From assembly GCA_965250305.1 (NCBI GenBank), contig CBDFNS010000017.1, positions 52,836-116,835 of the forward strand: DNA of 64,000 nt, written 5' to 3'. A program made the position numbers and the translations under genes. The stretch comes from Candidatus Multivoradales bacterium. Its GTDB lineage: Bacteria > Acidobacteriota > Thermoanaerobaculia > Multivoradales > J023. Of this stretch, positions 1 to 64,000 are shown in pieces (the first letter of the stretch is position 1; each line of letters starts with the position of its first letter). The notes under the pieces were generated by a model. That model saw nothing but the letters and a program-made list of their open reading frames with translations. It was not told where the DNA came from and searched no databases.

Positions 1-1
1 G

Positions 2-1633
2 GATCCCGATGTGTTGGTGGTCCTCGCGGGCAACAACTGGACCTTGCTCGAAACTCCGGACGCGTCGCCGTTCTCGCCATCGACCCGTGCGCGCCAGCGT
101 CTCGGACGGTCCATCCGTGAGCACGGACTGCGCGGCGCTGTAGCCGACGCCCAGAAGCAGCTCGCGCGTCGGGTCGAGTCGGCGTTCGATGCGATGTCAG
201 CGCTCGCGGATCACGCCCAAGTGCCGATTCTGTGGGTGATTCCCGAGGTCAACATTCGGGATTGGGATGCACACCAGCCCGTTCATCGGTTGCCGGATGA
301 CGGCGTGGCGCAGTGGTATCAGGGGCTCGATCGAGCTCGGCACGCGTTGCGTGAGGCGCAGTTTCGCGCCGCCTTGGATTCCGCGGAGACGATGCTGATG
401 ATCGATCAGGGCCTTGGGCCCACCGGCCACCGGCTGCGGGCTCGGGCGCTCGACGGGCTCGGAAGGCACCACGACGCTGCCAATGCATGGCGGGCCGCCG
501 TCGACACCACGAGCACGCCTGGGCAGGGTTTCCTGGCGGCACCGCAGGCGTCGACTTGGGTTCAGGAGCGGATCCGATCCGGCGCCCAGGCTCGCGGTCA
601 CGGCTTGGTTGATTTGCCCGAGATTTTCGCCGCCAAGATGGAGTGGTTGGCTCCTGATCGTCGTTTGTTTCTCGATTACTGCCACTTCAACGGAACGGCC
701 ATGCGCATGGTCGCCGAAGCGGTTGCGGATGGGGTGTGTCGACAACTCCGGCTACCAAAGGTCGATCACCCAATCAGCCCGATCGGAGGGCCGGTGGAGG
801 CGACGGCGCGCCTCGGTGCGGCACTGCACACGGCGCATCGCTTGCCACCCGTTGATCGGGTTGGCTTTCGTGCGACGCTTGCTCAATGGTGTCGCGAAGC
901 CCTCGACGCCTCACCGGTCCATGCCGACGAGGCCATGAGAGCGGTGGCTTCGGCCCGAACCGGCGGCCTTCCCGCGGTTCTGGATGCCGCGCAAACGGAC
1001 CAACTGGAGAGCAGCGCCCCGCTTCAAATTCAGCACGGCTGGCGCTGGCCTCACCTCGACCCTGACTGCCTCGATGCCCTGACCGTCGCGGCAGAGGGCA
1101 AGACCCCGGTGGTTGATCAAGCGCGACTGGTGGCCCATTTGGGGATCGGGCAAGAAGGGGCGGACCTAACCCGCCCGCCGTTCTTGTGGTCGCCGGTCGA
1201 GCGTTTCTTGCCCGACGCGCTCAGTGCGGAACCGGCCGCGTTTCTGAGAGCCACGAAGCCCCGCACTCGGTTCGCCCTGGTCACCGATGGGCGCTGTGAT
1301 CTGGAGGTATCGGTGGTTGCCCGTCGGTCCAGCGACAGTGAAGAGGCGTCGCCCTTTCTGGACCTCTATCTCGACAGTGCTGACGGCGAGCGCGACGAGG
1401 GGCGTCACCATGTCGGCACGATGCCTTTGACTGAGACCTGGTGCCAGCATAGCTTTGATCTACCGCAGACCTGGCTCGGGTTTGGGTACCAGTGCCTCAT
1501 CGTGCAGTGGTCGCTGCCAACGTCCTGTTCCACACCTTTGGCGAAGGTGATCGCGCGCCTCGAAATGGGCCACGAAGCCAGCCTTCATCCGGTTTTCGGT
1601 GAATTGTTCTCACTTTGGGTGCGGAAAGCCTAG
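2..1633 (+). CDS. SGNH/GDSL-type hydrolase-like protein, 5' partial (open to the window edge)
   Basis: The frame is open from base 2. The N-terminal DPDVLVVLAGNNW and the later LFLDYCHFNG (DxxH-like block) resemble SGNH hydrolase blocks. The remainder was not recognised. Confidence 0.5.
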   Translation, partial: DPDVLVVLAGNNWTLLETPDASPFSPSTRARQRLGRSIREHGLRGAVADAQKQLARRVESAFDAMSALADHAQVPILWVIPEVNIRDWDAHQPVHRLPDDGVAQWYQGLDRARHALREAQFRAALDSAETMLMIDQGLGPTGHRLRARALDGLGRHHDAANAWRAAVDTTSTPGQGFLAAPQASTWVQERIRSGAQARGHGLVDLPEIFAAKMEWLAPDRRLFLDYCHFNGTAMRMVAEAVADGVCRQLRLPKVDHPISPIGGPVEATARLGAALHTAHRLPPVDRVGFRATLAQWCREALDASPVHADEAMRAVASARTGGLPAVLDAAQTDQLESSAPLQIQHGWRWPHLDPDCLDALTVAAEGKTPVVDQARLVAHLGIGQEGADLTRPPFLWSPVERFLPDALSAEPAAFLRATKPRTRFALVTDGRCDLEVSVVARRSSDSEEASPFLDLYLDSADGERDEGRHHVGTMPLTETWCQHSFDLPQTWLGFGYQCLIVQWSLPTSCSTPLAKVIARLEMGHEASLHPVFGELFSLWVRKA

Positions 1634-1925
1634 GTTTCCTCGGGATGGCTGGGTCGCCGATCCATTCAATTTTCTGTATTTTGATTCATAAATATGGATC
1701 ACGTGTCTGCTCCGTTCAGATGATTGGGTAATCGATATTGGCTCTGAGTAAATATTAGGTGCGTTTAGGGCTAAAGGACTTATTCTTGCCGCCGGACAAT
1801 GTTGCCAGCGCATGAGAACCCGGCCAGGTAAGGCAGGCAGATCCGGCATCAGCCTTGCTATTAAGCTGAGTACGCTACGTGTCGACTCCCGGTCGGTTCT
1901 GGAGAGTGAGGTTGGCTTAGGCTCC

Positions 1926-1974
1926 AGCGCGTCGTTGACGGTGAAAAGGCTGGCCGGGGTCGATCTTTTTGTTG
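1926..1974. repeat. 49-bp direct repeat, copy A (partner at 4369-4417)
   Basis: agcgcgtcgttgacggtgaaaaggctggccggggtcgatctttttgttg matches 4369-4417 at 48 of 49 positions in the same orientation. Confidence 0.9.
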
Positions 1975-2232
1975 GCCTTTGCGACGCTTTCGAAGGCTTT
2001 GACGAGACACGATCGTCTCCAGCGATGGCGTCGCGGCAACCGGAAGACGCCCCCCCCTCACGGCTTGGTATCTGGAGCGCCTTGGCTCCAGAACGCGGCA
2101 CGAGCGATTCGCCCAAAAAAATCAGGGCGCACCAACAGATTGGGTGGCAGGCGCGTTCTACTGGGTGTGAGTCACATCATCGCAATCCAAGACGCCGGGC
2201 GACAGGAGCGAGCTGTCGCGAACCGTTCCGAT

Positions 2233-2772
2233 GTGTTGGGTGAACTCTTCGATGAACACCACGACAGGCTTTATCGCCTGGCTCGGCGGCTGAGTCGGCA
2301 TGCGGAAGACGCCCGGGATCTCGTGCAAGAGACCTTCCTGCGTGTCGCTCGTCGCCCCGACTCGCTGCCGCAACGAAGTTCAGAGGCCGAAGCCTGGTTG
2401 GTAACGGTGTTGGTGAACTTGACCCGCGACCGGGAGCGCCGTCTTTCGGTTCGGCGTCGTTACGCTCTCGAGGAGGTGCCGATGGCGACCCCGATGAGGC
2501 CTCCTGATCCCGAGTCGGCCGCGGTTGCCAGGAGCACGGTGCAGGGGGCGCTGGCGCGGTTGACATCTCGTCGGCGTGCTGTGGTGGTTCTTCTGGATTT
2601 GGAGGGTTTGTCGGTCAAGCGGGTCGCCGCGCTCTTGGGCGTGGCGCCGGTGACCGTACGCTGGCATCACGCCGCTGGGCGGCGACAGCTCGCACGGTTG
2701 CTCGAAACGCCTGAAACAGCCGAAGGGAAGGAGTGCCATGAAAAGGCGATATCTACGGCCTCACGAGGTTGA
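2233..2772 (+). CDS. ECF-type RNA polymerase sigma-70 family factor
   Basis: Region 2-like DLVQETFLRV and region 4-like LEGLSVKRVAALLGVAPVTVRWHHAAGRRQL are present. I chose the GTG at 2233 as start to give about 179 aa, so the start is uncertain. Confidence 0.8.
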   Translation: MLGELFDEHHDRLYRLARRLSRHAEDARDLVQETFLRVARRPDSLPQRSSEAEAWLVTVLVNLTRDRERRLSVRRRYALEEVPMATPMRPPDPESAAVARSTVQGALARLTSRRRAVVVLLDLEGLSVKRVAALLGVAPVTVRWHHAAGRRQLARLLETPETAEGKECHEKAISTASRG

Positions 2773-3169
2773 GGCGATTCTGCGGCGGGGAGATCCGGCC
2801 GGAGACTGCCGAGGTCTCACGCCCGATGCGGCGGCCATGATGCGGCGGCGAATCGTTGCCGAGCAAGTGCCCGTCTTCGAACAAGCGCAAAGGCTCAGGT
2901 CGCCATCTAGACCGTTTCCAGCATTCGCGATGGCAGCGAGCCTGTTCTCGGTGCTGGTGATTGGGTGGCTGTTCTTGCGACCCGACCCGCCGAGCGTGGA
3001 GCACGAGACCGCTCCCAGGGTGGCCTCAGAGGTTGCCGAAACCGAGCGGCCAACGCGCCAGCTTCAGTTCTCGACGCCGGGCGGCACCCGGATCGTCTGG
3101 CTCTTCCAGGCCGACTTTGAAGTGTCGATCCGTAACCATGACAGGAGGTTGAACGATGGACGTTTGTAG
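2738..3169 (+). CDS. putative anti-sigma factor (single-pass membrane protein)
   Basis: ATG is preceded by AAGGAG and the gene overlaps the sigma gene 3' end. One hydrophobic helix is present (FAMAASLFSVLVIGWLFL). The call rests on position only. Confidence 0.5.
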   Translation: MKRRYLRPHEVEAILRRGDPAGDCRGLTPDAAAMMRRRIVAEQVPVFEQAQRLRSPSRPFPAFAMAASLFSVLVIGWLFLRPDPPSVEHETAPRVASEVAETERPTRQLQFSTPGGTRIVWLFQADFEVSIRNHDRRLNDGRL

Positions 3170-3689
3170 CGCAAGCTTGGTATTGGGTCGGTTTGGTTTG
3201 GTACTGGCTCTTGCCCTTGGGGTACTTCCCGCGGCAGCGCAGGTGGTGCCGATGGCCCCAGAGGCGGAGCCGGAGATCGGAACCACGCTGTTTCAGATCG
3301 TCGTTCTGGTTGGCGGTCAGGAGGATAAAGAGCCGGGGGCCAATGTTCCCGCGAACGCGACGAAGGCCCTCGACGACATTCGTCAGTTCTTGCCGTACAA
3401 GAGCTACCGAATGGTCGATATGGCCTTGATTCGTAGTTTGCGAGAGGGCCGGGGGTTGATGGCGGGTCCGGATGGCGAGGACTACATTGTCGAGTTCAGC
3501 AACAGCCGAACTCGTCGAGCTAGGATTTTGGTCGAGGGGTTCAAGCTCACCGATGGTGACCGGCAAAAAAACCAGGTCTTGATCGACACGTCGTTCGAAG
3601 TCACGATGGGCGAGACGATTGTCGTCGGTTCTTCGAAGCTCGGTGGTGGCGACGAGGGGTTGATCGTTCTATTTACGGCCATTCAATAG
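3156..3689 (+). CDS. secreted hypothetical protein
   Basis: AGGAGG lies upstream of the ATG. The N-terminal signal-like peptide is LVLGRFGLVLALALGVLPAAAQ. The gene overlaps the previous gene's end. Confidence 0.6.
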   Translation: MDVCSASLVLGRFGLVLALALGVLPAAAQVVPMAPEAEPEIGTTLFQIVVLVGGQEDKEPGANVPANATKALDDIRQFLPYKSYRMVDMALIRSLREGRGLMAGPDGEDYIVEFSNSRTRRARILVEGFKLTDGDRQKNQVLIDTSFEVTMGETIVVGSSKLGGGDEGLIVLFTAIQ

Positions 3690-3691
3690 GG

Positions 3692-4111
3692 TTGAGAGTG
3701 ACTCGAGGAGCGTATGGCGCGTTGCCCTTCGGTCTCGGGAGCTTTGCATTGGTGCCAATCAACGGGTCGATTCGATCGACCCGCGTGCTGGGTGACGAGA
3801 CGATGGTGCTCGAGATGTCCAGGACGGGGCCACCTCCGTATCGACGGGAAGAGGTCACGATCGCGTCCGGCGGCGTTTTGTTGGCGGGTACCCTGCTGAT
3901 TGCGGAGGGGAGCGGTCCTCGGCCGGGAATCGTCTTGGTCCACGGCTCCGGCGCCGGGGATCGTACTCACTGGGAGTATCGATCCTGGGCCGATTTTTAC
4001 GCCCGTCGCGGTATTGCTGCGCTGGTCTATGACCGGCGCGGAGAAGGGGACTCGCTGGGAAACGCCGGGTTGCTTGCTTGTGTCAAGAACTTGTCAAGGA
4101 TCGGAGGTTGA
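3692..4111 (+). pseudogene. N-terminal fragment of an alpha/beta hydrolase
   Basis: GIVLVHGSGAGDRT...GIAALVYDRRGEGDS is typical of the first strands of the alpha/beta fold. The ORF stops before any GxSxG nucleophile elbow. Confidence 0.6.
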
Positions 4112-4369
4112 TCCGATTAGGTCGACGCTCGCCAACGCGACTCCGAGGCGCCGGGTATCGACTTCATCTCCGAATCGCTCATTGGGCTGATAGCTGCCGC
4201 TGGCAAGCTCCACGACCAGGTGATCCGTCAACGCGAGTTGACTGAGATCGAGCTCTTCGTGCCACGGTTCTGTTGGGCTCAGGCCCGCGATGCGGCCCGT
4301 GAACAGGCGGGTACCGTTGACCGTGATCCGCAACGTGGTGCCACCCGGCGGTGTGGCAACCAGGGTCAA
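4094..4369 (-). pseudogene. orphan duplicate of the C-terminal domain of the adjacent sulfatase-family gene
   Basis: LTLVATPPGGTTLRITVNGTRLFTGR...DTRRLGVALASVDL aligns with the last ~95 aa of the 4426-6903 product (LSLTVVETPPGGTRLRVTANSVRLFDGR...DTRRLGVALSLVEL). No upstream catalytic part is present. Confidence 0.75.
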
Positions 4370-4417
4370 GCGCGTCGTTGACGGTGAAAGGGCTGGCCGG
4401 GGTCGATCTTTTTGTTG
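4369..4417. repeat. 49-bp direct repeat, copy B (partner at 1926-1974)
   Basis: See copy A. The single mismatch is A versus G at the fourth base of the gtgaaaa/gtgaaag stretch. Confidence 0.9.
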
Positions 4418-4425
4418 TGGCGTGT

Positions 4426-6903
4426 TCAGGAATCGAGTTCGACAAGAGACAGCGCCACGCCCAAGCGTCGGGTGTCGATGGCCTTTTCGAAATGATCGCT
4501 GGGCACGAAGGTGCCGCTGATCAATGTCACCGACAATTCCTTGCCGAACGTGATCCGGTCGAGGTCGAAGGTGGCCGACCAAGGGGTCTCAGGACTCACG
4601 TTGTCGAGCCGGCCGTCAAACAAGCGCACACTGTTGGCGGTCACCCTTAGGCGGGTACCGCCCGGTGGCGTTTCGACCACGGTTAGGCTCAGGCTCCGCG
4701 GAGGTTGTGCCTGGTTGAACATCAGGTTCAGCTCCGCGGCGCCGTCGGTCCAGCGCGTGCGGCCAGTGGTCCAGCGCTCGATCCCATGGAGCCCGCGACT
4801 CGTCTGGCGAATGAGCGCCAGGGGATTCTGGTCGAGGATCGCCGGGCGCAAATGCACGACGTCGGCCGCCGTCTCGATGGTGAATACCGTGACCTCGTTG
4901 ACACCCGGGCGGAATGACCGAGGATCGACCACGGCCGACCACCGGCTGGGGGCAAACGACCAGGTGCGGGTGACCCCGACGATGCGTCCGTCAACCGCGA
5001 CCGCAAGATCCGTTGGCGTTTGCTGCGTTGCCCCGGCGGCGATCAGCTGGCCGCTGATGTGGGCGGGAACGTAGGGTGAATCGGCGCCCAGCTCGAACGC
5101 GTTGAGCGGCAATTCCATCTCGACAGCGAGCGGCGCCGAGTTGGACACCGGCAGCGCATCTACCCGTTCGCCGATCAACACGCGGTGGCGTCCTATGCGG
5201 AAGAGCTCGCGTGCGGCGCCCGCTCCGAAGCGCGCGTCGCGCTGTGCCAGGGCGGTGGCCTCGCCCGCAGCGAGCTCGGCTGGGCTATGGATCCGCAGTT
5301 GCGAGGGTGCGCGCTGGCGGTGGGGAACGATGGCGACGCGTTGGCGGCCCGGTGTCGCCAGGTCGACCATCGAGCGCCCATCGAGCGCCCACGGCGTCTC
5401 GATACCGGCCAGCTCGAGGAGGGTCGGTACGATATCGATCGTCGCCGTCTGCCGGTCGTCGATTCTCCCTTGGCGTTGGCCCGGCGCTTTGATCAGCAGT
5501 GGCACCGGCACAATAGCGGCAAAGTTGGCTCTCGTGAGGCGGCGGCGCTTGCGGCCGGCAACGAAGCTGGCGCCGTGGTCGGCGGTCACGGCAACGACCG
5601 CGCGGTCCCACAGGCCGGCCGCTTCCAGGCGTGCCACCACCTGCCCGACCACCCGATCGACGTAGCCCACCTGCAGGAGGTGCCGCTGATGGATCTGGGT
5701 GATCGCCCACTCATCGTCGGGCATGGTGTCGCGCTTGAGGCCGACCACGTGACCATCGCCGCTGTAGGTCTGCCCGGACGGCAGGTAGTCGAACGGCGGG
5801 TGGGGAAGCAAGACGTGCAGCAGGTGCAAGACCGGGCCGTCGGTGGGTTGGATCCGGTCGAGGAAATGTTCGATTTGGCTGGTGCGGTCGCCGCGGCCGC
5901 GATCCTTCCAGTCGGAGCGCCAGTCATCACGGTCGGCGAACAGCATCCAATTCTCGGACACCGGTGGCAACCCGTTGGCCCACGCCGACGGCAGTAGCAC
6001 GTGGAGATAGAGGATCGCCAGGTCGGAGGCCAGGGCGCGGGCGCGGTTGGCGAGACCTTCGCTGCGGGTGCCGCATAGGCGTGCCGGACAGATCTGGGTG
6101 ACCGATTCAGAGACGTTCATCTCGTAGTCCGCGCCGAGCAGCGTGAACAAGCTTTGCGGATACTCGGGCGCGATCGGCAGGCGGCCTGGCACGGGCATGT
6201 GGCCGGTAAGGATCGACGGCACGGCGAGCACGGTGTAGTCGCTGACCGTGGCGGAATGGCGGTACCAGGTCGCGCGCGCGGCGAGCGCGGCGAAATGGGG
6301 ATAGTTCGCCGCATCGATGGTACGCGGGCCATCGAGCAGCGAGGTCAAGGGTAGCTCGTCGAAGACGATCAGGACGATGGGTGTGTTCGCATTCGACAGC
6401 GCGGGAGCCGCCACCGCTACTTGGCGTTGGCTGAGCATCTTGGAAACACCCGGCCGGAGCATGAAGAGCAGAGGAAAAACCAAGATTGCCGGTGTCAGGT
6501 AGGCAAGAAACAGGCGGGCCGGCCGCTGGCGGCCGAGGGTGGCGGCGGCAGCTACGCCGATCAGCAAGGCAAGGCCGAGCGCCAGCCACGGATCCGGGTG
6601 GAGCCAGCGGCTGATCGGCGGTAGCGCGATTGCCGCCACCAGCGCGCTGCATAGGATCGTGTGGAGGGTGTGCTGCGCGGTTGGGTGGATGCGGCGGACC
6701 AGGGCCTCGAGCAGGATCAGCGGCGTGGGAACCGCAATTGCTAGGGCGAGGATCAGCAGCGCCACATCGAGTGGCGCGAGCCCACGAACGGCCAGGAACT
6801 CGGGCTTGCCGCCGATCAGCTCGAACAGCGGTTGGGCGACCGCGAAGGCGCACAGCACGCCGAGGTGCAGCGCGTCGGAAAGGAAGGCGTGTGGTTGATG
6901 CAT
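4426..6903 (-). CDS. membrane-anchored sulfatase / alkaline-phosphatase-superfamily transferase (LtaS/MdoB-like) with an extra C-terminal domain
   Basis: The N-terminal part has multiple hydrophobic helices. It is followed by IVLIVFDELPLTSLL, LLPHPPFDYLP and VAVTADHGASF motifs typical of the sulfatase fold. Confidence 0.75.
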   Translation of the reverse strand: MHQPHAFLSDALHLGVLCAFAVAQPLFELIGGKPEFLAVRGLAPLDVALLILALAIAVPTPLILLEALVRRIHPTAQHTLHTILCSALVAAIALPPISRWLHPDPWLALGLALLIGVAAAATLGRQRPARLFLAYLTPAILVFPLLFMLRPGVSKMLSQRQVAVAAPALSNANTPIVLIVFDELPLTSLLDGPRTIDAANYPHFAALAARATWYRHSATVSDYTVLAVPSILTGHMPVPGRLPIAPEYPQSLFTLLGADYEMNVSESVTQICPARLCGTRSEGLANRARALASDLAILYLHVLLPSAWANGLPPVSENWMLFADRDDWRSDWKDRGRGDRTSQIEHFLDRIQPTDGPVLHLLHVLLPHPPFDYLPSGQTYSGDGHVVGLKRDTMPDDEWAITQIHQRHLLQVGYVDRVVGQVVARLEAAGLWDRAVVAVTADHGASFVAGRKRRRLTRANFAAIVPVPLLIKAPGQRQGRIDDRQTATIDIVPTLLELAGIETPWALDGRSMVDLATPGRQRVAIVPHRQRAPSQLRIHSPAELAAGEATALAQRDARFGAGAARELFRIGRHRVLIGERVDALPVSNSAPLAVEMELPLNAFELGADSPYVPAHISGQLIAAGATQQTPTDLAVAVDGRIVGVTRTWSFAPSRWSAVVDPRSFRPGVNEVTVFTIETAADVVHLRPAILDQNPLALIRQTSRGLHGIERWTTGRTRWTDGAAELNLMFNQAQPPRSLSLTVVETPPGGTRLRVTANSVRLFDGRLDNVSPETPWSATFDLDRITFGKELSVTLISGTFVPSDHFEKAIDTRRLGVALSLVELDS

Positions 6904-6914
6904 GCGGGTCTAGA

Positions 6915-8712
6915 CCTAAAACAAGCGCATTTGCCGCCTTCGGTACGATTTGGTGTCGAAGTCGGACTCAGAGTCCCCGGCACCCGCCGCATTACCGCCT
7001 GGCCCCTTCATGTTGAGACCCAGCATGGCTGGCGCGAGGCGATTCGAGCCGCTCTACGTCGCGGAAAGCAACGGTTTTGACCATCGACACGGAGCGCAGA
7101 GACACCTCTCCCATCAAGCCAGTCAAACGTAAGTAATTCCGGTGATGAGGCTAGGTGAAACATCGTCGTTTCAAGAGTTGTGTGCCTTGGAGTAAGAGTT
7201 CCGTCCATTGGTTGACAGCCAGCAAGCGAAAGACCAGTTGCCGGCCGCGACTTAGGATCTGTACCGGCGCCAACATCACTTCGTTCAGGAAACGCCGAAA
7301 CTCCATTTTCAAGATCTTTCTTGCGCCCATCGACCGTGGAAGCAGCAGTCCCGACCAAGCTTTGAGATTCCACGCCAGAGCGGCGATTACCAGATACGCC
7401 CAATTCGCATCGAATTGCTGGACCGGCATCCGGGTCGCTTGCACCCCCGTTCTTGAGCTGCTCGATCAGGTTCTCTTGGTTACATCGCGCGTTGTTCTCG
7501 CGCACCACCGCTGCTGGATCCATCTGATCGGCAGGAATGTTGGTGACGTAGAAGAAGTAGCGAACCTCGTCCTCGAGCCGCAACTGGCCTTCTGTGACGC
7601 GAATCTGCTTGCGCAAAACGATCATGCGGTAGGTCTTCTTGGCCTTCGAGGGCTTGTAACTCATCTCGGCGACGTGCTCCTTCTCCAGCGTCAGCTGGCG
7701 GAAACCTCGCTCCTGAATCACGGCTCTCTTCACCTTCTTTGGTCGGCGCCGTTTCGGCTCCCGAACCGGCCGATCCATCGGCGCCCACTGGGCGTCTGCG
7801 AGTTCCTGGGCCCGCCGGACGAAGCTCGGATGCGCATCGATGCCGAACACGAACTCCACGGCGTCCTCCGTCCAGCGATCGAAATTCGTGGTCAGCGAGA
7901 AGTCGGTATCGCCCCGCAGCCGCACGCGCTCAAAGCCGGCACCCTGGCGAGCCCACTCAACTGCCTTGTCGAGCCACGGAGCAGCGCCATCGTGCGACGG
8001 TCGATTGGCCGGGCGGTTGACCAGGAACAGCGGCTCTTGGCTGTTGGCTAGGCTGACCAGCAACGGCCCGAATCCCCAGCGCCCCTTGTAGGAGATGTCC
8101 ATGCCCTCCTTGCACTCCCCCAGAGTGTCGACGAGGGTGCCGTCGACGTCGATCAGCGCCAAGCGACGCTCCTTCTTGGGCTGGGCTCTCCACACGTTCG
8201 TCCGCGCGATGTTGATCGCCTCCATGAGCTGGGTAACGTCTGTAGCAGCGAAGCGGCGCAAGAAGTCACCAGCCGTCGTGGGATCGGGAATACGGCGGGC
8301 ACCCAAGGCGTCGAGAAACGCACTGTCGTGTCGGCGAGCTTCGAGGTCTTCGAGGCACAAACCGCCGCTGAGAAGGTTGTACGCCAAGGCAAGAATGTGA
8401 TCGGACTCGTGGTAGGGAAGGTGACGCTTGAGCAAGCTCACGTTCTCGTCGATGATCTCGCGAAGATCGACGGCCTTGACGACTTCTTGAATCATTCCGA
8501 GGCCGCCACAATTCGTCGCTTCGATCCGGCCCGAGACCTCGTAGCAGATGTTGCCGGACTCGAGGACCGGGTGTTCTCGGTAGGGCTGCCACCTGCGATC
8601 CAAGCGCTTCTCGATCTGGCTTTGACGACGGTCCAAGCAGATAATATCAACAGAATCAGGCGTTTCGGTCGTTTTAGGCAGAATAAAGGGCATTTAATGT
8701 GCTTGGGTTGGG
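6915..8712 (-). mobile_element. IS1380-family insertion sequence (1798 bp) with imperfect terminal inverted repeats and TCTAGA target duplication
   Basis: The ends are CCTAAAACAAGCGCATT (6915 onward) and the reverse complement of 8696-8712, CCCAACCCAAGCACATT. TCTAGA is present at 6909-6914 and again at 8713-8718. Confidence 0.8.
7151..8693 (-). pseudogene. IS1380-family DDE transposase, frameshifted in a homopolymer
   Basis: The N-terminal 415 aa lie in the 7008-8693 frame (…NQENLIEQLKNG). The expected C-terminus (VQATRMPVQQFDANWAYLVIAALAWNLKAW…) continues in the 7151-7444 frame. The switch occurs at the C5 run at 7444-7448. Confidence 0.8.
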
Positions 8713-8713
8713 T

Positions 8714-9973
8714 CTAGATACCGAATACGAAGATCAGCTGCGCGGTGCCCGCCAGCAAGCCGAGCACGGCGCCAGCCAGGATCAGCTTCATCTCGTCTTC
8801 TTGGAAGCAGGGCCGCAGCAGGTCCTGGAATTGATCGGCTGGCATGGTCTCCATGCGCTCTCGCATGACCTGTTCCACCACAACCGCGCGTTCCTCATTG
8901 AATGCAAGGTCCTCGAATGGATCCGCCGAGACGTGGATGGCCTTGTCGGCCACCGCTTGCTTGATACCCGCATAGCCGCGTGGTCCGACTGCGAGCTGGG
9001 CCATCGGGCGAACCAGGCCCAGCGCTTCGTCGACCACCGGGCGAATGCGCCTCCGAATCAAGGACCGGACACGTTCTGAGCGCGGACCATGGAGCAGTGC
9101 CTGGGTCAGATGTTTGACGGTGATCATCTCCCTCGTGACCAAATGGCACCAGGCGCCCGCGACTTCTTTCTGTCGCTTGAGAAAGAGCCCTTGAAGCGTC
9201 CAGGGGCCGATCTTTTTGGGAAACAACGGGCGGAAGATGATGTTGAGAGCCAACCAGTTGGTGGCCCAACCCACGATCAAACCGAACAGCGGCAGTACCC
9301 ACCACGCGGGCATGATGATCCACACCGCGAGCTGGACCAAGCCGAACAAGAATCCGAAGTAAAGACCGGAGTGGATGATGAAGCGGAACTCCGCGCTGCC
9401 GGCTTCGAGGAACAGCCGGTTGAGGAGTTGCTTGTCATTCTCGAGGTGACTGACGATCATGTGCTTGAAATCGAGCAAATCCTCGACGTTCTCACCGATC
9501 TCGCGCATCAAGCTTTCGACCAAGCCGGGCATCGCTTGGCGAACGCTGTCGTAGATCGGTTTCTTGACGATTTCCGGTAGGTTCTCCCACAACACGGCGT
9601 TGCCTTGGAGTGCGACCTCGTCGGTATAATCCTCGAGGCGTTTGTCCATGACCTGCGCAACGTGCGCGGCCATGCGCTCCGGATCCATTTGCTCGAAGAC
9701 CTCGGACAAGCGCCCCAGGCGCGACATGGTTGTGTCCACGAATGTCGTCGCCATCTTCGTCGCCTTGGATGGAATGATGCCCTGCCAGCCGAAGATCGGT
9801 CGCACGCCGATGAACTCGAGCGGCACGAAGGTCATTTTGATCGCGATCCAGTTGGTGAACCAGCCGACAATGCCGGCAATGAACGGAATCGAGACGTACT
9901 TCCAGAAGTCCGGGTGATCGAGGATGGCGTGGAAGTCAGGCATGGGAGGTTGGGTCGAGGAAAGGCCGATCAT
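8714..9973 (-). CDS. DUF445-family membrane protein
   Basis: GWFTNWIAIKMTF and GWATNWLALNIIFRP motifs are duplicated, as in DUF445 proteins. Confidence 0.65.
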   Translation of the reverse strand: MIGLSSTQPPMPDFHAILDHPDFWKYVSIPFIAGIVGWFTNWIAIKMTFVPLEFIGVRPIFGWQGIIPSKATKMATTFVDTTMSRLGRLSEVFEQMDPERMAAHVAQVMDKRLEDYTDEVALQGNAVLWENLPEIVKKPIYDSVRQAMPGLVESLMREIGENVEDLLDFKHMIVSHLENDKQLLNRLFLEAGSAEFRFIIHSGLYFGFLFGLVQLAVWIIMPAWWVLPLFGLIVGWATNWLALNIIFRPLFPKKIGPWTLQGLFLKRQKEVAGAWCHLVTREMITVKHLTQALLHGPRSERVRSLIRRRIRPVVDEALGLVRPMAQLAVGPRGYAGIKQAVADKAIHVSADPFEDLAFNEERAVVVEQVMRERMETMPADQFQDLLRPCFQEDEMKLILAGAVLGLLAGTAQLIFVFGI

Positions 9974-9999
9974 GCCATGCCGGGAGGCATAGCGCGCGT

Positions 10000-10536
10000 T
10001 CAGTCGTCGACCCGATCAAGCGCGGCGAGGATCGCGTCCGAATCGGCATGGTCGCCGCCTTCTTGGCTCACATGGGCAAAGACAATGCGGCCATCGGCCG
10101 CCGCGACGAAGGTCGCACCCTGTTGCCACGGATCACCTCGCACCGGCCCTTGGCGGAATCCGGCCTTCATCGACCGTGCCGCGTTCTTCACCACCCGTAG
10201 GTTGAAGGTGGCGCCGAGGCCCCGGTGAAGACCAGCCGCGCGGTAGGCCCGCAGCTTGGGGTCGACGAACAGGGGGAAGTCGAGCTGGCGTTCGTCGTAG
10301 AAGGCACGGGCCTGTCGTGGGTTGCCGTTGCCGATGACCAGGAGATCGGCCCCACGATCGCGAATGGAGGAGACGGTGTCACGCAACTGCGCGACGTGCT
10401 CGCGGCAGAACATTCACCCAAAATGGCGAATGAACACCAGCACGGTTGGCCGTCCATCGAGCAGGTGGCCCAGTTGGACCGCCTGGCCGTCGACATCGAG
10501 CACTTCGAGGTGAGTGAGCGTTGTCGTATGGTCCAT
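10000..10536 (-). CDS. peroxiredoxin-like 2 (AhpC/TSA_2, SelU-type) protein with in-frame TGA read as selenocysteine at codon 41
   Basis: ATG at 10536 has GGAGA 6 nt upstream, followed by 40 sense codons and then TGA (10416-10414). The frame continues into the listed 10000-10413 ORF. The junction reads TVLVFIRHFG-U-MFCREHVAQL. Confidence 0.7.
10387..10408 (-). promoter_or_regulatory. candidate bacterial SECIS hairpin
   Basis: The RNA CUGC-C-GCGA[GCACG]UCGC-GCAG forms 8 bp with one bulge and a 5-nt loop starting with G. It begins 5 nt after the UGA. Confidence 0.45.
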
Positions 10537-10586
10537 TGAATTCTCCGGGAAAGTGTCGAAAGGCCGTGGGTGCTGCCTGCGCCGAC

Positions 10587-10660
10587 GAAAATCGATCAGG
10601 CATTCCGATTGAAACCGATCAGTGAATCCAACGGAAAGCGATCAGCAAATCCGATCGAAA
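10587..10660. repeat. three and a half tandem 23-24-bp repeats, each carrying CGATCAG
   Basis: The units are gaaaatcgatcaggcattccgatt, gaaaccgatcagtgaatccaacg, gaaagcgatcagcaaatccgatc and a partial gaaagcgg. CGATCAG occurs at 10593, 10616 and 10639. Confidence 0.8.
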
Positions 10661-10843
10661 GCGGCCACATGTGGGATTGGACCGGAATCACTGCTGTCCC
10701 GCTAACTGATCAGAGAAATAGGCTCAGATTCTCTCAGTCTTGATAGAATCCTGGAAGGGGCGGGAAGAAGGAACCGCGCGAGATAGAACATGGTCGCGCT
10801 TCGATGCCCATTTCCTCGGTTTTGACGCCGGTCCGGCACCGGC

Positions 10844-12079
10844 TTAGCGTTCTTCGCTGGGAGCGCTCGTAGCCTCGAAAAGCCCCAACTGGTTGTGCTT
10901 GTGGGCGCCGCGCTTTAAGGGCGCCACCGTGTCGAGACGCAGGCGATGACCGGCTCCGGGGCCCGGTTCGACATTGGCGGGCGCGACCGTTGCGGTGCCG
11001 CCGCGGGCGGCGACTGCCAACAACGTGTCGCGTTCGGGGCGGAGGGCGTCGAGCAACTCGGGACTGTGGGTGGCGATGAACAACTGAGTGTTCTGAGCAG
11101 CTTTTCCGAAGGCTTGGACCAAGGCTGCAAGGGCGCTTGGATGAAGGCCGTGTTCGGGTGTTTCGAGGCCAACGAGACTCACCGCACCCTGGCGTCGGGC
11201 ATCTTGGAAGGCGGCGGTCAGGGTTGCCATCGTCGCCAAGGTTCCGTCCGCCATGTCGGCGGAATGGAGTTTCCACGGGTACCGTGACCCGGCCATTTTT
11301 TGGCGGAATTGGAGGGTCTCGCGTGGGCCAGCCGTGACCCGATCGACTCCGATGGCGCCGGGGACGATGGCGCCAAGGTAGTGGGTGATCAGGTCGAGGG
11401 TCTCGGGATCCTCGCCCTTGAGACGACCGATTACGCTGGGCAAGTTGGCGCCGTTGAGATCGAGTGCCGCACCGCCCGTGGGGACGGAGAGGGAGCGAAG
11501 GGCCGACCGTTCGAAGCGATAAATGCGCATGCTTGCCAGCGTGTCGTAGAGCTCACGAAACGGCTCGAAGGCAGCGGCGCGGGTGAGGTACAGGTGCTCA
11601 CGTTCGGCCGGTGGTGCGGTCGCCAGCGACGTTCGAAGCACAGTGTCTTCGCTGCGGTGGAAGGAACCGAGGATGGTGTTGCCGTCATCACGCACGGTGG
11701 CGCGTTCGGCCACGACCGTCCACGTGCCACTGGGTTGGGTCACCATCTGAAAGCCGTAGTGCGCGAGACACCAACTCGGAAGTCGAAGCTCCATGGCGAA
11801 ACGAATCGTCCGGGGGTGACCCGTGCTACGCCGGCGCACCGCGTCGATGCCGCCTCGGTTGCGTACGGCGGCGCCGAGCGATCCACGGACGGCGTCGGCT
11901 ACGAAGGCGATGGCATCGAGCAGATTGCTCTTGCCAGCACCGTTTCGTCCAACCACCACGGACAACGGCGTCAAGCCAACGTCACAGCGGCCAATGTTGC
12001 GAAAGTTGCGGATCACAAGCCGCCGCAGGGACGGGCCAACCCAACGCCAGTGTTCTTTACTTTGCGGGTCAGCGTGCAT
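10844..12079 (-). CDS. ABC/SMC-like AAA ATPase (AAA_15/AAA_21, COG4637-like), paralog B
   Basis: Walker A is VVGRNGAGKSNLLDA, a signature-like MADGTL is present, and Walker B/D-loop is LVGLETPEHGLHP...ATHSPELL. It is about 50-60% identical to the 12377-13627 product. The start was set at MHADPQ (12079) by alignment with that paralog. Confidence 0.75.
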   Translation of the reverse strand: MHADPQSKEHWRWVGPSLRRLVIRNFRNIGRCDVGLTPLSVVVGRNGAGKSNLLDAIAFVADAVRGSLGAAVRNRGGIDAVRRRSTGHPRTIRFAMELRLPSWCLAHYGFQMVTQPSGTWTVVAERATVRDDGNTILGSFHRSEDTVLRTSLATAPPAEREHLYLTRAAAFEPFRELYDTLASMRIYRFERSALRSLSVPTGGAALDLNGANLPSVIGRLKGEDPETLDLITHYLGAIVPGAIGVDRVTAGPRETLQFRQKMAGSRYPWKLHSADMADGTLATMATLTAAFQDARRQGAVSLVGLETPEHGLHPSALAALVQAFGKAAQNTQLFIATHSPELLDALRPERDTLLAVAARGGTATVAPANVEPGPGAGHRLRLDTVAPLKRGAHKHNQLGLFEATSAPSEER

Positions 12080-12239
12080 GGTGACGCGGGTCCAGGAAGG
12101 GGATCGGAATGAGGAGAGTAGCACGATGGCACGTTCGCAGTTGCGCCGAAGGTGCAGCTAGACGTTTTCGGAGCGTTTGAGGCTGGTTGGGTCGTTGTGA
12201 GTGGTAGAAAGGTGCTCGCGAAGTTTTCGACACAAGCGA

Positions 12240-12377
12240 TCAAATGACGGGCCGGATCGGTCGAAGAACCTGCGGATAGTCGCGTAACTCCAGATGTTCG
12301 GTTATCCGGGTAAGAAGCGTCCGGACAGCGTACGCCTCGCCATGTCCCTCGACAATTGGAGCGATCCAGTAAGGCAT
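12240..12377 (-). pseudogene. 45-codon remnant of a DUF4276/Toprim-like partner gene
   Basis: MPYWIAPIVEGHGEAYAVRTLLTRI matches the VEGxxExxxVxxLL N-terminus I recall for DUF4276. The ATG shares its A with the TGA of the upstream ATPase (TGATG). A stop follows after 45 codons, whereas full-length family members are about 200 aa. Confidence 0.5.
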
Positions 12378-13627
12378 CAGTGAAGTGCCTCGGAACTCCC
12401 AAAGAGCTGCATCTGTTCCTGACGCTCGATATCGAACTCATCGATCTCGAGTTGATCCATTCGGAGAAGGTCGCCAGGGGAGTAGAGATGTTCCGCGATG
12501 GCTTGGCGGCTTGCTTCATCCGCCGGTGCAAGGCTGGTCTTGCCGTCTTCGGAAACGACAACGAACAAGCCCTCCGAACCGCTGTCGACATCGATGGCGT
12601 CCAAGAGATCTGGGCTGTGGCTGGTCACGATGACTTGCGTATGGGGAGTGGCCTCGCGGAGGGCATCCATCAGCGCGGCACTGGCTGCCGGATGGAGTGC
12701 GGTTTCGGGTTCCTCGATTCCGACGAGTCCAGCATACCGGTTGGTTGCTAACAACTGAGAAATGGCGATGAGAGATCCCAAAGCCCGCAGCGTTCCATCG
12801 GACATGTACTGAGCGAAGATTCGCCAAGGATGTTTGGCTCCGGTCACCCGCTGCCGAAACTCGAGCGTCTCGCGAGGGCCAAGCGAGACCCGCCTGACGC
12901 TGGTAATTCCCGGTACGATGACTTTCAAGAACTGTTTGATGCGATCGAAAGCGTGCGATTCTTCCTGTTCGAGTCGAGCGATGACGCTTGCGATATTGCT
13001 GCCGTCCCGCGCCAGAAGATCGCCAGCATCTGGGCTTTGCAATTCCTTTATGGCCTCGGGATTCAGATTGTAAAATCCCATCGATGCCAGGGCCTCGAAC
13101 GACTCCTTGAATTCTTGAAAACCGCTGGCTACTACAAGGTACAACCGGTCGTGAACCGGCTCCGGCGGATTGGTCAGGCTCGAGTCCAACACATTGTCCC
13201 GCCTGAGGAAATAGGACGCCGTCCGATTGTCCGGCGCGCGGAGTCGGAGTTCCTCGTGTTTGACGACAAATCCTCCCCTTCCTTTGGCAGCGATTTCGAA
13301 TCCATAGGATACTTGCCAGAGCGAAGGCAGAGTAAGCTCGAGCTTGATCGCAAAGTTGCGGGGATGTCCAGTGCTTCTGCGGCGAACGGCGTCAAGGCCA
13401 CCGCGTGTCTTTATCGCATGGTCGAGTGTGGTTTGAAGGCTATCGCTTACAAATCGGAGAGCGTCGAGGAAGTTGCTCTTTCCGGCTCCGTTTCGGCCTA
13501 CGAGAAATGTCAATGGAAAGAGCGTGATGTCACATTGGCCGATACTCTTGCAGTTCTTTATCCGAACACGGCGAAGAAAGGGTTGTGGTGTCTGGGAGTT
13601 TGTTTCGTGTCGCGAGAGGGTAGGCAT
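12377..13627 (-). CDS. ABC/SMC-like AAA ATPase (AAA_15/AAA_21, COG4637-like), paralog A
   Basis: Walker A is LVGRNGAGKSNFLDA, the signature is MSDGTLRAL, and Walker B/D-loop is LVGIEEPETALHP...VTSHSPDLL. The gene is visibly more AT-rich than paralog B. Confidence 0.8.
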   Translation of the reverse strand: MPTLSRHETNSQTPQPFLRRVRIKNCKSIGQCDITLFPLTFLVGRNGAGKSNFLDALRFVSDSLQTTLDHAIKTRGGLDAVRRRSTGHPRNFAIKLELTLPSLWQVSYGFEIAAKGRGGFVVKHEELRLRAPDNRTASYFLRRDNVLDSSLTNPPEPVHDRLYLVVASGFQEFKESFEALASMGFYNLNPEAIKELQSPDAGDLLARDGSNIASVIARLEQEESHAFDRIKQFLKVIVPGITSVRRVSLGPRETLEFRQRVTGAKHPWRIFAQYMSDGTLRALGSLIAISQLLATNRYAGLVGIEEPETALHPAASAALMDALREATPHTQVIVTSHSPDLLDAIDVDSGSEGLFVVVSEDGKTSLAPADEASRQAIAEHLYSPGDLLRMDQLEIDEFDIERQEQMQLFGSSEALH

Positions 13628-13744
13628 GGTCGAGTTTTGACTGGTGTGTTCTTCCAGGCGAGAGTATCATGGACCGTTCTAAGAGCCCGCTGCAACCACG
13701 TGGGCCCGGCTCCCTCGAGCCTCGAATCACAGGAGTCCTACGAG

Positions 13745-14836
13745 ATGAGTTCTCCCCAACGCATTCTCAATTTTTCCGCCGGGCCTGCAATGCTACCGGA
13801 ACCTGTGCTCGAAGAAGCGCGCAGCGACCTCTGGAGCTTGGGTGAAACCGGTGTCGGTATCCTCGAGCATAGCCACCGCGGTGGCGCGTTCACGCAGGTT
13901 ATCGACGAGGCTGAAGCCGATTGCCGCAGCTTGGCGGGCCTCGACGACGACTACGCGGTGCTGTTTCTGCAAGGCGGTGCGACGCTTCAGTTTGCCCAGG
14001 TGCCGATGAGCTTTCTGGGTGACGGTGCGAAAGCAGACTACTTGAACACGGGGGTATGGACGAAGAAGGCGATCGCCAATGCCGGGCTCTTTGGCGATAT
14101 TCACCTCGCCTTCGATGGTGCGGCGAGCGCTTTCGACCATGTCCCGTCCGCGTCGGAGCTGGATGGGCGAGCGGATGCGACCTACACCTGGTACTGCTCG
14201 AACAACACCATCGCCGGAACGCAGTACGCGCAGCCGCCTGCCGTCTCGACGCCTTTGGTTTGCGATGCCAGCTCGGACATCTTCTCGCGGCCGTTGCCGC
14301 TCACCAACCACGCGATGGTGATCGCGGGCGCCCAGAAGAATCTCGGGGGTGCCGGCTGCACGCTGGTGATCTCCCGTCGGGATTTCTTGGACCGAGTTCG
14401 TGACGGATTGCCACCCATGCTCGACTATCGTCAGCATGCAGCCAAGGGTTCATGCCTCAACACACCGCCCACCTTTGCGATCTATGTCATGGGGCGGGTG
14501 TTCAAATGGCTGAAGGGCCAGGGTGGCCTCGAGGCGATGGCCCGCATCAATACTGCCAAGGCGGCGGCGATCTACGATGCGATCGACACCAGTGGCGGTT
14601 TCTACCGTGCGGTGGCCCGGCCCGGCTCGCGCTCGCAGATGAACATCACGTTCCGAACGCCAAATAATGAGTTGGACAAGACCTTCATTGCCGAGGCGTT
14701 GGTACAAGGGATGTCGGGGCTGAAGGGCCACCGGAGTGTCGGCGGTTTGCGGGCTTCGATCTACAACGCGTTTCCGGCATCGGGTTGCGCGACCTTGGCC
14801 TCGTTGATGGGCGACTTCGCGTCGCGCAACGGCTGA
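13745..14836 (+). CDS. serC: phosphoserine aminotransferase
   Basis: MSSPQRILNFSAGPAMLPEPVLEEA... and the C-terminal GGLRASIYNA are characteristic of SerC. AGGAG lies upstream of the ATG at 13745. The longer listed ORF start (12830) overlaps the ATPase antisense. Confidence 0.9.
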   Translation: MSSPQRILNFSAGPAMLPEPVLEEARSDLWSLGETGVGILEHSHRGGAFTQVIDEAEADCRSLAGLDDDYAVLFLQGGATLQFAQVPMSFLGDGAKADYLNTGVWTKKAIANAGLFGDIHLAFDGAASAFDHVPSASELDGRADATYTWYCSNNTIAGTQYAQPPAVSTPLVCDASSDIFSRPLPLTNHAMVIAGAQKNLGGAGCTLVISRRDFLDRVRDGLPPMLDYRQHAAKGSCLNTPPTFAIYVMGRVFKWLKGQGGLEAMARINTAKAAAIYDAIDTSGGFYRAVARPGSRSQMNITFRTPNNELDKTFIAEALVQGMSGLKGHRSVGGLRASIYNAFPASGCATLASLMGDFASRNG

Positions 14837-14925
14837 GCTGAAGCGTCAACTCAACCGGGACGCTTTCGGTGTTCGATTGGGGCGGTTCGCGCGCCCACCC
14901 CAGACAACTGGGGCGGGCGGAACCG

Positions 14926-16632
14926 CTACTCTTGGTCCATTCGAGAGGGCGGGATGGGGTCGGCGTCAGGCTGGCCAATACCGAGGATTCGTACACTAGT
15001 GGTTTGAACAGCTTCGCCGCCTTCGGCGGAAATCTGAAACTCCACCATGCCGCCGCTACTGGGGGTGTAGATGGCGTTGACGGCGCCACTCTCGTCGGTG
15101 GTGAGCGAAACCGTACGACCATCTTCGCTGATCATGCCGTAGGGATTTTCGAAAGCTCCGGCCGCGCCGGTTGCGGTCACTTCGACCTCGCGCAAGGGCA
15201 GGAGGTCTCCGAAGGCATTGCGTGCCTCGATTATCAGCTTCCCTGGCTGGCCAACAATGTAGTTTTGGCAGGGGCCAACGACCTTCACCGTGGCCACGGT
15301 CAGGTCGCCGACGAAGCCATCGACGTAGTCGGTGTGGGTGTCGTCGAAGGTGATCGAGTCGATCATCACGGCGGGATCGGTCGTGATGTCGAGGCCGCTG
15401 ATCCGGTAGGCCGTGGTGCGACCGGCGGCGTGGGTCAGGCCCGAGCGGAACTTCTTGACGATCTTTTTGCCATTCTTGGTCCAGATCTCGACTTCGATAC
15501 GCTCGAGGAGTGTTCCAGGGCTCGGTACCCAGTCGATCTGGACTCGATCGATGTCATCGAGATCGATGTCGGGGATGGTGCGAATGACTTCGGTCTCGGT
15601 ACCGTCACTCTTCTTTTCGACCGCTTTCACCCGTACCGAGTTGATCTGGTACATCTGAACGTCGAAGGAGTCGCCGCCTTCGAATTCGAGCAGGAAGCCA
15701 ATACCGTTACCGACGTTGAACGGTGCCAGGTCCATGCCCTCGAGCACCAGACAAGAGGGGTGGGCCATACCCGTGGTACTGATCTCGAGCCCATCGCCAG
15801 GCTCGACGATGTTGAAATACAGTGAGCCATTGCTCAACGCGAGCGGGTCGGTGCCCGGCAAGGCCGAATAGCGATCTTCGATGATGCCGTCTTCGAAGGT
15901 TTCCACGACGCTGGTACCGGTGTCAGCCACCTGGCCGAGCGCTGTGTCATCGTGCATGATCGGATCTTCGATCAAGTACGGATAGTCGTGGAAAAAGGCG
16001 TCAGTGTTTCCGGCGGGCACCTCCCTGCGGTCCACCAATTCTCCACCACGATAGACCTCGAGTAGACCTTCGCTCTGGGCGGCGGAACTCAACGTGCTCC
16101 CTGTACCCTCCGTGCTCTCGGTGGGGGTCCAGGTGTAGCAATTCATGTCGCAGCCGCTGTCGAGGAGTAGCTGGCGCACGCGGTCAGCCTGCTGCTGGGC
16201 GGTCTCGCCACGACGCCGTTGGGTATCTCGCCACGTCACGCCACACATGACTTTGTCCCAGTTGTACCAAATGACTTTGTCCCAGCCATCGGTGCCTGGG
16301 AATGGGATGGGTTGGTTGTGGCCACCGTCGAATACGCACTTGGCAAAGCACGTGGTCTTGTCGTCGCACTTCACCTCGATTTTGAAGAAGGCGCCATCGA
16401 CGCAGTACCACTCGAGGGTTTTGGATGGATCGTTGGGATCTTTGGTCCGATGCTTCCAGACTTTTCCCAGGCCGTCACTGTGGCCGCAGGTGATCTGTGA
16501 CCAGGCGGGGTTGGCCAGAGCAAAGGCAAGCACCACGATGAACACAAGAGGGCGGATAAGAGACCTGCTTTCGAAAGGCATGGTGTGGGCGTGGTGATCA
16601 CGGGTTTGATTGGTGGATTTGCGGGTCTTCAT
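14926..16632 (-). CDS. secreted Cys-rich protein with a C-terminal Ig-like (Big-type) domain
   Basis: AAGGAGA lies upstream of the ATG at 16632. The signal peptide is LIRPLVFIVVLAFALANPAWSQ. The C-terminal EVEVTATGAAGAF...AVNAIYTPSSGG resembles a bacterial Ig-like fold. Confidence 0.6.
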   Translation of the reverse strand: MKTRKSTNQTRDHHAHTMPFESRSLIRPLVFIVVLAFALANPAWSQITCGHSDGLGKVWKHRTKDPNDPSKTLEWYCVDGAFFKIEVKCDDKTTCFAKCVFDGGHNQPIPFPGTDGWDKVIWYNWDKVMCGVTWRDTQRRRGETAQQQADRVRQLLLDSGCDMNCYTWTPTESTEGTGSTLSSAAQSEGLLEVYRGGELVDRREVPAGNTDAFFHDYPYLIEDPIMHDDTALGQVADTGTSVVETFEDGIIEDRYSALPGTDPLALSNGSLYFNIVEPGDGLEISTTGMAHPSCLVLEGMDLAPFNVGNGIGFLLEFEGGDSFDVQMYQINSVRVKAVEKKSDGTETEVIRTIPDIDLDDIDRVQIDWVPSPGTLLERIEVEIWTKNGKKIVKKFRSGLTHAAGRTTAYRISGLDITTDPAVMIDSITFDDTHTDYVDGFVGDLTVATVKVVGPCQNYIVGQPGKLIIEARNAFGDLLPLREVEVTATGAAGAFENPYGMISEDGRTVSLTTDESGAVNAIYTPSSGGMVEFQISAEGGEAVQTTSVRILGIGQPDADPIPPSRMDQE

Positions 16633-16885
16633 CGAAGTCTCCTTGTGTGGCGCCGAGTTGGCAACCGGTGTCTCGAGAGAAGGGGCCCGAAAGCGAATCC
16701 GGTGGGCCATGTCGACTGCATCCTGCGTTTATTCGTCCGTCGGTCAACTCGGGCACCTTGTCGCGGCGTCACCCCTTTGTCTGCCGGCTGTGCTCGAGTG
16801 CTTGTCTATCTTGGTATAAGTCAAGACGCACTTGCAAAAAAATCGCTCATTTGATGGTTCCATGGTGGGATAGGCTCCGGCCCCG

Positions 16886-18286
16886 ATGTTCCGGCTCGAC
16901 TTTGATCGCGGCACGCTTCTGGTCTCGCCGGAGGGCGATGGTGAAGACGGTGTCAGGACCGCGCCTGAGGTCCTTCCGGAAGGGCTGACCCTTCCGGGCT
17001 GCCGTTTCGACAAGCGGGTCAAACGGTGGCGGGCGCCAGCCTGTTGCTACCACGACGTGGTCATGGCCTTGCATCGGGCGAAGGTGCCGTTTGACGATCA
17101 GGCACGGGACTACGAGAAACTCGAGCTCGTGTCACGGGTGGTGCGAGAGCCCTATCCGCACCAAGCCGAGGCGGTGGAAGCGTGGTGGCGGGCTGGACGT
17201 CGAGGGGTCGTTGTGTTGCCGACTGGATCGGGCAAGACCTACGTGGCACAGATGCTCCTCGAGCGCCTGGGGCGTGGTGCCTTGGTCGTGACCCCGACCC
17301 TCGATCTCATGCAGCAGTGGTACGGGGTCTTGGGGACCGCGTTCGATATGGAGATTGGCTTGGTGGGCGGCGGGTATTACGAGGTGCGACCCATCACCGT
17401 GACGACTTACGACTCGGCCTACATCCACGCTGAGCGCCTGGGCAACCAGTTTGCCTTGCAGGTGTACGACGAATGTCATCACCTACCGGGTCCTGCCTAT
17501 ACCGCCGCCGCGGAGCTTTCGATCGCGCCCTTTCGGTTGGGCCTGACCGCGACGCCCGAACGCGAGGACGGTGCCGAGCGCATTCTCGATCGACTGATCG
17601 GTCCCATTGTCTATCGCCGAGAGATCAAGGAACTGTCAGGTGACTATCTCGCGGACTATGAGGTCGAAACGCTGCGGGTGCGTCTGTCCGATGCCGAACG
17701 CGAGGCGTACCAGCAGGCGCGCGCGATCTACCGCGAGTTCGTGACCAGCAAGGGCATTCGGTTCGGTGGTCCGCAGGGCTGGCAGCAGTTCTTGATGATG
17801 ACCTCGGCATCGGAGGAAGGGCGGCGGGCCTTTCTCGCGTACCGCGAGCAAAAGACCATCGCCCAGGCCGCCGACGCCAAGCTGCGCATGCTCGAGCGTT
17901 TGCTGGCGCGTCATCGCCACGATCGCGCGATCATCTTTACCAACGACAATGCCACGGTCTACCGGATCTCGAGGCAGTTCTTGATTCCCGCGATCACGCA
18001 TCAAACCAAGGTCAAAGAGCGGCACACCACTTTGGCCCGATTCAACGACGGCACCTATCCATTCTTGGTGACCTCGCGCGTACTCAACGAAGGGGTTGAC
18101 GTACCAGCCGCCAACGTCGGGATTGTGCTTTCGGGAAGCGGTACCGTCCGCGAGCACGTGCAACGCCTCGGGCGTATCTTGCGCCGCGCCGAGGGCAAAC
18201 AGGCCCGGCTGTACGAGCTGGTGACCGAAGACACCGCCGAAGAGATGACCAGTGCGAGGAGACGTCAACATGACGCGTATCGGTGA
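16886..18286 (+). CDS. XPB/Ssl2(RAD25)-like SF2 DNA helicase
   Basis: Motifs are PYPHQAEAV, Walker A VLPTGSGKT, DECHH, TATPERED and the C-terminal RVLNEGVDVP...QRLGRILR. An N-terminal DRD-like extension is present. Confidence 0.85.
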   Translation: MFRLDFDRGTLLVSPEGDGEDGVRTAPEVLPEGLTLPGCRFDKRVKRWRAPACCYHDVVMALHRAKVPFDDQARDYEKLELVSRVVREPYPHQAEAVEAWWRAGRRGVVVLPTGSGKTYVAQMLLERLGRGALVVTPTLDLMQQWYGVLGTAFDMEIGLVGGGYYEVRPITVTTYDSAYIHAERLGNQFALQVYDECHHLPGPAYTAAAELSIAPFRLGLTATPEREDGAERILDRLIGPIVYRREIKELSGDYLADYEVETLRVRLSDAEREAYQQARAIYREFVTSKGIRFGGPQGWQQFLMMTSASEEGRRAFLAYREQKTIAQAADAKLRMLERLLARHRHDRAIIFTNDNATVYRISRQFLIPAITHQTKVKERHTTLARFNDGTYPFLVTSRVLNEGVDVPAANVGIVLSGSGTVREHVQRLGRILRRAEGKQARLYELVTEDTAEEMTSARRRQHDAYR

Positions 18287-19512
18287 TGCTCACTTCTGAT
18301 CTCATTCAAGTACGCGCCTACAAGGGCGAGATGCGGCCGCGTTATGTGGAGGCGCGCGATCCCGAGGGGTTGGCGTTGGCCGCGCAGCTGATCGATGCGT
18401 TCGAGCAGTGCGCCGGGCAGGCTCGTCACGTGCTCGATGAGGAGCTCAAGTCGTTGTTGGGTACCGGCACCGCGTTTCAACTGCATCGGGCGCTGGCCAA
18501 GCTGCTACGCGATCGCTGTACCTTCGACACCGAGGCGCCGGCACCACCACCGGACTTGCGCGAGGCGGTTTTCGGCGCGTCTGCAGATGCGTATCGGGCC
18601 GACCCTGGGGAGGGGCCCTTTCGCTTCGAACGCGCCGTGCCAATGGCGGTCGCTGCGACCAGCCTGTCGCTCGAGCCAGGCCAGGTCGAGCAGTCGTTGT
18701 ACGGTGATCTCAAGGACGAGCAGGTCTTGCAAGCTTTCGACGTCTGCGCTCCGCGTTGGTTGCTCGATCGCTACAACGTAGCCTTGGCACAGGGCGTCTT
18801 GTACAGGGCGATTGCGCTCGAGATCCACATTGCAGGACAGCGGCCAACGGCCTATCGCACGTTGTTTCGGAAAATTAAGTTCTTCCAGTTGATGCACCGT
18901 GTCGAGCGGCTGGGAAACGCGGCAGGCGACGGCTATCGCATTCGCCTCGATGGTCCACTCTCGGTACTGCGCGCCAGTGGTCGCTACGGACTGCAAATGG
19001 CGGTCTTTCTGCCGACCCTGTTGCATTTCGACGGCTGGACCCTCGACGCCGAGCTGCGGTGGGGGAAGGGGCGCCGCAAGCGGACCTTCCGGCTCACGCC
19101 AACCCAAGGTCTGCGCTCGTATACCAAGCTCACCGGTCAATGGCAGCCCGAAGAACTCAAGTGGTTGCCCGAGCAACTCGCGAAGCTCGGCCGTGGCTGG
19201 ACCGCGAGTACCGATGCTGAGCTCATCGATCTGGGCGGTGAAGGCGTCTTGGTACCCGACTTCGTTTTTGAACACGCGGAAACGGGACATCGCGTGTTCA
19301 TGGAGGTGTTCGGGTACTGGAACAAAGGGGCGGTGAAGGCCCGGCTCCGGTTGTTGCGCAGGCATGGCCCCAAGAACCTCGTGCTCGCCTTGTCCAAAGC
19401 ACTGGCCGCTGGTGCAGGGGAACTCGAAGACCTGCCTGCCGAGGTCTACGTGTTTCGAACCACCCCGCTGGCCCGGCAGGTAGTCAAGATCTTGGACGGC
19501 ATGAAAGGCTGA
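18283..19512 (+). CDS. DUF790-family (Bax1-like) nuclease
   Basis: The start overlaps the helicase stop (GTGATG). LVPDFVFEHAETGHRVFMEVFGYWNKGAVKARL is the typical DUF790 C-terminal nuclease core. Confidence 0.75.
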   Translation: MMLTSDLIQVRAYKGEMRPRYVEARDPEGLALAAQLIDAFEQCAGQARHVLDEELKSLLGTGTAFQLHRALAKLLRDRCTFDTEAPAPPPDLREAVFGASADAYRADPGEGPFRFERAVPMAVAATSLSLEPGQVEQSLYGDLKDEQVLQAFDVCAPRWLLDRYNVALAQGVLYRAIALEIHIAGQRPTAYRTLFRKIKFFQLMHRVERLGNAAGDGYRIRLDGPLSVLRASGRYGLQMAVFLPTLLHFDGWTLDAELRWGKGRRKRTFRLTPTQGLRSYTKLTGQWQPEELKWLPEQLAKLGRGWTASTDAELIDLGGEGVLVPDFVFEHAETGHRVFMEVFGYWNKGAVKARLRLLRRHGPKNLVLALSKALAAGAGELEDLPAEVYVFRTTPLARQVVKILDGMKG

Positions 19513-19979
19513 ACCAGGGCTAAGAACATTACGTGGAGAAACTCCGGACACCTTTAGAGCGAGGCTGCCGCCCGACGATGGATCGTCGTCCATAGAAAGC
19601 GAAGTCAAGCGCGCACCTCTCCTGTACGTTCGTGCTCTTGGCTTCGAACGTCCTGTCAGATTGACCTCGACTGTTCCGTCGCGAGTTGTCCCTTCTTCGA
19701 GCCTTTGTTGCGATCCGTTCTTCTCTGGTCTTGAAGTCGCTTGGTGTTCTCTCTTTTCTTCGAGGAACCATCCATCCATCAGGGCCTTTTCGGCCATGAC
19801 TTCGTTCGGTTCTTCGAGGGGGCATATCCGGGCTATGGGGCCTCCGTACGGGGACGGGGTCCAGCCGATTCACTGATGCTTCCCCTCGAACCTTGCGCCA
19901 AAGAATCGTTGGAGCGAAAACTCTGGGTTCGGAGCAACCATTGCGCGTTGCTTCGAGATCTTGGCCCAAGCTGGTCGAT

Positions 19980-21011
19980 TCAACGATCTGGGTCGTATAC
20001 CTCCTGTGCCTTCCACATGGACAAGGCCGTTGCGGCGATCTGGCGTGCGACGGTCACTTTGGCGAGGTTCGGCTTGGTGCCTCCATCGCAAAGTCGGTCG
20101 TAGGCGACACGGAAGCGATTGGCCTTGCTTGTAATCACGGTCGTCGCCGCGCCCTTGAAGATCATCTTCAGTGTTCGGTTGTGAAACCGATTCAGCCCAC
20201 GCGTCTGGGCGATCTTGGCTTTGGTCCAGACTCCGCCAGCGCGCGTCCAGTCTGCTGAAGATCGCATCACGACTCCAAAGCCACAATAGGACCAGAATTG
20301 CCGCTTGGTCCGGAATCGGTGAGGTGTCACTACCACCGGAATCATCTGAGCGACCCGGATCGGGCCCAGTCCAGGAATTGTCTCGAGAACCCGTGAGATC
20401 GGGAATCGGTGCGACTCGGTCACCATCGCCTTTTCGGCCTCGAGCTTCAGTGTCGTCTGGAAGTCCAACGCTGTGCCGAGTAACTCGACCGTCGGTCTCA
20501 TCGCATTCGGGAGTTCTTTGATCCGCTTCGCCCGGGAGCTGGGGGAGTAAACCGAGTTCCCCGTGCACACCACACCGCGTCTCTGGTAGGTGCTCTTCAG
20601 ACGGTTCTTGGTCCGGACCAAGTCCCTCGTCATCAAGCCGTAGACTCGCGAGAGCTCGCGCAGCTTGGTGAAGCCCTTCCCTGCTTTGAAGATCGGATGC
20701 TCCGTGCGACCCGTACGGATGCGATCTGCTAGCTCCCATGCATCGATCGCATCGCTCTTCGGCCCCGTCTTGCGCTCGCCGTGGACCACCACCAACTCCG
20801 CCACGTGAGGAGACAAAATCTCGTGGAGCCAATGCGCCCACTGGCACTCTTCGATGCACAAGTGGAGCCGGCCAGCGCACTGCTTCAGATAGCCAACAAG
20901 CGCCTGGCCATTCGTTTCCACGATGGCCTGACCTAGCCGCTTGCCGCCCTCGCTGAGCGTTGCAATTGTGCAACTTGCCGAATGCACGTCCATTCCAAGG
21001 TAGCGTTCCAT
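19980..21011 (-). CDS. IS110-family DEDD transposase/recombinase
   Basis: The N-terminus is MERYLGMDVHSASC... (DEDD/RuvC-like). The C-terminal LETIPGLGPIRVAQMI...FWSYCGFGVVMRSSAD is Transposase_20-like. AGGAGG lies upstream of the ATG. Confidence 0.9.
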   Translation of the reverse strand: MERYLGMDVHSASCTIATLSEGGKRLGQAIVETNGQALVGYLKQCAGRLHLCIEECQWAHWLHEILSPHVAELVVVHGERKTGPKSDAIDAWELADRIRTGRTEHPIFKAGKGFTKLRELSRVYGLMTRDLVRTKNRLKSTYQRRGVVCTGNSVYSPSSRAKRIKELPNAMRPTVELLGTALDFQTTLKLEAEKAMVTESHRFPISRVLETIPGLGPIRVAQMIPVVVTPHRFRTKRQFWSYCGFGVVMRSSADWTRAGGVWTKAKIAQTRGLNRFHNRTLKMIFKGAATTVITSKANRFRVAYDRLCDGGTKPNLAKVTVARQIAATALSMWKAQEVYDPDR

Positions 21012-21300
21012 CGCGATCCTCCTTCTTGTGGGGCTGATGCCCGAGGTTTTTGTTCACCCCAAGCATCTTCCCTACAGAGGAGGTTGCACAATCTTGGACT
21101 CGTTTCGACATCGGGTTACCGGACGTGGCTTTCCTATGATGTCGGGCTATGAGTGCGCCCGCCTCCGCGGGCTGACCGTACAAGTCGTTCTCAGCCGACG
21201 AAGGTCGGCGCATTCATAGCGCGGGCATTCATGCCCGCGTCGCGGTGGGACAGGAAGAAGTTCAGGTCAGAAATGCTGTGACTGGGCTCCAGGTGGCGAG
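21012..21300 (-). ncRNA. candidate IS110 bridge (seeker) RNA region
   Basis: The 5' non-coding end has three tight tetraloop hairpins (21157-21172, 21194-21209, 21221-21238). The octamer gcattcat is duplicated at 21210 and 21225. No covariance model was run. Confidence 0.3.
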
Positions 21301-21317
21301 TCGATCGAGCACGGCGG

Positions 21318-21746
21318 TCAGCCTTGCGGATCCTTGGGCGTGTCGCCCTCGTCGGTGAGGTCGTCCAGGACCTCACCTGCCTTCTCGGCACCTTCCTGGA
21401 GGGCTTCGCCGGCTTTGTCCATTGCTTGGCTGGCACCTTCTTGGATGGCCTCACCCGCCCGGTCCATCGCTTGTTCAGCACCGTCCTTGACTACCTCGGT
21501 CGCGGTGTCAAGAGCGTCGCCCGCAGCTTGCCTCAGTCTTTCCGCCGCGTCCTCACCTGCCTGGCGCACCGACTCAGGTACTTCGGGTGGATTCTGTTGC
21601 CAGTAGTACCAGAAGCCGGCGGCCAGTAGCAGGAGGATTGCCGCCGTGAACGCCAGCTTAATCAACTTCTTGAACAGGCTGAAGACAAAAAACAGGATGG
21701 CCAGGCCGAGTAGGACGGTAATCAATAAGGACATGGCGTCCTCCAC
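21318..21746 (-). CDS. small membrane protein with an acidic Ala/Glu-rich repetitive tail
   Basis: There are two N-terminal hydrophobic helices. These are followed by repeats QAMDRAGEAIQEGAS and QAMDKAGEALQEGAE. Confidence 0.6.
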   Translation of the reverse strand: MEDAMSLLITVLLGLAILFFVFSLFKKLIKLAFTAAILLLLAAGFWYYWQQNPPEVPESVRQAGEDAAERLRQAAGDALDTATEVVKDGAEQAMDRAGEAIQEGASQAMDKAGEALQEGAEKAGEVLDDLTDEGDTPKDPQG

Positions 21747-21822
21747 GGTGTGAGTAGCGGTTCGGTCATTCCCTCGACGATCCTACATCAGCCTGGGAAG
21801 TCTCCAACCAGATACCATCTCG

Positions 21823-22836
21823 ATGATGATTGTTGCCGAGAACCTGTGCAAGTCGTTTCGCGTTCACCGCAAGGACCCTGGGTTGTGGGGCTCGGTGCGT
21901 TCGTTGGTGCGTCGTGAATGGGTGACGAAAGACGCGGTCCGGGACGTCTCCTTCGAGGTCGAAGAGGGCGAGATCGTGGGTCTGATCGGCGCCAATGGTG
22001 CCGGCAAGACAACGGTGATCAAGATGTTGGCCGGCATTATCCACCCGAGTAGCGGCCGGGCGCGGGTTCTGGGCCACGACCCTTGGCTGCGGGATGATCG
22101 CCTGCGCCGACAGGTGGCGTTGATCATGGGGCAGAAGGCTCAGCTGTGGTGGGACCTTCCTGCGGCAGATTGCTTCTTGCTGCTCAAGGAAATCTATCGG
22201 ATACCGGATGACCAGTACCGCGCGACCTTGGATCGCTTGACCAGCTTGCTCGAGGTACGCGACGAGCTGAATGTACAGATCCGCCGCCTGTCGCTGGGCG
22301 AGCGAATGAAAATGGAGTTGATCGCGACCCTGCTGCACGCGCCGAGGGTGGTGTATCTCGATGAGCCAACCATCGGTCTCGATCTCTCGGCCCAACGTGC
22401 CATTCGCAGTTTCGTGTTGGCGTACCGCCAGGAACGGCAACCGGCCATGATCGTAACCAGTCACTACATGGAGGACATCGAGCGCCTGTGCAAGCGAATC
22501 ATGATTCTGCGCGATGGTGAGTTGGTGTTCGACGGCTCTTTGCGCGAGGTGATGGCGCGTTATGCGACGCACAAGGTGGTCACCGTACAGCTCCGCGGGC
22601 AAGGGGGTGAACCGGCTGGACGCGAGATGGTAGCGGCCATGGGAACGATTCTCGAATGGCACCCGGGCACGGTGCGGGTCCAGGTGCCACGCGCGGCGGT
22701 TGCCGAGGTCGCCGGAGCGCTTCTCGCCCAGTATCCGGTTGCCGATCTGGCCATTGAAGAGGCAGCCGTGGGTAGTGTCATCGAGCGGATCCAAGCTGCG
22801 CGTGCGGAACCAGTCGTCGCGGGATCATCACAGTGA
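21823..22836 (+). CDS. ABC transporter ATP-binding protein
   Basis: Walker A is GANGAGKTT, the signature is LSLGERMK and Walker B is VVYLDEPTIGLD. Confidence 0.9.
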   Translation: MMIVAENLCKSFRVHRKDPGLWGSVRSLVRREWVTKDAVRDVSFEVEEGEIVGLIGANGAGKTTVIKMLAGIIHPSSGRARVLGHDPWLRDDRLRRQVALIMGQKAQLWWDLPAADCFLLLKEIYRIPDDQYRATLDRLTSLLEVRDELNVQIRRLSLGERMKMELIATLLHAPRVVYLDEPTIGLDLSAQRAIRSFVLAYRQERQPAMIVTSHYMEDIERLCKRIMILRDGELVFDGSLREVMARYATHKVVTVQLRGQGGEPAGREMVAAMGTILEWHPGTVRVQVPRAAVAEVAGALLAQYPVADLAIEEAAVGSVIERIQAARAEPVVAGSSQ

Positions 22837-23687
22837 ACGCGAGCTTCATGACGCCCCGACTGTTCCGGACGTTGGTCAGCCTCGAGACCCGGAAGCTCAT
22901 GAGCTATCGGGTCGACTTCTGGCTGAATACCACGGTGGCCTTGGCGCTCGAGCTGGCCGTCGCCTATTTTCTCTGGCGGGCCATCTTCGGAACTGGTGGG
23001 GCTGGTGGCGCTGGCTCGGACGTTGCGCCCACGCGACTCGGGGGATTCACCTTCGAAGGCATGATGGTCTACTACGTTCTGGCGCTCTTGCTGGGGCGCT
23101 TGGTACGCGGCCAAGAGCGCGGCGACGCCATGTCCCTCGACATCTATGACGGTGGCCTAAGCCGGTACTTGATTTACCCGTCCAGCTACGTTGGTTTCAA
23201 ATACGCGGGGCACCTCGGCCAGCTCTTACCGGCGGTTATCCAACTCGTGGGCTTTGGGGTTGTCGCTGCGTGGTGGCTCCCCCTGCCGGCCGAGTTGGCA
23301 ATCACACCAGGATCGGTCGCCATGACGCTTGGTTCCGTTGGGGTGGCCAACCTTCTGGCCTTCCTGCTGCGCTATCCGCTCGCCGCGGTGGCATTCTGGG
23401 CTGACAACGTCTGGTCGCTCCACGCCATGATGCGCTTTGTGGGCAACCTGCTCGGCGGCTTCATGTTGCCACTCTCTCTGTTTCCCCTGTGGGCCCAAGA
23501 TGCCCTGAATTGGCTCCCATTCGCGCACCTGTTTTACGAGCCGGTTCAGACGCTCCTGGGTCAACGCACGGTGGCAGAGTGGGGTCGAGGGCTCGGCATT
23601 GCCGTCGGCTGGTGCGTCGTACTCGGGTTGCTTGGGCGGTGGGTGTGGCACCGAGGCTACCTGCGCTACTCCGGGGTCGGAATCTGA
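22833..23687 (+). CDS. ABC-2 type transporter permease (DUF990-like)
   Basis: The start overlaps the ATPase stop. The product is a multi-helix hydrophobic protein similar in layout to the 24406-25212 product. Confidence 0.7.
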   Translation: MNASFMTPRLFRTLVSLETRKLMSYRVDFWLNTTVALALELAVAYFLWRAIFGTGGAGGAGSDVAPTRLGGFTFEGMMVYYVLALLLGRLVRGQERGDAMSLDIYDGGLSRYLIYPSSYVGFKYAGHLGQLLPAVIQLVGFGVVAAWWLPLPAELAITPGSVAMTLGSVGVANLLAFLLRYPLAAVAFWADNVWSLHAMMRFVGNLLGGFMLPLSLFPLWAQDALNWLPFAHLFYEPVQTLLGQRTVAEWGRGLGIAVGWCVVLGLLGRWVWHRGYLRYSGVGI

Positions 23688-23738
23688 TGTGCTGGGCATC
23701 TGAGGTGCCAGCATGATGATTCGTTCATGGTGTAAATT

Positions 23739-23747
23739 TGGTAGAAT
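23739..23747 (+). promoter_or_regulatory. extended -10 promoter element (TGgTAGAAT) for vapBC, probably leaderless
   Basis: TGGTAGAAT ends 6 nt before the vapB ATG (23754). No Shine-Dalgarno sequence lies in between. Confidence 0.4.
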
Positions 23748-23753
23748 GGTTGA

Positions 23754-24026
23754 ATGCCTCTCAACATCAAGAACCCACAAGTAGAGTTGTTGGTCGCCGA
23801 AGTCGCTGCGGTGACCGGTGAGTCCAAGACCGAGGCAGTGCGGCGCGCTCTCGAAGAGCGCCGAGGGCGTCTGAACTACAGCCAAAGTGAGTTAGATCGA
23901 GGTGCTCGATTGCGACGCGTGCTCGAAACCGAGATTTGGCCGTTGGTTCCGACTGCCGAGCAGGGGCGTCGCCTCAGCAAGGAAGAAGAAGAGGCGTTGT
24001 TGGGAATTGGCCCGGAGGGCGTGTGA
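23754..24026 (+). CDS. vapB: type II antitoxin, VapB (Rv0623/PSK-like) family
   Basis: MPLNIKNPQVELLVAEVAAVTGESKTEAVRRALEERR is typical of this antitoxin family. Confidence 0.8.
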   Translation: MPLNIKNPQVELLVAEVAAVTGESKTEAVRRALEERRGRLNYSQSELDRGARLRRVLETEIWPLVPTAEQGRRLSKEEEEALLGIGPEGV

Positions 24027-24409
24027 TTCTCGACTCGTCCGCCGTGGTGGCGATTGTCTTCCGCGAACCAGGGTGGCAGAAGCTCCTGGATCGGATCGAG
24101 AAGAGCCCACAGGTCGCGATCGGTGCGAATACGTTGGTCGAAACCACGATCGTGCTGTCGGCTCGAATGCATTGCGATGCTCGGGGCCTTGTTGCGCGGC
24201 TGCTGCGAGAGGCGGGCATTGTGGTGAGCAGCTTTTCCGAAGCACACTATGGATTGGCGCTCGAGGCCTGGCTTCGATTCGGAAAGGGGCGGCATCCGGC
24301 TTCACTGAATTTCGGCGACTGTCTTTCCTACGCCACCGCCCGATTGGCGGGTGAGCCGTTGCTCTGTGTGGGCGAAGATTTCTTACAGACCGATCTCGAC
24401 CTCGCGTGA
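24023..24409 (+). CDS. vapC: type II toxin, PIN-domain VapC
   Basis: The GTG start overlaps the vapB TGA. Motifs are VILDSSAVVAI (first acidic residue), NFGDCLSYATA, and the C-terminal LLCVGEDFLQTD. Confidence 0.85.
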   Translation: MILDSSAVVAIVFREPGWQKLLDRIEKSPQVAIGANTLVETTIVLSARMHCDARGLVARLLREAGIVVSSFSEAHYGLALEAWLRFGKGRHPASLNFGDCLSYATARLAGEPLLCVGEDFLQTDLDLA

Positions 24410-25212
24410 CCGACGGATTTCCGATGAGCCGCTACGTCCGGCTTTACCTTCACTTCTTGCGCTTCTCGTTCAGTCGGGCGATGGCGTTTCGCGTGGACTT
24501 TCTCTTCCGCGTGGTAATGGACATTCTCTACTACGTCGTGAACCTGGCCTTTTTCGCGGTGATCTACCGGCACACGAGTTTGCTCGGTGGTTGGACGCTC
24601 GACGAAACGTTGGTTTTTGTGTGCGCCTTTCTGTGGGCCGACGCCTTCTACATGACGGTGTTTTCAACCAACTTCTGGTGGCTGCCGATCGCGATCAATC
24701 GCGGTGACCTGGACTACCACTTGATGCGGCCTGTGTCGTCACTGTTTATCTTGACCTTGCGTGAGTTTGCGGCCAATTCTTTTCTGAATCTCCTGATCGC
24801 GACCGGCCTCGTATGGTGGTCGCTGGCACGCTATCCGGGTACGTTGGACCCGGTTCGCATACTCGTGTTCCTCATCTTGCTCTTGGTTGGGTCGCTGATG
24901 TTCGCGCTGCTGCGGGTGATTTTCATCATTCCGATCTTCTGGATGCACAACGGGCGTGGGCTCGACGAAGTGACCTGGTCCCTTTCGAACCTTGCCCACC
25001 GACCCCACCAAATCTATCACCCGGTGGTGCGCGCCATTCTTCTATCGGTTCTACCGCTGGCGTTTATCGCGTCGGTTCCGGCCCACGCGTTGCTGCAAGG
25101 TCTCACGGTCGGTGGCGCGCTGCATGTTGTCGGCGTGTTTGTTGGTTTGTTCGTCACGGCCCTTCTGCTTTGGCGGCGTGGCCTGCGTGCCTATGCCTCT
25201 GCGTCTTCATGA
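24406..25212 (+). CDS. ABC-2 type transporter permease (DUF990-like), second subunit
   Basis: The product is a multi-helix hydrophobic protein. The GTG start overlaps the vapC TGA (GTGA); an alternative ATG lies at 24424. Confidence 0.7.
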   Translation: MTDGFPMSRYVRLYLHFLRFSFSRAMAFRVDFLFRVVMDILYYVVNLAFFAVIYRHTSLLGGWTLDETLVFVCAFLWADAFYMTVFSTNFWWLPIAINRGDLDYHLMRPVSSLFILTLREFAANSFLNLLIATGLVWWSLARYPGTLDPVRILVFLILLLVGSLMFALLRVIFIIPIFWMHNGRGLDEVTWSLSNLAHRPHQIYHPVVRAILLSVLPLAFIASVPAHALLQGLTVGGALHVVGVFVGLFVTALLLWRRGLRAYASASS

Positions 25213-25271
25213 CAGCTCGAAGGTAGCTTCAGGCACGTAGTTGGCGTCACGGCAAATCGGGCTACACTAAG

Positions 25272-26018
25272 GTGATGACGAACACGCCGGAGCGTTGGGA
25301 CGAAGACGACAGCAAGGCCTTTCTCGACCTCGGGCGCTATGCCGTGCCGGATCGGGAGCGGCAGATCGAGACGATGTTGGCGCTGGTACCGGCGACGACC
25401 GATGAGCCGTTTCTCGCGGTAGATTTGTGCTGTGGCGCAGGGCTGCTCACCATGGCGCTGTTGCAACGTTTTCCGAGCGCCAAGGTCTTGGCGCTCGACG
25501 GTTCGCCAACCATGTTGGCCGAGACCCAAGGTCGCTGCGAGGAAGCCAGCGATAGGCTCACGACGCGATTGATCGATCTGGCCGCTGACGATTGGCGGAA
25601 CTTCACCGCGTTGCCCCGCGTGGTGGTCTCTTCCCTTGCCATCCATCACTTGGATGGACCCGGCAAGGCTACGCTCTTTCGCGACGTCCACCGCCAGCTC
25701 GAAATGGGTGGTGCCTTGATCGTCGCCGATCTGATGGCTCCGGCGGGCGAGCGCGCGATGCGTTTGGCGGCCGAGGAGTGGGATCGCGCTGTCGCCGAGC
25801 GTGTTCGGCAGCTCGACGGTAATGACGATCGAGGCCTACGTGCCTTTCAGCGGGAGCGTTGGAACTTGTTTCGTTATCCGGATCCCGAAGTCGACAAACC
25901 GTCGTCCTTGTTCGATCAACTCCGTTGGCTCGAACGTGCGGGCTTTGGCGCTGTGGACGTTTACTGGCAGCGGGCAGGTCACGCCATTTTTGGTGGCGTC
26001 AAAGCCTCCGAGCGATAA
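25272..26018 (+). CDS. class I SAM-dependent methyltransferase
   Basis: Motif I is AVDLCCGAGLLT and motif II is VLALDGSPTML. Confidence 0.8.
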   Translation: MMTNTPERWDEDDSKAFLDLGRYAVPDRERQIETMLALVPATTDEPFLAVDLCCGAGLLTMALLQRFPSAKVLALDGSPTMLAETQGRCEEASDRLTTRLIDLAADDWRNFTALPRVVVSSLAIHHLDGPGKATLFRDVHRQLEMGGALIVADLMAPAGERAMRLAAEEWDRAVAERVRQLDGNDDRGLRAFQRERWNLFRYPDPEVDKPSSLFDQLRWLERAGFGAVDVYWQRAGHAIFGGVKASER

Positions 26019-26692
26019 AGGCGGCGCGCGAAGACTTCGCCTGCGTGGTGGGCCACCCGGATTGCGACCTCTGGCAGCGAAACGGCCCGGGATTGTTGCT
26101 CGGCGATCGAGGTCATGCGGACGTCAGGCAGTCCGCATGCGACGATGCCGTCGAATCGGGTGAGGTCCGTGCTCACGTTGAGCGCAAAGCCGTGCATGGT
26201 GATCCACCGACTCAGGTGAACGCCGATCGATGCGATTTTGGCTGGCGTCTCGGGTGAACCCACCCAGACCCCAACGTAGTCCTTGCCCTCCCGGCGCCAA
26301 CCGTCGATACCGAAATCACTCAGCGCGCGGATCAGGACTTCTTGGAGGGCGTGGACGAAGCGACGGATGTCGCGTCGGTCGGGGTTGAGGTCGAAGATCG
26401 GGTAGCCGACCAACTGCCCGGGACCGTGGTAAGTCACCTGGCCACCCCGGTTGGTATCTTCGACCGCGATGTTGTGCTGGGCGAGCCAGGCGGGATCGGC
26501 AATCACGTCGGTGGCGTCGGCGTTGCGACCGAGGGTAAATACCGGCTCGTGTTCGAGGAGTAGCAGGTGGTCGTCGGTCGTGCCGTCCTTGAGTTGCTGC
26601 CGGATTTGCTCTTGTAGGGCCAGCGCGGGTCCGTAGGCCACGCGTCCGAGGTAAGACCAAACCAGCGTCGATCGGGTCGCGGGAGTGTTCAA
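25979..26692 (-). CDS. lipB: octanoyltransferase (lipoyl(octanoyl) transferase)
   Basis: Motifs are FTLGRNA, NRGGQVTYHGPGQLVGYPI and KIASIGVHLSRWITMHGFALNV. The start is proposed at a TTG overlapping the upstream TGA (TTGA) and is uncertain. Confidence 0.85.
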   Translation of the reverse strand: MNTPATRSTLVWSYLGRVAYGPALALQEQIRQQLKDGTTDDHLLLLEHEPVFTLGRNADATDVIADPAWLAQHNIAVEDTNRGGQVTYHGPGQLVGYPIFDLNPDRRDIRRFVHALQEVLIRALSDFGIDGWRREGKDYVGVWVGSPETPAKIASIGVHLSRWITMHGFALNVSTDLTRFDGIVACGLPDVRMTSIAEQQSRAVSLPEVAIRVAHHAGEVFARRLYRSEALTPPKMA

Positions 26693-27513
26693 GGGGCCGA
26701 TGCCTTGATGGCCTTGCGCGCGAGGAGGAAGCTGTGGGTGAGTCGCCAGAGATGATCGAGATGGGCGAGTAGCCGGTGGTCTCCATTCGCGAAGAGATGC
26801 AGCTCGATGCCTTCGAAAGTACACTGGGTTGCGAAGTCGACCACTGCCCGCCAGGAGACTGAGCTGTCGTGGACGCCTTGGAGGAGCAGCGTCGGGGTTT
26901 GGTAGTTCGCTTCGAGGCGTGCGCGGTCGAAGGTGCGCAGATCTTCGATCAGGCGCCAGCTCAGGTCACAGGTGACCAGGTCGTGGCTGAAGGTAAGGCG
27001 GCCCTCACGTTGCCAGCGGACCATCCCTTCGTCGCCCGCCCACCGAGTCAAGCCTGCTTCGAGCTCGAGTGCGGGTGCAATGTGTACGGCGGCAACGATG
27101 TTCTCTGGGTGGAGCGCCGCATACCAAAGGGCGCAGGCGCCTCCCATGGATGAACCCATGAGCACGATGCGGCGAATTCCCTGAGTGTTCAGGAATGTCT
27201 GGACAGCGGCGACGTCCGCCAGGTTGCGCGACGCGGTTAGGCCAAGCATGGTGCCACCCGACGTGCCGTGGCCTTGAAAATCGAAGGAGCAGAAGCCCAT
27301 TCCGGACGCGGACGTTCGGGCGCGAAAGAACGCGGCCTTTTCGCCGTCCTGGCATGAGCCAAAGCCGTGTAGATACAAGATCGCGCAATCGTCCGTTGAA
27401 TCGAGAGGCGGTGTCCACCGTAGAGCGAGATGAGCGTGGCCGGGGTGCGGGTCCGGTTCGCTGGAGGCAACGGGCAACTGTATCGTTTCGGTGGGCGGTG
27501 GTGTCATGGTCAT
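26689..27513 (-). CDS. alpha/beta hydrolase
   Basis: ILYLHGFGS and the nucleophile elbow LMGSSMGG are present. Confidence 0.8.
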   Translation of the reverse strand: MTMTPPPTETIQLPVASSEPDPHPGHAHLALRWTPPLDSTDDCAILYLHGFGSCQDGEKAAFFRARTSASGMGFCSFDFQGHGTSGGTMLGLTASRNLADVAAVQTFLNTQGIRRIVLMGSSMGGACALWYAALHPENIVAAVHIAPALELEAGLTRWAGDEGMVRWQREGRLTFSHDLVTCDLSWRLIEDLRTFDRARLEANYQTPTLLLQGVHDSSVSWRAVVDFATQCTFEGIELHLFANGDHRLLAHLDHLWRLTHSFLLARKAIKASAP

Positions 27514-27630
27514 GCTAGGCGTGCGGCAAACGTGGCGGTTCTTGGTATCGTTCCGAGATGATAACCGGTGACGCGACCGGAGGTGGTGGGTTGGGTGGGG
27601 TGCCGCGGCGCTAAGAAGGAGCGGGCTTCA

Positions 27631-28167
27631 ATGCAGGATTGGCTTCAGCCTGGTAGTGGTTTGGACGGGGTTGGCTTGGTGATCGGTGCCGCGCTGCTGC
27701 TTTTTGGTCGGCAGCTCTATTGGTTGGCGTTGGGCTCTGCCGCGTTTTACTTCGGCCTGTTGATTGGGCCCGAGTTGGCCCCCAACAGCAATGAGGGATT
27801 GCAGCTCGGATTGGCGGCGGTTTTGGGCCTGGCAGGTATTGTCTTCGCCTTTACAGCCCAACGTCTGGCGGTCGGGGTGGGTGGACTGATGATCGGTGCC
27901 TTGGGGGGCCTGTGGCTCGCCCAACCTTGGCAAGCCGAGTTGGGTTCCTGGTTCTGGGCGATGCCCTTCGTCGGTGCGGCGATCGGGGGTGGGTTGGCCT
28001 CGATGGTTTTCGATTTTGCGCTGATCATTCTGTCGTCCTGGGTGGGCGCGACCATTGCCACCGATGCGTTGCCCGTTGCGGCCCACATTCGACCATGGAT
28101 CTTCCTGGGTCTGGTGCTGCTCGGATTCTTCTTACAAACCCGCCGCGGCCGAAGGCCTCGCATCTGA
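27631..28167 (+). CDS. Gly-rich multi-pass membrane protein
   Basis: AAGGAG lies upstream of the ATG at 27631. About 6 hydrophobic segments are present. Confidence 0.6.
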   Translation: MQDWLQPGSGLDGVGLVIGAALLLFGRQLYWLALGSAAFYFGLLIGPELAPNSNEGLQLGLAAVLGLAGIVFAFTAQRLAVGVGGLMIGALGGLWLAQPWQAELGSWFWAMPFVGAAIGGGLASMVFDFALIILSSWVGATIATDALPVAAHIRPWIFLGLVLLGFFLQTRRGRRPRI

Positions 28168-28172
28168 GCGGT

Positions 28173-29117
28173 TTGCTCAGCGTTTCGTCACGGACCGGGC
28201 GCGCAGGTCGCTCGTGGGTCTTGGCCTGCGTGCTCGCGATGTCGCCGGTTGGTGCCGCCGTCCCGGATTTGGGGCCGGTGGCGCTACCGGAGCTGCGGTT
28301 TGAGGCGCCACCGCCACTCCAGGCGGTAGCGGAGCGGTTGGCGGCCACCGATCGTTCGCGCCTGCTTCGCGTGGTTGCGATGACCGGCCTGCGGGACCCG
28401 GGACCGCCCATTCGGGTGCTGGTGGTACCCGAGGACAACGCCGCGGCGCAACAAGCACCATCATGGGTTGTGGGCTATGCCCTCGGCGCGATCGGCACCG
28501 TGGTGCTCCTGCCTGCACGGGTGCCTGCCTATCCCGACCCGACGATCGAGTCGGTCCTGATGCACGAGGTGGCCCATGTCTTGATTGCCCGCGCTGCCCG
28601 ACGGCGGCCCATTCCCCGCTGGTTCAACGAGGGGGTGGCCATGGCTGCCAGCCGATTCGGGTTGCGCGATCGTACGGAGCTGGTGTTCGCCACGATCCGG
28701 CGGCGCCAGGTTTCGCTCGCCGATCTCGACGATGCGTTTCCTGCCGGTGCAGGTGCCGCGGGCCGGGCCTACGCCCTCTCGGGTGCCGTCGTGCGTTGGA
28801 TGCTGGATACCTATGGCGACGGCGTTGTCAGTCGGGTCTTGGGCGGGGTTGGTGCGGGGGCGACGTTCGAGCAAGCCTTTCTCAACGCCACTGGCACCTC
28901 GATCGTGAATGCTGAAACGCTGTTTTGGCGTCGCAATACGTTCTGGCATCAATGGGTGCCTTTTCTTGGCAGCTCGACCTTCCTGTGGCTGACCATTACG
29001 ATGCTATTCCTGGTCGCGGCGCAGCGACGCCGCGTGCGCAACCAGGAAATCGAAGCTCGGTGGGAAGCGGAGGAAGCCGAGCGTGCGCTCGTGGTCGATG
29101 AGTCTTGGGTGAATTGA
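28173..29117 (+). CDS. peptidase MA-like zinc metalloprotease with a C-terminal membrane anchor
   Basis: HEVAH...NEGVA (HExxH plus a downstream Glu) is present, along with a C-terminal helix FLGSSTFLWLTITMLFLVAA. The start is uncertain (TTG at 28173, ATG at 28239). Confidence 0.65.
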   Translation: MLSVSSRTGRAGRSWVLACVLAMSPVGAAVPDLGPVALPELRFEAPPPLQAVAERLAATDRSRLLRVVAMTGLRDPGPPIRVLVVPEDNAAAQQAPSWVVGYALGAIGTVVLLPARVPAYPDPTIESVLMHEVAHVLIARAARRRPIPRWFNEGVAMAASRFGLRDRTELVFATIRRRQVSLADLDDAFPAGAGAAGRAYALSGAVVRWMLDTYGDGVVSRVLGGVGAGATFEQAFLNATGTSIVNAETLFWRRNTFWHQWVPFLGSSTFLWLTITMLFLVAAQRRRVRNQEIEARWEAEEAERALVVDESWVN

Positions 29118-29139
29118 TCGGTTGTTCAGTGGCGCAGCG

Positions 29140-29835
29140 TCAGGTGGCGCAGAGGGTGCCGTCGCCTTCCGCGCAGGTACGGCGGTAGGCGCGGGCGAGG
29201 TAGCGCAGCATGACCTCACCGGCTTCGTCGGCGTCTCGGCCAAAGCAGATGATGCCGTCTTCGTGTCCGCCCATGGCTAGCATGCGGGTTTCGGGTAGCG
29301 CGGTCGAAGCGTAGAGACGCTCGACCGCCCGCGCCATGGCCTGGGTTCCGTAGGGCACGGATGGGTCGGTGGTCGGGATCCGCAGCGCCCGTGCTTGGCG
29401 CCAAACCGTCGGGCTGTGCGCGTGCAGGACGACCCGAATGTGGGGACCCAGGCCATAGATGGCGCCGTGGGTCATCGATTCCGAGGAGGGCATCGCTTGA
29501 CCATGGCTGGTCACCCGGTTGCGCGCAGGATCACAGGCCGTGACGACGCAGAAATCGTCGAGTGACATGCAGGATTTGCCCGAGGTCTGGGTGCCGGTGA
29601 TGAGGAACCCGCGTTGTCGTCTCGGTGCCGATGGCGGACCGACGCGCGCGCTGACATTGCCGTAACCAAAGCCTCCGTAGCGCCCCGGCTGTTGGCCCAC
29701 CAGGCCGGTATGGGCCAGAATCTCCCGCCACGCGATCAAGGTGCATGCGAGTGTGCCGTACCGGCGCGGAGCGAGCGCTTCGCTGCGGTGATTGGCGGTG
29801 AACTTGATAACGCCTTCGTCGACGTGGGGCGGCAA
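29140..29835 (-). CDS. class II aldolase/adducin-family protein
   Basis: MTHGAIYG...VVLHAHSP is a typical metal-ligand region. The start is proposed at a TTG with AAGGAA upstream. The listed ORF's extra 213 N-terminal codons overlap the divergent gene. Confidence 0.65.
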   Translation of the reverse strand: MPPHVDEGVIKFTANHRSEALAPRRYGTLACTLIAWREILAHTGLVGQQPGRYGGFGYGNVSARVGPPSAPRRQRGFLITGTQTSGKSCMSLDDFCVVTACDPARNRVTSHGQAMPSSESMTHGAIYGLGPHIRVVLHAHSPTVWRQARALRIPTTDPSVPYGTQAMARAVERLYASTALPETRMLAMGGHEDGIICFGRDADEAGEVMLRYLARAYRRTCAEGDGTLCAT

Positions 29836-29970
29836 CTCGATATTTCCTTGGGCAGTAACGTTGAAGCGGTTACCGTACCACCGGTGTCGGTTGGTTCCCG
29901 CGGCCTTTTTTGGTTGTCGAGGTGATATCTTTCGAAGATTGTTTGGGGGGATTGGTTTAGGGAGGCGAAG

Positions 29971-31395
29971 ATGAAGAGCCGCAAGCGGCTGGTGGTTGGT
30001 GTCCTTGTTCCGATCGAGCATCCTGAGCCTCAGGCGGCCAACGACTCCGAGAGCGCCTTCGTGGTGCAGCAGATCTTCGATGCGCCCCTGAAGGCAATTG
30101 ATGGTACTGACGCCTTGGAACCGGTGCTGTTCCGCGGTCCGCTCGAGACCGATGACGGGGGCCAAGGCTACCGATTTCGGGCCCACATTCGGGACGACAT
30201 CAGGTTCTCGGATGGCTCGCCGATGACGCCGGAAGATGTGGCCGATAGTCTGCGGAGAGCCACCATCATCGACGAGCAGGGTGAAGTACGTCTCGAGGGA
30301 GACGTGGTTCGGTTCCGGCTGGCCGAACGCAACGCGCGATTTGACCTGAGCTTGGCGCATCCCAAATGCAGTGTGGTGCGTCGTATGGGTCAGCGGCTGA
30401 TCGGAACCGGACCCTTCATGATGCAGCCGGACAGTGTTCCAACGTCGATTCGTTTGGTGCGCAATCCACATCATTTACGCCCTGTGGCCCTCGACGAAGT
30501 GGAGTTTCGTTCCTATACGCTCGACGCCGAGGGGCATGCTACTTCGTTGCTGGGCGCGATTCAGCGCGGTGAAGTTGATCTTTGCAACTCCTTGGCGCGC
30601 GACGACATCGTGGCGTTGTCTGGCGTGCGCAAGTCCGTCCAGACGGGAAGTTCGGTCGCGTTTCTATTTTTCAATACCGAGCGACCAGCGCTCGCCAATC
30701 CGCAGTTGCGTCGTGCGCTAGCCCATTCCATTGATCGCCACGCCGTCGCCAAGACGTGTTACAGCAATGCGTTGGCCTTTGCCGCGACCGGCATGCTTCC
30801 TCGAACGCTCGGGACAGCTGATGACCACTTGCGTTTTGATCCCGAACGCGCCCAGGCCCTGCTTGGCGGGGTTGGGGTTACCGTACCGGACCGCCTGCGT
30901 CTCTTGGTGACGTGGGGGCCGCGGCCCTATCTGCCCAAGCCGATGGCTGTCGCTCGCGTGATCGCTGACCAGTTGGCCGTACTCGGTTGTACGGTGTCGA
31001 TCGAGCAGCCTACCAGCGGTGGTACCTTCAACACCCGGGTTGTGGAAGGGAACTACGATCTGTCGCTTGCGGGTTGGATTGCGGACACCCTCGATCCGTG
31101 CGACTTCCTACAGTCCCTCCTGGCGTCGGATCGAATCGCTACTTGGGACAACTTGTCGGTGAGTGCCAACGACAGTCGCTGGCGAAGTGGCGAAGTGGAT
31201 ATCGCTTTGGCGCGGTATCGCGCGGAACGCTCGGGGACGGCCTTGGGCGATATCGCACAAGGCGTCGATGATGCCGCGCCCCTGGTTCCTTTGATGTATG
31301 GTGCTGCCGTCAGCGCTTGGTCGGATCGCGTGCACCACTATCGGGCGACTTCCCAGGACGGATCTTCGCTCGCGGGCCTTGACGTCGACCTCTGA
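29971..31395 (+). CDS. ABC transporter substrate-binding protein, family 5 (peptide/nickel type)-like
   Basis: The RFSDGSPMTPEDVADSL motif and overall length fit SBP_bac_5. No obvious signal peptide is present. Confidence 0.6.
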   Translation: MKSRKRLVVGVLVPIEHPEPQAANDSESAFVVQQIFDAPLKAIDGTDALEPVLFRGPLETDDGGQGYRFRAHIRDDIRFSDGSPMTPEDVADSLRRATIIDEQGEVRLEGDVVRFRLAERNARFDLSLAHPKCSVVRRMGQRLIGTGPFMMQPDSVPTSIRLVRNPHHLRPVALDEVEFRSYTLDAEGHATSLLGAIQRGEVDLCNSLARDDIVALSGVRKSVQTGSSVAFLFFNTERPALANPQLRRALAHSIDRHAVAKTCYSNALAFAATGMLPRTLGTADDHLRFDPERAQALLGGVGVTVPDRLRLLVTWGPRPYLPKPMAVARVIADQLAVLGCTVSIEQPTSGGTFNTRVVEGNYDLSLAGWIADTLDPCDFLQSLLASDRIATWDNLSVSANDSRWRSGEVDIALARYRAERSGTALGDIAQGVDDAAPLVPLMYGAAVSAWSDRVHHYRATSQDGSSLAGLDVDL

Positions 31396-31553
31396 GTTAC
31401 CAGGGGCGCTGCGTTGATCCGCTCGCGCGGGCTTCGACCTTGCGGCGGAAGGTCGGTCGGCGTTTCGCTTCGTTCTGACGCGGGCAGGCCATATTGATGT
31501 CGGTCTCGATACAATCCCGATTCGATCTCAATTCTTGATCAGGAGATGTCGCG

Positions 31554-31917
31554 ATGAAGCGTACGTGTCGAGGATGGTTGTCCCGGCTTATTCTTGGCGG
31601 CATCGGCCCTGATGCTCGCTGGCGGCTCGGTGGCGGCTCAGGTGCCCACCTTCGCGGAGATCTCGGGGCACGACTTTGGTGTCCGGATCACCGTTCACCA
31701 TCAGATGGCGGCGTACCTCGAAGCGCTCGCGACGTCGTCACCACGTGTGACGGTGGTCGACCAGGGTTCGTCGTGGGAGGGGCGGCGCTTGTTGCTGGCA
31801 GTCGTTACGTCACCCGCCAACCACGCGCGACGCGATGTCATTAATTTTCGCGGGTACTGGCGGGGTGTCGACCGCCTGTTCTTGAATGCTGTGGTGTTGG
31901 GACCCAGCGCGCCCTAG
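31554..31917 (+). pseudogene. frameshifted, 3'-truncated fragment of an M14-family carboxypeptidase
   Basis: AGGAG precedes an ATG giving MKRTCRGWLSRLIL. The signal peptide and HDFGVRITVHHQMAAYLEALATSSPRVTVVDQGSSWEGRRLLLAVVTSPAN continue in the +1 frame. Homology ends after about 100 aa. Confidence 0.6.
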
Positions 31918-31920
31918 TTT

Positions 31921-34900
31921 GTGCTCGAGCGACCTGAAACCATGCTCAAACAAAAACTGGCCAGTGATGTCTTGTCACGCGTTCGCTCGCGGGGCAAGCT
32001 GTATGCCCAGGCGAATGCCGTCCATATTGTGGGCAACACGCATGAAGAGGTTATCGCGGAGGTTATGGGAACCTCGTCGTATGAGGTCGTTCTGCAGTAC
32101 GACCGGAGCGAGAGCCTGGTTTGGTGCCATTGCTCGTGTTCCTATTTTCTCAGTCGGAACGAACCATGCAAACATGCTTGGGCATTGGTCGAGATCTGCG
32201 ACCGAGAGGGACTCCTTGCGGCGGCGGCCGCGGATGAAGACGTTGGACTCGAACCTGCAACGGATGGCTTGCCGCCCAGGGCCCAAGTTGGTGGGGTCTC
32301 CCGCTCCGATTGGCGAACCCAGCTCTCGGAGGTCGCGGTAACAGCGACCGAGCGCTTGTCGAGAGTCCAGTTATCGTTGCAGATTCTCTACCGGATCAAC
32401 CTCGCCACGTCTCGGCAACGCGGCGTCTTGACCATCGAGCTGGGGACGAGTAAACGCGAGCAAAACGGCGATTGGGCCAAGCCGCGCTGGCAGCGCCTCA
32501 ATGTCGATTCGCTAGATGCTCTTCCCGATCCCGCAGATCGCACCTTGTTGGCACATGTGTCCGGCGCTGTTGATCTAGAGGGGGGGGACCTCTACCGGAG
32601 CACCTTCGGGTTACCCAAGGTCTTTTCGATCTCGATCCCGCTCGAAACCGAGTGGCTACGGATCGCCGCGGGTACCAACCGTCTGCGATGTTCGGGGTCA
32701 AAGGATCTCGATGTCGATGAGCCCGTGCCGTGGGACGACGGCGATCCTTGGGTTGTGACGCTCGAGTTTGTCTTGGATCGAACCGGTTCGGCTTGGCGGC
32801 TCGAAGGGAACCTGACAAGGTTCGACGAGCGACGTTCGCATTGGGACGCTGAACTCTTGTCTCAGGGTGGCGTGCTGGTGCTCGACGGGCGGCTCGGGCA
32901 AATCGAAGTCACCGATGCTCTCGAGTGGCTGTTGATGGTACGCCGGAACGGCGCCTTCGAAGTTCCGGTCGAGGAAGCAGCGGCGTTCGTCGAAACGCTC
33001 GGGAGCCTGGGCAGGCCGGAAGCGCTGTGCCTGCCGGAATCGCTCCAGTTCGACCAGACCATTGGCGACCCGCATGCGGGCGTCGTGATCTCGACAATCG
33101 AGGATCAGTGGCGCGTCCAGCAGATCTCGGAGGTCGAATTGGTCTTTGATTACGATGGCACGCGGGTGAGCCGGAGGGATCCGCGGTCCGCGCTCTACAA
33201 CGCCGCGCTTCGTCGCGCGATACTCCGCGACTCCCGAAAGGAAGCCGATGCCGAAACGCTCGTGCGGACGATGGGCGTGCAGAATGGGCCGGCCTACCTG
33301 CACGCTAACGGGATGCCGACACTGGTGATTTCTGCCGGCAAGGTCAACAGCCTCGTTCGCAAAGCGCTCGCCGCCGGGTGGTGGGTCGAGGTCGATGGCG
33401 CGGCCTACCGTGACGGCACATTGTCCCTGGATATTTCATCGGATATCGATTGGTTCGATCTCGATGGCGACATCGTATTCGACGACTATTCTGTCGAGCT
33501 ACCGGTATTGCTGCGCGCACTACACGAAGGCAGCGACACCTTGCCCTTGGCCGACGGCCACGTCGGCATGATTCCCGACGCGGTGCGGACTCGTCTTGAA
33601 CAGTTGATGCAGTTCGCAGCGCTCGAAGACGGCAAGCTTCGCTTCGGCAAACACCAGGTCGGCTTGGTCGACGCGCTGCTGCGAGCGCAGCCCGAGATTC
33701 GGTTCGACAAAACGGTCGCGCAAGCACGGCGCAAGCTGGAAGGGTTCGAAAAGGTAAAGCCGCGCGGCGCGCCGCGGACGTTCCGTGGCGAATTGCGCGA
33801 CTACCAACGTGACGGCTTGGGGTGGCTGCATTTTTTGCGCCGTTTCGGTCTCGGTGGTTGTTTGGCCGATGATATGGGCCTGGGCAAGACCGTCCAGGTG
33901 TTGGCCTTGCTCGAGTGGTGGCGCGGGCAGCGCCGCGCGGCATCGATGGACGCGCCGGTGCCACCGTCGTTGGTGGTGGTGCCACGCTCGCTGGTTTTCA
34001 ATTGGTTGAGCGAAGCGCGGCGATTCGTTCCACGACTTCGGATTTGCGAGCATGTGGGCACCGGACGAGCGCGCTCGCCATCGGAGTTGGGCGACGAGGA
34101 TGTCCTATTGACCACCTACGGTACGTTGCGCCGTGACATCGGCTGGCTGCGAGAGGTCGAATTCGGCTACGCTATTTTGGACGAGTCGCAGGCGATCAAG
34201 AACCCAAAGTCCGTAACGGCTAAAGCCGCGCGCCTGCTCCGAGCTCGACATCGGCTGGCGCTTTCAGGAACGCCGATCGAGAATCACCTCGGCGAACTCG
34301 TGAGCCTTTTCGACTTCTTGATTCCGGGGTTGTTTGGTGGCGGTCGCTACAAGCCGCCGAAGCGGCTCCTGAAAGGAGCAGTTGCCGTGGACGAGCCGGC
34401 CGTTCAGTTGATCGCCAGCACGGTCCGGCCGTTCGTCTTGCGGCGTCTCAAGGAGCAAGTAGCGCTCGATCTGCCTGCCAAGCAAGAAGACGTGCTGTTC
34501 TGCGACTTACCAAAGAAACATCGCAAGGAATACGACCAGCTGCGAGACCACTACCGCCAGATTCTGGCCGGGCGAATCGAATCCCGGGGATTGGCGCGGT
34601 CCAAAATGATTGTCCTGGAAGCTTTGCTGCGCTTGCGCCAAGCGGCCTGCCACCCTGGGTTGCTCAACGCTCATCGAAAGCACGAAGCCAGCGCCAAGCT
34701 CGAGATGTTGTTGCCGCGGCTCGAGGAGATTGCCCGCACCGGAAAAAAGGCACTGGTGTTCTCCCAGTTCACCACCATGCTCGGGATCATCAAGACGGCC
34801 CTCGATGACCGGGAGATTGACTACACCTACCTCGATGGTCGAACGCGAAAGCGCCAAGCTCGCGTTGATTCCTTCCAAAATGACCCGTCCGTATCGATCT

Positions 34901-35199
34901 TTCTGGTCAGTCTCAAAGCCGGTGGCGTCGGTCTCAACCTGACCGCAGCAGAGTACGTATTCCTATTCGATCCTTGGTGGAATCCGGCGACCGAGGCCCA
35001 GGCGATCGACCGCACTCACCGGATTGGCCAAGAGAAGGCGGTCTTTGCGTATCGACTGATCGCGCGTGACACGATCGAAGAGAAGGTGATGCTCCTTCAG
35101 CGTTCGAAGCAGCACCTCGCGCAAGCCGTCTTGACCGCAGATACTCGGTTGGTGAGCAATCTCACCAAAGAAGACCTGGCGCTTCTGCTTTCAGAATAA
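31921..35199 (+). CDS. SNF2-family helicase with an N-terminal SWIM zinc finger
   Basis: The SWIM motif is CHCSCSYFLSRNEPCKH. SNF2 motifs are LADDMGLGKT, DESQAIKN, LSGTPIEN and the C-terminal WWNPATEAQAIDRTHRIGQ. An alternative start is the ATG at 31942. Confidence 0.9.
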   Translation: MLERPETMLKQKLASDVLSRVRSRGKLYAQANAVHIVGNTHEEVIAEVMGTSSYEVVLQYDRSESLVWCHCSCSYFLSRNEPCKHAWALVEICDREGLLAAAAADEDVGLEPATDGLPPRAQVGGVSRSDWRTQLSEVAVTATERLSRVQLSLQILYRINLATSRQRGVLTIELGTSKREQNGDWAKPRWQRLNVDSLDALPDPADRTLLAHVSGAVDLEGGDLYRSTFGLPKVFSISIPLETEWLRIAAGTNRLRCSGSKDLDVDEPVPWDDGDPWVVTLEFVLDRTGSAWRLEGNLTRFDERRSHWDAELLSQGGVLVLDGRLGQIEVTDALEWLLMVRRNGAFEVPVEEAAAFVETLGSLGRPEALCLPESLQFDQTIGDPHAGVVISTIEDQWRVQQISEVELVFDYDGTRVSRRDPRSALYNAALRRAILRDSRKEADAETLVRTMGVQNGPAYLHANGMPTLVISAGKVNSLVRKALAAGWWVEVDGAAYRDGTLSLDISSDIDWFDLDGDIVFDDYSVELPVLLRALHEGSDTLPLADGHVGMIPDAVRTRLEQLMQFAALEDGKLRFGKHQVGLVDALLRAQPEIRFDKTVAQARRKLEGFEKVKPRGAPRTFRGELRDYQRDGLGWLHFLRRFGLGGCLADDMGLGKTVQVLALLEWWRGQRRAASMDAPVPPSLVVVPRSLVFNWLSEARRFVPRLRICEHVGTGRARSPSELGDEDVLLTTYGTLRRDIGWLREVEFGYAILDESQAIKNPKSVTAKAARLLRARHRLALSGTPIENHLGELVSLFDFLIPGLFGGGRYKPPKRLLKGAVAVDEPAVQLIASTVRPFVLRRLKEQVALDLPAKQEDVLFCDLPKKHRKEYDQLRDHYRQILAGRIESRGLARSKMIVLEALLRLRQAACHPGLLNAHRKHEASAKLEMLLPRLEEIARTGKKALVFSQFTTMLGIIKTALDDREIDYTYLDGRTRKRQARVDSFQNDPSVSIFLVSLKAGGVGLNLTAAEYVFLFDPWWNPATEAQAIDRTHRIGQEKAVFAYRLIARDTIEEKVMLLQRSKQHLAQAVLTADTRLVSNLTKEDLALLLSE

Positions 35200-35293
35200 G
35201 CAAGATCCTTGTTGTCGACTCTTCGAGTTCACGATTGGTTGTACTAAGCTCCGGGAGCCAGGGCGGCTTGTCTATGCATTCAGGAAATATCTC

Positions 35294-37489
35294 ATGCTTG
35301 TCAGAAACCTCGTGCGCACGACCGCCGTGGTGGGGGTCTTCACGATGACATCCAGCGTCACCACTGCGTCACCAGCTATTGCAGATGGTGCTACGAGCAA
35401 GCTGGCGGCGGCACCGTCTGTGGCCAATACGCCGTTGGTGAAACCCCCGGTCGCGAAGATCGCGCCCGAGGTTACGGAGATCCATGGTTACCAGCTGGTG
35501 GACCCGTACCGCTGGTTGCGGAATCGCGAGGATCCGGAGGTCGTCGCGTACCTGGAAGCCGAGAATGCTTACCTCCAGACAGCAACCGCGCACACCGCGG
35601 ATCTGCAGGAATCATTGTTCCAGGAGATTGTCGGCCGAATCCAAGAGACCGATCTCTCCGTGCCGGTACGCCACGGTGCATACTTCTACTACGATCGAAT
35701 CGAGGAAGGGCGCCAGTACAAGGTCTACTGCCGCAAGCACGGGAGCCTCGACGCCGCCGAAGAGGTGCTGCTCGACCTCAACGCCTTGGCCGAAGGCGAG
35801 AAGTACATGCGCTTGGGCGTCTACCAAGTGGCGCCCAATCACCAAGTGCTCGCATTCGCGCTGGATCGGGACGGCTCCGAGGACTACAACCTGCGGTTCA
35901 AGGATCTCGCGACCGGCGAGTTGCTCCCGGATTCGATCAAGGGCGTGGCCTACTCGTTCGCCTGGGCCAATGACAATCGCACCGTGTTCTACACCTTGCG
36001 AGATCACGCACGGCGACCGCATCGGGTCATGCGTCACGTCCTGGGAACCTCGCCCGCGGAAGACGAAGGGGTCTATCGCGACGACGATGAGCGGTTCTAT
36101 GTCTCGGTGGGCGCTACCCGCAGTCGCCGGTTCATCGTCGCCAGTTCGGGCAGCAGCCTGACCAGTGAGCACCATGTGATCAATGCCGATCACCCGGCTG
36201 GTGGTTTTCGCGTCTTCAAGGCTCGTGAGCAAGGCATTGAGTATGATATCGACCACCACGGTGACCACATCTACGTGCGAACCAACCATGAAGCCAAGAA
36301 CTTTCGATTGCTGCGGACTCCGATCGATGACTGGGATCCGGCGCAGTGGCGCGAAGTGCGGCCGCATCGGCCACGGGTCAAGCTCGAGTGGATCGAGCCC
36401 TTTGCGGACCACATGGTGGTGGCCGAGCGGGAAGCGGGCATGCGTCGGTTGCAAGTCATCGACCTCGCGCGTGGCACGGAGCGGCCGATCGAGATGCCCG
36501 AATCCGTCTACGCGACCTTTTCGGATACCAACCCTACCTTCGACACCACGTCGTTCCGGTTTCAGTACACCTCGCCGGTAACCCCCCGAACCGTATTCGA
36601 ATACGACTTGATCAGCGGCGCGCGAACCTTGCTCAAGCAAGACGAGGTTCGCGGTGGCTACGATCCCGATGCCTACGAGGCACAGCGGCTCTTCGCCCGT
36701 GCCCGCGACGGCATGGCCGTGCCGGTGACGTTGGTCTACAAGAAGGGCATGGCCCGTGACGGCTCCAGCCCCTGTCTGCTTTACGGGTATGGCTCCTACG
36801 GCGCCACCCTTGATCCCTACTTCAGCTCGAGCCGCTTGTCGCTGATCGATCGGGGATTTATCTTCGCCTTGGCCAACATCCGGGGTGGCGGCGCGTTGGG
36901 CGAAGGGTGGCACGAAGATGGCCGCATGTTGAACAAGCGGAGCACCTTCACGGATTTCATCGACGTGGCTTCGTTCTTGGTGGATCAGCGATTCACCACC
37001 CCTGAACGTATGGTCATGCAAGGTGGCAGTGCCGGTGGTCTGCTAATGGGCGCGGTGCTCAACATGCGCCCGGACCTGTTTCGAGCCGCGGTGGCACAGG
37101 TGCCGTTCGTCGATGTGGTCAACACGATGCTCGACGAGTCGATTCCACTTACGGTGGGCGAATTCGAAGAGTGGGGCAATCCCAAGAACCAGGAATTCTT
37201 CGAATACATGTTGTCCTACTCGCCGTATGACAACGTCGAAGCCAAGGCCTATCCGCGTTTGCTTATCACCGCGGGCTTGAATGATCCTCGGGTGCAGTAT
37301 TGGGAACCGGCCAAGTGGGCCGCGCGACTGCGGGCGACCAAGATCGACGACAATCTGCTGTTGCTGAAAACCAACATGGGTGCGGGGCATGGCGGTGCGT
37401 CGGGCCGGTACGATGCCTACCGGGAGCTGGCGTTTGTGTACGCATTCCTGCTCGACGCGGTCGGACTCGCGGAGGTCATAGATGAGTAA
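35294..37489 (+). CDS. ptrB: S9A serine peptidase, oligopeptidase B (protease II)
   Basis: The N-terminal motif is DPYRWLRNREDPEVVAYLEAENAY. The catalytic motifs are GGSAGGLLMG and a C-terminal GAGHGG. Confidence 0.85.
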   Translation: MLVRNLVRTTAVVGVFTMTSSVTTASPAIADGATSKLAAAPSVANTPLVKPPVAKIAPEVTEIHGYQLVDPYRWLRNREDPEVVAYLEAENAYLQTATAHTADLQESLFQEIVGRIQETDLSVPVRHGAYFYYDRIEEGRQYKVYCRKHGSLDAAEEVLLDLNALAEGEKYMRLGVYQVAPNHQVLAFALDRDGSEDYNLRFKDLATGELLPDSIKGVAYSFAWANDNRTVFYTLRDHARRPHRVMRHVLGTSPAEDEGVYRDDDERFYVSVGATRSRRFIVASSGSSLTSEHHVINADHPAGGFRVFKAREQGIEYDIDHHGDHIYVRTNHEAKNFRLLRTPIDDWDPAQWREVRPHRPRVKLEWIEPFADHMVVAEREAGMRRLQVIDLARGTERPIEMPESVYATFSDTNPTFDTTSFRFQYTSPVTPRTVFEYDLISGARTLLKQDEVRGGYDPDAYEAQRLFARARDGMAVPVTLVYKKGMARDGSSPCLLYGYGSYGATLDPYFSSSRLSLIDRGFIFALANIRGGGALGEGWHEDGRMLNKRSTFTDFIDVASFLVDQRFTTPERMVMQGGSAGGLLMGAVLNMRPDLFRAAVAQVPFVDVVNTMLDESIPLTVGEFEEWGNPKNQEFFEYMLSYSPYDNVEAKAYPRLLITAGLNDPRVQYWEPAKWAARLRATKIDDNLLLLKTNMGAGHGGASGRYDAYRELAFVYAFLLDAVGLAEVIDE

Positions 37490-38762
37490 GGCGATCGGCG
37501 TTTTGATGTTTCTGCTGGTGACCACGAGCGCGTGGGCACGACCTGCTGTCGAGTCTGCGGTCGCGGAGACAACACCGCAGATCATCGAGCTTCGGCATCA
37601 AATCCATGCCCATCCCGAGCTCGGAAATCGGGAGTTCGAAACCGCGAAGCTGATCGTCGACCATCTTCGTTCACTTGGTATCGAGGACATTCGAACCGAG
37701 GTGGCCCATACCGGCGTGGTCGCGGTGCTCGAAGGCGGCCGGCCGGGACCGGTGGTGGCGATTCGGGCCGATATGGACGCATTGCCGGTGACCGAAGACA
37801 CGCCCTACGCCTTCAAGTCGACCATCAGGACCGAGTACTTGGGCCAAGAGGTTGGCGTTATGCACGCGTGTGGCCACGATATTCATGTCGCCGTTCAGCT
37901 GGGAGTAGCGTCGGTTTTGGCCGGCATGCGTGACGAGCTGGCCGGCACCATCAAGTTGATCTTTCAACCGGCGGAAGAAGGGCCGCCACCGGGCGAGGAC
38001 GGTGGTGCCGAGGTCATGGTGGCCGAGGGCACACTGGAGAATCCTCGGCCCGAAGCGGTTTTCGGGCTCCACACATTCTCCGAGATGGAAGTCGGCACCT
38101 TGGGTTATACGGTTGGACCTGCATTCGCGGCGGTCGACCATTTCAAGATCGAGGTTCTGGGGCGTCAGGCCCATGGGGCGGCGCCGCATCTCAGTGTCGA
38201 CCCAGTGGTGATGGCGGCGCAAGCGATTTCTGCGTTTCAGACGATTCGCGCACGCAATCTGCCGCCCCTCGAACCCAGTGTCGTCACGGTTGGGATTGTC
38301 CGTGGTGGGACGCGTTTCAACATCATTCCCGATGCCGTGCACCTGGAGGGCACCGTCCGCACCTACAGCGCAGAAACGCGCGATACCGTGGAGCGGCGAA
38401 TGGGAGAAATACTCGATGGTGTCACGCGCGCGGGTGGTGGGTTGTTCGAGCTCGACTACGAACGCGGGACCCCCGCGACGGTCAATGATCCACAACTCTC
38501 TGCCCGCGTCGCACCGTCGTTGAGCAAGGCGGTCGGGGAGGCGAACGTCCAGGTGTTGGAACCCACCATGGGCGGGGAAGACTTTGCCTACTTCGCCAAC
38601 GAGGTACCGGGTTTTTACTTTCGGCTCGGCATCGTGGCGCCGGGGACGACATCGGGTGGTCATCACACGCCGACCTTTGCCGCCGACGATGCTTCCATCG
38701 AGGTCGGAATCCGGGCGATGACCACGCTGGTGCTCGACTACCTCGCTGGCGCTGGTAAGTGA
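37482..38762 (+). CDS. M20D-family amidohydrolase (N-acyl-amino acid amidohydrolase/hippuricase-like)
   Basis: MHACGHDIH and GGEDFAYF motifs and a signal-like N-terminus are present. Confidence 0.85.
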   Translation: MSKAIGVLMFLLVTTSAWARPAVESAVAETTPQIIELRHQIHAHPELGNREFETAKLIVDHLRSLGIEDIRTEVAHTGVVAVLEGGRPGPVVAIRADMDALPVTEDTPYAFKSTIRTEYLGQEVGVMHACGHDIHVAVQLGVASVLAGMRDELAGTIKLIFQPAEEGPPPGEDGGAEVMVAEGTLENPRPEAVFGLHTFSEMEVGTLGYTVGPAFAAVDHFKIEVLGRQAHGAAPHLSVDPVVMAAQAISAFQTIRARNLPPLEPSVVTVGIVRGGTRFNIIPDAVHLEGTVRTYSAETRDTVERRMGEILDGVTRAGGGLFELDYERGTPATVNDPQLSARVAPSLSKAVGEANVQVLEPTMGGEDFAYFANEVPGFYFRLGIVAPGTTSGGHHTPTFAADDASIEVGIRAMTTLVLDYLAGAGK

Positions 38763-38822
38763 AGCGCTTCTGGTGAGGTGGTCGGCCCGCGGGGGTTGGT
38801 CCAATGACCGAGGCCAGCGCGC

Positions 38823-39896
38823 GTGAAGATTCTCTGCTCCCGGTCGGCCATCGAGGCGATTCAGCGCACGCTGCTCGCGTGGTACCGCGCCCACGCCCGG
38901 GATTTGCCTTGGCGACGAACCCGTGACCCGTACCGAATTTGGCTGTCGGAGGTGATGCTGCAACAGACCCGAGTCGAAACCGTGGTCGGCTACTACACGC
39001 GCTGGGTCGCCGCCTTGCCCACCGTCGAGGTGCTTGCCGCGGCCGACGAGGATCAGGTGCTCAAGCTGTGGGAAGGCCTCGGTTACTACCGTCGGGCACG
39101 CAACTTCCACCGTGCCGCTAAGGTGGTTGTGGTCGAGCGGGCGGGTCGCTTGCCGACCGATGCGAAGACCTGGTTGACCTTGCCGGGAGTGGGTCGTTAC
39201 ACCGCGGGAGCCATCGCCAGCATCGTCTTTGGTGAGCCCGTACCGGTGCTTGATGGCAATGTGAAGCGGGTACTTTCACGGCTGTTTCGAATCGAGAGCT
39301 CGATCGACGACAAGGTGACGATCGATGCGCTTTGGGACGTCGCTGCTCGTTTGGTGCCGGGTGACGCCGCCGGTGACTTCAATCAGGCGTTGATGGAACT
39401 CGGTGCGCGCGTGTGCGTGCCCCGGCGGCCGTCATGTCTGGTGTGCCCGCTGGCCGATCCATGCCGCGCCCGGCGGGCCGGTGTCCAAGAAAAGCTGCCG
39501 GTGCGTAAGGCGAAGCGCCCGGTTCCGTACCGCGACGACGTCGCGGCGTTGGTCTCCCGCGGTGGACGGTACTTGCTTGCCAAGCGCCCCGAAGGCCTGT
39601 TGGGTGGCCTGTGGGAATTCCCAGGCGGGCCGGTGGCCGAGGACGAGACCCAGTCTTCGGCCCTCGTTCGCAACCTCAAGGACCGCTTGGGGGTTGATAG
39701 TGCGGTGGGCGCCCTTCGCGGCCAAGTGAGGCACGCCTTCACGCACCGGCGTGTTACCTACCACCTCTACAATGTCAGGTTGGTTGGTGGTACACCCGCG
39801 CCCCGGTTTCATACCGAGTTACGCTGGGCTCGCCGTGCCGAATGGGATGACATGGCGTTGCCCGTCGCCATGCAGCGGCTCATAGCGCTTCTTTAG
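38823..39896 (+). CDS. mutY: A/G-specific adenine DNA glycosylase
   Basis: Motifs are WYRAHARDLPWRRTRDPYRIWLSEVMLQQT, the 4Fe-4S cluster CxxxxxxCxxCPxxxxC, and a C-terminal NUDIX-like domain. Confidence 0.9.
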   Translation: MKILCSRSAIEAIQRTLLAWYRAHARDLPWRRTRDPYRIWLSEVMLQQTRVETVVGYYTRWVAALPTVEVLAAADEDQVLKLWEGLGYYRRARNFHRAAKVVVVERAGRLPTDAKTWLTLPGVGRYTAGAIASIVFGEPVPVLDGNVKRVLSRLFRIESSIDDKVTIDALWDVAARLVPGDAAGDFNQALMELGARVCVPRRPSCLVCPLADPCRARRAGVQEKLPVRKAKRPVPYRDDVAALVSRGGRYLLAKRPEGLLGGLWEFPGGPVAEDETQSSALVRNLKDRLGVDSAVGALRGQVRHAFTHRRVTYHLYNVRLVGGTPAPRFHTELRWARRAEWDDMALPVAMQRLIALL

Positions 39897-39922
39897 ATTG
39901 TGCTACGGTTTGTGGGCACAAT
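39897..39922 (+). promoter_or_regulatory. palindrome ATTGTGC-N12-GCACAAT upstream of the antitoxin gene (candidate operator)
   Basis: This is a perfect 7-bp inverted repeat. A third TTTGTGC half-site follows at about 39927. Confidence 0.35.
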
Positions 39923-39945
39923 GTGATTTGTGCGAGGAGGACCTG

Positions 39946-40269
39946 ATGCAGTCATTTTCTATTCGCGACCTTCGGCAACGCTCTGGCGATCTAGTTCGGG
40001 ACGCCGAAGGTGGCAAGCTCGCTCTGGTGACCAAGCACGGTCGACCGATTTTGGTCGCGGTTCCCATGAGTGAACAGCTCTTGGAATCGGGCGTTGCCCG
40101 AGCCTTGGCAATCAAGCTCTTCGAGGAGAGGGTGTTGGGCCTGGGCAAGGCTTCCCGTGTAGCGAGTCTCAGCATCGAGGCGTTTGTCGAGTTGCTGGCT
40201 ACCTCGGGAATTCCCGTAGTCGACTATTCGCCAGACGAGCTCGACGACGAGTTGGATGCATTCGGGTAG
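39946..40269 (+). CDS. antitoxin: Phd/YefM-like N-terminus fused to a UPF0175-like C-terminus
   Basis: GAGGAGG lies upstream of the ATG. The N-terminus is FSIRDLRQRSGDLVRDAEGGKLALVTKHGRPILVAVP (Phd-like). The C-terminus is LGKASRVASLSIEAFVELLATSGIP (UPF0175-like). Confidence 0.65.
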   Translation: MQSFSIRDLRQRSGDLVRDAEGGKLALVTKHGRPILVAVPMSEQLLESGVARALAIKLFEERVLGLGKASRVASLSIEAFVELLATSGIPVVDYSPDELDDELDAFG

Positions 40270-40759
40270 TGAGAGCACCCTGATTGCCGACGCTGGCCCT
40301 CTGATCGGCTTGGCACGAATCGGTGCGCTTTGGTTGGTCGACCGGGTCGTCGACCATCTACTGGTGCCGAGCGCTGTGGTCGAAGAATGTTGCGGCGAAC
40401 TCTCCCGGCCAGGGGCCGAGCGAATTCGAGTGGCCCTCGGCAATTATCGTTGGAAGGTCATCGAGGCCGAAGAAGGAGCTGCCGTCGCCGCGCCACCATC
40501 GTTGGGTGCAGGAGAGTGGGCAGTAATTCGCATCGCGCAGGCGCGCGGCTTACCAGTCTTGCTCGATGACCACCAGGCTCGCCGCACAGCTCGGCGCCTG
40601 GGTATCCGGATGATCGGCACCGGTACCCTGCTTCTGATCGCTAAGAAGAAGGGCGCAATCTCGGAGATCGCGCCTTTCCTGGATCAGCTTCGGGAAGCGT
40701 CGTATCGGATGTCAGAATGCTTGGTCCGAGAACTCCTACGTCGCGCCGACGAACCATGA
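40256..40759 (+). CDS. DUF3368-family PIN-like toxin
   Basis: The gene overlaps the antitoxin 3' end. Motifs are LIADAGPLIGLARIG...LLVPSAVVEEC...GEWAVIRIA...LLDDHQARRTARRLGI. Confidence 0.75.
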   Translation: MHSGSESTLIADAGPLIGLARIGALWLVDRVVDHLLVPSAVVEECCGELSRPGAERIRVALGNYRWKVIEAEEGAAVAAPPSLGAGEWAVIRIAQARGLPVLLDDHQARRTARRLGIRMIGTGTLLLIAKKKGAISEIAPFLDQLREASYRMSECLVRELLRRADEP

Positions 40760-40774
40760 GGTCTCTCGATTCCG

Positions 40775-41626
40775 CTACACTCCCGCCCGCTCGAACGTGT
40801 CGCAGGCGTCGATGTTGCCGGTCTCGAGGCCGGTGCGGAACCACTGTTGACGTTGGGCCGAGGACCCGTGTGTGAAGCTCTCGGGTGAAACGCGTCGGCC
40901 AGCTGAACGCTGGATCCGATCGTCGCCCACGGCCGCAGCAGCGCCCATGGCTTCTTCGATATCACCCTGCTCGAGGATTTGCCGCTGCTTGTGACCATGG
41001 TGGGCCCAAACGCCGGCATAGCAATCGGCCTGAAGCTCCATCAAGACCGACAGGCGGTTGCCCTGGGCCTTGCTGGCCCGTTGTTGCATTTGACGTACCT
41101 GCGGTTCGATGCCGGTGATGCGTTGGATATGGTGACCCACTTCGTGAGCCAAGACGTAGGCCACGGAGAAGTCGCCGGAGGCCCCCATGCGTTGAAGCTC
41201 GCGAAGAAACCCGAGGTCAAGGTAGACCTTTTCGTCGCCCGGGCAATAGAAAGGGCCGGTGGCCGCGCTGTTGAAGCCGCAGGCCGACTGGACGGCGTCG
41301 TTGTAGAGGTGAAGTTTGGGCTGGCGGTATTGCGAGCCGGCTTGTGAGAAGAGTTGGCCCCAAACGTCTTCGGTGTCGCCGAGCACCACCGAGACGAAAT
41401 CCGCAACTTCGTCGTCAGGACCACCGGTGGGTGGTGGTGCCTGTTGTTGAACCGATCCGCTCGCGCCACCAAACATTTGAAGCAGTTGGGTGGGATCGAC
41501 CCCGAGGATCATGCTCGCCAAGAGTGCGAGCACCACCGTGCCACAACCGAACGATGCGCCGCGTGAGACCCGTCGGCCCCGCGCATCCTCGACATTCGTG
41601 CTTCGCCGCCCCTGCTTCCATCGCAT
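40775..41626 (-). CDS. neutral zinc metallopeptidase, YpfJ family
   Basis: MRWKQGRRSTNVEDARG is the hallmark N-terminus. A membrane helix and HEVGHH are present. Confidence 0.85.
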   Translation of the reverse strand: MRWKQGRRSTNVEDARGRRVSRGASFGCGTVVLALLASMILGVDPTQLLQMFGGASGSVQQQAPPPTGGPDDEVADFVSVVLGDTEDVWGQLFSQAGSQYRQPKLHLYNDAVQSACGFNSAATGPFYCPGDEKVYLDLGFLRELQRMGASGDFSVAYVLAHEVGHHIQRITGIEPQVRQMQQRASKAQGNRLSVLMELQADCYAGVWAHHGHKQRQILEQGDIEEAMGAAAAVGDDRIQRSAGRRVSPESFTHGSSAQRQQWFRTGLETGNIDACDTFERAGV

Positions 41627-41696
41627 CGCTTCACCCACTCGTCGGTTGCTGGAAAGAATCGAGACCAGCAATTTACCACGGAGCGGTTGATGGCGA

Positions 41697-43286
41697 CTAC
41701 GGCTGCACCGTGTCCCAGCCTTCGAGGTCGCCGTTCTCGAAGGCGTGACCGAATCGTTGGTTTTCGACCACGTCGTGCCGAAGATCTATCGCGATGCCAC
41801 CAAGAACGGTCCGTAGACCGCTGGGCCAGAAGATGTCAACGCGCGCGATACCCGTGCTGGCACCGAGTCCGAACTCCACCGCCGGGCTGTTAAACGACCC
41901 GCGGCCAGCGCCTCCCTCGACCTCCTTGACCGTGGTTCTGAGGTCGGTCGTGACCTCGATGCGGGCGCCGATGGCAGTGACGTTGCTGAGGGTGCCCGTG
42001 AGGGCCAAGGTGAGCCAGTGGTTGCTGGTAACGGTGTCATTGCGCCAGAGCTTGGTGGGCGAGTTGGTACCGCCGGTTACCACCACATCGAGATCGCCGT
42101 CACCATCAAAGTCTGCGAAAGCTACGCCCCGCCCATCCGACGGAACGCCGCCCGCGAGCGTGCCGGTAACATTGCTGAAGGTGCCGTCGACATCATTTTG
42201 GAACAGCACGCTGGGCGAGGTCGATGGATCGGCGCCGTTGGTGATCATGAAATCGACCCAACCATCGTTGTCGATATCGCCGGCATTGCAGCTGACGCCC
42301 CAGCCCAGAGGGTCTTCGGTGCCGCTGGCCGCGGTCACGTCGGCGAACGTGATCGCGGCGCCGGTGCCGCCCTGGTTCTCGTAGAGCGCGTTGGCATCGG
42401 GGTCCATGGCGTCGTTGGGCCAGGTCGTCCAATAGAGATCGAAGTCGAGGTCGTTGTCGTAATCGAAGGACAGCACGCCCATGCCCAGTCCCACTTTGTC
42501 GATACCCGCGCTGGCGGTCACGTCTGTGAAGGTGACGACGCCCTCCGCGTTGAACTCGAGCTCCGTGCTCGCTGGACCGTCGTTCATGAACAGCTGATTC
42601 GGGGAGAAGCCGCGGTTGCCGGCGAACAGATCCGCCCAGCCGTTGTTGTCCAAGTCGCTGGCGACGGCACCAACGCCTTGGTTGTTGACCAAGAGACCGG
42701 CTTCGAACGTAACGTCTTCGAACGCCATGTTGCCGAGATTGCGGTAGAGCGTGTCAGGACCACTAACATTTACGAAAACATCCAGCCAACCATCGCGGTC
42801 ATAGTCCAGCAAGGTGACGCCGCGAATCGAAGACTCTTGATCCAGTCCGGCCGTGCCGCCGATGTCAGTGAAGGTGAACCCTGCGCCTTCAGCTATTGGG
42901 CCGTTGTTGCGCAGGAGGACATCCTTGACCCCACCAGTGAAGGTGACGAGATAGAGGTCGAGGAAGCCGTCATTGTTGAAGTCGCCCCATGCGGCGCCGA
43001 CATGAAGGTCGGTTGCTTCACCACCGGCCCCGGTCTCGGTCGTGACGTCCACGAAGGTACCCGCGTCGTTGCGAAATAACCGGTTGGTACCGAGGTTGGT
43101 CACATACAGATCAGGGTCGCCATCGTTGTCATAGTCGCCCCACGCTGCTGATTCGGTCAGCGTCGCGGTTTGCGATAGGGCAGTGGGGGTTACGTCAGTA
43201 AAGGTCGGCGTACCAGCGGTGAGTGGCGCGCTGGCGAGCAAAGAGGGCACGACGAGCAACAGGACCGTGGATACAGAAACATGCAT
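41697..43286 (-). CDS. CRTAC1-family protein (FG-GAP/VCBS repeats plus ASPIC/UnbV domain), paralog 1
   Basis: A signal peptide is present. GDYDNDGDPD and DNDGW repeats recur, and the C-terminus reads NHWLTLALTG...GARIEV...GGAGRGSFNS...FWPSG. Confidence 0.85.
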   Translation of the reverse strand: MHVSVSTVLLLVVPSLLASAPLTAGTPTFTDVTPTALSQTATLTESAAWGDYDNDGDPDLYVTNLGTNRLFRNDAGTFVDVTTETGAGGEATDLHVGAAWGDFNNDGFLDLYLVTFTGGVKDVLLRNNGPIAEGAGFTFTDIGGTAGLDQESSIRGVTLLDYDRDGWLDVFVNVSGPDTLYRNLGNMAFEDVTFEAGLLVNNQGVGAVASDLDNNGWADLFAGNRGFSPNQLFMNDGPASTELEFNAEGVVTFTDVTASAGIDKVGLGMGVLSFDYDNDLDFDLYWTTWPNDAMDPDANALYENQGGTGAAITFADVTAASGTEDPLGWGVSCNAGDIDNDGWVDFMITNGADPSTSPSVLFQNDVDGTFSNVTGTLAGGVPSDGRGVAFADFDGDGDLDVVVTGGTNSPTKLWRNDTVTSNHWLTLALTGTLSNVTAIGARIEVTTDLRTTVKEVEGGAGRGSFNSPAVEFGLGASTGIARVDIFWPSGLRTVLGGIAIDLRHDVVENQRFGHAFENGDLEGWDTVQP

Positions 43287-43377
43287 GCTTGGCTCCCAGG
43301 TGATGGGAGATGCGATTATGGCATGATTCTTACCTGGGCCTGTCAAGTGTCTCGGTTCGAAGCGAACTCCGACGCGC

Positions 43378-44946
43378 TCACTCCACGACGATGTCCCATG
43401 CTTGCAGGTCGCCGTTTTCGAACCCGTGCCCGAACCGCTGGCTCTCGACGATCGAGAGTCTTTCGTCCAGAGCCAGGCCACCAAGCACGCTTCGCAAGCC
43501 GCTGGGCCAGAAGATGTCGACGCGCGCGACGCTGGTAGCGGTCCCGAGGCCGAATTCCACGGCCGGGCTGTTAAACGAGCCGCGGCCCGCGCCGCCTTCG
43601 ACTTCCTTCACCGTCGTGCGAATGTCGGTGGTGACCTCGATGCGGGCGCCGATGGCGGTACGGTTGCTGAGTGTGCCGGTCAGCGCCAGGGTGAGCCAGT
43701 GGTTCTCGGTCGCCGTATCGTTGCGCCATAGCTTGGTCGGTGAACCTGCGGCGCCGGTAATGATGACGTCGAGGTCGCCGTCGCCATCGAAGTCGGCGAA
43801 AGCCACGCCACGGCTGTCGGCGGGTACGCCGCCAGAGAGCGCGCTCGTAACGTCGTTGAAGGTTCCGTCGGCGTCGTTTTGATACAAGACGCTGGGGGTG
43901 GTCGTAGGGTCGGCACCGTTGGAGATGAGGAAGTCGACCCAGCCATCGTTGTCGATGTCTCCGGCGTTGCAGCTAACACCCCAACCCAGTCGGTCTTCGG
44001 TGCCGCTTGCCGCCGTGGCGTCGGCGAACGTGATCGCTGCGCCTACGCCGCCTTGATTTTCGTACAACGCGTTGGCATCAGGGTTCATGGCGTCATTGGG
44101 CCAGGTGGTCCAGTACAGATCGAAGTCGAGGTCGTTGTCGTAGTCAAACGACAGGACCCCCATACCGAGACCTACTTTGGCGATTCCTGCGCTGGTGGTC
44201 ACGTCGGTGAAGGTGACCGCGCCTTCGGTGGCCGCGACGCCGTCGTTCATGAACAGGCGGTTGGGCACGAAGCTTCGATTGCCGGAGAAGAGGTCTGGCC
44301 AGCCGTCATTGTCCAGGTCGCTGGCCACCGTACCGACCCCTTGATTGTTCACCAGCAGTCCCGCTTCGAAGGTCACATTGTCGAAAGTCATGTTGCCCAA
44401 GTTGCGATAGAGGGTGTCCGGGCCACTCACGCTGATGAAAACATCGAGCCAACCGTCGCGATCGTAGTCCAGTAGGCTGACGCTACGGATCGAGGACTCT
44501 TGATCGAGATTGGCCATGCCGCCTACATCGACGAATGAGAACGAGGCGCCTGGCCCACTAGGGCCGAGGTTGCGGAGGAGCTGGTCTTTGATCGTGCCGC
44601 TGAAGGTGACCACGTATAGATCGAGCCAGCCGTCGTTGTCGAAGTCGCCCCAGGCGGCGCCGACATCTTGGTTTCCGGTACCACCGCTGTTGGTGGTGGT
44701 AGTGACATCCACGAAGGTGCCGTCGTCGTTGCGAAGGAGTTGGTTGTCGCCCGACACCGTGAGGTAGAGGTCGGGGTCGCCGTCATTGTCGTAGTCGCCC
44801 CAGGCGACCGACTCGATCAGCACCGACGCTTGCGACAACGCCTCTGGCGTAACGTCGGTGAAGAATGGTGTGGCCGCCAGGAGCGGCGCGACCGTGCAGG
44901 TTGACAGAACGGCGAGGACGAGGACCGGATGTGGCAAAACACGCAT
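43378..44946 (-). CDS. CRTAC1-family protein, paralog 2
   Basis: The architecture is the same as paralog 1. By eye it is about 80% nucleotide-identical to paralog 1 over long stretches. Confidence 0.85.
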   Translation of the reverse strand: MRVLPHPVLVLAVLSTCTVAPLLAATPFFTDVTPEALSQASVLIESVAWGDYDNDGDPDLYLTVSGDNQLLRNDDGTFVDVTTTTNSGGTGNQDVGAAWGDFDNDGWLDLYVVTFSGTIKDQLLRNLGPSGPGASFSFVDVGGMANLDQESSIRSVSLLDYDRDGWLDVFISVSGPDTLYRNLGNMTFDNVTFEAGLLVNNQGVGTVASDLDNDGWPDLFSGNRSFVPNRLFMNDGVAATEGAVTFTDVTTSAGIAKVGLGMGVLSFDYDNDLDFDLYWTTWPNDAMNPDANALYENQGGVGAAITFADATAASGTEDRLGWGVSCNAGDIDNDGWVDFLISNGADPTTTPSVLYQNDADGTFNDVTSALSGGVPADSRGVAFADFDGDGDLDVIITGAAGSPTKLWRNDTATENHWLTLALTGTLSNRTAIGARIEVTTDIRTTVKEVEGGAGRGSFNSPAVEFGLGTATSVARVDIFWPSGLRSVLGGLALDERLSIVESQRFGHGFENGDLQAWDIVVE

Positions 44947-45053
44947 CTTCCCTCCGTTGAAAGTCTCGGTGTCTTAGGAAAATGTGATTGTAGCATGTAT
45001 TTCGATCTAGAGAATCGAAGCATGTTCGAGAACGATCACCGCGGCTTTCGCCT

Positions 45054-46649
45054 TTAGGGACCGACCACGTCCCAGCCGCACAAACCGGCGGACTCGAAGC
45101 CGGTCACCAGCAGCGTGTCTTCGACGATGGTCACACCGTGGTCCATGACGCCGCCCACCCGCCAAGATGTACCACTACCAGGCCAGCGAACCGCAATCGA
45201 GCACAGTTCGGTCGCGTCTCCCAGGCCCATCTCTACCGGGAGGCTGTTGAACGACCCGCGACCCGCGCCACTGCTGACTTCCTTGGTGGTGGAGCGGAGG
45301 TTGGTTCGAACGTCCACGCGCGCGCCGATACCATTGCGATTGCTGGTGGTTCCGACTGTTTTGACCGTCAGCCAGTGGTTGCTGTTGACGGTGTCGTTGC
45401 GCCAGAAGCGGGTGTCGTCGGATGGCCCGCCAGTAACCACGAGGTCCACGTCGCCGTCGTCATCGAAATCCGCAAAAGCCACGCCACGGCCATCGAAGTC
45501 GGCGCCGCCTTCGAGCATGGCGGTCGCATCGGCGAAGGTGCCGTCGGCTTGGTTGTGGAAGAGGACGTTGTCGCTCGTACTGGCGTCGAAACCGTTGGTG
45601 ATGAAAAAGTCTTCCCAACCGTCGTTGTCCACATCGCCTGCATTACAGCTGATGCCCCAGCCGAGTGGGTCGGTCGTTCCCGATGCGACAGCAACATCGA
45701 CGAACAACAAGGCACCTTCAGCCTCTCGAGCGGCGCTCTGGTTCTCGTAGAGGGCGTTGGGCGTCGGGGTCATGCTGGAACCCGGCCAAGTCGTCCAATA
45801 AAGATCAAAGTCGAGATCGTTGTCATAGTCGAACGACAACACGCCCATGCCCAAACCCACCTTGTCGATTCCAGCCGACGCCGTGACGTCCGAGAACGTG
45901 GCTGTGATGTTGGTGTAAAGCCGGTTGGGATCACCGCTGCGATTGCCCGTAAAGAGATCAATCCAGCCGTTGCCGTCGAGGTCGGTGCCCACGGCGCCCA
46001 CGCCTTGGCCGGCGGTGGCGACACCGAGCATGCCTGCCACGTTGGTGAAGGTGAGGCTGCCGAGGTTGTGGTAGAGGATGTCGGGGCCGATCGCATTGAC
46101 GTAGATATCGAGTAGACCGTCATGGTCGTAGTCGAGCAACGCGACCCCACGGCTGCTCGACTCGTCGGTCGTTCCCGCGGCCATGGTGATATTCGTGAAG
46201 ACGTAGGTGCCGCCGGGACCACTCGGGCCGTCGTTGCGGTAGAGAACGTCGGGGCCGGTGCCGAACGAGACGACATAGAGGTCGAGGTCGCCATCGTTAT
46301 CGAGGTCGCCAAAGGCCGTACCGACGCTAAAGCCAGTGTCACCCACGCCCACAATGCCCGTGACGTCCGAGAACGTGCCGTCACCGTTGTTGCGGAACAA
46401 GTTGTTGGGGCCATTGCTGGTCAAGTAGAGGTCTTGGTCACCATCGTTGTCGTAGTCACCCCAGGCGGCAGATTCGGTTAGCGTTCCCGGTAGCGCCACG
46501 CCCGTTGTTGCGGTGATGTCGGTAAAGGTGAGCGTGCCTTCACCCGTTTCATTTTCCAGCGCGCTGCCAACAGCGACCCAGGCCCAACTCGCCGCGATGA
46601 CCACGACCGTCACGACCGTCACGACCCTAGGTGGTGTCCCGATTCGCAT
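45054..46649 (-). CDS. CRTAC1-family protein, paralog 3
   Basis: The architecture is the same but more diverged. The start was set at MRIGTPPRVV, before the hydrophobic signal segment. Confidence 0.8.
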   Translation of the reverse strand: MRIGTPPRVVTVVTVVVIAASWAWVAVGSALENETGEGTLTFTDITATTGVALPGTLTESAAWGDYDNDGDQDLYLTSNGPNNLFRNNGDGTFSDVTGIVGVGDTGFSVGTAFGDLDNDGDLDLYVVSFGTGPDVLYRNDGPSGPGGTYVFTNITMAAGTTDESSSRGVALLDYDHDGLLDIYVNAIGPDILYHNLGSLTFTNVAGMLGVATAGQGVGAVGTDLDGNGWIDLFTGNRSGDPNRLYTNITATFSDVTASAGIDKVGLGMGVLSFDYDNDLDFDLYWTTWPGSSMTPTPNALYENQSAAREAEGALLFVDVAVASGTTDPLGWGISCNAGDVDNDGWEDFFITNGFDASTSDNVLFHNQADGTFADATAMLEGGADFDGRGVAFADFDDDGDVDLVVTGGPSDDTRFWRNDTVNSNHWLTVKTVGTTSNRNGIGARVDVRTNLRSTTKEVSSGAGRGSFNSLPVEMGLGDATELCSIAVRWPGSGTSWRVGGVMDHGVTIVEDTLLVTGFESAGLCGWDVVGP

Positions 46650-46823
46650 GGTCCGTCTCCTGGGTCCGTCTCCAGAACGTGATGACGTGTGCGCATGGCC
46701 ACATTCGTTATGCCAGATTACCAGCACCAACAAGTGGGCGGAGTGAAATCAGTCGAACGTCGCGCAGCGGCGTGGTTCGCGTAGATGGGATGTTTGGCGG
46801 CCGCTGTTCGATCGAGTAACGTT

Positions 46824-47855
46824 ATGGAGAAAGGGCGAGGCGTGCGGCACGGCGCTCCTCGCGTGACCATGACCGAAGAACTCCAGCTATCCATCGTCAT
46901 CGGGCTCAACGCGGTGATCATCGCGGTTACCGATGAAGAGCCACGTCTCTTGACTGTGGTGCGCCGGATCGACACCACCGACGAAGATGCGGTGCCGTTC
47001 GGCCCTCTTGATCCGGGCCGCGATCGGACCCTCGAGTTGGCGCTCCGTGGCTGGGTCCGCGAACAAACCAGCCTCGAGCTTGGCTACGTGGAGCAGCTGT
47101 ATACCTTTGGCGACCGGCATCGTGATCCACGCGAACGGCGCGGCGGTCCCCGGGTTATTTCCATCGGCTATCTGACCTTGGCGCGCGAAGGATCGCGCGC
47201 TGCGGAGGCTGGTGCGCGTTGGCGCGGATGGTACGACTATTTGCCGTGGGAAGACTGGCGCCAAGGACGACCACCGATGCTCGACCGTACCGTGATCCCG
47301 GCGTTGGCTGATTGGGTGCGCGCGGCCGATGCGGACGCCGGGGAACGGCAGGAGCGACGAGAGCGGGTCGATATCGCGTTCGGGCGTCATGGCGCGTCGT
47401 GGGATGGCGACCGCGTGCTGCATCGTTACGAGCTTCTCTACGAAGCAGGGCTGGTCGCCGAGGCGCGTCGTGACGAGGTGCCAGCGTCTCAGCGTGCAGG
47501 GCTTCCGCAAGCGCGTCGGCTTGGGCGCCCCATGGCGTTCGATCATCGCCGGATCCTTGCCACGGCGGTCGGCCGCTTGCGGGGCAAGATCCGGTACCGA
47601 CCCGTGATCTTCGAACTGCTACCGCCCACGTTTACCTTGCTGCAATTGCAACGTGTCGTCGAAGCCCTCGCCGGCATGCCGCTGCACAAGCAGAACTTCC
47701 GGCGCTTGGTCGAACGCGGTGGCATGGTCGAAGGCACCGGCAACCTCGCAACCGGAACCGCTGGTCGTCCCGCTGAGTTGTTTCGCTACCGTCGCGAAGT
47801 TCTGCGTGAACGCCCGGCGCCGGGCGTTGGGCTGCCTGGGTTGCCGAAAGGGTAA
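46824..47855 (+). CDS. nrtR: NrtR-like Nudix-related transcriptional regulator
   Basis: The protein has a degenerate Nudix-fold N-terminus (GYVEQLYTFGDRHRDPRERRGGPRVISIGY). The C-terminal wHTH signature is MAFDHRRILATAVGRLRGKIRYRPVIFELLPPTFTLLQLQRVVEALAG...KQNFRR. The start is uncertain (46824 or 46869). Confidence 0.65.
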   Translation: MEKGRGVRHGAPRVTMTEELQLSIVIGLNAVIIAVTDEEPRLLTVVRRIDTTDEDAVPFGPLDPGRDRTLELALRGWVREQTSLELGYVEQLYTFGDRHRDPRERRGGPRVISIGYLTLAREGSRAAEAGARWRGWYDYLPWEDWRQGRPPMLDRTVIPALADWVRAADADAGERQERRERVDIAFGRHGASWDGDRVLHRYELLYEAGLVAEARRDEVPASQRAGLPQARRLGRPMAFDHRRILATAVGRLRGKIRYRPVIFELLPPTFTLLQLQRVVEALAGMPLHKQNFRRLVERGGMVEGTGNLATGTAGRPAELFRYRREVLRERPAPGVGLPGLPKG

Positions 47856-47866
47856 GGAGCTAGGGC

Positions 47867-50248
47867 TTGACCATCTGGGGCCAGGTAATCAGTCATTTGG
47901 GTCGTCGGCGTGCCGCCACAGCCCTTGCTGTTGGCCTGCTGGCACTCGGGGTCGGGCTATCGGTCTCCTTCTTTAGCGTTCTCGACGGTGCATTGTTGGG
48001 CGGTCTTCCGTTCCCCGGTGGCGATCGTCTGGTTGCGTTCTCCACGCAGGACGCCGCGGGTTGGCCGATGCCCCTCGACGATTATCGAGAGATTGAAGCG
48101 GCCCAGTTGACCTTCGAGTGGACACTTCCGTTTCGTACGTTTAACACCATGGTGACCCGGGGCGATCGGACGAAGGGTGTGATTGGGGGCTACGTTCCAG
48201 CAGCTCTGTTTGAGCGACTCGGGGTCAAGCCGGTGATCGGCCGCGCCTTCACCGCCGAGGATGAAGATCCTGGAAGCCCACCGGTTGCATTGATTAGCCA
48301 TCGTCTGTGGCAGGCGAGCTACGGTGCCGACCCCGAAATCGTCGGTGAAGAGATCACACTCAATCGTGAACCAAGCGTGGTGGTAGGGGTGATGCCGCCT
48401 GGTTTTCGGTTTCCCCTTCGGCACGATGTTTGGGGTGTGTTCGGGCGGCACGGCCGTGAGTGGCAGGATTTCTTTGTTCTCGGCATGGGTAAGCTGGCTT
48501 CGGAGTCGACCTTGTCGCTCGCCAGAAAGGATCTTTCACGCATCGGGGCGATACTCGACGAGGCGCGGCCACGCCCCGAAGGGCGAACCCCGACCATCGA
48601 GTCGTTTGCCCGGGCCAACATCGGTGACCAAGCCCAAGGTGCGTTACGAGCGATGGTCTTCGCAGCACTCGGCCTCCTTGCCCTTGCCTGTGCGAACTTG
48701 GCCAACTTACGGTTGAGCGAGAGCCTGCGCCGGACCAGTGAGTTTGATACCCGCTTGGCGCTCGGCTCGGGACTACCCGGTCTCGTCAAGCTCTTGCTGT
48801 TGGAGAATCTGGTTCTCGGAATCGCCTCGGCAATGATGGGGCTCGTTCTTGCCTTCGTAGTGATTGAGACGTTGGGGCGGTCGCTGATTGCGGGCGGTTA
48901 TCTGGAACGTATTTTCTGGATCGATCCCCAGCTCGATCTAAGAGCGGCTAGCTTTGCCGTCGTTTGCGCGCTCGTCGCCGCGCAACTTGGAGCGCTTGCA
49001 CCCGTCTTAACGACGGTCTCGAGAATACGCGCCGGAGGCTTTGGTCGCGCCGGAGACTCCCGCACCCGAACCGCGGCCTGGTCTCGCAGTCTGGTAAGTC
49101 TCCAAGTCGGGCTTTGTTTCGCACTCCTGGTTGGCGCTGGACTGTGGAGCCTCAAGGCCTTCGAACTCATGCGGCGGGAACCTGGATTCAACCTGGAAAA
49201 TCTCTCCAGCGTTTCGCTGTCTGTGTACCAAGCTCAGTTGGACGAGCCGGAACAGCGGCGCGCTCTTTTCGAGCGTTTGAAGCGCGAGCTCGATGAGCAT
49301 CCAGGTGTCCTCGCCGCCGCCTATGCATCGTCATCACCTTGGGGATATGTTCCCGCGTTGCCAGTGGCCGGGGCGACTCGAGTACCGGATCGCAAAACGG
49401 CGCCGCGCGCCCAGGTCCTCGAAGTATCGTCGGATTTCTTTGCGACTCTGGAGCTAAACCTCCAGGCCGGGCGTGCGTTCGGTACGGCCGAGTCGAGCGA
49501 TAGCGAGGTCGCGATCGTCAGCCGCTCCTTGGCAGACCAGATGTTCCAAAAAGGCGCACTCGACCAAACGCTTACCATCGGCGGCAAGCGTTCCGATGAC
49601 CCAGTACGGCGTCCGCGCATCGTCGGTATCGCGGCTGACCTCGATGTGGGCCACAGTGCCGATCGGAATCGCAACCTGACGGTTTACTTACCAGCGGGGG
49701 TTCCCGAATTTGGCGCATTTGTGCTGATCCGCAGGCAGCAAGGCATGGCGTCCGCGCGTCCGCTCGTGGAAGGTGTCCTGGAGCGTGTCGCGCCATTGGT
49801 CGGTATCCTCGACGAGCTCAGCGTCGCCAAGTCGATGTCATCGAGCACCTGGGTCGAGCGCCGCCTCGGCCAGATCTTTTCCCTGTTCGCGATCGCCGCT
49901 TGGTTGCTGACGGTCGGCGGCATCTACGCGGTCATTGCGGTCATGGTGCGCAGCCGCGAGCGGGAGCTCGGTATTCGCGCGGCACTCGGCGCGAAGCCGA
50001 GCGACCTCCAGCGGCTCGTGCTGAATGAAAGTGGACGCCAACTGGCGTGCGGCATCGTGGTCGGATTTGGCTTGCTCTGGATTGGTGGGCGGGTCCTTGA
50101 CCGGGTCTTGGTCGAAGGCATTCAGATCCGGGTGGATGTTCTCGCCGTGTCAGCGGCGGTGGTGGCGCTTAGCGCTCTCGGCGGGAGCCTGGGCCCGACG
50201 CGGAAGGCCGCCCGCGCGGACCCAGCGCGGTGCTTGTCCGTGCGCTAA
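47867..50248 (+). CDS. duplicated FtsX/MacB-type permease (ADOP family)
   Basis: The ~790-aa protein has two MacB_PCD/FtsX halves. The C-terminal ELGIRAALGA...LGPTRKAARADP is typical. Confidence 0.8.
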   Translation: MTIWGQVISHLGRRRAATALAVGLLALGVGLSVSFFSVLDGALLGGLPFPGGDRLVAFSTQDAAGWPMPLDDYREIEAAQLTFEWTLPFRTFNTMVTRGDRTKGVIGGYVPAALFERLGVKPVIGRAFTAEDEDPGSPPVALISHRLWQASYGADPEIVGEEITLNREPSVVVGVMPPGFRFPLRHDVWGVFGRHGREWQDFFVLGMGKLASESTLSLARKDLSRIGAILDEARPRPEGRTPTIESFARANIGDQAQGALRAMVFAALGLLALACANLANLRLSESLRRTSEFDTRLALGSGLPGLVKLLLLENLVLGIASAMMGLVLAFVVIETLGRSLIAGGYLERIFWIDPQLDLRAASFAVVCALVAAQLGALAPVLTTVSRIRAGGFGRAGDSRTRTAAWSRSLVSLQVGLCFALLVGAGLWSLKAFELMRREPGFNLENLSSVSLSVYQAQLDEPEQRRALFERLKRELDEHPGVLAAAYASSSPWGYVPALPVAGATRVPDRKTAPRAQVLEVSSDFFATLELNLQAGRAFGTAESSDSEVAIVSRSLADQMFQKGALDQTLTIGGKRSDDPVRRPRIVGIAADLDVGHSADRNRNLTVYLPAGVPEFGAFVLIRRQQGMASARPLVEGVLERVAPLVGILDELSVAKSMSSSTWVERRLGQIFSLFAIAAWLLTVGGIYAVIAVMVRSRERELGIRAALGAKPSDLQRLVLNESGRQLACGIVVGFGLLWIGGRVLDRVLVEGIQIRVDVLAVSAAVVALSALGGSLGPTRKAARADPARCLSVR

Positions 50249-50283
50249 AGCCGGCCGAGCCGCACCTTCGAAACGAGCGCTTT

Positions 50284-50320
50284 GGCCTACCGACTCCGCG
50301 CAATGCGCATGGCGGTGTCG
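50284..50320. repeat. 37-bp direct repeat, copy 1: duplicate of the CBS-gene 3' end
   Basis: ggcctaccgactccgcgcaatgcgcatggcggtgtcg is compared with 53826-53862. The first 11 and last 20 nt are identical and the middle 6 nt are rearranged. Weaker similarity extends about 14 nt to the left. Confidence 0.85.
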
Positions 50321-50667
50321 TTTCGCTGCCGCAATGAAGTCCTGGGTGAGCGTCTCGTGACGGGCACCTAGCCCCAAAACCAGCGCATCTTGAAGGCGAT
50401 CTACACAAATCTCTTGGGTTCAATCACTTCCGAAAATGCTCAACGAACCTTCGGGTGCGCCTGCGCTTTTCGTAAGCACTTGAGCCTCAAGATCTTCGCG
50501 CATCTCATCCTTCGTATGCGCTTGTTTTAGGCCTAGCTGCCAGTGCCGAAAGGGGAGGGTGAGACTCGGCTCCGGCGTCGAGCAGCTCGGGTGCGCTCCG
50601 CACTTGCGTGTTGGTGCTGCCAGCTTGCTAGGATGAACTTCTCCGACAACCGGAGAGAGGGATTTGC

Positions 50668-51939
50668 ATGAGCTATACCGAGAGGGCCATTGCCGCTCTG
50701 CATGAGCTGGCGCTGTGCGCTGGATCGCTGGAGGCTGGCGCGCGCCGCGCGGGCTTCGCCAAGAGCTACCTGTCAACCTTACGCAAGCGCAAGAGCATGC
50801 CGTTGGGCACACTCGAGCGGTTCTTCGAGGCCTTTGGTGTTGACCCGGTGCGGTTTGTCGCCTGGGCTGAAGCGGGCGCCGTGCCTTCGTCCGTTGCACG
50901 CTTTGGCGCCGAGGCGCTCGACCTCGCCATCAAACATGGTGAGCCGGAGCCGGTTCGGCGGATCCGGCTGGCTTACTTGCGGGGTGAGTTGGCGGATGCT
51001 GCAACGGCCGATGAGATCACGACGATCGACGCCGCCGACGCGCTACGGGATCGCAATCCTCGGGAGTCGCTCGACGCGTCTCGGCCGCTAGCAGAGTCGG
51101 CTTCCAGCGTCGAGACAGCGGCCCGCGCTTTGGCGGTTTGGGGGTCGGCGCTGCGAGTTCGTCAAGACCTCGACAAGGCACAGATCGTGCTTTGGTCCGG
51201 TATCCGCCTGGCGTCAGCCATGGTCGACCACTTGACGATGGCAAACCTTGAGCAACGCGCTGCCTACGTGGCAATGAACCGTGGACGCTACGGCTTTGGG
51301 ATCGAATTGGCTGAATCCGCGGGACAGCGATGCGGTGATGTCGGAGAGTCGGACGGGCTGGGCCGGGCTCTCGTGGCACAGGCCATCATTCATCGCTACA
51401 AGGGATCTCCGAAACGAGCGACGAGTTGTTATCGCAGTGCGTTGCGGACATTGTCCGAGGGCTCGCGGACGCACCGCGCCACGGCATATCACGGTCTCAG
51501 CACCATGCTGCTCGAAGCCGGTGACCTGGAGTCAGCGGAGCATCTCGCAGAGCGTGCGACCGGCTTAGTGGACTCGACTACGGTGAACGGAGCACGTCTT
51601 TGTTGGCTTCAAGCACGAATCGCGTATTCGCGCGAAGAATTCGGGCGGTCGGTTTCTAAATATGAAGAAGCTGCGCTCGGCCTACGCCGGATCCCGGGTG
51701 ACGCTTGCTTGGTGACAGCCGAGTTAGTGCGTGTGTTGCTCGAATCAGGACGGGTCTTGGAAGCTCGTTCGATTGCTCAAGGGCTGGCCCCGATACTATT
51801 CAAACTGGACCGGACGGCAGCTGAGCGTGCTGGTGCACTGGACCTCTGGCGAGCGGCCCAGGAAGCCGAGACCTTCACGAATTCGAGAGTCAAGACAGCT
51901 CTTCAAAGCATGATTCGGCGAGGCATTCGATCGTCTTGA
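50668..51939 (+). CDS. XRE-type HTH protein with a TPR-like helical-repeat C-terminal region
   Basis: The N-terminus is AGFAKSYLSTLRKRKSMPLGTLERFFEAFGVDP (HTH). The remainder is all-helical with TPR-like Ala/Leu periodicity. Confidence 0.6.
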   Translation: MSYTERAIAALHELALCAGSLEAGARRAGFAKSYLSTLRKRKSMPLGTLERFFEAFGVDPVRFVAWAEAGAVPSSVARFGAEALDLAIKHGEPEPVRRIRLAYLRGELADAATADEITTIDAADALRDRNPRESLDASRPLAESASSVETAARALAVWGSALRVRQDLDKAQIVLWSGIRLASAMVDHLTMANLEQRAAYVAMNRGRYGFGIELAESAGQRCGDVGESDGLGRALVAQAIIHRYKGSPKRATSCYRSALRTLSEGSRTHRATAYHGLSTMLLEAGDLESAEHLAERATGLVDSTTVNGARLCWLQARIAYSREEFGRSVSKYEEAALGLRRIPGDACLVTAELVRVLLESGRVLEARSIAQGLAPILFKLDRTAAERAGALDLWRAAQEAETFTNSRVKTALQSMIRRGIRSS

Positions 51940-51948
51940 ATGGGAGGC

Positions 51949-52251
51949 TTAACCTCCCGGCTCCATCTGGTCGCCAGCCTTGTTGAGTCCCTGGTTGGAC
52001 CGGGCTCCGCACTCGGCACCGCCTTCCGTCGGTTCGTCGAGTTGCCTATTGTTGGTGGTCCCATTGTCGCTATTGCGGTCGACTCTTTGACCAGCCGTCC
52101 AGCTCCAGTCAGATACCTGGGCGACCAATGTACTAATGGTCAGCCTTAGCTGAGTCCGCCACGAAGCATGGCGACTTTTGGAGGCATTCGCGGGCAGAGT
52201 TAGGCTGCCCAGCAGTACTGCGAGTACAACGATTCGGCTTGAACGTTCCAT
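51949..52251 (-). CDS. small secreted hypothetical protein (~100 aa)
   Basis: MERSSRIVVLAVLLGSLTLPANA is a signal-like peptide. The rest is hydrophilic and low in complexity. Coding status is uncertain. Confidence 0.35.
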   Translation of the reverse strand: MERSSRIVVLAVLLGSLTLPANASKSRHASWRTQLRLTISTLVAQVSDWSWTAGQRVDRNSDNGTTNNRQLDEPTEGGAECGARSNQGLNKAGDQMEPGG

Positions 52252-52488
52252 CAGCGGCTCTCCTCTCCAGGCGCGGCTGCACACCTGGGGCGGCATTGCC
52301 TTGGCGCGGCACGCGTCTCGACCTGGTTCACAGATTGTGAACCACAAATGATCTTGGCTCAAATCGAGGTTGCTGTGATAACGAGGCGTGATCGTCGGTT
52401 CACAGATCGTGACCCGGGTCCGTCGGCCGTAGATCGAGGAGTCGCCAGCGCTACGCTTCGCGAATTACGAATGGAGAAAGGAGATCGG

Positions 52489-53478
52489 ATGACCCGTGAA
52501 GGAACCCGCTCCGTCGGCAAGAGCTCGCAGGCGATCGAGCCGTCGACCCTCGCTTGGCTACTGTCGGCCGCGAGCGACACAGGCGCGATCAGGCGGCGTG
52601 ACATTCAACGCGCGCTCGATGCCATGATCGCTGCCCATCTGCCGGTCCGTCAGGCCCACCAACAGCTGAGCCGGCTGGCCGCCGACGCAGGCTTCGAAGG
52701 CGCTGATCCGACCGCCGTGTGCTTCGTTCATCGCGAGTACGAGCAACTGGTTGAGCTCGGTGAGCGTTCCGGCTGGTGCTGCGCTGCAGCGCTGGTCGAT
52801 CCCGATGGCGCGAACGGCGCCCACCTTGGGCCGTATCTGAGGATTGCCGAGGCCCGCGTTGAACGGGGTGAAGCTGGTGGTCCACCCCAGGTTGTCTCAT
52901 GGCTCACCACAGCCAACGCTGCGGAAGACCTCGCCGAGGGTCGCACCCTACGCGTCGACCGCCAACTCCAGCGTTGGCCGTTCAACGCCACCGGCGCCAT
53001 GGATCGAGCGAGTGGAGACCTGCCGATGGTGCTCGGCAGCCTGTCGCAACTGGAGCTGTGTTTCCGTGCGGAAATGGCACGGACTGGTCGGGCGCTTTCC
53101 CAGACACCTGACGATCTACGTGACGCGTTCCGCCGGCTCTTGCGTCTGGCCAAGGAAGTACGTGAGGTGTCGCTCCGCATGAGCGGTCTCGTTTTGGCCG
53201 GTCTCGCGCGCCTCTTGCTCGTCCACGCTCGAGTGCGTGGCCATGCTCTCCCAGGCCGTGAGGGTGCTGCGCCTAAAACGGTCGCACGGTTGATGTTGGC
53301 GAACGCGGAACGCACATTGCAGAGCTCCAATCGGGCAACGTCGATCGATCACCAAGGTCTGGCAGGCGTTAACGTCGCCATCGTCACATCCAATGCGGAA
53401 ACCGTCGCCACGCTCGATAGACGGGATAGCCGTCGAATCCAACGTTCCGCAGTCGGAGCAGTCGCGTCCGGAGGATGA
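52489..53478 (+). CDS. hypothetical protein (no recognisable motif)
   Basis: AAAGGAGA lies 5 nt upstream of the ATG at 52489. The ORF is 329 aa and is followed by an 11-bp perfect hairpin. Confidence 0.55.
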   Translation: MTREGTRSVGKSSQAIEPSTLAWLLSAASDTGAIRRRDIQRALDAMIAAHLPVRQAHQQLSRLAADAGFEGADPTAVCFVHREYEQLVELGERSGWCCAAALVDPDGANGAHLGPYLRIAEARVERGEAGGPPQVVSWLTTANAAEDLAEGRTLRVDRQLQRWPFNATGAMDRASGDLPMVLGSLSQLELCFRAEMARTGRALSQTPDDLRDAFRRLLRLAKEVREVSLRMSGLVLAGLARLLLVHARVRGHALPGREGAAPKTVARLMLANAERTLQSSNRATSIDHQGLAGVNVAIVTSNAETVATLDRRDSRRIQRSAVGAVASGG

Positions 53479-53481
53479 ACA

Positions 53482-53511
53482 CTCGTCATCACATGGCCAG
53501 GTGATGACGAG
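53482..53511 (+). terminator. perfect 11-bp stem hairpin after the hypothetical gene
   Basis: ctcgtcatcac-atggccag-gtgatgacgag starts 3 nt after the stop codon. There is no U-tract, so its function as an intrinsic terminator is uncertain. Confidence 0.4.
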
Positions 53512-53825
53512 ATTTGGTAAGAGAAGTTCAGCTTGCGTACCGCATCGAGGATCGAGACTCCACGCTCTTTGATCCGATCAAAGCTGTTGAGTCAGAAACC
53601 GACGATCTTCCTCTCGGCGAATCTCGGTTGTACTGGTCCGAAGACGCGTTGAAGGACGCGGCCGTTCGCCGCCTATGTTCCCGACATCCGACCGCAGGTC
53701 TTGGAAGCCTGTACTGAGCTTCTTCTGAAATATTCCAGCGCAACAGACTGACCTGTCGGACCGAATGTTCCGACGGCGCCCCGAGATCCAACTCTCCCTC
53801 GATCGAATCAGCCAACGCGCGAGAA

Positions 53826-53862
53826 GGCCTACCGACCGCGAGCAATGCGCATGGCGGTGTCG
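53826..53862. repeat. 37-bp direct repeat, copy 2 (functional 3' end of the CBS gene)
   Basis: See 50284-50320. This copy encodes ...DTAMRIARGR-stop, whereas copy 1 would encode DTAMRIARSR-stop. Confidence 0.85.
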
Positions 53863-54320
53863 ACGCCCATGCCCTCTGCCGGTGGCTCGACAGCGATCTC
53901 TTGTGAGCCGTAGAGGTAGCTGTTTTCACGCATTTTGGTAATGCCGACCAAGACGTCCCGACGGCTGATCTGGCCGACCACATGGTGATGCTCATCGACC
54001 ACGGGCAGACGCCGATAGGGCATGCTTTGGAAGCGTGCCACGACATCGTAGACCGCCGTATCGGGCGTGACGGTTTGGACCGCGGTGGTCATGTAGTCGC
54101 CAACCTTGCCTTCGGGTAGCCCGTCGAAGGCTTCGGCGGTCATCACTTTGAGGCAGTCCTTTTCGGACAGGATGCCGATCAGACGACCCTCGCTATCGAC
54201 TACCGGCGCGCCGGAGAAGTGTTTGGTGATCAAGGTTTGCATCGCTGTATAGATGTCGGTCTCGGCGGAAAGACTGACGACCGAGCGGGTCATGATGTCG
54301 GCGGCGGTACGGATTGGCAT
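53829..54320 (-). CDS. CBS-pair domain protein
   Basis: AAAGGAGAAGG lies upstream of the ATG at 54320. Two CBS motifs are present (IMTRSVVSL...GAPVVD, and YMTTAVQTV...RRLPVVD). Confidence 0.85.
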   Translation of the reverse strand: MPIRTAADIMTRSVVSLSAETDIYTAMQTLITKHFSGAPVVDSEGRLIGILSEKDCLKVMTAEAFDGLPEGKVGDYMTTAVQTVTPDTAVYDVVARFQSMPYRRLPVVDEHHHVVGQISRRDVLVGITKMRENSYLYGSQEIAVEPPAEGMGVDTAMRIARGR

Positions 54321-54475
54321 ACCTTCTCCTTTCGGACCGGTGTCCGAATGGCGGTCGTGGGCACATGCCCGCTCCGCGAGGTGCGCACGACGCAGAAGCG
54401 CGGGCGCGAGCTCAGACCGTCGTAGTTCTAACCCAAGCCTATCAGCCGACCTCGATCGACGCACGCCCGCTTTGT

Positions 54476-55588
54476 CTACGTACCTGGGTGGCTGTCGTCA
54501 GGGAGCTGCTGTTGGGCGCGCTGGCGCAGCATGTGGTCGGCGAGGGTGATGGCCACCATGGCTTCGGCCATGGGTACGAAGCGGGGCAACAAGCACGGGT
54601 CGTGCCGACCTTTGGTGGCGATGGTGGTGGCGTTCAGGTCGCGATCGATGGTCGCCTGGTCTTGGGGCAAGGAGCTGGTCGGCTTGACGGCACAGCGCAG
54701 CACAATCGGCATGCCCGACGAGATTCCTCCAAGCATGCCGCCATGGCGGTTGGAGCCCGTGCGAACGGTGCCCTCGTCGGCTTGGAAGAGGTCGTTGTTG
54801 GTACTGCCCCTCGCGGTGACGACCCCAAAACCGGCACCGTATTCAACGCCGAGTACCGCCGGCAAGGAGAAGAGGGCTTTCCCTAAATCGGCCTTGAGCT
54901 TGTCGAACACCGGTTCTCCCCAGCCGGCAGGGACCCCAGAAGCAACCACCACGGCGCTACCGCCGATCGAGTCGCGCTCGCTTCGGACTTGCTCGATCAA
55001 GGCAATCATGCGGGCAGCGGCTTCGGCGTTGGGACAACGAACAACGTTGGACTCGACCTGCTCGAGGGTAACGTTGCCGGGCTCGGCAATGGTGGCTTCG
55101 ATGTCGCCGACTTGGTCTACGTATCCAACAATGCGTACGCCGTGTGCCGCTGCCAGCAGCTTCTTCGCCACGGCCCCCGCTGCGACCCGGACGTTGGTCT
55201 CACGCGCGCTCGAGCGTCCGCCACCGCGGTAGTCGCGGAAGCCGTACTTGGCGTCGAAGGTGTAGTCGGCATGACCGGGACGGTATTTCTCTTTGATGGC
55301 GGAATAGTCGCGCGACCGTTGATCGTGGTTTTCAATCAGGATGGCGATGGCGGTGCCGGTCGTGCGGCCCTCGAACACGCCCGAAAGGATGCGTGGCGCG
55401 TCAGCCTCGTTGCGCTGGGTGGTGATGTGCGACTGACCGGGACGGCGGCGTGCCAGGTCCGGTAGCAAGTCATCCACCGAGAGCGGTAGACCCGGGGGAA
55501 CGCCGTCGATGATCACGACGTTGCCCGGTCCGTGGCTCTCGCCTGCTGTCGTAATGCGAAACCGTTGGCCGAAGCTGTTGCCAGACAT
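54476..55588 (-). CDS. aroC: chorismate synthase
   Basis: MSGNSFGQRFRITTAGESHGPG... and RSSARET and GGISSG motifs are present. Confidence 0.95.
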   Translation of the reverse strand: MSGNSFGQRFRITTAGESHGPGNVVIIDGVPPGLPLSVDDLLPDLARRRPGQSHITTQRNEADAPRILSGVFEGRTTGTAIAILIENHDQRSRDYSAIKEKYRPGHADYTFDAKYGFRDYRGGGRSSARETNVRVAAGAVAKKLLAAAHGVRIVGYVDQVGDIEATIAEPGNVTLEQVESNVVRCPNAEAAARMIALIEQVRSERDSIGGSAVVVASGVPAGWGEPVFDKLKADLGKALFSLPAVLGVEYGAGFGVVTARGSTNNDLFQADEGTVRTGSNRHGGMLGGISSGMPIVLRCAVKPTSSLPQDQATIDRDLNATTIATKGRHDPCLLPRFVPMAEAMVAITLADHMLRQRAQQQLPDDSHPGT

Positions 55589-55647
55589 TCCGAGAATCTA
55601 CCAGAAGCTCGAACACGATTCTCATGTTCCTAGGTTCTTGACTTTTA

Positions 55648-55668
55648 TTATGCTCATTGCTAGCATAA
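55648..55668. promoter_or_regulatory. 21-bp palindrome TTATGCTCAttgCTAGCATAA overlapping a TTGACT/TAGCAT promoter (candidate NrtR box 1)
   Basis: The half-sites TTATGCT and AGCATAA are perfect complements. TTGACT lies at 55638-55643 and TAGCAT at 55661-55666, separated by a 17-nt spacer. Confidence 0.5.
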
Positions 55669-55706
55669 GTGACGTCGGCTACCGGTCGACATTTCTTTGG
55701 GTTTCT

Positions 55707-55727
55707 AAATGCTCAACATGAGCATAA
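55707..55727. promoter_or_regulatory. 21-bp palindrome AAATGCTCAacaTGAGCATAA (candidate NrtR box 2)
   Basis: The core ATGCTCA-N3-TGAGCAT is perfect. It has the same consensus as box 1 and lies 59 bp centre to centre from it, 32 nt upstream of the nadA ATG. Confidence 0.5.
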
Positions 55728-55758
55728 TAGTTAAGCAAACAGCGTGAAGGAGCCACTG

Positions 55759-56826
55759 ATGACCTCACTCGCAATCAAGTCTTGGCCGTCCGAGCAACCT
55801 CTTGCGTTTACGCCCGAAGTCGCTGCCGCAACGGCGACGATCTACGACCGGGTTCGCGACGTGATTCCGGCGTTGGAGTGGCCGGTGCATGCGCCGTACA
55901 TCGACGCAATCAATCGGCTCAAGCGCGAGCGCAACGCCATCGTGTTGGCCCACAACTACCAGACACCGGAGATTTTCCACGGCGTGGCCGACTTGACCGG
56001 GGATTCACTGGCCTTGGCGCAGCAAGCGGTGGATGCGGAAGCGGATGTGATCGTGCTTTGCGGCGTCCACTTCATGGCCGAGACCGCCAAGTTGCTGAAT
56101 CCCGCCAAGACGGTGTTGATACCCGACCTGCGCGCGGGGTGCTCTTTGGCAGAGTCGATCACCGGTGACGATGTCCGCCTGCTGCGCCAGAAGTATCCGG
56201 GTGTACCCGTCGTTAGCTACGTCAATACCTCCGCCGACGTGAAGGCCGAGACCGATGTTTGCTGTACCTCAGGCAACGCGGTGGAGGTGGTGGAGTCCCT
56301 GGGTACCGATCGCGTGATCTTCCTGCCGGATGAGTACCTTGGTCAGTACGTGGCCCAGCACACCGATGTCGAGCTGATTCTCTGGAAGGGTCATTGCGAG
56401 GTGCACGAGCGTTTCAACGCGCCGCAGATTCGCAGCTACCGCGACAGCCATCCTGGCATTACGGTCTTGGCGCACCCGGAGTGTCCACCGGACGTGCTGG
56501 CGGAGGCCGATTTCGTGGGCTCGACGGCGGGCATGATCAACCATGTGGGCGACAGTGGCGCCAGCAAGGTCATCATGATCACCGAGTGTTCGATGAGCGA
56601 TAACGTGGCCGTGGCCCATCCCGGTGTCGAGTTCATCCGGCCGTGCAATCTCTGTCCACACATGAAGCAGATCACGCTGCCGAAGATTCTGCGTACGCTA
56701 CAAACGATGGAGCATGCCGTCGAGGTGGATCCGGCCTTGATGGACAAGGCGCGGTTGTCGGTGGAGCGCATGCTGGCGGTCGGTCGGGGTCCCACGGGCG
56801 AGACGGCCATGCGGGGCGCGGCGTGA
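55759..56826 (+). CDS. nadA: quinolinate synthase
   Basis: GAAGGAG lies upstream of the ATG. Motifs are ILAHNYQ, FMAETAK, CPHMK. Confidence 0.95.
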
Positions 56827-58505
56827 GCGGTCTCCGGGCGTTGCCGGTCGGCCCACGGGTCGATGAGGTGATCGCCACCGACGTGGTGATCGTCGGGTCT
56901 GGTGTTGCCGGCCTGAGCACGGCGTTGGCGCTCGGCTCCCATTCGGTACAGGTGCTGACCAAGACCGATAGCCTTGCCGGCGGGTCGAGTCTGTGGGCCC
57001 AGGGCGGTATCGCTGCGGCCATGAGCGAGGAAGACTCGGCGGCCGAACACGCGGCCGACACGCTCGCTGCGGGCGCTGGCTTGAGCGACCCTGACGCCGT
57101 TGATCTGTTGACCCGGAGTGCGGGTCGTCACATTCTTCAGCTGGTGGCACGCGGAGCGCGGTTCGATCATGACGACGCCGGGCGTCTGATTCTGGGGCGG
57201 GAAGGTGCACACAGTCACCGCAGGATTCTTCATGCCAACGGTGACGCCACGGGTGCCGAGATGGTGCGAGCGTTGGTCGCGGCGTTGGTCGCGGAAAAGG
57301 AAGCGCGAGAGGACGGTAGCTTGCGGGTGTTCAAGAGCGCGTTCGCCCAGGATTTGGTACTCGACGACGCGGGGCACGTGACGGGCGTCATGGCGCGTCA
57401 TTCAGACGGACGGCTGGTATTGCATGCAGCATCGGCGGTGGTGCTGGCCACGGGTGGAACGGGGCAGCTCTTTAGGCACACGACCAATCCCACCGAGGCG
57501 ACCGGTGATGGTCTGGCGATGGCCGCGCGCGCAGGCGCTCACCTTGCCGATCTGCCCTTCATTCAGTTTCATCCCACGGCGCTCAACGTCGAAGCCGATC
57601 CGCTGCCGCTTCTGACGGAGGCCTTGCGCGGTGAGGGCGCAATCTTGATTGACGACGCCGGGGAGCGGTTCATGCTGGCCGAGCACCCGCTGGCCGAGCT
57701 TGCGCCGCGCGACGTGGTGGCGCGGGCAATTTGGCGTCGGCAGCAGCAAGGCCAACACATCGCGTTGGATGCCACCAAGGCGGTCGGCGAGGCCTTCCCC
57801 ACCCGGTTTCCCACGGTTTGGGCGGCATGCCGGCGGCACGGTATCGACCCTCGGCACGAGCCCATGCCGGTCACCCCGGCCGCGCACTACGCCATGGCCG
57901 GTATCGCCACCGACGATCTTGGTCGGTCGTCGCTACCCGGTCTTTGGGCCTGCGGTGAGGTGTCGGCGACGGGCGTTCACGGGGCCAATCGGCTGGCCAG
58001 CAATTCACTGCTCGAAGCTCTTGTGTTTGGCGCCCGTGTAGCCGAGGATATTGCAGTGCAGGCATCGGCCGATCTCCAAGGTGAGGTCGCCATGACGGTG
58101 CGCGCCCGTGCCGGGCTGGTACGTCGAGAGCCTTGGCTCGGGGAGTCGACGCCGGAGCATCTTGCCGATCTGCATGAACGTGTGCGTACGTTGATGTGGC
58201 GCCAGGTGGGGCTCGAGCGGACCCGGTCCGGTTTGGTGTCGGCCGAAGCGTGGCTCGCGGGCATGGCAGAGCAGCTGCCGGCCGAGCCGAGTGCCACCCA
58301 CAACCTGATTACGATCGGCCGACTCGTCGCAGCGGGCGCTTTGGTCCGGGAAGAAAGTCGGGGCGCGCATTGCCGACTCGACCATCCGCAAAGCCGGCCC
58401 GCGGCCGCCCAACGATCGTTTTGGAAGTATGCCCCTGAGAGTGAGGGCCTGCCGCTGGTACCAGCGCTCGGTGTTCGGTGTGAGACGCAAAGGGAGATTG
58501 CCTGA
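56823..58505 (+). CDS. nadB: L-aspartate oxidase
   Basis: The GTG start overlaps the nadA TGA. The FAD motif is [12 protein letters not shown], and FHPT and RGEGA motifs are also present. Confidence 0.9.
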
Positions 58506-59392
58506 TGACGACCGATCAAGCGGAAACGACGATTCCTACGCTGTTTCCGGTCCAATACGAAGAGCTGCTCCTGGCCGCCCTGCGCGAAGATCTGGGGCGC
58601 GCGGGCGACATTACCAGCAACGCGGTGGTACCGGCCGGCGCTCGCGCCACTGGGGCGATCCGGGCGCGTCGTGCCGGTCGCGTCGCGGGGGTTGAGGTCG
58701 CGGCACGCGTCTTCTCCCTGCTCGACCCCAACGCGACCGTGGTGATCACCGCGCCGGATGGGGCCGATGTCGGCGTCGGCGCGACGATCTTGACCGTCGA
58801 GGGCGATGCGAGGGCGCTGCTCGCGGCCGAGCGAACGGCCCTCAACCTGCTCGGCAGGCTGTGCGGCATTGCCACGACGACCCGCGACCTGGTGGCGAAG
58901 ATCGCGGGGACCGGCGCGCGGGTGGTGGGTACCCGCAAGACGACACCCCTACTGCGCGCGCTCGAGAAACATGCGGTGCGCTGCGGCGGTGGCTCGAGTC
59001 ACCGCTTTGGGCTCGACGACGCGGTATTGATCAAAGACAACCATCGGGCCCTGGCCGGCAGCGCCGCCGAGGCCGTACGTCGGGCTAAGGCAGCAGTCGG
59101 TCACATGGTCAAGATCGAAGTCGAGATCGACAGCCTGGCCGAATTGGCACCAGCGCTCGAGATGGGTGTCGATGCGGTGTTGCTCGACAACATGAACCCC
59201 GACCAACTACGCGAGGCTGTTGCGATCAACAAGGCCGTGGGCGGCGGTCGCACCATCCTCGAAGCCTCTGGCGGCATTACCCCCGACACCGCCCGCGCCA
59301 TGGCCGAGACCGGTGTCGATGTGCTGTCGCTCGGTTGGCTCACCCACAGCGCGCCTGGGCTCGACATCGGTTTAGACTTCGACGCGGGGTAG
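58505..59392 (+). CDS. nadC: nicotinate-nucleotide diphosphorylase (carboxylating)
   Basis: The start forms an ATGA overlap with nadB. Motifs are TRKTTPLLRALEKHAVRCGGG and IEASGGIT. Confidence 0.9.
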   Translation: MTTDQAETTIPTLFPVQYEELLLAALREDLGRAGDITSNAVVPAGARATGAIRARRAGRVAGVEVAARVFSLLDPNATVVITAPDGADVGVGATILTVEGDARALLAAERTALNLLGRLCGIATTTRDLVAKIAGTGARVVGTRKTTPLLRALEKHAVRCGGGSSHRFGLDDAVLIKDNHRALAGSAAEAVRRAKAAVGHMVKIEVEIDSLAELAPALEMGVDAVLLDNMNPDQLREAVAINKAVGGGRTILEASGGITPDTARAMAETGVDVLSLGWLTHSAPGLDIGLDFDAG

Positions 59393-59561
59393 GCTTCCGG
59401 GAACCGGGAGACCATGCGCGCCAAGCGTGGGCCGCCCGAGCGGTACGACTACTACAACCCGGCCGTGCGAATCGAGCAAAGGCCGCGGCGTTTCAAGATC
59501 GTTAGTGGAGTCGGCAGATTGGGTTGCGGAGTAGAGGTACAGGATATGAACGTAGCCTGGA

Positions 59562-61688
59562 CTAGCTGGAAACGTCAGACGGAATCTGAGAAGTCTCTAG
59601 CGCGTCGATGTGGCCGCGAATGGTCTCTGATTCTGGGATGCCCAAGCGATCGGTGTCGCGTAGAGCCGCACGGAGCAACCCGATCGCGGCTCGCTGCTCC
59701 CCTTGCTGAGTCAAGATCAATGCGATTTTTGCCATCGTGATGGCTCGGGAACGGACGTCGCCCAACTGGTCGTAGACGGGTAGCGATTCTTCACGCCTGA
59801 TCCTGAGCGCCTCGTCGAGTTCACCTCGACTAGCGAGAATGTCCGCGATCTTTCCCATTGTGATGGCTCGGGAACGGACGTCGCCCAACTGGTCGTAGAC
59901 GGGTAGCTCTTCTTCACGCCTGATCCTGAGCGCCTCGTCGAGTTCACCTCGACTAGCGAGAATGTCCGCGATCTTTCCCATTGTGATGGCTCGGGAACGG
60001 ACGTCGCCCAACTGGTCGTAGACGGGTAGCTCTTCTTCACGCCTGATCCTGAGCGCCTCGTCGAGTTCACCTCGACTAGCGAGAATGTCCGCGATCTTTC
60101 CCATTGTGATGGCTCGCTCACGGACGTCGCCCAACTGGTCGTAGACGGGTAGCGATTCTTCACGCCTGATCCTGAGCGCCTCGTCGAGTTCACCTCGACT
60201 AGCGAGAATGTCCGCGATCTGTCCCATTGTGATGGCTCGCTCACGGACGTCGCCCAACTGGTCGTAGACGGGTAGCTCTTCTTCACGCCTGATCCTGAGC
60301 GCCTCGTCGAGTTCACCTCGACTAGCGAGAATGTCCGCGATCTTTCCCATTGTGATGGCTCGCTCACGGACGTCGCCCAACTGGTCGTAGACGGGTAGCG
60401 ATTCTTCACGCCTGATCCTGAGCGCCTCGTCGAGTTCACCTCGACTAGCGAGAATGTCCGCGATCTTTCCCATTGTGATGGCTCGCTCACGGACGTCGCC
60501 CAACTGGTCGTAGACGGGTAGCTCTTCTTCACGCCTGATCCTGAGCGCCTCGTCGAGTTCACCTCGACTAGCGAGAATGTCCGCGATCTTTCCCATTGTG
60601 ATGGCTCGGGAACGGACGTCGCCCAACTGGTCGTAGACGGGTAGCTCTTCTTCACGCCTGATCCTGAGCGCCTCGTCGAGTTCACCTCGACTAGCGAGAA
60701 TGTCCGCGATCTTTCCCATTGTGATGGCTCGCTCACGGACGTCGCCCAACTGGTCGTAGACGGGTAGCGATTCTTCACGCCTGATCCTGAGCGCCTCGTC
60801 GAGTTCACCTCGACTAGCGAGAATGTCCGCGATCTGTCCCATTGTGATGGCTCGGGAACGGACGTCGCCCAACTGGTCGTAGATGGGTAGCGATTCCTCG
60901 TACAGGAGCCTAAGTGCCGCGGAAGGATCGCCACGGGTGGCGAGGACCTTGGCGATGTGGCTCATTGCATGCGCTTCGCCTCGGCGATCATCGAGATCTT
61001 TGTAGCCCATTGCCGCGGCTTCGAAGTTCTCGAGCGCTTGGCCGAGGTCTCCCAGATCGGACAATAGTTGGCCGCGCTCGACGAGGAGATCCAGGTCAGC
61101 CGAGTGACTGAGAGATTCCATCTTTTCGAGATGCGAACCGATCTCTCGAATTCGTCGTCGCCGCTGAGGCGCCGGTGCCTCGCCGCGGCTTATCGGTTGG
61201 CCAACAGGCAGCTTCTCGGTCAGCTCGGGGTCACGGCCAAGGTCAAAGACTCCGCTGCGCCACGCCCAAAAGTCGGGCGCTTCGAGTGCAAAGGTCCTGA
61301 CGGCACCGCGAGGAATCCAGAATAGTAACGGTACGGAACAGCTCTCCGCGATCTGTTCGCGATGGTAATTGAAGGCTTGCCATAACTTGTCATGGCCATG
61401 CGGCCAGGACTCGAGACCCACGACGTGGACAGGCGCTTGGTTGTGCGCGGCGAGCGCCAACTGTTGCTCGAAGGCCGCAAAGTCACCTTCGAACTCGCTT
61501 GCATCCACACGGCCACTCCATGCCCACGATCGCTCTGAATGGCGAATCACGCGGTCGCGATAGCTCGAATCGTTGAACTCGAGGATCACCAGGGTGAAGC
61601 CTCGACGCCCTCGAATTAAACGTTCGAGACGTAGGAGTGGGCCCGAGTGCGCCGACTCGAGATCCCAAAGCAAGGCCTCATCGGGCAT
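59562..61688 (-). CDS. TPR-repeat protein: unknown ~190-aa N-terminal domain plus an array of 41-aa TPR_10/12-like repeats
   Basis: The 708-aa ORF overlaps the upstream ATPase gene by 11 nt. Nine near-identical repeats plus two degenerate ones have the unit LPVYDQLGDVR[E/S]RAITMG[K/Q]IADILASRGELDEALRIRREE[E/S]. Confidence 0.8.
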   Translation of the reverse strand: MPDEALLWDLESAHSGPLLRLERLIRGRRGFTLVILEFNDSSYRDRVIRHSERSWAWSGRVDASEFEGDFAAFEQQLALAAHNQAPVHVVGLESWPHGHDKLWQAFNYHREQIAESCSVPLLFWIPRGAVRTFALEAPDFWAWRSGVFDLGRDPELTEKLPVGQPISRGEAPAPQRRRRIREIGSHLEKMESLSHSADLDLLVERGQLLSDLGDLGQALENFEAAAMGYKDLDDRRGEAHAMSHIAKVLATRGDPSAALRLLYEESLPIYDQLGDVRSRAITMGQIADILASRGELDEALRIRREESLPVYDQLGDVRERAITMGKIADILASRGELDEALRIRREEELPVYDQLGDVRSRAITMGKIADILASRGELDEALRIRREEELPVYDQLGDVRERAITMGKIADILASRGELDEALRIRREESLPVYDQLGDVRERAITMGKIADILASRGELDEALRIRREEELPVYDQLGDVRERAITMGQIADILASRGELDEALRIRREESLPVYDQLGDVRERAITMGKIADILASRGELDEALRIRREEELPVYDQLGDVRSRAITMGKIADILASRGELDEALRIRREEELPVYDQLGDVRSRAITMGKIADILASRGELDEALRIRREESLPVYDQLGDVRSRAITMAKIALILTQQGEQRAAIGLLRAALRDTDRLGIPESETIRGHIDALETSQIPSDVSS
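59741..60897 (-). repeat. tandem 123-bp coding repeats, ~9.4 units, nearly identical at the nucleotide level
   Basis: The unit start gtcgcccaactggtcgta recurs at 59757, 59880, 60003 and onward with an exact 123-nt period. Differences are confined to three codons per unit. Confidence 0.95.
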
Positions 61689-63048
61689 TTCGATCCAGAC
61701 CGGCGCCTTGGTAAGCCGCCAAGGTGCGAACCACCGGGTGGCTTCGCCACCAATACGTGTTGTATTCGAGAAGCGCTAGGTTGTAAAGAAGATGCCGAGC
61801 GCGGGCGGAGTTGTGCTCCACCGTTGGTTCATCATCGATCTCGCGAAGTAGGGCATAGTCTTCCGCGTTGAGGAACTGTCGATAGTCGGTGGCAAGGTTG
61901 TGAACAGCCCGTTCCGCAGCGGGTCGGTCGAGACGGTCGTGCTTGGTGTGCTCGAACGTGTACTGAATCAAACGCAACAGGTCTCGCGGATGGCCTCCCG
62001 AGTGCGCGACCAAGTAGTCCGCCGTCTGCAGATCGTCGAACAACTCGGCGGGAGCGCGATGAAAAAGAATTTTGCGCACTGCCTCGGTGCCGGTTTCGTT
62101 CGCGCTGCCATCTCGATTCGAGATCTTGATCATCGGCAACTTGAAGGTCGCGGTATAGCTTTCTTTGAGCGAAATGCCGCCATGGAGAAGTTGGATTGGC
62201 GTGCTGTAGAGAAACATCGCATCGATTAGCTGCAGTTGATGGACGTCCTTGACGAAGAAGGACTCGGCGTCGTCGCCCCGCAGACGATCGGTGCCGTCGA
62301 CCAGGAAGAGAACCCGGCTTCCCAAGTCCCGTTCCAAGCAGGCTTGCTCTGCGGCCTGAATCAACTGGTTGAACGCCAGGGCAAATTCCGAGAAATGGTT
62401 GCGAACAACCCGCCTCAGTTCTTCCTTGTATGTCGAGTTGATCCGAAAGGCCGTCGTCAACTCGGCGAACAGTTTGCTCAGAAAAGGAATACCACCTTCA
62501 GCCTTGGCCCCGGCCTTGACCTCGACGGCGAATTGCCGGGTGGCCTCGTGCTTCTCGACCCGTTCGTCGAACCAGGTGATGAGTCGGCTCAAATGAACCG
62601 GTTCGAGCATGACCCCCCGCTCGTCCAGCTGACGTAAGAGCGCTTCCGCCAGTGCCAAAAGCACATCTTGGTACTGCAAGTTATTGGGGTCAAGTGACTT
62701 CGCCGCGTCGAGGAAGATCGCGAAGAAGAGATCGGGCTGGTCGAGCCTTTGATGAACCCGCCGGAGCTCGGTGCTCTTGCCGCAACCCCGATGACCACAG
62801 AAGAGAACATAGGCGCGTGGTGGCGCACCGCGCAGAGACCAGTCTCGAGAATCGACTCCGAGGCTTCGGTACAGTGGCGTGAAACTGAACTCGCCGCGAG
62901 CAGCCGCGGTGTCGACCCAGCGCTCGTCATCCGGCGCCAATGGCTCGTCGAACTGAAGTCGCTGGTTGACTTCCCAAATGTCTTTCGGTGGATCGGATGA
63001 GCGATGCCGTTCGGAGATCATGGGTTTATTGTAGCGAACCCAATCCAT
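61678..63048 (-). CDS. P-loop NTPase, ORC/Cdc6- or STAND-like AAA ATPase
   Basis: Walker A is FCGHRGCGKST, Walker B is VLFLVDGTDRL and the sensor-2-like motif is AHSGGHPRDLLRLI. The gene is visibly more AT-rich than the neighbouring nad operon. Confidence 0.7.
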   Translation of the reverse strand: MDWVRYNKPMISERHRSSDPPKDIWEVNQRLQFDEPLAPDDERWVDTAAARGEFSFTPLYRSLGVDSRDWSLRGAPPRAYVLFCGHRGCGKSTELRRVHQRLDQPDLFFAIFLDAAKSLDPNNLQYQDVLLALAEALLRQLDERGVMLEPVHLSRLITWFDERVEKHEATRQFAVEVKAGAKAEGGIPFLSKLFAELTTAFRINSTYKEELRRVVRNHFSEFALAFNQLIQAAEQACLERDLGSRVLFLVDGTDRLRGDDAESFFVKDVHQLQLIDAMFLYSTPIQLLHGGISLKESYTATFKLPMIKISNRDGSANETGTEAVRKILFHRAPAELFDDLQTADYLVAHSGGHPRDLLRLIQYTFEHTKHDRLDRPAAERAVHNLATDYRQFLNAEDYALLREIDDEPTVEHNSARARHLLYNLALLEYNTYWWRSHPVVRTLAAYQGAGLDRNAR

Positions 63049-63186
63049 TCGGTGTTCTTGCCGCCCATGGCCGCGCGCATCGAGCGTCCGCCGCAGCGGT
63101 TCGAGATCAGTGACTGACGCAGTAAGGCGCTTCCCTCAGCGGGCGTGCCCTGCTACGGTACGCGCGTTTCAGCCAAGGAGCCGCCA

Positions 63187-64000
63187 TGCCACCGACCGTC
63201 GCCGACGCCGAGTCTCTCAACCGCGATCTCGATCGCCACGCACCCGCCATCTTGCGCGCGCTCTCGCCGTTGGGCCGACGGGTGTTCTACCCGGCCGGGA
63301 TTCCGCATCAAGCCGGTCAGGCCCGTGGCACGACCTTCAACGGTACGATCGGGCAGATAACGGACGGGACGGGCCATGCCTTGCCGTTGCCGTCGATGGC
63401 CGCGGCGGTGACCCTCGATGGCGACGATCGCGATCAGGCATTTCTGTATTCACCGGTTGATGGCCGACCTGAGCTTCGACAGGCGTGGCACGTGCGCCAG
63501 CGCCAGGGTATCGACGAGGGCGTTCCGTCGTCGTTGCCGCTGGTGACGAATGGTCTGACCCACGCACTCTCAATCGTTGCCGACCTCTTTGGCGGCGAAG
63601 GCCGAGTGGTGGCTTCGCCCACGCCGTACTGGGGCAACTACCGCCAAGTGTTCACCCTTCGTACCGGTGCCGAGATCCGGAGTGCACCCAATTGGCGCGA
63701 GGGTCGGTTCAATCCCCTGGCGGCGGCGGAGGCCCTGGCGGATCTGCCGGAAGGGCAGCCAGCGATCGCGATCGTCAACGCGCCGTCCAACCCAGGCGGC
63801 TACATGCCCACGATCGACGAACGCACGGCATTGCGCGCGTCCTTGCTCGGGGTTGCCGAAGTCCGGCCGCTCGTTGTGCTGTGTGATGACGCCTACGCCG
63901 GATTGGTGTACGAAGCGGATATCCCCCGTTCGTCTCTGTTCTGGGAGCTGGCCGGGGCGCACGAGAATCTCCTGGCGGTCAAGATTGACGGCGCAACGAA
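63187..64000 (+). CDS. class I/II PLP-dependent aminotransferase, 3' partial (not in the ORF track because it has no stop inside the window)
   Basis: AAGGAG lies 6 nt upstream of the ATG at 63187. My own translation stays open to the window end and contains VNAPSNPGGY, LCDDAYAGLVY and VKIDGAT motifs. Confidence 0.75.

Follow-up and report, generated by a model that had tools for sequence, protein, structure and literature searches.

Bacterial "Prx-like" selenoproteins with a UxxC redox motif have been reported since 2004-2008, and the literature keeps them apart from the TxxU Prx. Two other described families lie close to the gene analyzed here. PRXL2/SelU (PF13911) is the family of the human prostamide/PGF synthase PRXL2B, and one of its members, SelU1, contains Sec in fish as well as other eukaryotes (PMC3316567). 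SelL, in the family descriptions that PMC2398784 and PMC3316567 give with citation of Shchedrina et al. 2007, is a Prx-like thioredoxin-fold selenoprotein with its redox motif at the CxxC position and with bacterial members in marine metagenomes, and it is defined there by two Sec residues, a UxxU motif, and a diselenide. For the RNA element that directs Sec insertion in bacteria, the consensus SECIS model of bSECISearch, drawn in Fig. 2 of PMC13188914, has a stem of 4-16 bp and a loop of 3-9 nt with a G in the first two loop positions; the model as outlined in the same source has this G usually followed by G or U, a UGA-loop distance of 16-37 nt, and a folding energy of -7.5 kcal/mol or lower.

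The gene considered here lies on the minus strand of a 64-kb stretch of DNA, the whole of which we refer to as the window. Its product is a member of NF040769 ("SelL-related redox protein") by NCBI's own cutoff, and no family-level difference was detected. Its R-x-F-G-[C/U]-x-x-C-R and GDxxQxGG motifs align with those of PRXL2B (9us9, 9usa), and PRXL2/SelU is a remote homologue, with an identity of only about 22-24% to the window protein or its proxy. The two systems differ in that the eukaryotic SelU SECIS is found in the 3' UTR, whereas that predicted for the window gene lies within the coding sequence just past the UGA, and prostaglandin chemistry would not be expected of a bacterium. Compared by the motif with which SelL is described, the window protein has UxxC and a single Sec instead of UxxU, and none of 73 TGA-containing forms of the gene has a second TGA at U+3; by this measure it would not be a SelL in the strict sense. 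Nor is it a classical Prx, since the PxxxTxxC motif is absent: canonical peroxiredoxins have PxxxT/SxxC(U), whereas the window sequence F-I-R-H-F-G-U-M-F-C is without Pro or Thr at the required positions, and PF00578 is a weaker, general-fold match compared with PF13911. The published Prx-like selenoproteins were found through Sec/Cys pairs and a downstream hairpin, as is the case with the window family; compared by their index entries, they are assigned to PF00578, pfam04592, PF08534, or cd02970 with UxxS. The 119-family table of a 2026 review likewise lists cd02970 with UxxS and, beyond that, just generic Prx-like families; neither PF13911 nor NF040769 appears in it with UxxC. A literature search on "SelL-related redox protein" and NF040769 found no paper. 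The window family may thus have received better curation from databases than from published work. From the evidence set out below, we consider it very probable that this is a real selenoprotein gene of the SelL-related/PRXL2 thioredoxin-fold redox family, with UGA41 decoded as the predicted Sec.

Gene structure, family membership, and relatives

The in-frame TGA is found at 10416-10414 of the minus strand, and the ATG directly 3' of it (10413-10411) is the start of the 137-aa ORF listed by ORF calling. Above the TGA, the frame is open for 40 codons, up to an ATG at 10536-10534 that has an equivalent start in orthologues (MDNVTEL in L003, MLDLSKL in L004, and MTIATTL in L007). A Shine-Dalgarno-like GGAGA at 10546-10542 is separated from this ATG by a 5-nt spacer and would be its putative ribosome binding site, as read from the sequence. 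The read-through product, MDHTTTLTHLEVLDVDGQAVQLGHLLDGRPTVLVFIRHFG-*-MFCREHVAQLRD..., has 178 codons including Sec41 and ends at a TGA stop at 10002-10000, and the complete CDS (10536-10000) is defined by this frame together with matches to PF13911, PF00578, and NF040769. Codons 2-40 (10533-10417), which encode the first beta-strands and the RHFG sequence, were missed by ORF calling, and they are conserved in all 87 loci described below. The predicted Sec codon opens the motif TGA-ATG-TTC-TGC (U-M-F-C), in which the TGC at 10407-10405 encodes Cys44, the predicted resolving Cys of U-x-x-C, aligned with Cys47 of PRXL2B. Toward the C-terminus, residues 134-140 (10137-10117) form the family signature GDPWQQG, whose columns are invariant or nearly so in two homologue alignments and which corresponds to GDLLQSG in PRXL2B.

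For the family searches, the TGA was replaced by Cys in the query. The read-through product matched Pfam PF13911 (AhpC-TSA_2) with 72.8 bits against a cutoff of 27 (E 3.7e-20) and NCBIfam NF040769 with 136 bits, above its curated cutoff of 120 (E = 1e-39), the latter across profile positions 4-172 of 173. The E-value for PF00578 improved from 6.5e-6 to 8.9e-13 once the 40 N-terminal residues were added, and thus the extension contributes real elements of the fold. The nearest PDB entry by sequence is that of human PRXL2B (9us9, E = 9.7e-9), in which RRFG-C-VVC-R is aligned to RHFG-U-MFC-R of the window protein; the two residues changed in its deposited C44S/C47S mutant correspond to U41 and Cys44. 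As a proxy for the window protein, a structure model was made for P0003, a full-length Cys homologue that is 52% identical (pLDDT 92.6, pTM 0.89). Cys41 of this model is located between strand 31-35 and helix 42-60, which is the classic active-site position of the thioredoxin fold, and a structural comparison with the PDB ranks the PRXL2B C44S/C47S mutant first (TM 0.81/0.88, RMSD 2.3 A), ahead of PrxQ/BCP and ResA. The Cys at U+3 is present in 71 of the 73 TGA forms and in all 13 Cys forms, while the two remaining TGA forms have Ala at this position (UxxA).

The homology search returned two kinds of relatives. Those of full length (179-205 aa) carry RHFG-C-[M/L]FCRE, whereas the others have 125-140 aa, and many of these start exactly one residue past that Cys. 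On the independent contigs L001-L006, which carry short relatives, the gene caller's 40-61-aa ORF stops exactly where the "short" gene starts, and translation of the junction gives RH[F/Y]G-TGA-MFCRE preceded by an N-terminus that is conserved. A further 80 loci came from scanning a single genome for each species, with a best identity of 56%, and the lineages of the loci include Acidobacteriota, Myxococcota (Polyangia, Kofleriaceae, and Anaeromyxobacter), Planctomycetota, Binatia, Eisenbacteria, Gemmatimonadota, Desulfobacterota, and others. Of the 87 loci in total, 74 have TGA as the active-site codon, 12 have TGC, and one has TGT. Because the TGA is aligned with a Cys in full-length homologues and recurs in 74 of 87 loci, its placement can be judged, on sequence comparison, to be far beyond chance. 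An exhaustive HMMER search with the Cys form against 1.84 billion cluster representatives yielded 950 relatives with E <= 1e-10; of the 150 best, ~20 start exactly one residue past the Cys/Sec position and roughly 20 more start a few residues farther past it. We read this pattern of starts among the best 150 as the signature of systematic truncation at an unrecognized UGA.

An earlier note on this DNA had proposed that the gene was wrongly split in the ORF track, and the 178-codon frame, the family HMMs, and the conserved upstream codons all agree with it: positions 10536-10000 of the minus strand are a single gene, and the listed 137-aa ORF is an artefact of truncation. The sequence likewise bears out what the note had read there, namely the TGA just above Met 10413, the same frame open to the ATG at 10536, and the GGAGA ahead of that ATG. 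Its assignment of the protein to AhpC-TSA_2/PRXL2 ("SelU-type") stands as well, with PF13911 and NF040769 both above their cutoffs and PRXL2B as the closest structure. When the full 178-aa translation is aligned to PF13911, as the note had suggested, it scores above threshold and the Cys homologues line up with the U, and the TGA was correctly placed at the catalytic Cys position, which is Cys in full-length homologues and Cys44 in PRXL2B. The view that the 137-aa ORF would be without the first beta-strands of the fold is supported by the gain in the PF00578 match and by strand 31-35, which precedes the active site in the P0003 model.

The gene has a same-strand neighbor downstream, a DUF445 membrane-protein gene (PF04286) at 9973-8714 of the minus strand, across a gap of 26 nt, and the two are possibly cotranscribed. 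DUF445 was considered as a functional partner and rejected, because it is a neighbor common to the two closest relatives L003 and L004 only; the adjacency thus amounts to local synteny and no family-wide link. A 23-nt repeat upstream was similarly considered as a conserved regulatory element and discarded, as the repeat is not conserved. The window also encodes a sulfatase, FG-GAP/ASPIC proteins, an ECF sigma factor, and IS elements, a gene content that, taken alone, would point to an organism resembling the Planctomycetota.

The hairpin downstream of the UGA

Two overlapping hairpins can be drawn immediately 3' of the UGA. The first, hairpin A (10395-10378, minus strand), is a SECIS-like element with the sequence GUCGCGC-AGUU-GCGUGAC, comprising 7 bp including one G.U pair and a loop at 10388-10385; it begins 18 nt past the UGA and spans the codons for V-A-Q-L-R-D. 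Hairpin B (10408-10387, minus strand), which the earlier note had put forward, is a bulged hairpin of 8 bp with the loop GCACG that begins 5 nt past the UGA, has a folding energy of -10.5 kcal/mol alone, and overlaps the 5' arm of A. When orthologues were folded one by one, a recurrent hairpin was obtained, GUCGCGC-AGUU-GCGCGAC, starting 18 nt past the UGA, and hairpin A is its counterpart in the window. The two candidates were compared in gap-free, codon-registered alignments of 73 distinct TGA forms and, separately, 13 Cys forms.

In the TGA forms, 84.1% of the cells of hairpin A are paired, as compared with 72.2% after shuffling, and there are 52 compensatory cells versus 18.2+-3.3 in the shuffles (0/500), with a covariation score of 0.379 versus 0.186. 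The Cys forms reach 40.7% of paired cells for the same hairpin, which is no better than their shuffles, and slid registers of hairpin A all have at most 54% paired. Hairpin B behaves differently: its paired cells in the TGA forms (81.5%) are close to the shuffled value (80.3%), with 53.8% in the Cys forms, and both its compensatory cells (8 versus 7.0 shuffled, 190/500) and its covariation score (0.170 versus 0.160) are at the level of the shuffles. The pairing of hairpin B across the 73 orthologues is thus explained by column composition. At least 6 of the 7 pairs of hairpin A are present in 53 of the 73 TGA forms versus none of the 13 Cys forms, and of the two hairpins, A has the greater stability in 63 of the 73. 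The loop of hairpin A reads AGUU (46), AGGU (5), or GGUC (2), with G-U in each, and the Leu codon in the loop is the rare UUG in 51 of 54 TGA forms versus one of 10 Cys forms. In Kofleriaceae, VAQLRD (GUC GCG CAG UUG CGC GAC) becomes VVQLHR/H (GUG GUG CAG UUG CAC CGC/CAC) and the pairing is kept. Compensatory changes in hairpin A alter the encoded protein, and the putative SECIS would constrain the peptide.

Hairpin A also agrees with the published bacterial model in every respect listed above, having a 4-nt loop (AGUU), 7 bp, a UGA-loop distance of 25 nt, and an energy of -11.7 kcal/mol, whereas hairpin B has a UGA-loop distance of 14 nt, as against the 16-37 nt of the model, and a loop G that is followed by C. 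On the grounds of absent covariation and short UGA-loop spacing, hairpin B was rejected as the SECIS. The proposal in the earlier note therefore holds in part: a hairpin exists at 10408-10387 as described, but it is not the conserved SECIS, and the covarying element is the one at 10395-10378. In E. coli fdhF, the spacer between the UGA and the stem is 11 nt, and the 18 nt that precede the stem of hairpin A make a longer spacer in comparison. Departing from the bacterial SECIS model, about a quarter of the window gene's family use shifted or different hairpins; about 20 of the TGA forms have either a shifted A or another hairpin nearer the UGA, such as GCGAGCAG-GCU-GCUCGC. The SECIS appears to have given way on at least one occasion to another hairpin closer to the UGA.

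Folding energies alone point elsewhere. The 76-nt region shows no gain in folding over shuffled sequences (z = -0.63), and the minimum free energy structure of 60 nt from the window is an extended form of hairpin B at -20.2 kcal/mol, whereas a fold containing A reaches -17.7 kcal/mol and hairpin A is predicted to form at equilibrium with a probability of only ~0.04 on naked RNA. MFE folding was dropped as a discriminator, given this z value and its preference for the non-conserved hairpin. Since thermodynamics favors the extended B fold, our preference for A rests on the comparative evidence. With the UGA in the ribosomal A site, the 5' arm of B would be inside the mRNA channel and A would be free to fold. 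A search of the window against Rfam at gathering thresholds gave no matches.

Competing readings of the in-frame TGA

The coding character of the region above the TGA was assessed by Nei-Gojobori dN/dS against four relatives (L003, L004, L001, and L007). The last 36 upstream codons gave values of 0.12-0.37 and the first 60 downstream codons values of 0.24-0.64; these values are rough, as synonymous sites are near saturation, and pN is well under pS in every comparison. Judged by these substitution patterns, purifying selection acts on the 36 upstream codons. The same comparisons bear upon the possibility that the window gene is a pseudogene, in which a TGC to TGA nonsense mutation in this lineage disabled a PRXL2-like gene of the Cys type, leaving it without a full-length product. 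This mutation takes a single base change, the IS elements nearby suggest a plastic region, and no Sec machinery is seen in the 64-kb window: none of selA, selB, and selD is present among its 49 candidate ORFs as searched with Pfam, and ARAGORN detected no tRNAs in it and hence no tRNA-Sec, although neither result is informative, because the window is a small share of a large genome. The window also contains no further coding-like ORF pair split by a TGA beyond the present gene, and there is no tRNA-Sec within 3 kb of the homologues at 86 loci. Against a pseudogene, however, are the identical TGA, which recurs across many phyla and at 74 of the 87 loci, the apparent purifying selection on both halves of the gene, the covarying hairpin specific to TGA forms that is intact in the window, and the rare UUG that is kept in its loop. 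We regard this explanation as very unlikely.

Slightly less probable still is that two products are made, with the 137-aa ORF from Met 10413 being real and the 40-codon upstream ORF being either separate or non-coding. An ATG does directly follow the TGA in the window, and public catalogues hold many 125-140-aa "proteins" with that start. Among the 73 TGA forms, however, the residue after U is Leu in 32, Met in 23, Ile in 14, Ala in three, and Val in one, such that 50 of 73 orthologues have Leu, Ile, Ala, or Val in place of a conserved restart codon. As Met follows U in just 23 of 73, downstream re-initiation cannot be the family-wide mode of expression. The short form would also be without the beta-strands of the fold and without its active-site nucleophile, and the 36 upstream codons, with their dN/dS of 0.12-0.37, can be aligned to the N-terminal parts of Cys forms of full length. 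The earlier note had named two observations that would speak for this reading, orthologues that start at the downstream Met and a lack of conservation in the N-terminal 40 codons; the former is contradicted by the 23 of 73 with Met after U, and the latter by an N-terminus that is conserved in 87 of 87 loci.

Lastly, a stable downstream structure can generally stimulate stop-codon read-through, yet read-through without Sec, by near-cognate Trp or Cys insertion or some other local recoding, is just as improbable as two products, given that the position is that of the catalytic Cys of CxxC, where only Cys and Sec are chemically equivalent, that the hairpin fits the SelB-type SECIS model down to the G-U of its small loop, that UGA is the commonest ordinary stop of the window, terminating 26 of its 49 candidate ORFs, which also indicates that UGA is not reassigned in the genome, and that related lineages are documented Sec decoders. 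We therefore return to decoding of UGA41 as Sec as the preferred reading of the gene.

Predicted mechanism and significance

Anaeromyxobacter and many Deltaproteobacteria and Acidobacteria are Sec decoders (PMC1794560), and TGA forms of the present gene occur in these lineages. Sec decoding of the window gene is backed indirectly, both by these documented decoder lineages and by the TGA-specific covarying hairpin in many phyla. Based upon established bacterial Sec insertion and thioredoxin-fold CxxC chemistry, we infer a mechanism in which the hairpin at 10395-10378, with its AGUU loop, would recruit SelB.GTP.Sec-tRNA(Sec) as a ribosome reaches or comes close to the UGA, and Sec would be put in at UGA41 in place of termination. 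Sec41, preceded by a beta-strand and followed by the N-terminal end of the first long helix, would then serve as the attacking nucleophile, and Cys44 of U41-x-x-C44 would resolve the intermediate as a selenenylsulfide. The enzyme would be recycled by an external reductant, probably a thioredoxin-type system, and its likely substrate class would be a disulfide, a peroxide, or an endoperoxide-like oxidant.

Much of what the gene illustrates is already established, including bacterial UxxC Prx-like selenoproteins, the PRXL2/SelU and SelL families, and SECIS hairpins within coding regions, so that its contribution to knowledge is small. Of minor interest are the strong bias toward Sec in the clade, the systematic truncation in public catalogues, and the peptide-constraining SECIS. 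A broader proposition would be that NF040769 is a database-curated family absent from the published inventories, widespread in soil and sediment phyla (Acidobacteriota, Myxococcota, Planctomycetota, and Binatia), with a Sec:Cys ratio of ~6:1 among close relatives and with a SECIS that both constrains the peptide and has been turned over. We consider this proposition doubtful as a whole, but if it were true, the family would offer a natural system for the study of SECIS turnover and of the conflict between RNA and protein constraints.

The same truncation error is found in dozens of cluster representatives of public protein catalogues. As a result of such truncation, surveys of function, domains, and selenoproteomes in genomes like those of Planctomycetota, Acidobacteriota, and Myxococcota undercount the family. 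For the organism itself, the gene would imply a Sec-decoding trait and a requirement for selenium.

Surroundings of the selenoprotein gene

The predicted selenoprotein gene (10536-10000, minus strand) lies just downstream of two tandem, paralogous AAA_21/AAA_15 (AbiEii/OLD-like) ATPase genes (10844-12124 and 12377-13627, both minus strand), and this region is flanked by a DDE_Tnp_1_4 IS transposase (7008-8693) and an IS110 transposase (19980-21011). The ATPase pair and the flanking IS transposases may together form a mobile or defence-like islet. A mechanically listed 668-aa ORF (12830-14836, plus strand) encodes a class-V aminotransferase domain (SerC-like), and its 5' part runs over the antisense AAA ATPase gene. 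The listed ORF is over-long: as the aminotransferase domain starts only at residue 312, the true start of the gene is probably near 13760. The intergenic region 5' of the selenoprotein gene also contains a 23-nt tandem repeat (10589-10663; plus-strand consensus AAAGCGATCAGCAAATCCGATCG; 3.3 copies, 75% matches), which is absent from the corresponding upstream regions of the gene's two closest relatives. This repeat could serve as a local regulatory array.

Further along the window, an XPB/ERCC3-like helicase gene (16886-18286, plus strand; XPB_DRD, ResIII, and Helicase_C domains) overlaps a DUF790 gene (18283-19512, plus strand; E = 2e-94) by 4 nt, making them a tightly coupled pair. Within the ABC transporter operon at 21823-25212, a PIN-domain gene (23936-24409, plus strand) is flanked by two ABC-2 membrane-component genes.

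Family members in protein catalogues and genomes

The family is systematically misannotated in protein catalogues. Among the best 150 cluster representatives at 50% identity, ~40 lack the N-terminus and begin at the Sec position or shortly beyond it, as do most close matches among the 90% clusters. The truncated catalogue proteins include P0002, P0008-P0018, P0080, P0081, P0122, and others, some of which are named "peroxiredoxin" or "hypothetical protein".

At the DNA level, one MAG labeled Margulisiibacteriota (DATKMS01) carries two gene copies with TGA at the active-site codon (TGA forms; loci L022 and L028) on different contigs. Separately, ~1.6 kb upstream of a Kofleriaceae TGA form (L044), ARAGORN predicted a "tRNA-Glu(ctc)" at 1344-1440 of that locus; at 97 nt it is unusually long, a length typical for tRNAs with a long variable arm.

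Variation in the redox motif and the hairpin after the UGA

Two Desulfobacterota homologues, one of which is from Desulforapulum autotrophicum, have U-M-F-A in place of the U-x-x-C redox motif (L076, ~2038-2049; L086, ~3112-3123). The absence of the predicted resolving Cys from the motif implies that these two members would employ a one-selenol mechanism. Both also belong to a subset of TGA forms (L048, L050, L051, L060, and L083, plus L076 and L086) lacking hairpin A, the conserved SECIS-like hairpin found at 10395-10378 (minus strand) in the window. Within the first 40 nt after the TGA, these loci have another hairpin ~10 nt after the UGA, in one of two versions: GCGAGCAG-GCU-GCUCGC or GGCAGCAG-GCU-GCUGCC. 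That some TGA forms have a different hairpin instead of hairpin A suggests SECIS turnover inside a single protein family.

What the first reader, a model, noticed from the sequence alone, without database searches (positions are those of the whole stretch)
50270..53862. 3.5-kb islet bounded by a direct duplication of the 3' end of the CBS-domain gene (att-like repeats) with no recombinase
The last 10 codons, the stop codon and 3 nt of the CBS gene (53826-53862) are duplicated 3.5 kb away at 50284-50320. The copies share 31 of 37 identical positions, and weaker similarity extends about 14 nt further. Copy 1 would still read DTAMRIARSR-stop but is attached to nothing upstream. This is the classic footprint of site-specific integration into the 3' end of a gene, where the incoming element rebuilds the gene end. 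The enclosed DNA holds three genes with no housekeeping flavour: an HTH-TPR protein, a ~100-aa secreted protein on the opposite strand and a 329-aa protein with no recognisable motif. It also has an 11-bp perfect hairpin and about 350 nt of non-coding DNA. No integrase, transposase or tRNA is present. The islet is either a stranded remnant or is mobilised in trans. Without the islet, the permease gene and the CBS gene would be convergent neighbours.
Basis: seen in the sequence. Interest (0 to 1): 0.65.

Follow-up and report, generated by a model that had tools for sequence, protein, structure and literature searches.

The report
Recombinase-less islet at CBS gene end
A 3.5-kb block of three lineage-specific genes sits between two copies of the last ~49 bases of a CBS-domain gene, which is the scar an integrated element leaves in a gene's 3' end; it carries no recombinase and mobility could not be tested, so it is most likely an ordinary stranded remnant.

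Summary
The repeat is real and better than reported: 34/37 identical (41/49 over 50272-50320 vs 53814-53862). It includes an exact 21-mer found only at these two places in the 64-kb window. Copy 1 is an orphan tail (…NDTAMRIARSR*). Similarity stops abruptly on the gene-body side, and all mismatches lie on the stop-codon/UTR side. This fits a single crossover between the chromosomal gene end and a circular DNA carrying a mimic of it.

No recombinase is present. The 329-aa protein models as an all-helical repeat protein with no structural match. No integrase remnant was detected in either 347-nt arm. The only transposases in the window are an IS1380-family and an IS110-family gene, 30-43 kb away.

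The islet genes have almost no relatives in more than 5 billion proteins. Composition is host-like. No close relative exists (best CBS homolog 67%, different context), so no empty site could be found. Read-derived contigs show no excision joint.

It is a high-copy hairpin that shares terminal repeats with the IS1380-family element in this window. Short-read contigs break inside it.

A second ~49-nt direct-repeat pair bounds a 2.4-kb ECF-sigma cassette at 1926-4417.

Verdict: a CIME-like decayed integrative islet, plausible but unproven, of modest interest.

The parts
50272..50320 (-). Direct repeat copy 1 (attL-like). It is an orphan copy of the last 10 codons, the stop codon (50287-50289) and about 15 nt of 3' UTR of the CBS gene. 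It lies 24 nt beyond the permease stop codon.
   Evidence: It matches copy 2 at 41/49 positions and holds an exact 21-mer at 50300-50320. It reads NDTAMRIARSR* with no upstream ORF.
53814..53862 (-). Direct repeat copy 2 (attR-like). It is the functional 3' end of the CBS gene (…DTAMRIARGR*, stop at 53829-53831) plus about 15 nt of 3' UTR.
   Evidence: It holds the exact 21-mer at 53842-53862. Similarity to copy 1 stops at 53862.
50368..50536 (-). MITE: a 169-nt imperfect palindrome bounded by CTAG. It is multi-copy in the source metagenome and shares terminal inverted repeats with the IS1380-family element at 6910-8717.
   Evidence: Word depth reaches about 575-1300 against 3-4 for the flanks, with many different flanking sequences. 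The minus strand folds at -98 kcal/mol with z = -8.9; the plus strand folds at -70.9. The ends match the IS left terminal repeat at 18/22 and 20/22. There is no Rfam hit.
50668..51939 (+). Cargo gene 1: a 423-aa protein with a weak XRE-type HTH match (below Pfam threshold) plus TPR repeats, read as a putative regulator.
   Evidence: Pfam gives TPR_12 at 6.6e-8, TPR_MalT at 3e-5 and HTH_26 at 0.017. Only one remote relative exists among 5.8 billion proteins.
51949..52254 (-). Cargo gene 2: a 101-aa protein with an N-terminal signal peptide and a GGAGAGGAG ribosome-binding site.
   Evidence: No family match. A p329 homolog in L085 is also preceded by a divergent signal-peptide gene.
52325..52415 (.). 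Two operator-like palindromes in the divergent promoter region between cargo genes 2 and 3: GGTTCACAGATTGTGAACC (52325-52343) and GGTTCACAGATCGTGACCC (52397-52415), 72 nt apart.
   Evidence: (D9, I2). Exact matches to the motif occur only here in the window.
52489..53478 (+). Cargo gene 3 (p329): a 329-aa all-helical repeat protein of a very rare family. It does not have a recombinase fold.
   Evidence: Five remote homologs exist among 1.84 billion representatives. The AlphaFold2 model built on a 6-sequence alignment has pLDDT 79.6 and pTM 0.75 and is all helices. The best Foldseek PDB match has E = 0.37. No family or PDB sequence match.
53482..53511 (+). Terminator-like hairpin just after p329 (11-bp perfect stem, 8-nt loop).
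   Evidence: (I20).
53512..53813 (.). Right non-coding arm, with lower G+C (about 0.56). In an integrated element this is where an integrase gene would be expected next to the rebuilt gene end.
   Evidence: One search gives the G+C. Six-frame peptides match no Pfam family. Folding is unremarkable (z about -1).
53829..54320 (-). Target gene: a 163-aa CBS-pair protein downstream of aroC. Its C-terminal tail GVDxAMRxARGR is conserved across the family.
47867..50248 (+). Left flank: an intact ADOP-family duplicated permease. Without the islet it would converge on the CBS gene with 38 nt between the stop codons.
   Evidence: Pfam finds MacB_PCD and FtsX. NCBIfam TIGR03434 ADOP matches at 3.9e-149, which is below that model's curated cut-off.

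Best explanation
The 3.5-kb segment entered by a single reciprocal crossover. One partner was the 3' end of the chromosomal CBS gene (attB). The other was a circular DNA whose attachment site carried a 49-nt mimic of that gene end: the last 10 codons, the stop codon and about 15 nt of UTR.

The crossover fell inside the 21-nt block that is now identical in both copies. Under this reading the gene today ends in an element-borne tail (…ARGR*). The native tail (…ARSR*) with its UTR was pushed 3.5 kb away, next to the permease gene.

The most likely catalyst was a site-specific (tyrosine-type) integrase. Its gene has since been deleted or was never on this element. What remains is an att-flanked, recombinase-less islet, that is, a CIME-like remnant.

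Its cargo looks like one regulatory unit:
- a putative HTH-TPR regulator;
- a small secreted protein;
- a helical-repeat protein;
- a divergent promoter carrying two palindromic operator-like sites.

Later, or already in the donor, an IS1380-type MITE landed in the left arm.

**Shown:** the repeats, their mismatch geometry, the orphan tail, the absence of a recombinase, the rarity of the cargo genes and the identity of the MITE.

**Inferred:** the circular intermediate, the recombinase, which tail is native and the loss of the integrase.
For: **Repeat**
- The repeat is non-random and unique in the window.
- Similarity stops abruptly at 50320/53862. All 8 mismatches lie on the stop-codon/UTR side of a perfect 21-mer. 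A run this long has P of about 0.06 if the mismatches were scattered at random.
- Two of the three coding differences are synonymous. The third gives RSR, a tail seen in a natural homolog. This suggests both tails evolved as coding sequence.
- Copy 1 has no gene body, and nothing CBS-like remains in the left arm.
- No relative duplicates its own CBS tail.

**Cargo**
- The cargo genes are nearly orphans.
- They still look like a functional pair. A p329 homolog in L087 is also preceded by an HTH+TPR regulator, and one in L085 by a divergent signal-peptide gene.

**Assembly and literature**
- Both junctions are reproduced in independent short-read contigs.
- Integration into the 3' end of housekeeping genes, with one flanking repeat rebuilding the gene end, is well described. 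So is decay to att-flanked elements without integrase (CIMEs) (PMC5704250).
Against: - No integrase, excisionase, relaxase or detectable remnant lies in the islet or in either 347-nt arm. The only transposases in the 64-kb window are an IS1380-family and an IS110-family gene far away.
- There is no empty site and no related element anywhere.
- The sample's contigs show no excision or circle joint.
- The tetranucleotide signature is host-like (r = 0.923 against a window mean of 0.935, 17th percentile). GC3 is only slightly lower than in neighbouring genes.
- The repeats are not identical.
- The link between the permease-plus-copy-1 contig and the rest of the islet crosses a multi-copy MITE where short-read contigs break. 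It therefore rests on the window's assembly alone.
Confidence: 0.5

Rival explanations
1. Local rearrangement with no mobile element. An older CBS gene copy once converged on the permease gene. The gene was duplicated or relocated 3.5 kb away, and the old copy was deleted down to its last 34 nt plus UTR.
For: - The CBS gene sits in a different neighbourhood in every relative examined, so it does move around.
- The same window shows deletion scars elsewhere: a truncated hydrolase abutting an orphan C-terminal fragment of a sulfatase-like gene.
- The islet's composition is host-like.
Against: - It needs at least two events and offers no mechanism for the 3.5-kb displacement.
- No CBS-like coding remnant lies beyond 50320.
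- The deletion end would have to coincide with the edge of a perfect 21-mer.
- The cargo genes have almost no relatives, unlike the surrounding housekeeping genes.
Confidence: 0.2
2. A Campbell-type insertion of a circular DNA by general (RecA) homologous recombination across a roughly 20-50-bp patch of homology. No dedicated integrase would be needed and the final structure would be the same.
For: - The geometry matches that of the best explanation.
- No recombinase is present.
- A second islet in the window (1926-4417) is bounded by a 48/49-identical direct repeat and also lacks a recombinase.
Against: A 21-nt stretch of perfect identity is at the lower limit for RecA-mediated exchange (general knowledge, not tested here). 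It also leaves unexplained why the incoming DNA carried a copy of exactly the gene's end, which is the hallmark of an evolved attachment site.
Confidence: 0.15
3. Assembly artefact. Two different copies of the multi-copy MITE were joined, so copy 1 and the islet are not actually adjacent.
For: Short-read contigs from four runs all break inside 50395-50509. Contig word depth over the MITE is more than 100 times the flank depth.
Against: - Depths of the two flanking contigs agree (2.8-4.4 against 3.7-4.2).
- The window comes from a 367,853-nt contig. That contig length suggests, but does not prove, an assembly able to span a 170-nt repeat.
- Even if the join were wrong, an orphan CBS tail next to the permease gene would still need explaining.
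Confidence: 0.07
4. Chance or convergent similarity, driven by selection on the conserved C-terminal peptide.
For: The peptide GVDxAMRxARGR is conserved family-wide. The window also holds a few chance 18-mer repeats.
Against: - Copy 1 is not in a gene, so no selection could act on it.
- The match is 21 nt exact plus 11 nt exact, with similarity continuing past the stop codon.
- Only 0.01 hits are expected by chance.
Confidence: 0.02

Closest known systems
CIMEs (cis-mobilizable elements), such as those derived from ICESt1/ICESt3-type elements; definition in PMC5704250
   Same: Flanked by attL- and attR-like direct repeats. Carries no integration or transfer genes. Sits at the 3' end of a protein-coding gene, and one repeat rebuilds the gene end.
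   Different: No parent ICE or IME with the same attachment site is known. No second element lies in tandem. Mobility is untested. The host is an uncultivated marine-sediment Acidobacteriota (Vicinamibacteria-like) lineage, not a Firmicute. The repeats are 84% identical, not identical.
IMEs, genomic islands and prophages that integrate via tyrosine recombinases into the 3' end of housekeeping genes (rpsI, rpmG, rplL, trmE, yicC; Table 1 of PMC5704250)
   Same: The target is a gene's 3' end. One direct repeat contains the gene end, so the gene is not disrupted. The element is small and carries accessory cargo.
   Different: There is no integrase, excisionase, relaxase or oriT. A CBS-pair gene has not, to my knowledge, been described as a target (not checked exhaustively).
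Bacterial MITEs derived from IS elements (reviewed in PMC3184786); applies to the hairpin at 50368-50536
   Same: Short (169 nt) and non-coding. It has terminal inverted repeats matching a resident IS (IS1380 family), the same tetranucleotide (CTAG) at both ends and a high copy number. It folds into a long hairpin.
   Different: The hairpin is strongly strand-asymmetric: the minus-strand fold has 8 G·U pairs and many G·A mismatches in its internal loops, often as adjacent pairs. Its apical 86 nt are the part conserved in other marine-sediment metagenomes. Neither feature is explained.
RNPP-type receptor/peptide pairs (PlcR-PapR, NprR-NprX, AimR-AimP); a functional analogy for the cargo only, drawn from my own knowledge
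   Same: A protein with TPR repeats and a weak, sub-threshold XRE-type HTH match is encoded beside a small secreted protein.
   Different: No sequence membership was found. The small gene is convergent and encodes 101 aa. In the relatives' loci the small gene travels with p329 rather than with the regulator. The host phylum differs.

Membership tests
Site-specifically integrated element (prophage/ICE/IME type) | [quoted passage not shown] | tested here: met
Site-specifically integrated element (prophage/ICE/IME type) | Element-encoded tyrosine or serine recombinase next to an att site | tested here: not met
   No Pfam, PHROG, PADLOC or NCBIfam hit in the three genes or in the six-frame peptides of both arms. 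p329 has an all-helical fold with no structural match.
Site-specifically integrated element (prophage/ICE/IME type) | An empty attB in relatives, or excised attP/attB junctions in reads | tested here: inconclusive
   The closest CBS homolog is 67% identical and not syntenic. The genome is present in one sample only. No joints appear in its contigs, but contigs drop rare variants.
Site-specifically integrated element (prophage/ICE/IME type) | Composition or codon usage distinct from the host | tested here: not met
   Tetranucleotide r = 0.923 against a mean of 0.935. GC3 is 0.62-0.67 against 0.69-0.79 in neighbours. This feature is supportive rather than obligatory.
CIME (cis-mobilizable element) | [quoted passage not shown] | tested here: met
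   The repeats are present and no mobility genes are found. That the repeats are true att sites is inferred.
CIME (cis-mobilizable element) | Derived from, or mobilisable by, an ICE or IME that uses the same att site | not testable with these tools
   The 21-mer core gave no hit in IMG/VR. The islet gave none in the phage or plasmid collections. The rest of the genome is not available.
MITE (for 50368-50536) | Terminal inverted repeats shared with an autonomous IS | tested here: met
   The ends match the left terminal repeat of the IS at 6910-8717 at 18/22 and 20/22. Its transposase is IS1380 family (224.5 bits against a cut-off of 180).
MITE (for 50368-50536) | Small, non-coding and present in many copies with different flanks | tested here: met
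   Length is 169 nt. Summed contig word depth over the element is more than 100 times that of the flanks, with heterogeneous loose ends at 50366-50369 and 50536-50541. Its words occur in many marine-sediment runs.
MITE (for 50368-50536) | Target-site duplication | tested here: inconclusive
   CTAG occurs at both ends of the MITE and of the IS. With one copy in hand I cannot separate a duplication from the first bases of the terminal repeat.
Integron attC site / known structured RNA (considered for the hairpin) | Match to an Rfam family, or attC-like R''/R' motifs within an array | tested here: not met
   No Rfam hit at E<=1. There is a single copy in 64 kb. By inspection there is no GTTRRRY/RYYYAAC motif at the ends.
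RNPP-type HTH-TPR receptor (considered for cargo gene 1) | Sequence membership in a described RNPP family, plus a cognate propeptide gene | tested here: not met
   Only generic TPR hits and a weak HTH_26 hit. Nothing in NCBIfam.

The most novel reading that the evidence does not exclude
The islet is one of a class of small, recombinase-less regulatory cassettes in these marine Acidobacteriota. Such cassettes would insert next to or into gene 3' ends by a single crossover over roughly 50-bp attachment sequences and be moved in trans by a recombinase encoded elsewhere. The same 64-kb window holds a second such unit: a 2.4-kb ECF-sigma cassette bounded by a 48/49-identical 49-nt direct repeat, lying beside the 3' end of a sulfatase-like gene and carrying an orphan copy of that gene's C-terminal domain.
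Probability: 0.1. Interest if true: 0.6.

Novelty: new member of a known kind. Interest (0 to 1): 0.3.

Why it matters
If the reading is right, this is a first sketch of how accessory regulatory modules enter genomes of an uncultivated, poorly known marine-sediment Acidobacteriota lineage. It would also name a CBS-pair gene as an integration target. The practical value is modest:
- It marks the three genes as accessory rather than core.
- It marks the CBS C-terminus as possibly element-derived.
- It flags a high-copy IS1380-type MITE that breaks short-read assemblies of these organisms.

A second direct-repeat-bounded, recombinase-less cassette in the same window suggests the process may recur. 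That is the only part that could become more than routine.

Tried and rejected
**Empty-site search**
- CBS homologs in 5.8 billion proteins reach at most 67% identity.
- 80 GTDB loci reach at most 59% identity, and none has aroC or the ADOP permease within 10 kb.
- The neighbourhoods of the 66%-identical homologs are nqr…CBS-apbE, or a PLP-dependent enzyme gene followed by CBS and a tricorn-like protease gene.

**Exact look-ups**
- The window's own CBS and p329 proteins are not on record.

**Excision evidence**
- Only one sample holds the genome and no RNA runs exist. Its contigs show no joints.

**Relatives of the islet**
- Nothing was found for the 21-mer core in IMG/VR or for the islet DNA in the plasmid and phage collections.
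- The p329 family has no relative in JGI metagenomes, IMG/VR or plasmids.

**Function of the cargo**
- Pfam, PHROGs, PADLOC, NCBIfam and PDB sequence searches gave nothing beyond TPR and a weak HTH hit.
- The single-sequence AlphaFold2 model of p329 was useless (pLDDT 38). The model from a 6-sequence alignment was good but had no Foldseek match.

**Hairpin**
- I first considered a structured RNA or an attC site. Rfam was negative, and the match to the IS terminal repeats settled it as a MITE.
- Exact-pattern scans for more copies in JGI metagenomes and IMG/VR failed. The one hit was a chance match.

**One-ended IS1380 (ISEcp1-style) capture of the islet**
- Rejected. No terminal-repeat-like sequence lies near the right end. 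The MITE also sits 47 nt inside copy 1, not flush with it.

**Xer/dif-type (IMEX) insertion**
- Rejected by inspection. The repeat lies inside a gene end and has no recognisable XerD arm. This was not formally tested.

**Apparent chimeric CBS proteins**
- P0105, P0113 and P0120 turned out to be frameshifted assemblies.

Full report
**Observation.** The duplication exists as described, but the numbers needed correcting. 50284-50320 and 53826-53862 share 34 of 37 positions, not 31. The gap-free match runs over 49 nt (50272-50320 vs 53814-53862, 41/49). The exact 21-mer GCAATGCGCATGGCGGTGTCG occurs only at these two places in the window, even when 3 mismatches are allowed; 0.01 hits are expected by chance. 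The window also holds three chance 18-mer pairs, but none has flanking similarity. On the minus strand copy 1 reads NDTAMRIARSR-stop. It has an in-frame stop 27 codons upstream and no start, so it is attached to nothing. Copy 2 is the live tail of a 163-aa CBS-pair gene. There is no tRNA in the window.

**Anatomy.** The layout from left to right is:
- ADOP-family duplicated permease, 47867-50248 (+);
- 23 nt of spacer;
- repeat copy 1;
- a 347-nt non-coding arm containing a 169-nt hairpin element (50368-50536);
- HTH-TPR protein, 50668-51939 (+);
- 101-aa signal-peptide protein, 51949-52254 (-);
- a 234-nt divergent promoter region with two operator-like palindromes (52325-52343 and 52397-52415), found only here in the window;
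- the 329-aa protein p329, 52489-53478 (+), followed by an 11-bp-stem terminator-like hairpin;
- a second 347-nt non-coding arm with lower G+C;
- repeat copy 2 and the CBS gene, 53829-54320 (-);
- aroC (assigned from the translated sequence; not scanned against a family library), then nadA and nadB (likewise) and nadC.

The host is an Acidobacteriota, Vicinamibacteria-like.

**Geometry of the repeat.** Similarity ends abruptly at 50320/53862, on the gene-body side of copy 2 and the islet-interior side of copy 1. All 8 mismatches lie on the other side of the perfect 21-mer. Three fall in the last four codons (GCG/GCT and CGG/CGC are synonymous; AGT/GGT gives Ser/Gly). Five fall in the 12 nt at the far end of the repeat, 3 nt beyond the stop codon. 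A perfect run this long has P of about 0.06 if the mismatches were placed at random.

The C-terminal peptide GVDxAMRxARGR is conserved across the family, and one natural homolog ends in …RIARSR. Both tails therefore look like sequences that evolved as coding ends of CBS genes. This is the pattern expected when an attachment site carries a diverged copy of the target gene's end and the crossover falls in the shared block. It is not what post-insertion decay of an originally identical target duplication would give.

**Tests against relatives.**
- None of 29 loci holding related CBS genes has a second copy of its own tail within 10 kb. The repeat is not a standing feature of this gene.
- The nearest homolog is only 67% identical.
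- GTDB representatives reach at most 59% identity, and none has aroC or an ADOP gene nearby.
- The 66% homologs sit between the nqr operon and apbE, or between a PLP-dependent enzyme gene and a tricorn-like protease gene.
- An empty site therefore cannot be looked for with the available data.
- The genome occurs in one sample only. Its read-derived contigs reproduce both junctions without a mismatch but show no joint that skips or circularises the islet. Contigs drop rare variants, so this says little about low-frequency excision.

**No recombinase.**
- The three proteins and every six-frame peptide of 50 aa or more from the two arm regions match no integrase, transposase or other mobility family.
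- p329 has five remote homologs among 1.84 billion representatives.
- A model built on their alignment is confident (pLDDT 79.6, pTM 0.75) and entirely helical. Its best PDB match has E = 0.37, to helical-repeat proteins. It is not a recombinase fold.
- The ORFs I scanned in the rest of the window are mostly housekeeping or uncharacterised genes. The exceptions are an IS1380-family transposase (7008-8693) and an IS110-family transposase (19980-21011), both far from the islet.

**Is the DNA foreign?**
- The HTH-TPR protein has a single remote relative among 5.8 billion proteins (27% identity, E = 8.7e-5). p329 had none in that word-based search.
- Nothing similar was found in the plasmid, phage, IMG/VR or JGI collections.
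- That marks the genes as accessory. Composition, however, is host-like: tetranucleotide correlation is 0.923 against a window mean of 0.935, and GC3 is slightly low.
- So the acquisition is either old, came from a close relative, or never happened.

**The cargo looks like one functional unit.** In L087 a p329 homolog directly follows a different HTH+TPR protein (AraC-type HTH). In L085 a homolog is preceded by a divergent signal-peptide gene, as in the window. In L089 a homolog is cut by an IS. My reading is inferred, not tested: the HTH-TPR protein acts on the two palindromes to control the small secreted protein and p329.

**The hairpin in the left arm is a MITE.**
- Contigs from the sample pile up on 50366-50541 at word depths of about 575-1300, against 3-4 for the flanks. 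Their flanking sequences differ from contig to contig.
- The element is a long imperfect palindrome. The minus strand folds at -98 kcal/mol (z = -8.9) and the plus strand at -70.9.
- Variants among copies are almost all transitions; the only exception is a three-base change in the apical loop. Three base pairs vary on both sides in a compensating way.
- Rfam has no match.
- Its ends (CTAG+CCCCAAAACCAGCGCAT and CTAG+GCCTAAAACAAGCGCAT) match the left terminal repeat of the 1.8-kb IS at 6910-8717 at 18/22 and 20/22. That IS is also bounded by CTAG and encodes an IS1380-family transposase.
- Words of the element occur in many marine-sediment metagenomes, where the apical 86 nt are the best conserved part.
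- The MITE is an independent insertion. It sits 47 nt inside copy 1, and no terminal-repeat-like sequence lies at the other end of the islet. It therefore did not carry the islet.
- It does create a caveat. Short-read contigs break inside it, so the link between the permease-plus-copy-1 segment and the rest of the islet rests on the window's assembly alone.

**A parallel elsewhere in the window.**
- 1926-1974 and 4369-4417 are a 49-nt direct repeat, 48/49 identical. An independent 9.3-kb contig confirms it.
- It bounds 2.4 kb holding an ECF sigma factor gene, two unknown ORFs, a truncated alpha/beta-hydrolase ORF (3692-4111), and an orphan copy of the C-terminal domain of the adjacent sulfatase-like gene (48% identity over 89 aa; E = 6e-29).
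- It also has no recombinase.
- It cuts both ways. It shows that deletion scars and orphan gene ends occur here without any visible mobile element. It also hints that cassettes bounded by direct repeats and lacking a recombinase may recur in this genome.

**Mechanism and rivals.** I put 0.5 on a single-crossover insertion at the CBS gene end, most likely by a site-specific integrase that is now absent. [quoted passage not shown] The same review documents integration into the 3' ends of housekeeping genes, with one repeat rebuilding the gene end. The rivals are:
- local duplication or relocation followed by deletion (0.2);
- RecA-mediated Campbell-type insertion over the short homology (0.15);
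- a misjoin at the MITE (0.07);
- chance (0.02).

**Novelty.** This is a known kind of structure in a new host and at a new target gene. Its interpretation is the best available but remains unproven, and nothing points to present-day mobility. The interest is modest. The one lead that could raise it is the possible recurrence of direct-repeat-bounded, recombinase-less regulatory cassettes in this genome.

Noticed in passing
window 1926-1974 and 4369-4417 (unit 1926-4417): A second 49-nt direct repeat (48/49 identical), with copies 2.44 kb apart. It bounds an ECF sigma gene (1969-2772), two unknown ORFs, a truncated alpha/beta-hydrolase ORF (3692-4111), and an orphan copy (4097-4420, minus strand) of the C-terminal domain of the adjacent sulfatase-like gene (4426-6903). 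That orphan copy is 48% identical over 89 aa. No recombinase is present. An independent contig confirms the structure.
   Followed up: partly
window 6910-8717: A ~1.8-kb IS bounded by CTAG with imperfect terminal inverted repeats. It encodes a 561-aa IS1380-family transposase, sits 7 nt upstream of the sulfatase-like gene's start codon, and resembles the parent of the MITE at 50368-50536.
   Followed up: yes
window 50368-50536: The MITE hairpin is strongly strand-asymmetric. The minus-strand fold has 8 G·U pairs and ten G·A mismatches in its internal loops, often as adjacent pairs and apparently at roughly 10-nt spacing (read from the mismatch list). The window's copy has T at 50419 where every other copy in the sample has C. 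The reason for the asymmetry is unexplained.
   Followed up: partly
window 19980-21011: An IS110-family (RNA-guided) transposase gene, scoring below NCBIfam's curated cut-off (112.6 against 140 bits). Its ends and any bridge RNA were not examined.
   Followed up: no
window 52325-52343 and 52397-52415: Two copies of a palindromic operator-like site (GGTTCACA-N3-TGTGAACC) 72 nt apart, in the divergent promoter between the small secreted protein gene and p329.
   Followed up: partly
window 46785-47855 and 55744-59392: An NrtR-type regulator gene (Nudix-related NAD regulator) lies 8 kb from nadA-nadB-nadC. The ADOP permease, the islet, the CBS gene and aroC separate them, which suggests the interval has grown by insertions.
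   Followed up: no
window 41697-46733: Three tandem paralogous FG-GAP/ASPIC (UnbV) repeat protein genes, 56-58% identical to each other.
   Followed up: no
window 39898-40759: A putative toxin-antitoxin pair: a UPF0175/Phd-like antitoxin followed by a DUF3368 protein. A separate PIN-domain gene lies at 23936-24409.
   Followed up: no
window 59562-63048: A 708-aa TPR protein whose gene contains a 123-nt internal DNA repeat with several exact 18-mers, followed by a gene for an AAA_22 ATPase. This is the compositional outlier of the window.
   Followed up: no
L023 (same contig as L006, Vicinamibacterales MAG CBDANA010000009.1): A second, shortened copy of the CBS gene on the same contig as the full-length one. 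It aligns over 106 aa and keeps an intact GVDSAMRRARDR tail.
   Followed up: no
L089 45-2396: A p329-family gene truncated by insertion of an IS encoding a DDE_Tnp_1 (IS4-type) transposase.
   Followed up: no

What the first reader, a model, noticed from the sequence alone, without database searches (positions are those of the whole stretch)
59741..60897. Nine near-identical 123-bp repeats whose only differences are whole-codon Glu/Ser swaps at two fixed positions and a Lys/Gln change at a third
Across about 1.15 kb, the units are identical at the nucleotide level except at three codons. Position 12 is GAG (Glu) or TCC (Ser). Position 41 is GAG (Glu) or TCG (Ser). Position 19 is AAG (Lys) or CAG (Gln). 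At positions 12 and 41, all three bases of the codon differ while the surrounding 120 nt are unchanged. This is not what independent point mutation gives. From N- to C-terminus, the pattern for positions 12/19/41 is S-Q-S, E-K-E, S-K-E, E-K-S, E-K-E, E-Q-S, E-K-E, S-K-E, S-K-S. This is a combinatorial mosaic reminiscent of repeat-variable residues in coded repeat proteins. Possible explanations are recombination between two or more ancestral unit types with strong homogenisation, selection for charge patterning on the TPR surface, or a phase- or copy-variable locus. Assembly of such repeats is also error-prone, so copy number and order need confirmation.
Basis: seen in the sequence. Interest (0 to 1): 0.65.

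Follow-up and report, generated by a model that had tools for sequence, protein, structure and literature searches.

The report
Shuffled near-identical TPR sensor repeats
A bacterial gene carries nine almost identical 41-residue TPR repeats that differ only at a few likely ligand-contact residues. This pattern is already known from fungal and bacterial NLR-type immune receptors, so this is a clean example in an unnamed two-gene family, not a new kind of system.

Summary
ORF 59562-61688 (-) encodes a 708-aa protein: an unnamed N-terminal alpha/beta domain, two divergent TPRs, nine 123-bp units (59790-60896), a half-degenerate tenth unit and a short tail. The nine units differ only at codon 2 (GAG/TCG), codon 14 (GAG/TCC), codon 21 (AAG/CAG) and codon 5 of unit 1 (ATC/GTC).

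K-mer depths in two independent short-read runs match the assembled copy numbers. Unit order is unverified.

The gene overlaps an upstream P-loop ATPase gene by 11 nt. This pair is conserved in 80 of 82 related loci across many phyla, with no third conserved gene.

Almost all relatives have DNA-level tandem arrays of 2-12 units. Units are homogenised within genomes (mean 82% nt identity, against 67% between genomes). Copy number differs between close relatives.

Across 19 other arrays the most variable positions are 21, 28, 27, 2 and 14. Ser/Glu at 14 and Lys/Gln at 21 recur in several phyla.

By motif register, 14, 21, 27 and 28 correspond to concave ligand-binding TPR positions.

Best reading: a high-internal-conservation sensor array diversified by unit shuffling plus selection, as in fungal NLRs. 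An immune role is inferred. It is a new member of a known kind.

The parts
61678..63048 (-). Upstream partner gene: 456-aa P-loop ATPase. A 447-aa product from an internal start is also on record. Its stop overlaps the start of the TPR gene by 11 nt.
   Evidence: ORF list. Walker A GHRGCGKST and Walker B-like LFLVDGTD are read from the translation. Pfam AAA_22 scores 28.4 bits (cut-off 27); AAA_16 and NACHT are below cut-off. A homologue lies immediately upstream of the TPR gene in 80 of 82 related loci. At least 1213 homologues exist, all unnamed.
59562..61688 (-). Gene for the 708-aa protein: N-terminal domain plus TPR array.
   Evidence: ORF list. Pfam TPR_12 scores 126 bits against a cut-off of 30.1. 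The AlphaFold2 model has mean pLDDT 88. Best Foldseek matches are the OGT and LGN/Pins TPR superhelices.
61239..61688 (-). N-terminal alpha/beta domain (aa 1-150), which defines the family. It has no Pfam, NCBIfam or PADLOC match.
   Evidence: The model shows five beta strands alternating with helices, pLDDT about 80-90. Pfam finds nothing on 8 members. A profile search finds 3381 cluster representatives at E<=1e-3, always with the domain at the N terminus, in proteins of 115-773 aa among the 150 listed.
60897..61172 (-). Two divergent cap TPRs (aa 173-264) preceding the array.
   Evidence: Pfam TPR_2 aligns aa 201-225 to profile positions 3-27, which fixes the canonical TPR numbering.
59790..60896 (-). 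Nine near-identical 123-bp (41-aa) units (aa 265-633). Unit k starts at 60896-123(k-1) on the minus strand.
   Evidence: Mean pairwise nt identity is 0.972, the highest of 17 arrays compared.
59850..60893 (-). The 27 toggling codons. With s the start of a unit, codon 2 is at s-5..s-3 (GAG Glu or TCG Ser), codon 14 at s-41..s-39 (GAG Glu or TCC Ser), and codon 21 at s-62..s-60 (AAG Lys or CAG Gln). Codon 5 of unit 1 (60882-60884) is ATC Ile where the others have GTC Val.
   Evidence: checked against the raw sequence (for example 60855-60857 gga, 60834-60836 ctg, 60891-60893 cga on the + strand).
59667..59789 (-). Tenth unit. Its first 53 nt are identical to a Ser2/Ser14 unit and the rest has diverged. 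It marks the distal edge of the duplicated block.
59565..59666 (-). C-terminal capping helix and tail (aa 675-708), conserved in orthologues (ALRDAE.L.IPEAE.IR).

Best explanation
The array is the ligand-binding solenoid of a two-gene module: a STAND-like P-loop ATPase plus an N-domain-TPR protein. It belongs to the class of 'high internal conservation' (HIC) repeat sensors.

Shown:
- The 123-bp units are kept nearly identical within a genome.
- Unit number changes between relatives.
- Variation within arrays is concentrated at a handful of codons with excess nonsynonymous change.
- In this window those codons occur in all pairwise combinations.

Inferred:
- Unequal crossing-over and gene conversion between misaligned units both homogenise the units and reshuffle them.
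- Selection keeps alternative residues at groove-lining positions of helix A: Ser/Glu at 14, Lys/Gln at 21, and 27/28 in relatives. It also keeps alternatives at one helix-B position (2).
- Each new order or number of units therefore gives a new pattern of charge and hydrogen-bonding groups along the binding surface.
- The whole-codon Ser/Glu difference is an old dimorphism carried from unit to unit. It is not fresh point mutation.

More weakly inferred: ligand binding to the TPR protein is coupled to the partner ATPase, and the module senses non-self (phage or other invader) proteins, as NLR-type receptors do.
For: - Anatomy of the array.
- Four-gamete test positive for all three site pairs, and the variable nucleotides cluster into codons with p about 0.001.
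- Concerted evolution. In the Acidobacteriota locus L001, unit 3 (81 nt before the contig end) matches unit 2 exactly. Unit 1 differs from unit 2 only at codons 2, 21, 27 and 28. Yet the L001 unit is only 89/123 nt identical to the window unit. Mean nt identity is 0.82 within arrays and 0.67 between arrays.
- Copy-number change. The closest orthologues have 0, 0, 0, 1 and at least 2 extra units, against 9 here. L013 and L018 have N-domains 97.4% identical in nt but 12 versus 9 units with different patterns. TRF finds 2-12.4 copies across most of the 80 loci.
- Fixed variable positions. Over 19 other arrays the five most variable of 41 positions are 21, 28, 27, 2 and 14. The chance that the window's three positions all fall in the top five is 10/10660.
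- Nonsynonymous/synonymous scores are 10.5/1.0 at position 21, 7.7/0.7 at 2 and 7.5/2.3 at 14. At 22 of the 41 codons nonsynonymous does not exceed synonymous; the highest nonsynonymous scores are at 21, 28, 2, 14 and 27.
- Ser(TCN)/Glu(GAR) at 14 and Lys/Gln at 21 recur in Gammaproteobacteria, Beggiatoa and Spirochaetia arrays.
- Register. Unit position = TPR position + 15, from the Pfam match and conserved G8/G15/A20 equivalents. That gives 21 = TPR 6, 27/28 = TPR 12/13 and 14 = TPR 33-equivalent. These are concave ligand-binding positions (PMC1261162). Helices A line the groove (PMC5642895).
- The ATPase gene is adjacent in 80 of 82 loci, and there is no third conserved gene.
- The same regime is described for fungal NLR TPRs (PMC4986451) and noted for bacteria (10.1101/2020.01.06.895854; PMC13449251).
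Against: - No ligand, phenotype or expression data exist.
- No effector domain was found in either protein, and PADLOC has no model for the ATPase. The immune role therefore rests on analogy.
- The ATPase passes only the AAA_22 threshold. NACHT is below cut-off.
A helical-moment analysis was uninformative.
- Position 2 lies in helix B, the convex layer.
- Ser and Glu are both good residues for the first turn of a helix, so position 14 could be a structurally tolerant site and not a contact site.
- With only seven variable nucleotides, a raw synonymous/nonsynonymous count for this window alone is not significant.
- Unit order in the window is unverified.
Confidence: 0.62

Rival explanations
1. 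A very recent tandem amplification with neutral drift. The few variable positions are simply the least constrained surface sites. No ligand-driven selection or ongoing shuffling is involved.
For: - The window array is the most homogeneous of 17 (0.972), as expected just after amplification.
- Ser/Glu and Lys/Gln/Arg are conservative for exposed helix positions.
- With seven variable nucleotides, the lack of synonymous change is not significant on its own.
Against: - Neutral drift after amplification should give single-base changes scattered over 123 nt, including synonymous ones. Instead there are two multi-base codon swaps and nothing else.
- All four combinations occur at each site pair, which needs recombination or repeated multi-base mutation.
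- The same Ser2/Gln21 first unit followed by Glu2/Lys21 units is seen in L001, although synonymous sites differ at 34 of 123 nt.
- The same positions top the variability ranking in other phyla, with nonsynonymous excess.
Confidence: 0.17
2. Assembly artefact. Copy number, order or variant combinations were invented by the assembler from a shorter or different array.
For: - Near-identical 123-bp units cannot be phased by short reads.
- Logan contigs break at both array edges.
- One X3 contig (60560-60712) carries a Ser2-Ser14-Lys21 unit that is not in the window.
- The related array in L001 is cut at a contig end.
Against: - Unitig depths in two runs track the assembled copy number of each variant class, r about 1.0.
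- Arrays of 9-12 near-identical units occur in related megabase-scale chromosome assemblies (L013, L018).
- The window contig is 367,853 nt.
- Variable codons 2 and 14 lie 36 nt apart, beyond Logan's presumed 31-mer word size (assumed, not on record), so they cannot be phased. The X3 contig comes from 2-3x data, so it may be a chimeric graph path.
Confidence: 0.08
3. Code-like modular reader. Each unit reads one element of a linear polymer (nucleic acid or extended peptide) through residues 14 and 21, with 2 and 28 possibly contributing, as PPR, TALE or PUF repeats do. Ser/Glu and Lys/Gln would be the alphabet.
For: - The units are identical scaffolds with two or three toggling residues.
- The best PDB sequence matches are designer PPR proteins (5i9f and others, E=5e-43).
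- The toggling residues sit at the start and second or third turn of helix A, the region that carries PPR code residues.
- The two-state residues recur across phyla.
Against: - Pfam assigns TPR_12/TPR_10. No PPR family appears among the 14 Pfam families listed for the protein.
- The PPR match is driven by the consensus-like G.LDEAL hairpin and inflated by repetition.
- Positions 14 and 21 align one residue away from PPR positions 35 and 5.
- Structural neighbours (LGN, OGT) bind peptides.
- Relatives show many residues at these sites, not a small alphabet.
- Distant family members carry quite different TPR unit types.
Confidence: 0.06
4. Targeted hypermutation by a diversity-generating retroelement, or a slipped-strand phase-variation locus.
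For: - DGRs diversify putative sensors of STAND-type systems in multicellular bacteria (PMC10907252).
- The three variable codons could formally derive from AAG/AAA/AAG template codons.
Against: - There is no second copy of the unit (template repeat) anywhere in the 64-kb window.
- Dozens of other adenines in the unit are invariant in all nine copies.
- The 123-bp units are in frame, so gain or loss cannot switch the gene off.
Confidence: 0.02

Closest known systems
High-internal-conservation (HIC) TPR, ANK and WD40 repeat domains of fungal NLRs (Podospora HNWD genes; 42-residue TPRs of NB-ARC/TPR proteins; Paoletti 2007, Dyrka 2014 PMC4986451, Marold 2015)
   Same: - Near-identical tandem units of about 42 residues.
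- Repeat-number differences between relatives. Fungal TPR motif numbers range from 2 to above 14; here the range is 0-12.
- A few hypervariable positions with nonsynonymous excess in helix regions of the binding face.
- Evidence of unit shuffling.
- Association with a P-loop NTPase.
   Different: - The unit is 41 residues, not 42.
- The NTPase is a separate, overlapping upstream gene and is not fused.
- NACHT/NB-ARC identity is not established.
- No recognisable death or effector domain. Instead there is an unnamed N-terminal alpha/beta domain.
- Bacterial, and spread over many phyla.
- Variation at position 14 is largely a two-state Ser/Glu toggle.
Bacterial NLR-like proteins with internally conserved WD40/TPR repeats (noted in 10.1101/2020.01.06.895854; Hu 2017 PMC5587647; survey in PMC13449251)
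   Same: Bacterial repeat sensors whose units are 80-100% identical and are linked to an ATPase. The same rapid-diversification regime has been proposed for them.
   Different: Those reports concern single-polypeptide NB-ARC/NACHT-repeat proteins, mostly from Actinobacteria and Cyanobacteria. They give no position-level analysis. The present ATPase + N-domain-TPR pair is not named in the papers I read.
Avs/antiviral STAND sensors with TPR-like domains (PMC13581612)
   Same: A P-loop NTPase works with a TPR-like solenoid that binds a foreign protein.
   Different: - Avs sensors are fused, long and irregular, and they recognise by overall shape.
- They carry effector domains.
- No PADLOC or NCBIfam defence model matches the ATPase here above noise.
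LGN/Pins and OGT TPR superhelices
   Same: These are the best structural matches. They are regular superhelices that bind extended peptides in the concave channel, using a ladder of helix-A residues at TPR position 6 or 9. Position 21 of the unit equals TPR 6.
   Different: They are eukaryotic scaffolds with divergent repeats (16-19% identity to this protein). They have no concerted evolution and no partner ATPase.
Designer and natural PPR proteins (5i9f, 6een)
   Same: They give the highest sequence scores in the PDB. They have identical scaffolds with two specificity residues per repeat.
   Different: PPR repeats are 35 residues and bind RNA. The variable residues here are offset by one from the code positions. 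Pfam places this array in TPR families.

Membership tests
TPR superfamily (Pfam TPR_12/TPR_10, 42PR-like) | Sequence match above the curated threshold | tested here: met
   TPR_12 scores 126 bits against 30.1, with 9 stretches. TPR_10 scores 80.7 against 27.5.
TPR superfamily (Pfam TPR_12/TPR_10, 42PR-like) | Antiparallel helix pairs stacked into a superhelix | tested here: met
   The AF2 model has pLDDT 88. Helix A is unit positions 12-28 and helix B is 32-9'. Foldseek top hits are OGT and LGN TPR domains, prob 1.00.
TPR superfamily (Pfam TPR_12/TPR_10, 42PR-like) | Repeat length of 34 or 42 residues | tested here: not met
   The unit is 41 residues (123 bp) here and in the closest clade. Other clades have 40 or 42 residues. 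This is a length variant and no reason to exclude it from the superfamily.
HIC repeat sensor of NLR type (Dyrka 2014) | Units more than about 85% identical to each other | tested here: met
   97% by TRF. Mean pairwise nt identity is 0.972.
HIC repeat sensor of NLR type (Dyrka 2014) | Repeat-number polymorphism | tested here: met
   Between relatives, orthologues carry 0, 1, at least 2, or 9 extra units, and L013/L018 carry 12 versus 9 with 97.4% identical N-domains. Variation within a species could not be tested, because no close relatives were found.
HIC repeat sensor of NLR type (Dyrka 2014) | Few hypervariable positions under diversifying selection | tested here: met
   The top five of 41 positions in 19 other arrays are 21, 28, 27, 2 and 14. 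Those codons show nonsynonymous excess. No formal codon-model test was run.
HIC repeat sensor of NLR type (Dyrka 2014) | Variable positions lie on the concave binding face | tested here: inconclusive
   By register, 21 = TPR 6, 27/28 = TPR 12/13 and 14 = TPR 33-equivalent, all concave positions (PMC1261162).
HIC repeat sensor of NLR type (Dyrka 2014) | Repeats fused C-terminally to a NACHT or NB-ARC domain, with an N-terminal effector | tested here: not met
   The ATPase is a separate adjacent gene. No effector domain was found in either protein.
STAND NTPase (the partner protein) | Walker A and B motifs plus NACHT/NB-ARC-type helical and winged-helix modules | tested here: inconclusive
   Walker A GHRGCGKST and an hhhhD motif are present in the sequence. 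AAA_22 just passes. AAA_16 (25.1 against 32.6) and NACHT (22.7 against 26.7) fall below threshold. Relatives carry weak NACHT, ATPase_2, NPHP3_N and KAP hits. No PDB relative is found by sequence.
PPR / coded nucleic-acid-binding repeats | 35-residue PPR motif with specificity residues at positions 5 and 35 | tested here: not met
   No PPR family appears among the Pfam hits. In the phmmer alignment to designer PPRs, the variable residues align to positions 34 and 6.
DGR-diversified variable region | Nearby template repeat and reverse transcriptase, with adenine-specific differences | tested here: not met
   There is no other copy of the unit in the window. Most adenines are invariant.
Known anti-phage defence system (PADLOC / NCBIfam models) | Match to a curated defence-protein model | tested here: not met
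   PADLOC finds only a generic 'TPR' model for the TPR protein and nothing for the ATPase. NCBIfam DS41_1 scores 17 bits against a cut-off of 370.

The most novel reading that the evidence does not exclude
The Ser/Glu (position 14) and Lys/Gln (position 21) toggles would be an ancient two-state 'alphabet' preserved inside arrays in several phyla, despite continual homogenisation of everything around them. The order of unit types along the solenoid would then encode specificity for an extended, periodic ligand. The result would be a bacterial, germ-line, combinatorial receptor whose specificity is rewritten by unit shuffling and could be read or engineered repeat by repeat.
Probability: 0.1. 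Interest if true: 0.8.

Novelty: new member of a known kind. Interest (0 to 1): 0.45.

Why it matters
HIC repeat sensors are thought to let NLR-type receptors change specificity quickly, but almost all position-level evidence comes from fungi. This window is an unusually clean bacterial case: nine units, four variable codons and no synonymous noise. It belongs to a large unnamed family, with about 3,400 N-domain clusters and at least 1,200 ATPase homologues, in which sensor and NTPase are separate proteins. The same two or three helix-A positions toggle across phyla. That makes the specificity hypothesis directly testable by swapping Ser/Glu and Lys/Gln or reordering units. It also flags a candidate two-gene sensing module that current defence-system catalogues do not list. 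There is a practical point too: such arrays break short-read assemblies, so the family is probably under-represented and truncated in metagenome catalogues.

Tried and rejected
- Checking unit order with public reads. Only Logan short-read unitigs at 2-4x exist for this sample and they break at the array edges. I used k-mer depth instead.
- An X3 contig with a Ser-Ser-Lys unit that is absent from the window. I judged it uninformative, because codons 2 and 14 lie 36 nt apart, beyond Logan's presumed 31-mer word size (assumed, not on record), and depth is low.
- Looking up the window's own contig by its ATPase product. It is not on record.
- Searching JGI metagenome contigs for close relatives, to see population variation. 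The best match was 33% identity, so it gave no such data.
- Measuring concave versus convex geometry. The structure tool returns no coordinates, and a helical hydrophobic/variability-moment analysis was ambiguous. I used the Pfam register plus the literature instead.
- Identifying the N-terminal domain. It has no Pfam hit. I mistakenly folded it as a single sequence instead of using the alignment, and the model was too poor to search (pLDDT 48). The full-length Foldseek search is dominated by the TPR part.
- Looking for a third conserved gene or effector. Clustering all ORFs of 83 loci found only the two genes plus generic two-component regulators in a few loci.
- DGR, phase variation and PPR membership were considered and rejected (see rivals and membership tests).
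- NCBIfam NsdA_fam_reg exceeds its cut-off (95 against 75 bits), but through one 62-residue stretch of a 432-position profile inflated by repeats. I do not treat it as membership.
- The promoter/terminator scan found nothing above shuffled expectation.
Full report
**What is in the sequence**

The region lies inside one ORF on the minus strand, 59562-61688, encoding 708 aa. TRF reports a single array at 59722-60891 with period 123, 9.5 copies, 97% matches and no indels.

Cut in the reading frame, nine full units occupy 59790-60896 (aa 265-633). A tenth unit (59667-59789) is identical for its first 53 nt and then diverges into a capping repeat.

The unit reads E[E/S]LPVYDQLGDVR[E/S]RAITMG[K/Q]IADILASRGELDEALRIRRE. 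Among the nine units the only nucleotide differences are:
- codon 2: GAG or TCG
- codon 14: GAG or TCC
- codon 21: AAG or CAG
- codon 5 of unit 1: ATC where the others have GTC

Two details need correcting. GAG/TCG differs at two bases, not three. The Ile/Val codon in the first unit was missed.

Seven variable nucleotides packed into four codons, one of them fully replaced, has p about 0.001 under random placement.

**Is the array real?**

Public data for this organism are four runs from one sample, kept only as Logan contigs of short reads at 2-4x depth. These break at 59766 and 60854, as expected at the edges of a repeat, so unit order cannot be checked.

Composition can be checked. For each repeat-internal unitig I counted how often its 31-mers occur in the window and compared that with its reported depth. 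The relation is linear in both usable runs: r about 1.0, 2.93 per copy in X1 (flank depths 2.5 and 4.0) and 1.97 per copy in X2 (flank depths 2.0-3.2). This supports roughly nine to ten units and the assembled numbers of Ser14, Ser14-Lys21 and Glu14-Lys21 units.

The window's contig is 367,853 nt. Comparable arrays of 9-12 near-identical units occur in related megabase-scale chromosome assemblies. I put an assembly artefact at under 10%.

**The gene and its partner**

Pfam assigns the repeats to TPR_12 (126 bits) and TPR_10. An AlphaFold2 model of the whole protein has mean pLDDT 88. It shows these parts:
- an N-terminal alpha/beta domain with five strands (aa about 30-150)
- a disordered linker
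- an uninterrupted helical solenoid, in which unit positions 12-28 form helix A and 32-9' form helix B

The closest solved folds are the OGT and LGN/Pins TPR superhelices, which bind extended peptides in their concave channel.

The N-terminal domain matches no Pfam family. A profile of it finds 3381 cluster representatives at E<=1e-3, always N-terminal, in proteins of 115-773 aa among the 150 listed.

Immediately upstream, overlapping by 11 nt, is a 456-aa P-loop ATPase gene (61678-63048). It has a Walker A motif, GHRGCGKST. Its Pfam matches are weak: AAA_22 just above threshold, AAA_16 and NACHT below. It has at least 1213 unnamed homologues.

A homologue of this ATPase sits directly upstream of the TPR gene in 80 of 82 related loci from Acidobacteriota, Gammaproteobacteria, Spirochaetia, Chloroflexi, Cyanobacteria and others. 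Clustering all neighbouring ORFs found no third conserved gene.

The flanking genes differ between genomes: nadABC here, acetyl-CoA synthetases in L001, mutS2 in L002. The pair therefore behaves as a self-contained, mobile cassette. NadC similarity places the window in Acidobacteriota.

The closest orthologues (55-58% identity in the N-domain) have the same N-domain, cap repeats and C-terminal tail. They carry zero (P0001, P0002, P0003), one (P0004) or at least two (P0006, cut at a contig end) of the extra units, against nine here.

In P0006's locus L001 the units are nearly identical to one another at the nucleotide level. Unit 3 (81 nt before the contig end) matches unit 2 exactly, and unit 1 differs from unit 2 only at codons 2, 21, 27 and 28. 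Yet the L001 unit is only 89/123 nt identical to the window's unit. Even so, the first unit is Ser2/Gln21 and the next is Glu2/Lys21 in both genomes.

Over 17 arrays, mean nucleotide identity is 0.82 within arrays and 0.67 between arrays. The window's array is the most homogeneous, at 0.972. TRF finds DNA-level arrays of period 123 (120 or 126 in other clades), with 2-12.4 copies, in most of the 80 loci.

Two gammaproteobacterial genomes have N-domains 97.4% identical in nucleotides but 12 versus 9 units with different residue patterns. This is concerted evolution with repeat-number change.

The variable positions are fixed across the family. Averaging within-array variability over 19 arrays other than the window, the five most variable of 41 positions are 21, 28, 27, 2 and 14. 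The chance that the window's three sites all fall in the top five is 10/10660.

Nonsynonymous/synonymous difference scores at these codons:

| Position | Nonsynonymous | Synonymous |
|---|---|---|
| 21 | 10.5 | 1.0 |
| 28 | 9.6 | 0.9 |
| 2 | 7.7 | 0.7 |
| 14 | 7.5 | 2.3 |

At 22 of the 41 codons nonsynonymous does not exceed synonymous.

The Ser(TCN)/Glu(GAR) pair at position 14 and the Lys/Gln pair at 21 recur in arrays from Gammaproteobacteria, Beggiatoa and Spirochaetia. Position 2 is mostly Glu/Gln elsewhere and Glu/Ser in the window's clade. More distant family members carry other TPR unit types, each again internally conserved. Their variable residues fall at canonical TPR positions 2, 5, 9 and 12.

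**Where the toggling residues sit**

Pfam TPR_2 aligns aa 201-225 of the first cap repeat to profile positions 3-27. That gives G206 = G8, G213 = G15 and A218 = A20.

The equivalents in the unit are A23, G30 and A35, so unit position = canonical position + 15. This gives:
- position 21 = TPR 6
- positions 27 and 28 = TPR 12 and 13
- position 14 = the residue two before TPR position 1, equivalent to TPR 33

Magliery and Regan (PMC1261162) showed that positions 2, 5, 9, 12, 13, 33 and 34 are the hypervariable, concave-face positions. They also showed that 2, 5, 6, 9, 12 and 13 contact ligand in HOP, with position 6 touching the peptide backbone. Helices A line the groove and helices B the convex face (PMC5642895).

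Positions 14, 21 and 28 are spaced i, i+7, i+14, which places them on one stripe of helix A.

So two of the window's three toggles, and four of the family's top five, map to the classical binding face. Position 2 is in helix B.

This is inference from register.

**Mechanism**

The three sites occur in all four pairwise combinations. Because two of them need two or three base changes, recurrent mutation is implausible. Exchange between misaligned units (unequal crossing-over or gene conversion) is the economical explanation.

The same process explains three other observations:
- the absence of any synonymous difference
- the change in copy number between relatives
- the partial tenth unit at the array edge

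The whole-codon Ser/Glu difference is then an old dimorphism that travels from unit to unit while its surroundings are homogenised. Its retention in several lineages argues for selection.

This is the regime described for fungal NLR repeats. It features high internal conservation, repeat-number polymorphism (TPR motif numbers from 2 to above 14) and three positively selected TPR positions on the concave face (PMC4986451). The same regime has been proposed for bacterial NLR-like proteins (10.1101/2020.01.06.895854) and has been surveyed across all domains of life (PMC13449251).

I therefore read the array as a rapidly re-patternable ligand-binding surface working with the partner ATPase. That it senses invaders is analogy. 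No effector domain, defence-model match or phenotype supports it.

**Alternatives**

- Neutral drift after a recent amplification does not explain the multi-base swaps, the recombinant combinations or the cross-phylum recurrence.
- A DGR is excluded because there is no template copy and the other adenines are invariant.
- Frame-shifting phase variation is impossible with in-frame 123-bp units.
But that match rests on the consensus-like G.LDEAL hairpin. The toggling residues align one position off the PPR code residues. Pfam and fold searches both say TPR. I keep it as the low-probability novel reading.

**Verdict**

The phenomenon is known. This is a new and very clean member of the HIC repeat-sensor kind, in an uncharacterised split ATPase/TPR family. 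Interest is moderate.

Noticed in passing
window 55744-59392 (+): A nadA-nadB-nadC operon (quinolinate synthase, L-aspartate oxidase, nicotinate-nucleotide pyrophosphorylase) ends 170 nt from the 3' end of the TPR gene, in convergent orientation. The listed nadB ORF (620 aa, GTG at 56643) overlaps nadA by 184 nt, so its true start is probably further downstream. NadC's best named relatives are Acidobacteriota/Thermoanaerobaculia MAGs at 63-71% identity.
   Followed up: partly
window 59717-60934 (-): A 405-aa ORF in another frame runs through the whole array (repeating ...YPSTTSWATSV.EPSQWERSRTFSLVEVNSTRRSGSGVK...). It is open only because one stop-free unit is repeated nine times. It is a by-product of the repeat and probably not a gene.
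   Followed up: no
L001 8001-9017 (Acidobacteriota MAG GCA_034211275.1, contig end): The orthologous gene is truncated by the end of a 21.8-kb contig exactly inside its near-identical units. Short-read assemblies seem to break in these arrays, so database proteins of this family are often partial and their lengths unreliable.
   Followed up: partly
L044, L047, L064, L037, L039, L051 (arrays about 6400-7700 in locus coordinates): Distant members of the same ATPase + N-domain family carry quite different TPR unit types (for example DRNGEAASLGNLGNAYYSLGQYQQAINFHQQSLEI.REIG and GMASSWGLLGDIERNRGNWDEAERLYRQ). Each type is again internally near-identical. This suggests that whole sensor arrays have been replaced during the family's history.
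   Followed up: partly
window 60560-60712, run X3: One Logan contig carries TCG at codon 2 together with TCC at codon 14 and AAG at codon 21. This Ser-Ser-Lys unit is not present in the assembled array. It may be a chimeric graph path at 2-3x depth, or real heterogeneity in the population.
   Followed up: partly
L017 9910-10163, L020 11534-11926, L022 9321-9503, L065 3651-4031, L035 3645-4314: Other tandem repeats (periods 64-75 and 295 nt, 81-97% matches) lie a few kb from the cassette in several related loci. Their nature was not examined.
   Followed up: no
window aa 306-633 of the TPR protein (units 2-9): Every internal unit has at least one Glu at positions 2 or 14: Ser-Glu three times, Glu-Ser three times, Glu-Glu twice, never Ser-Ser. 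Ser-Ser occurs only in the first and the degenerate last unit. The sample is too small to test. Ser/Glu is also the classic pair of a phosphorylatable residue and its phosphomimetic.
   Followed up: no
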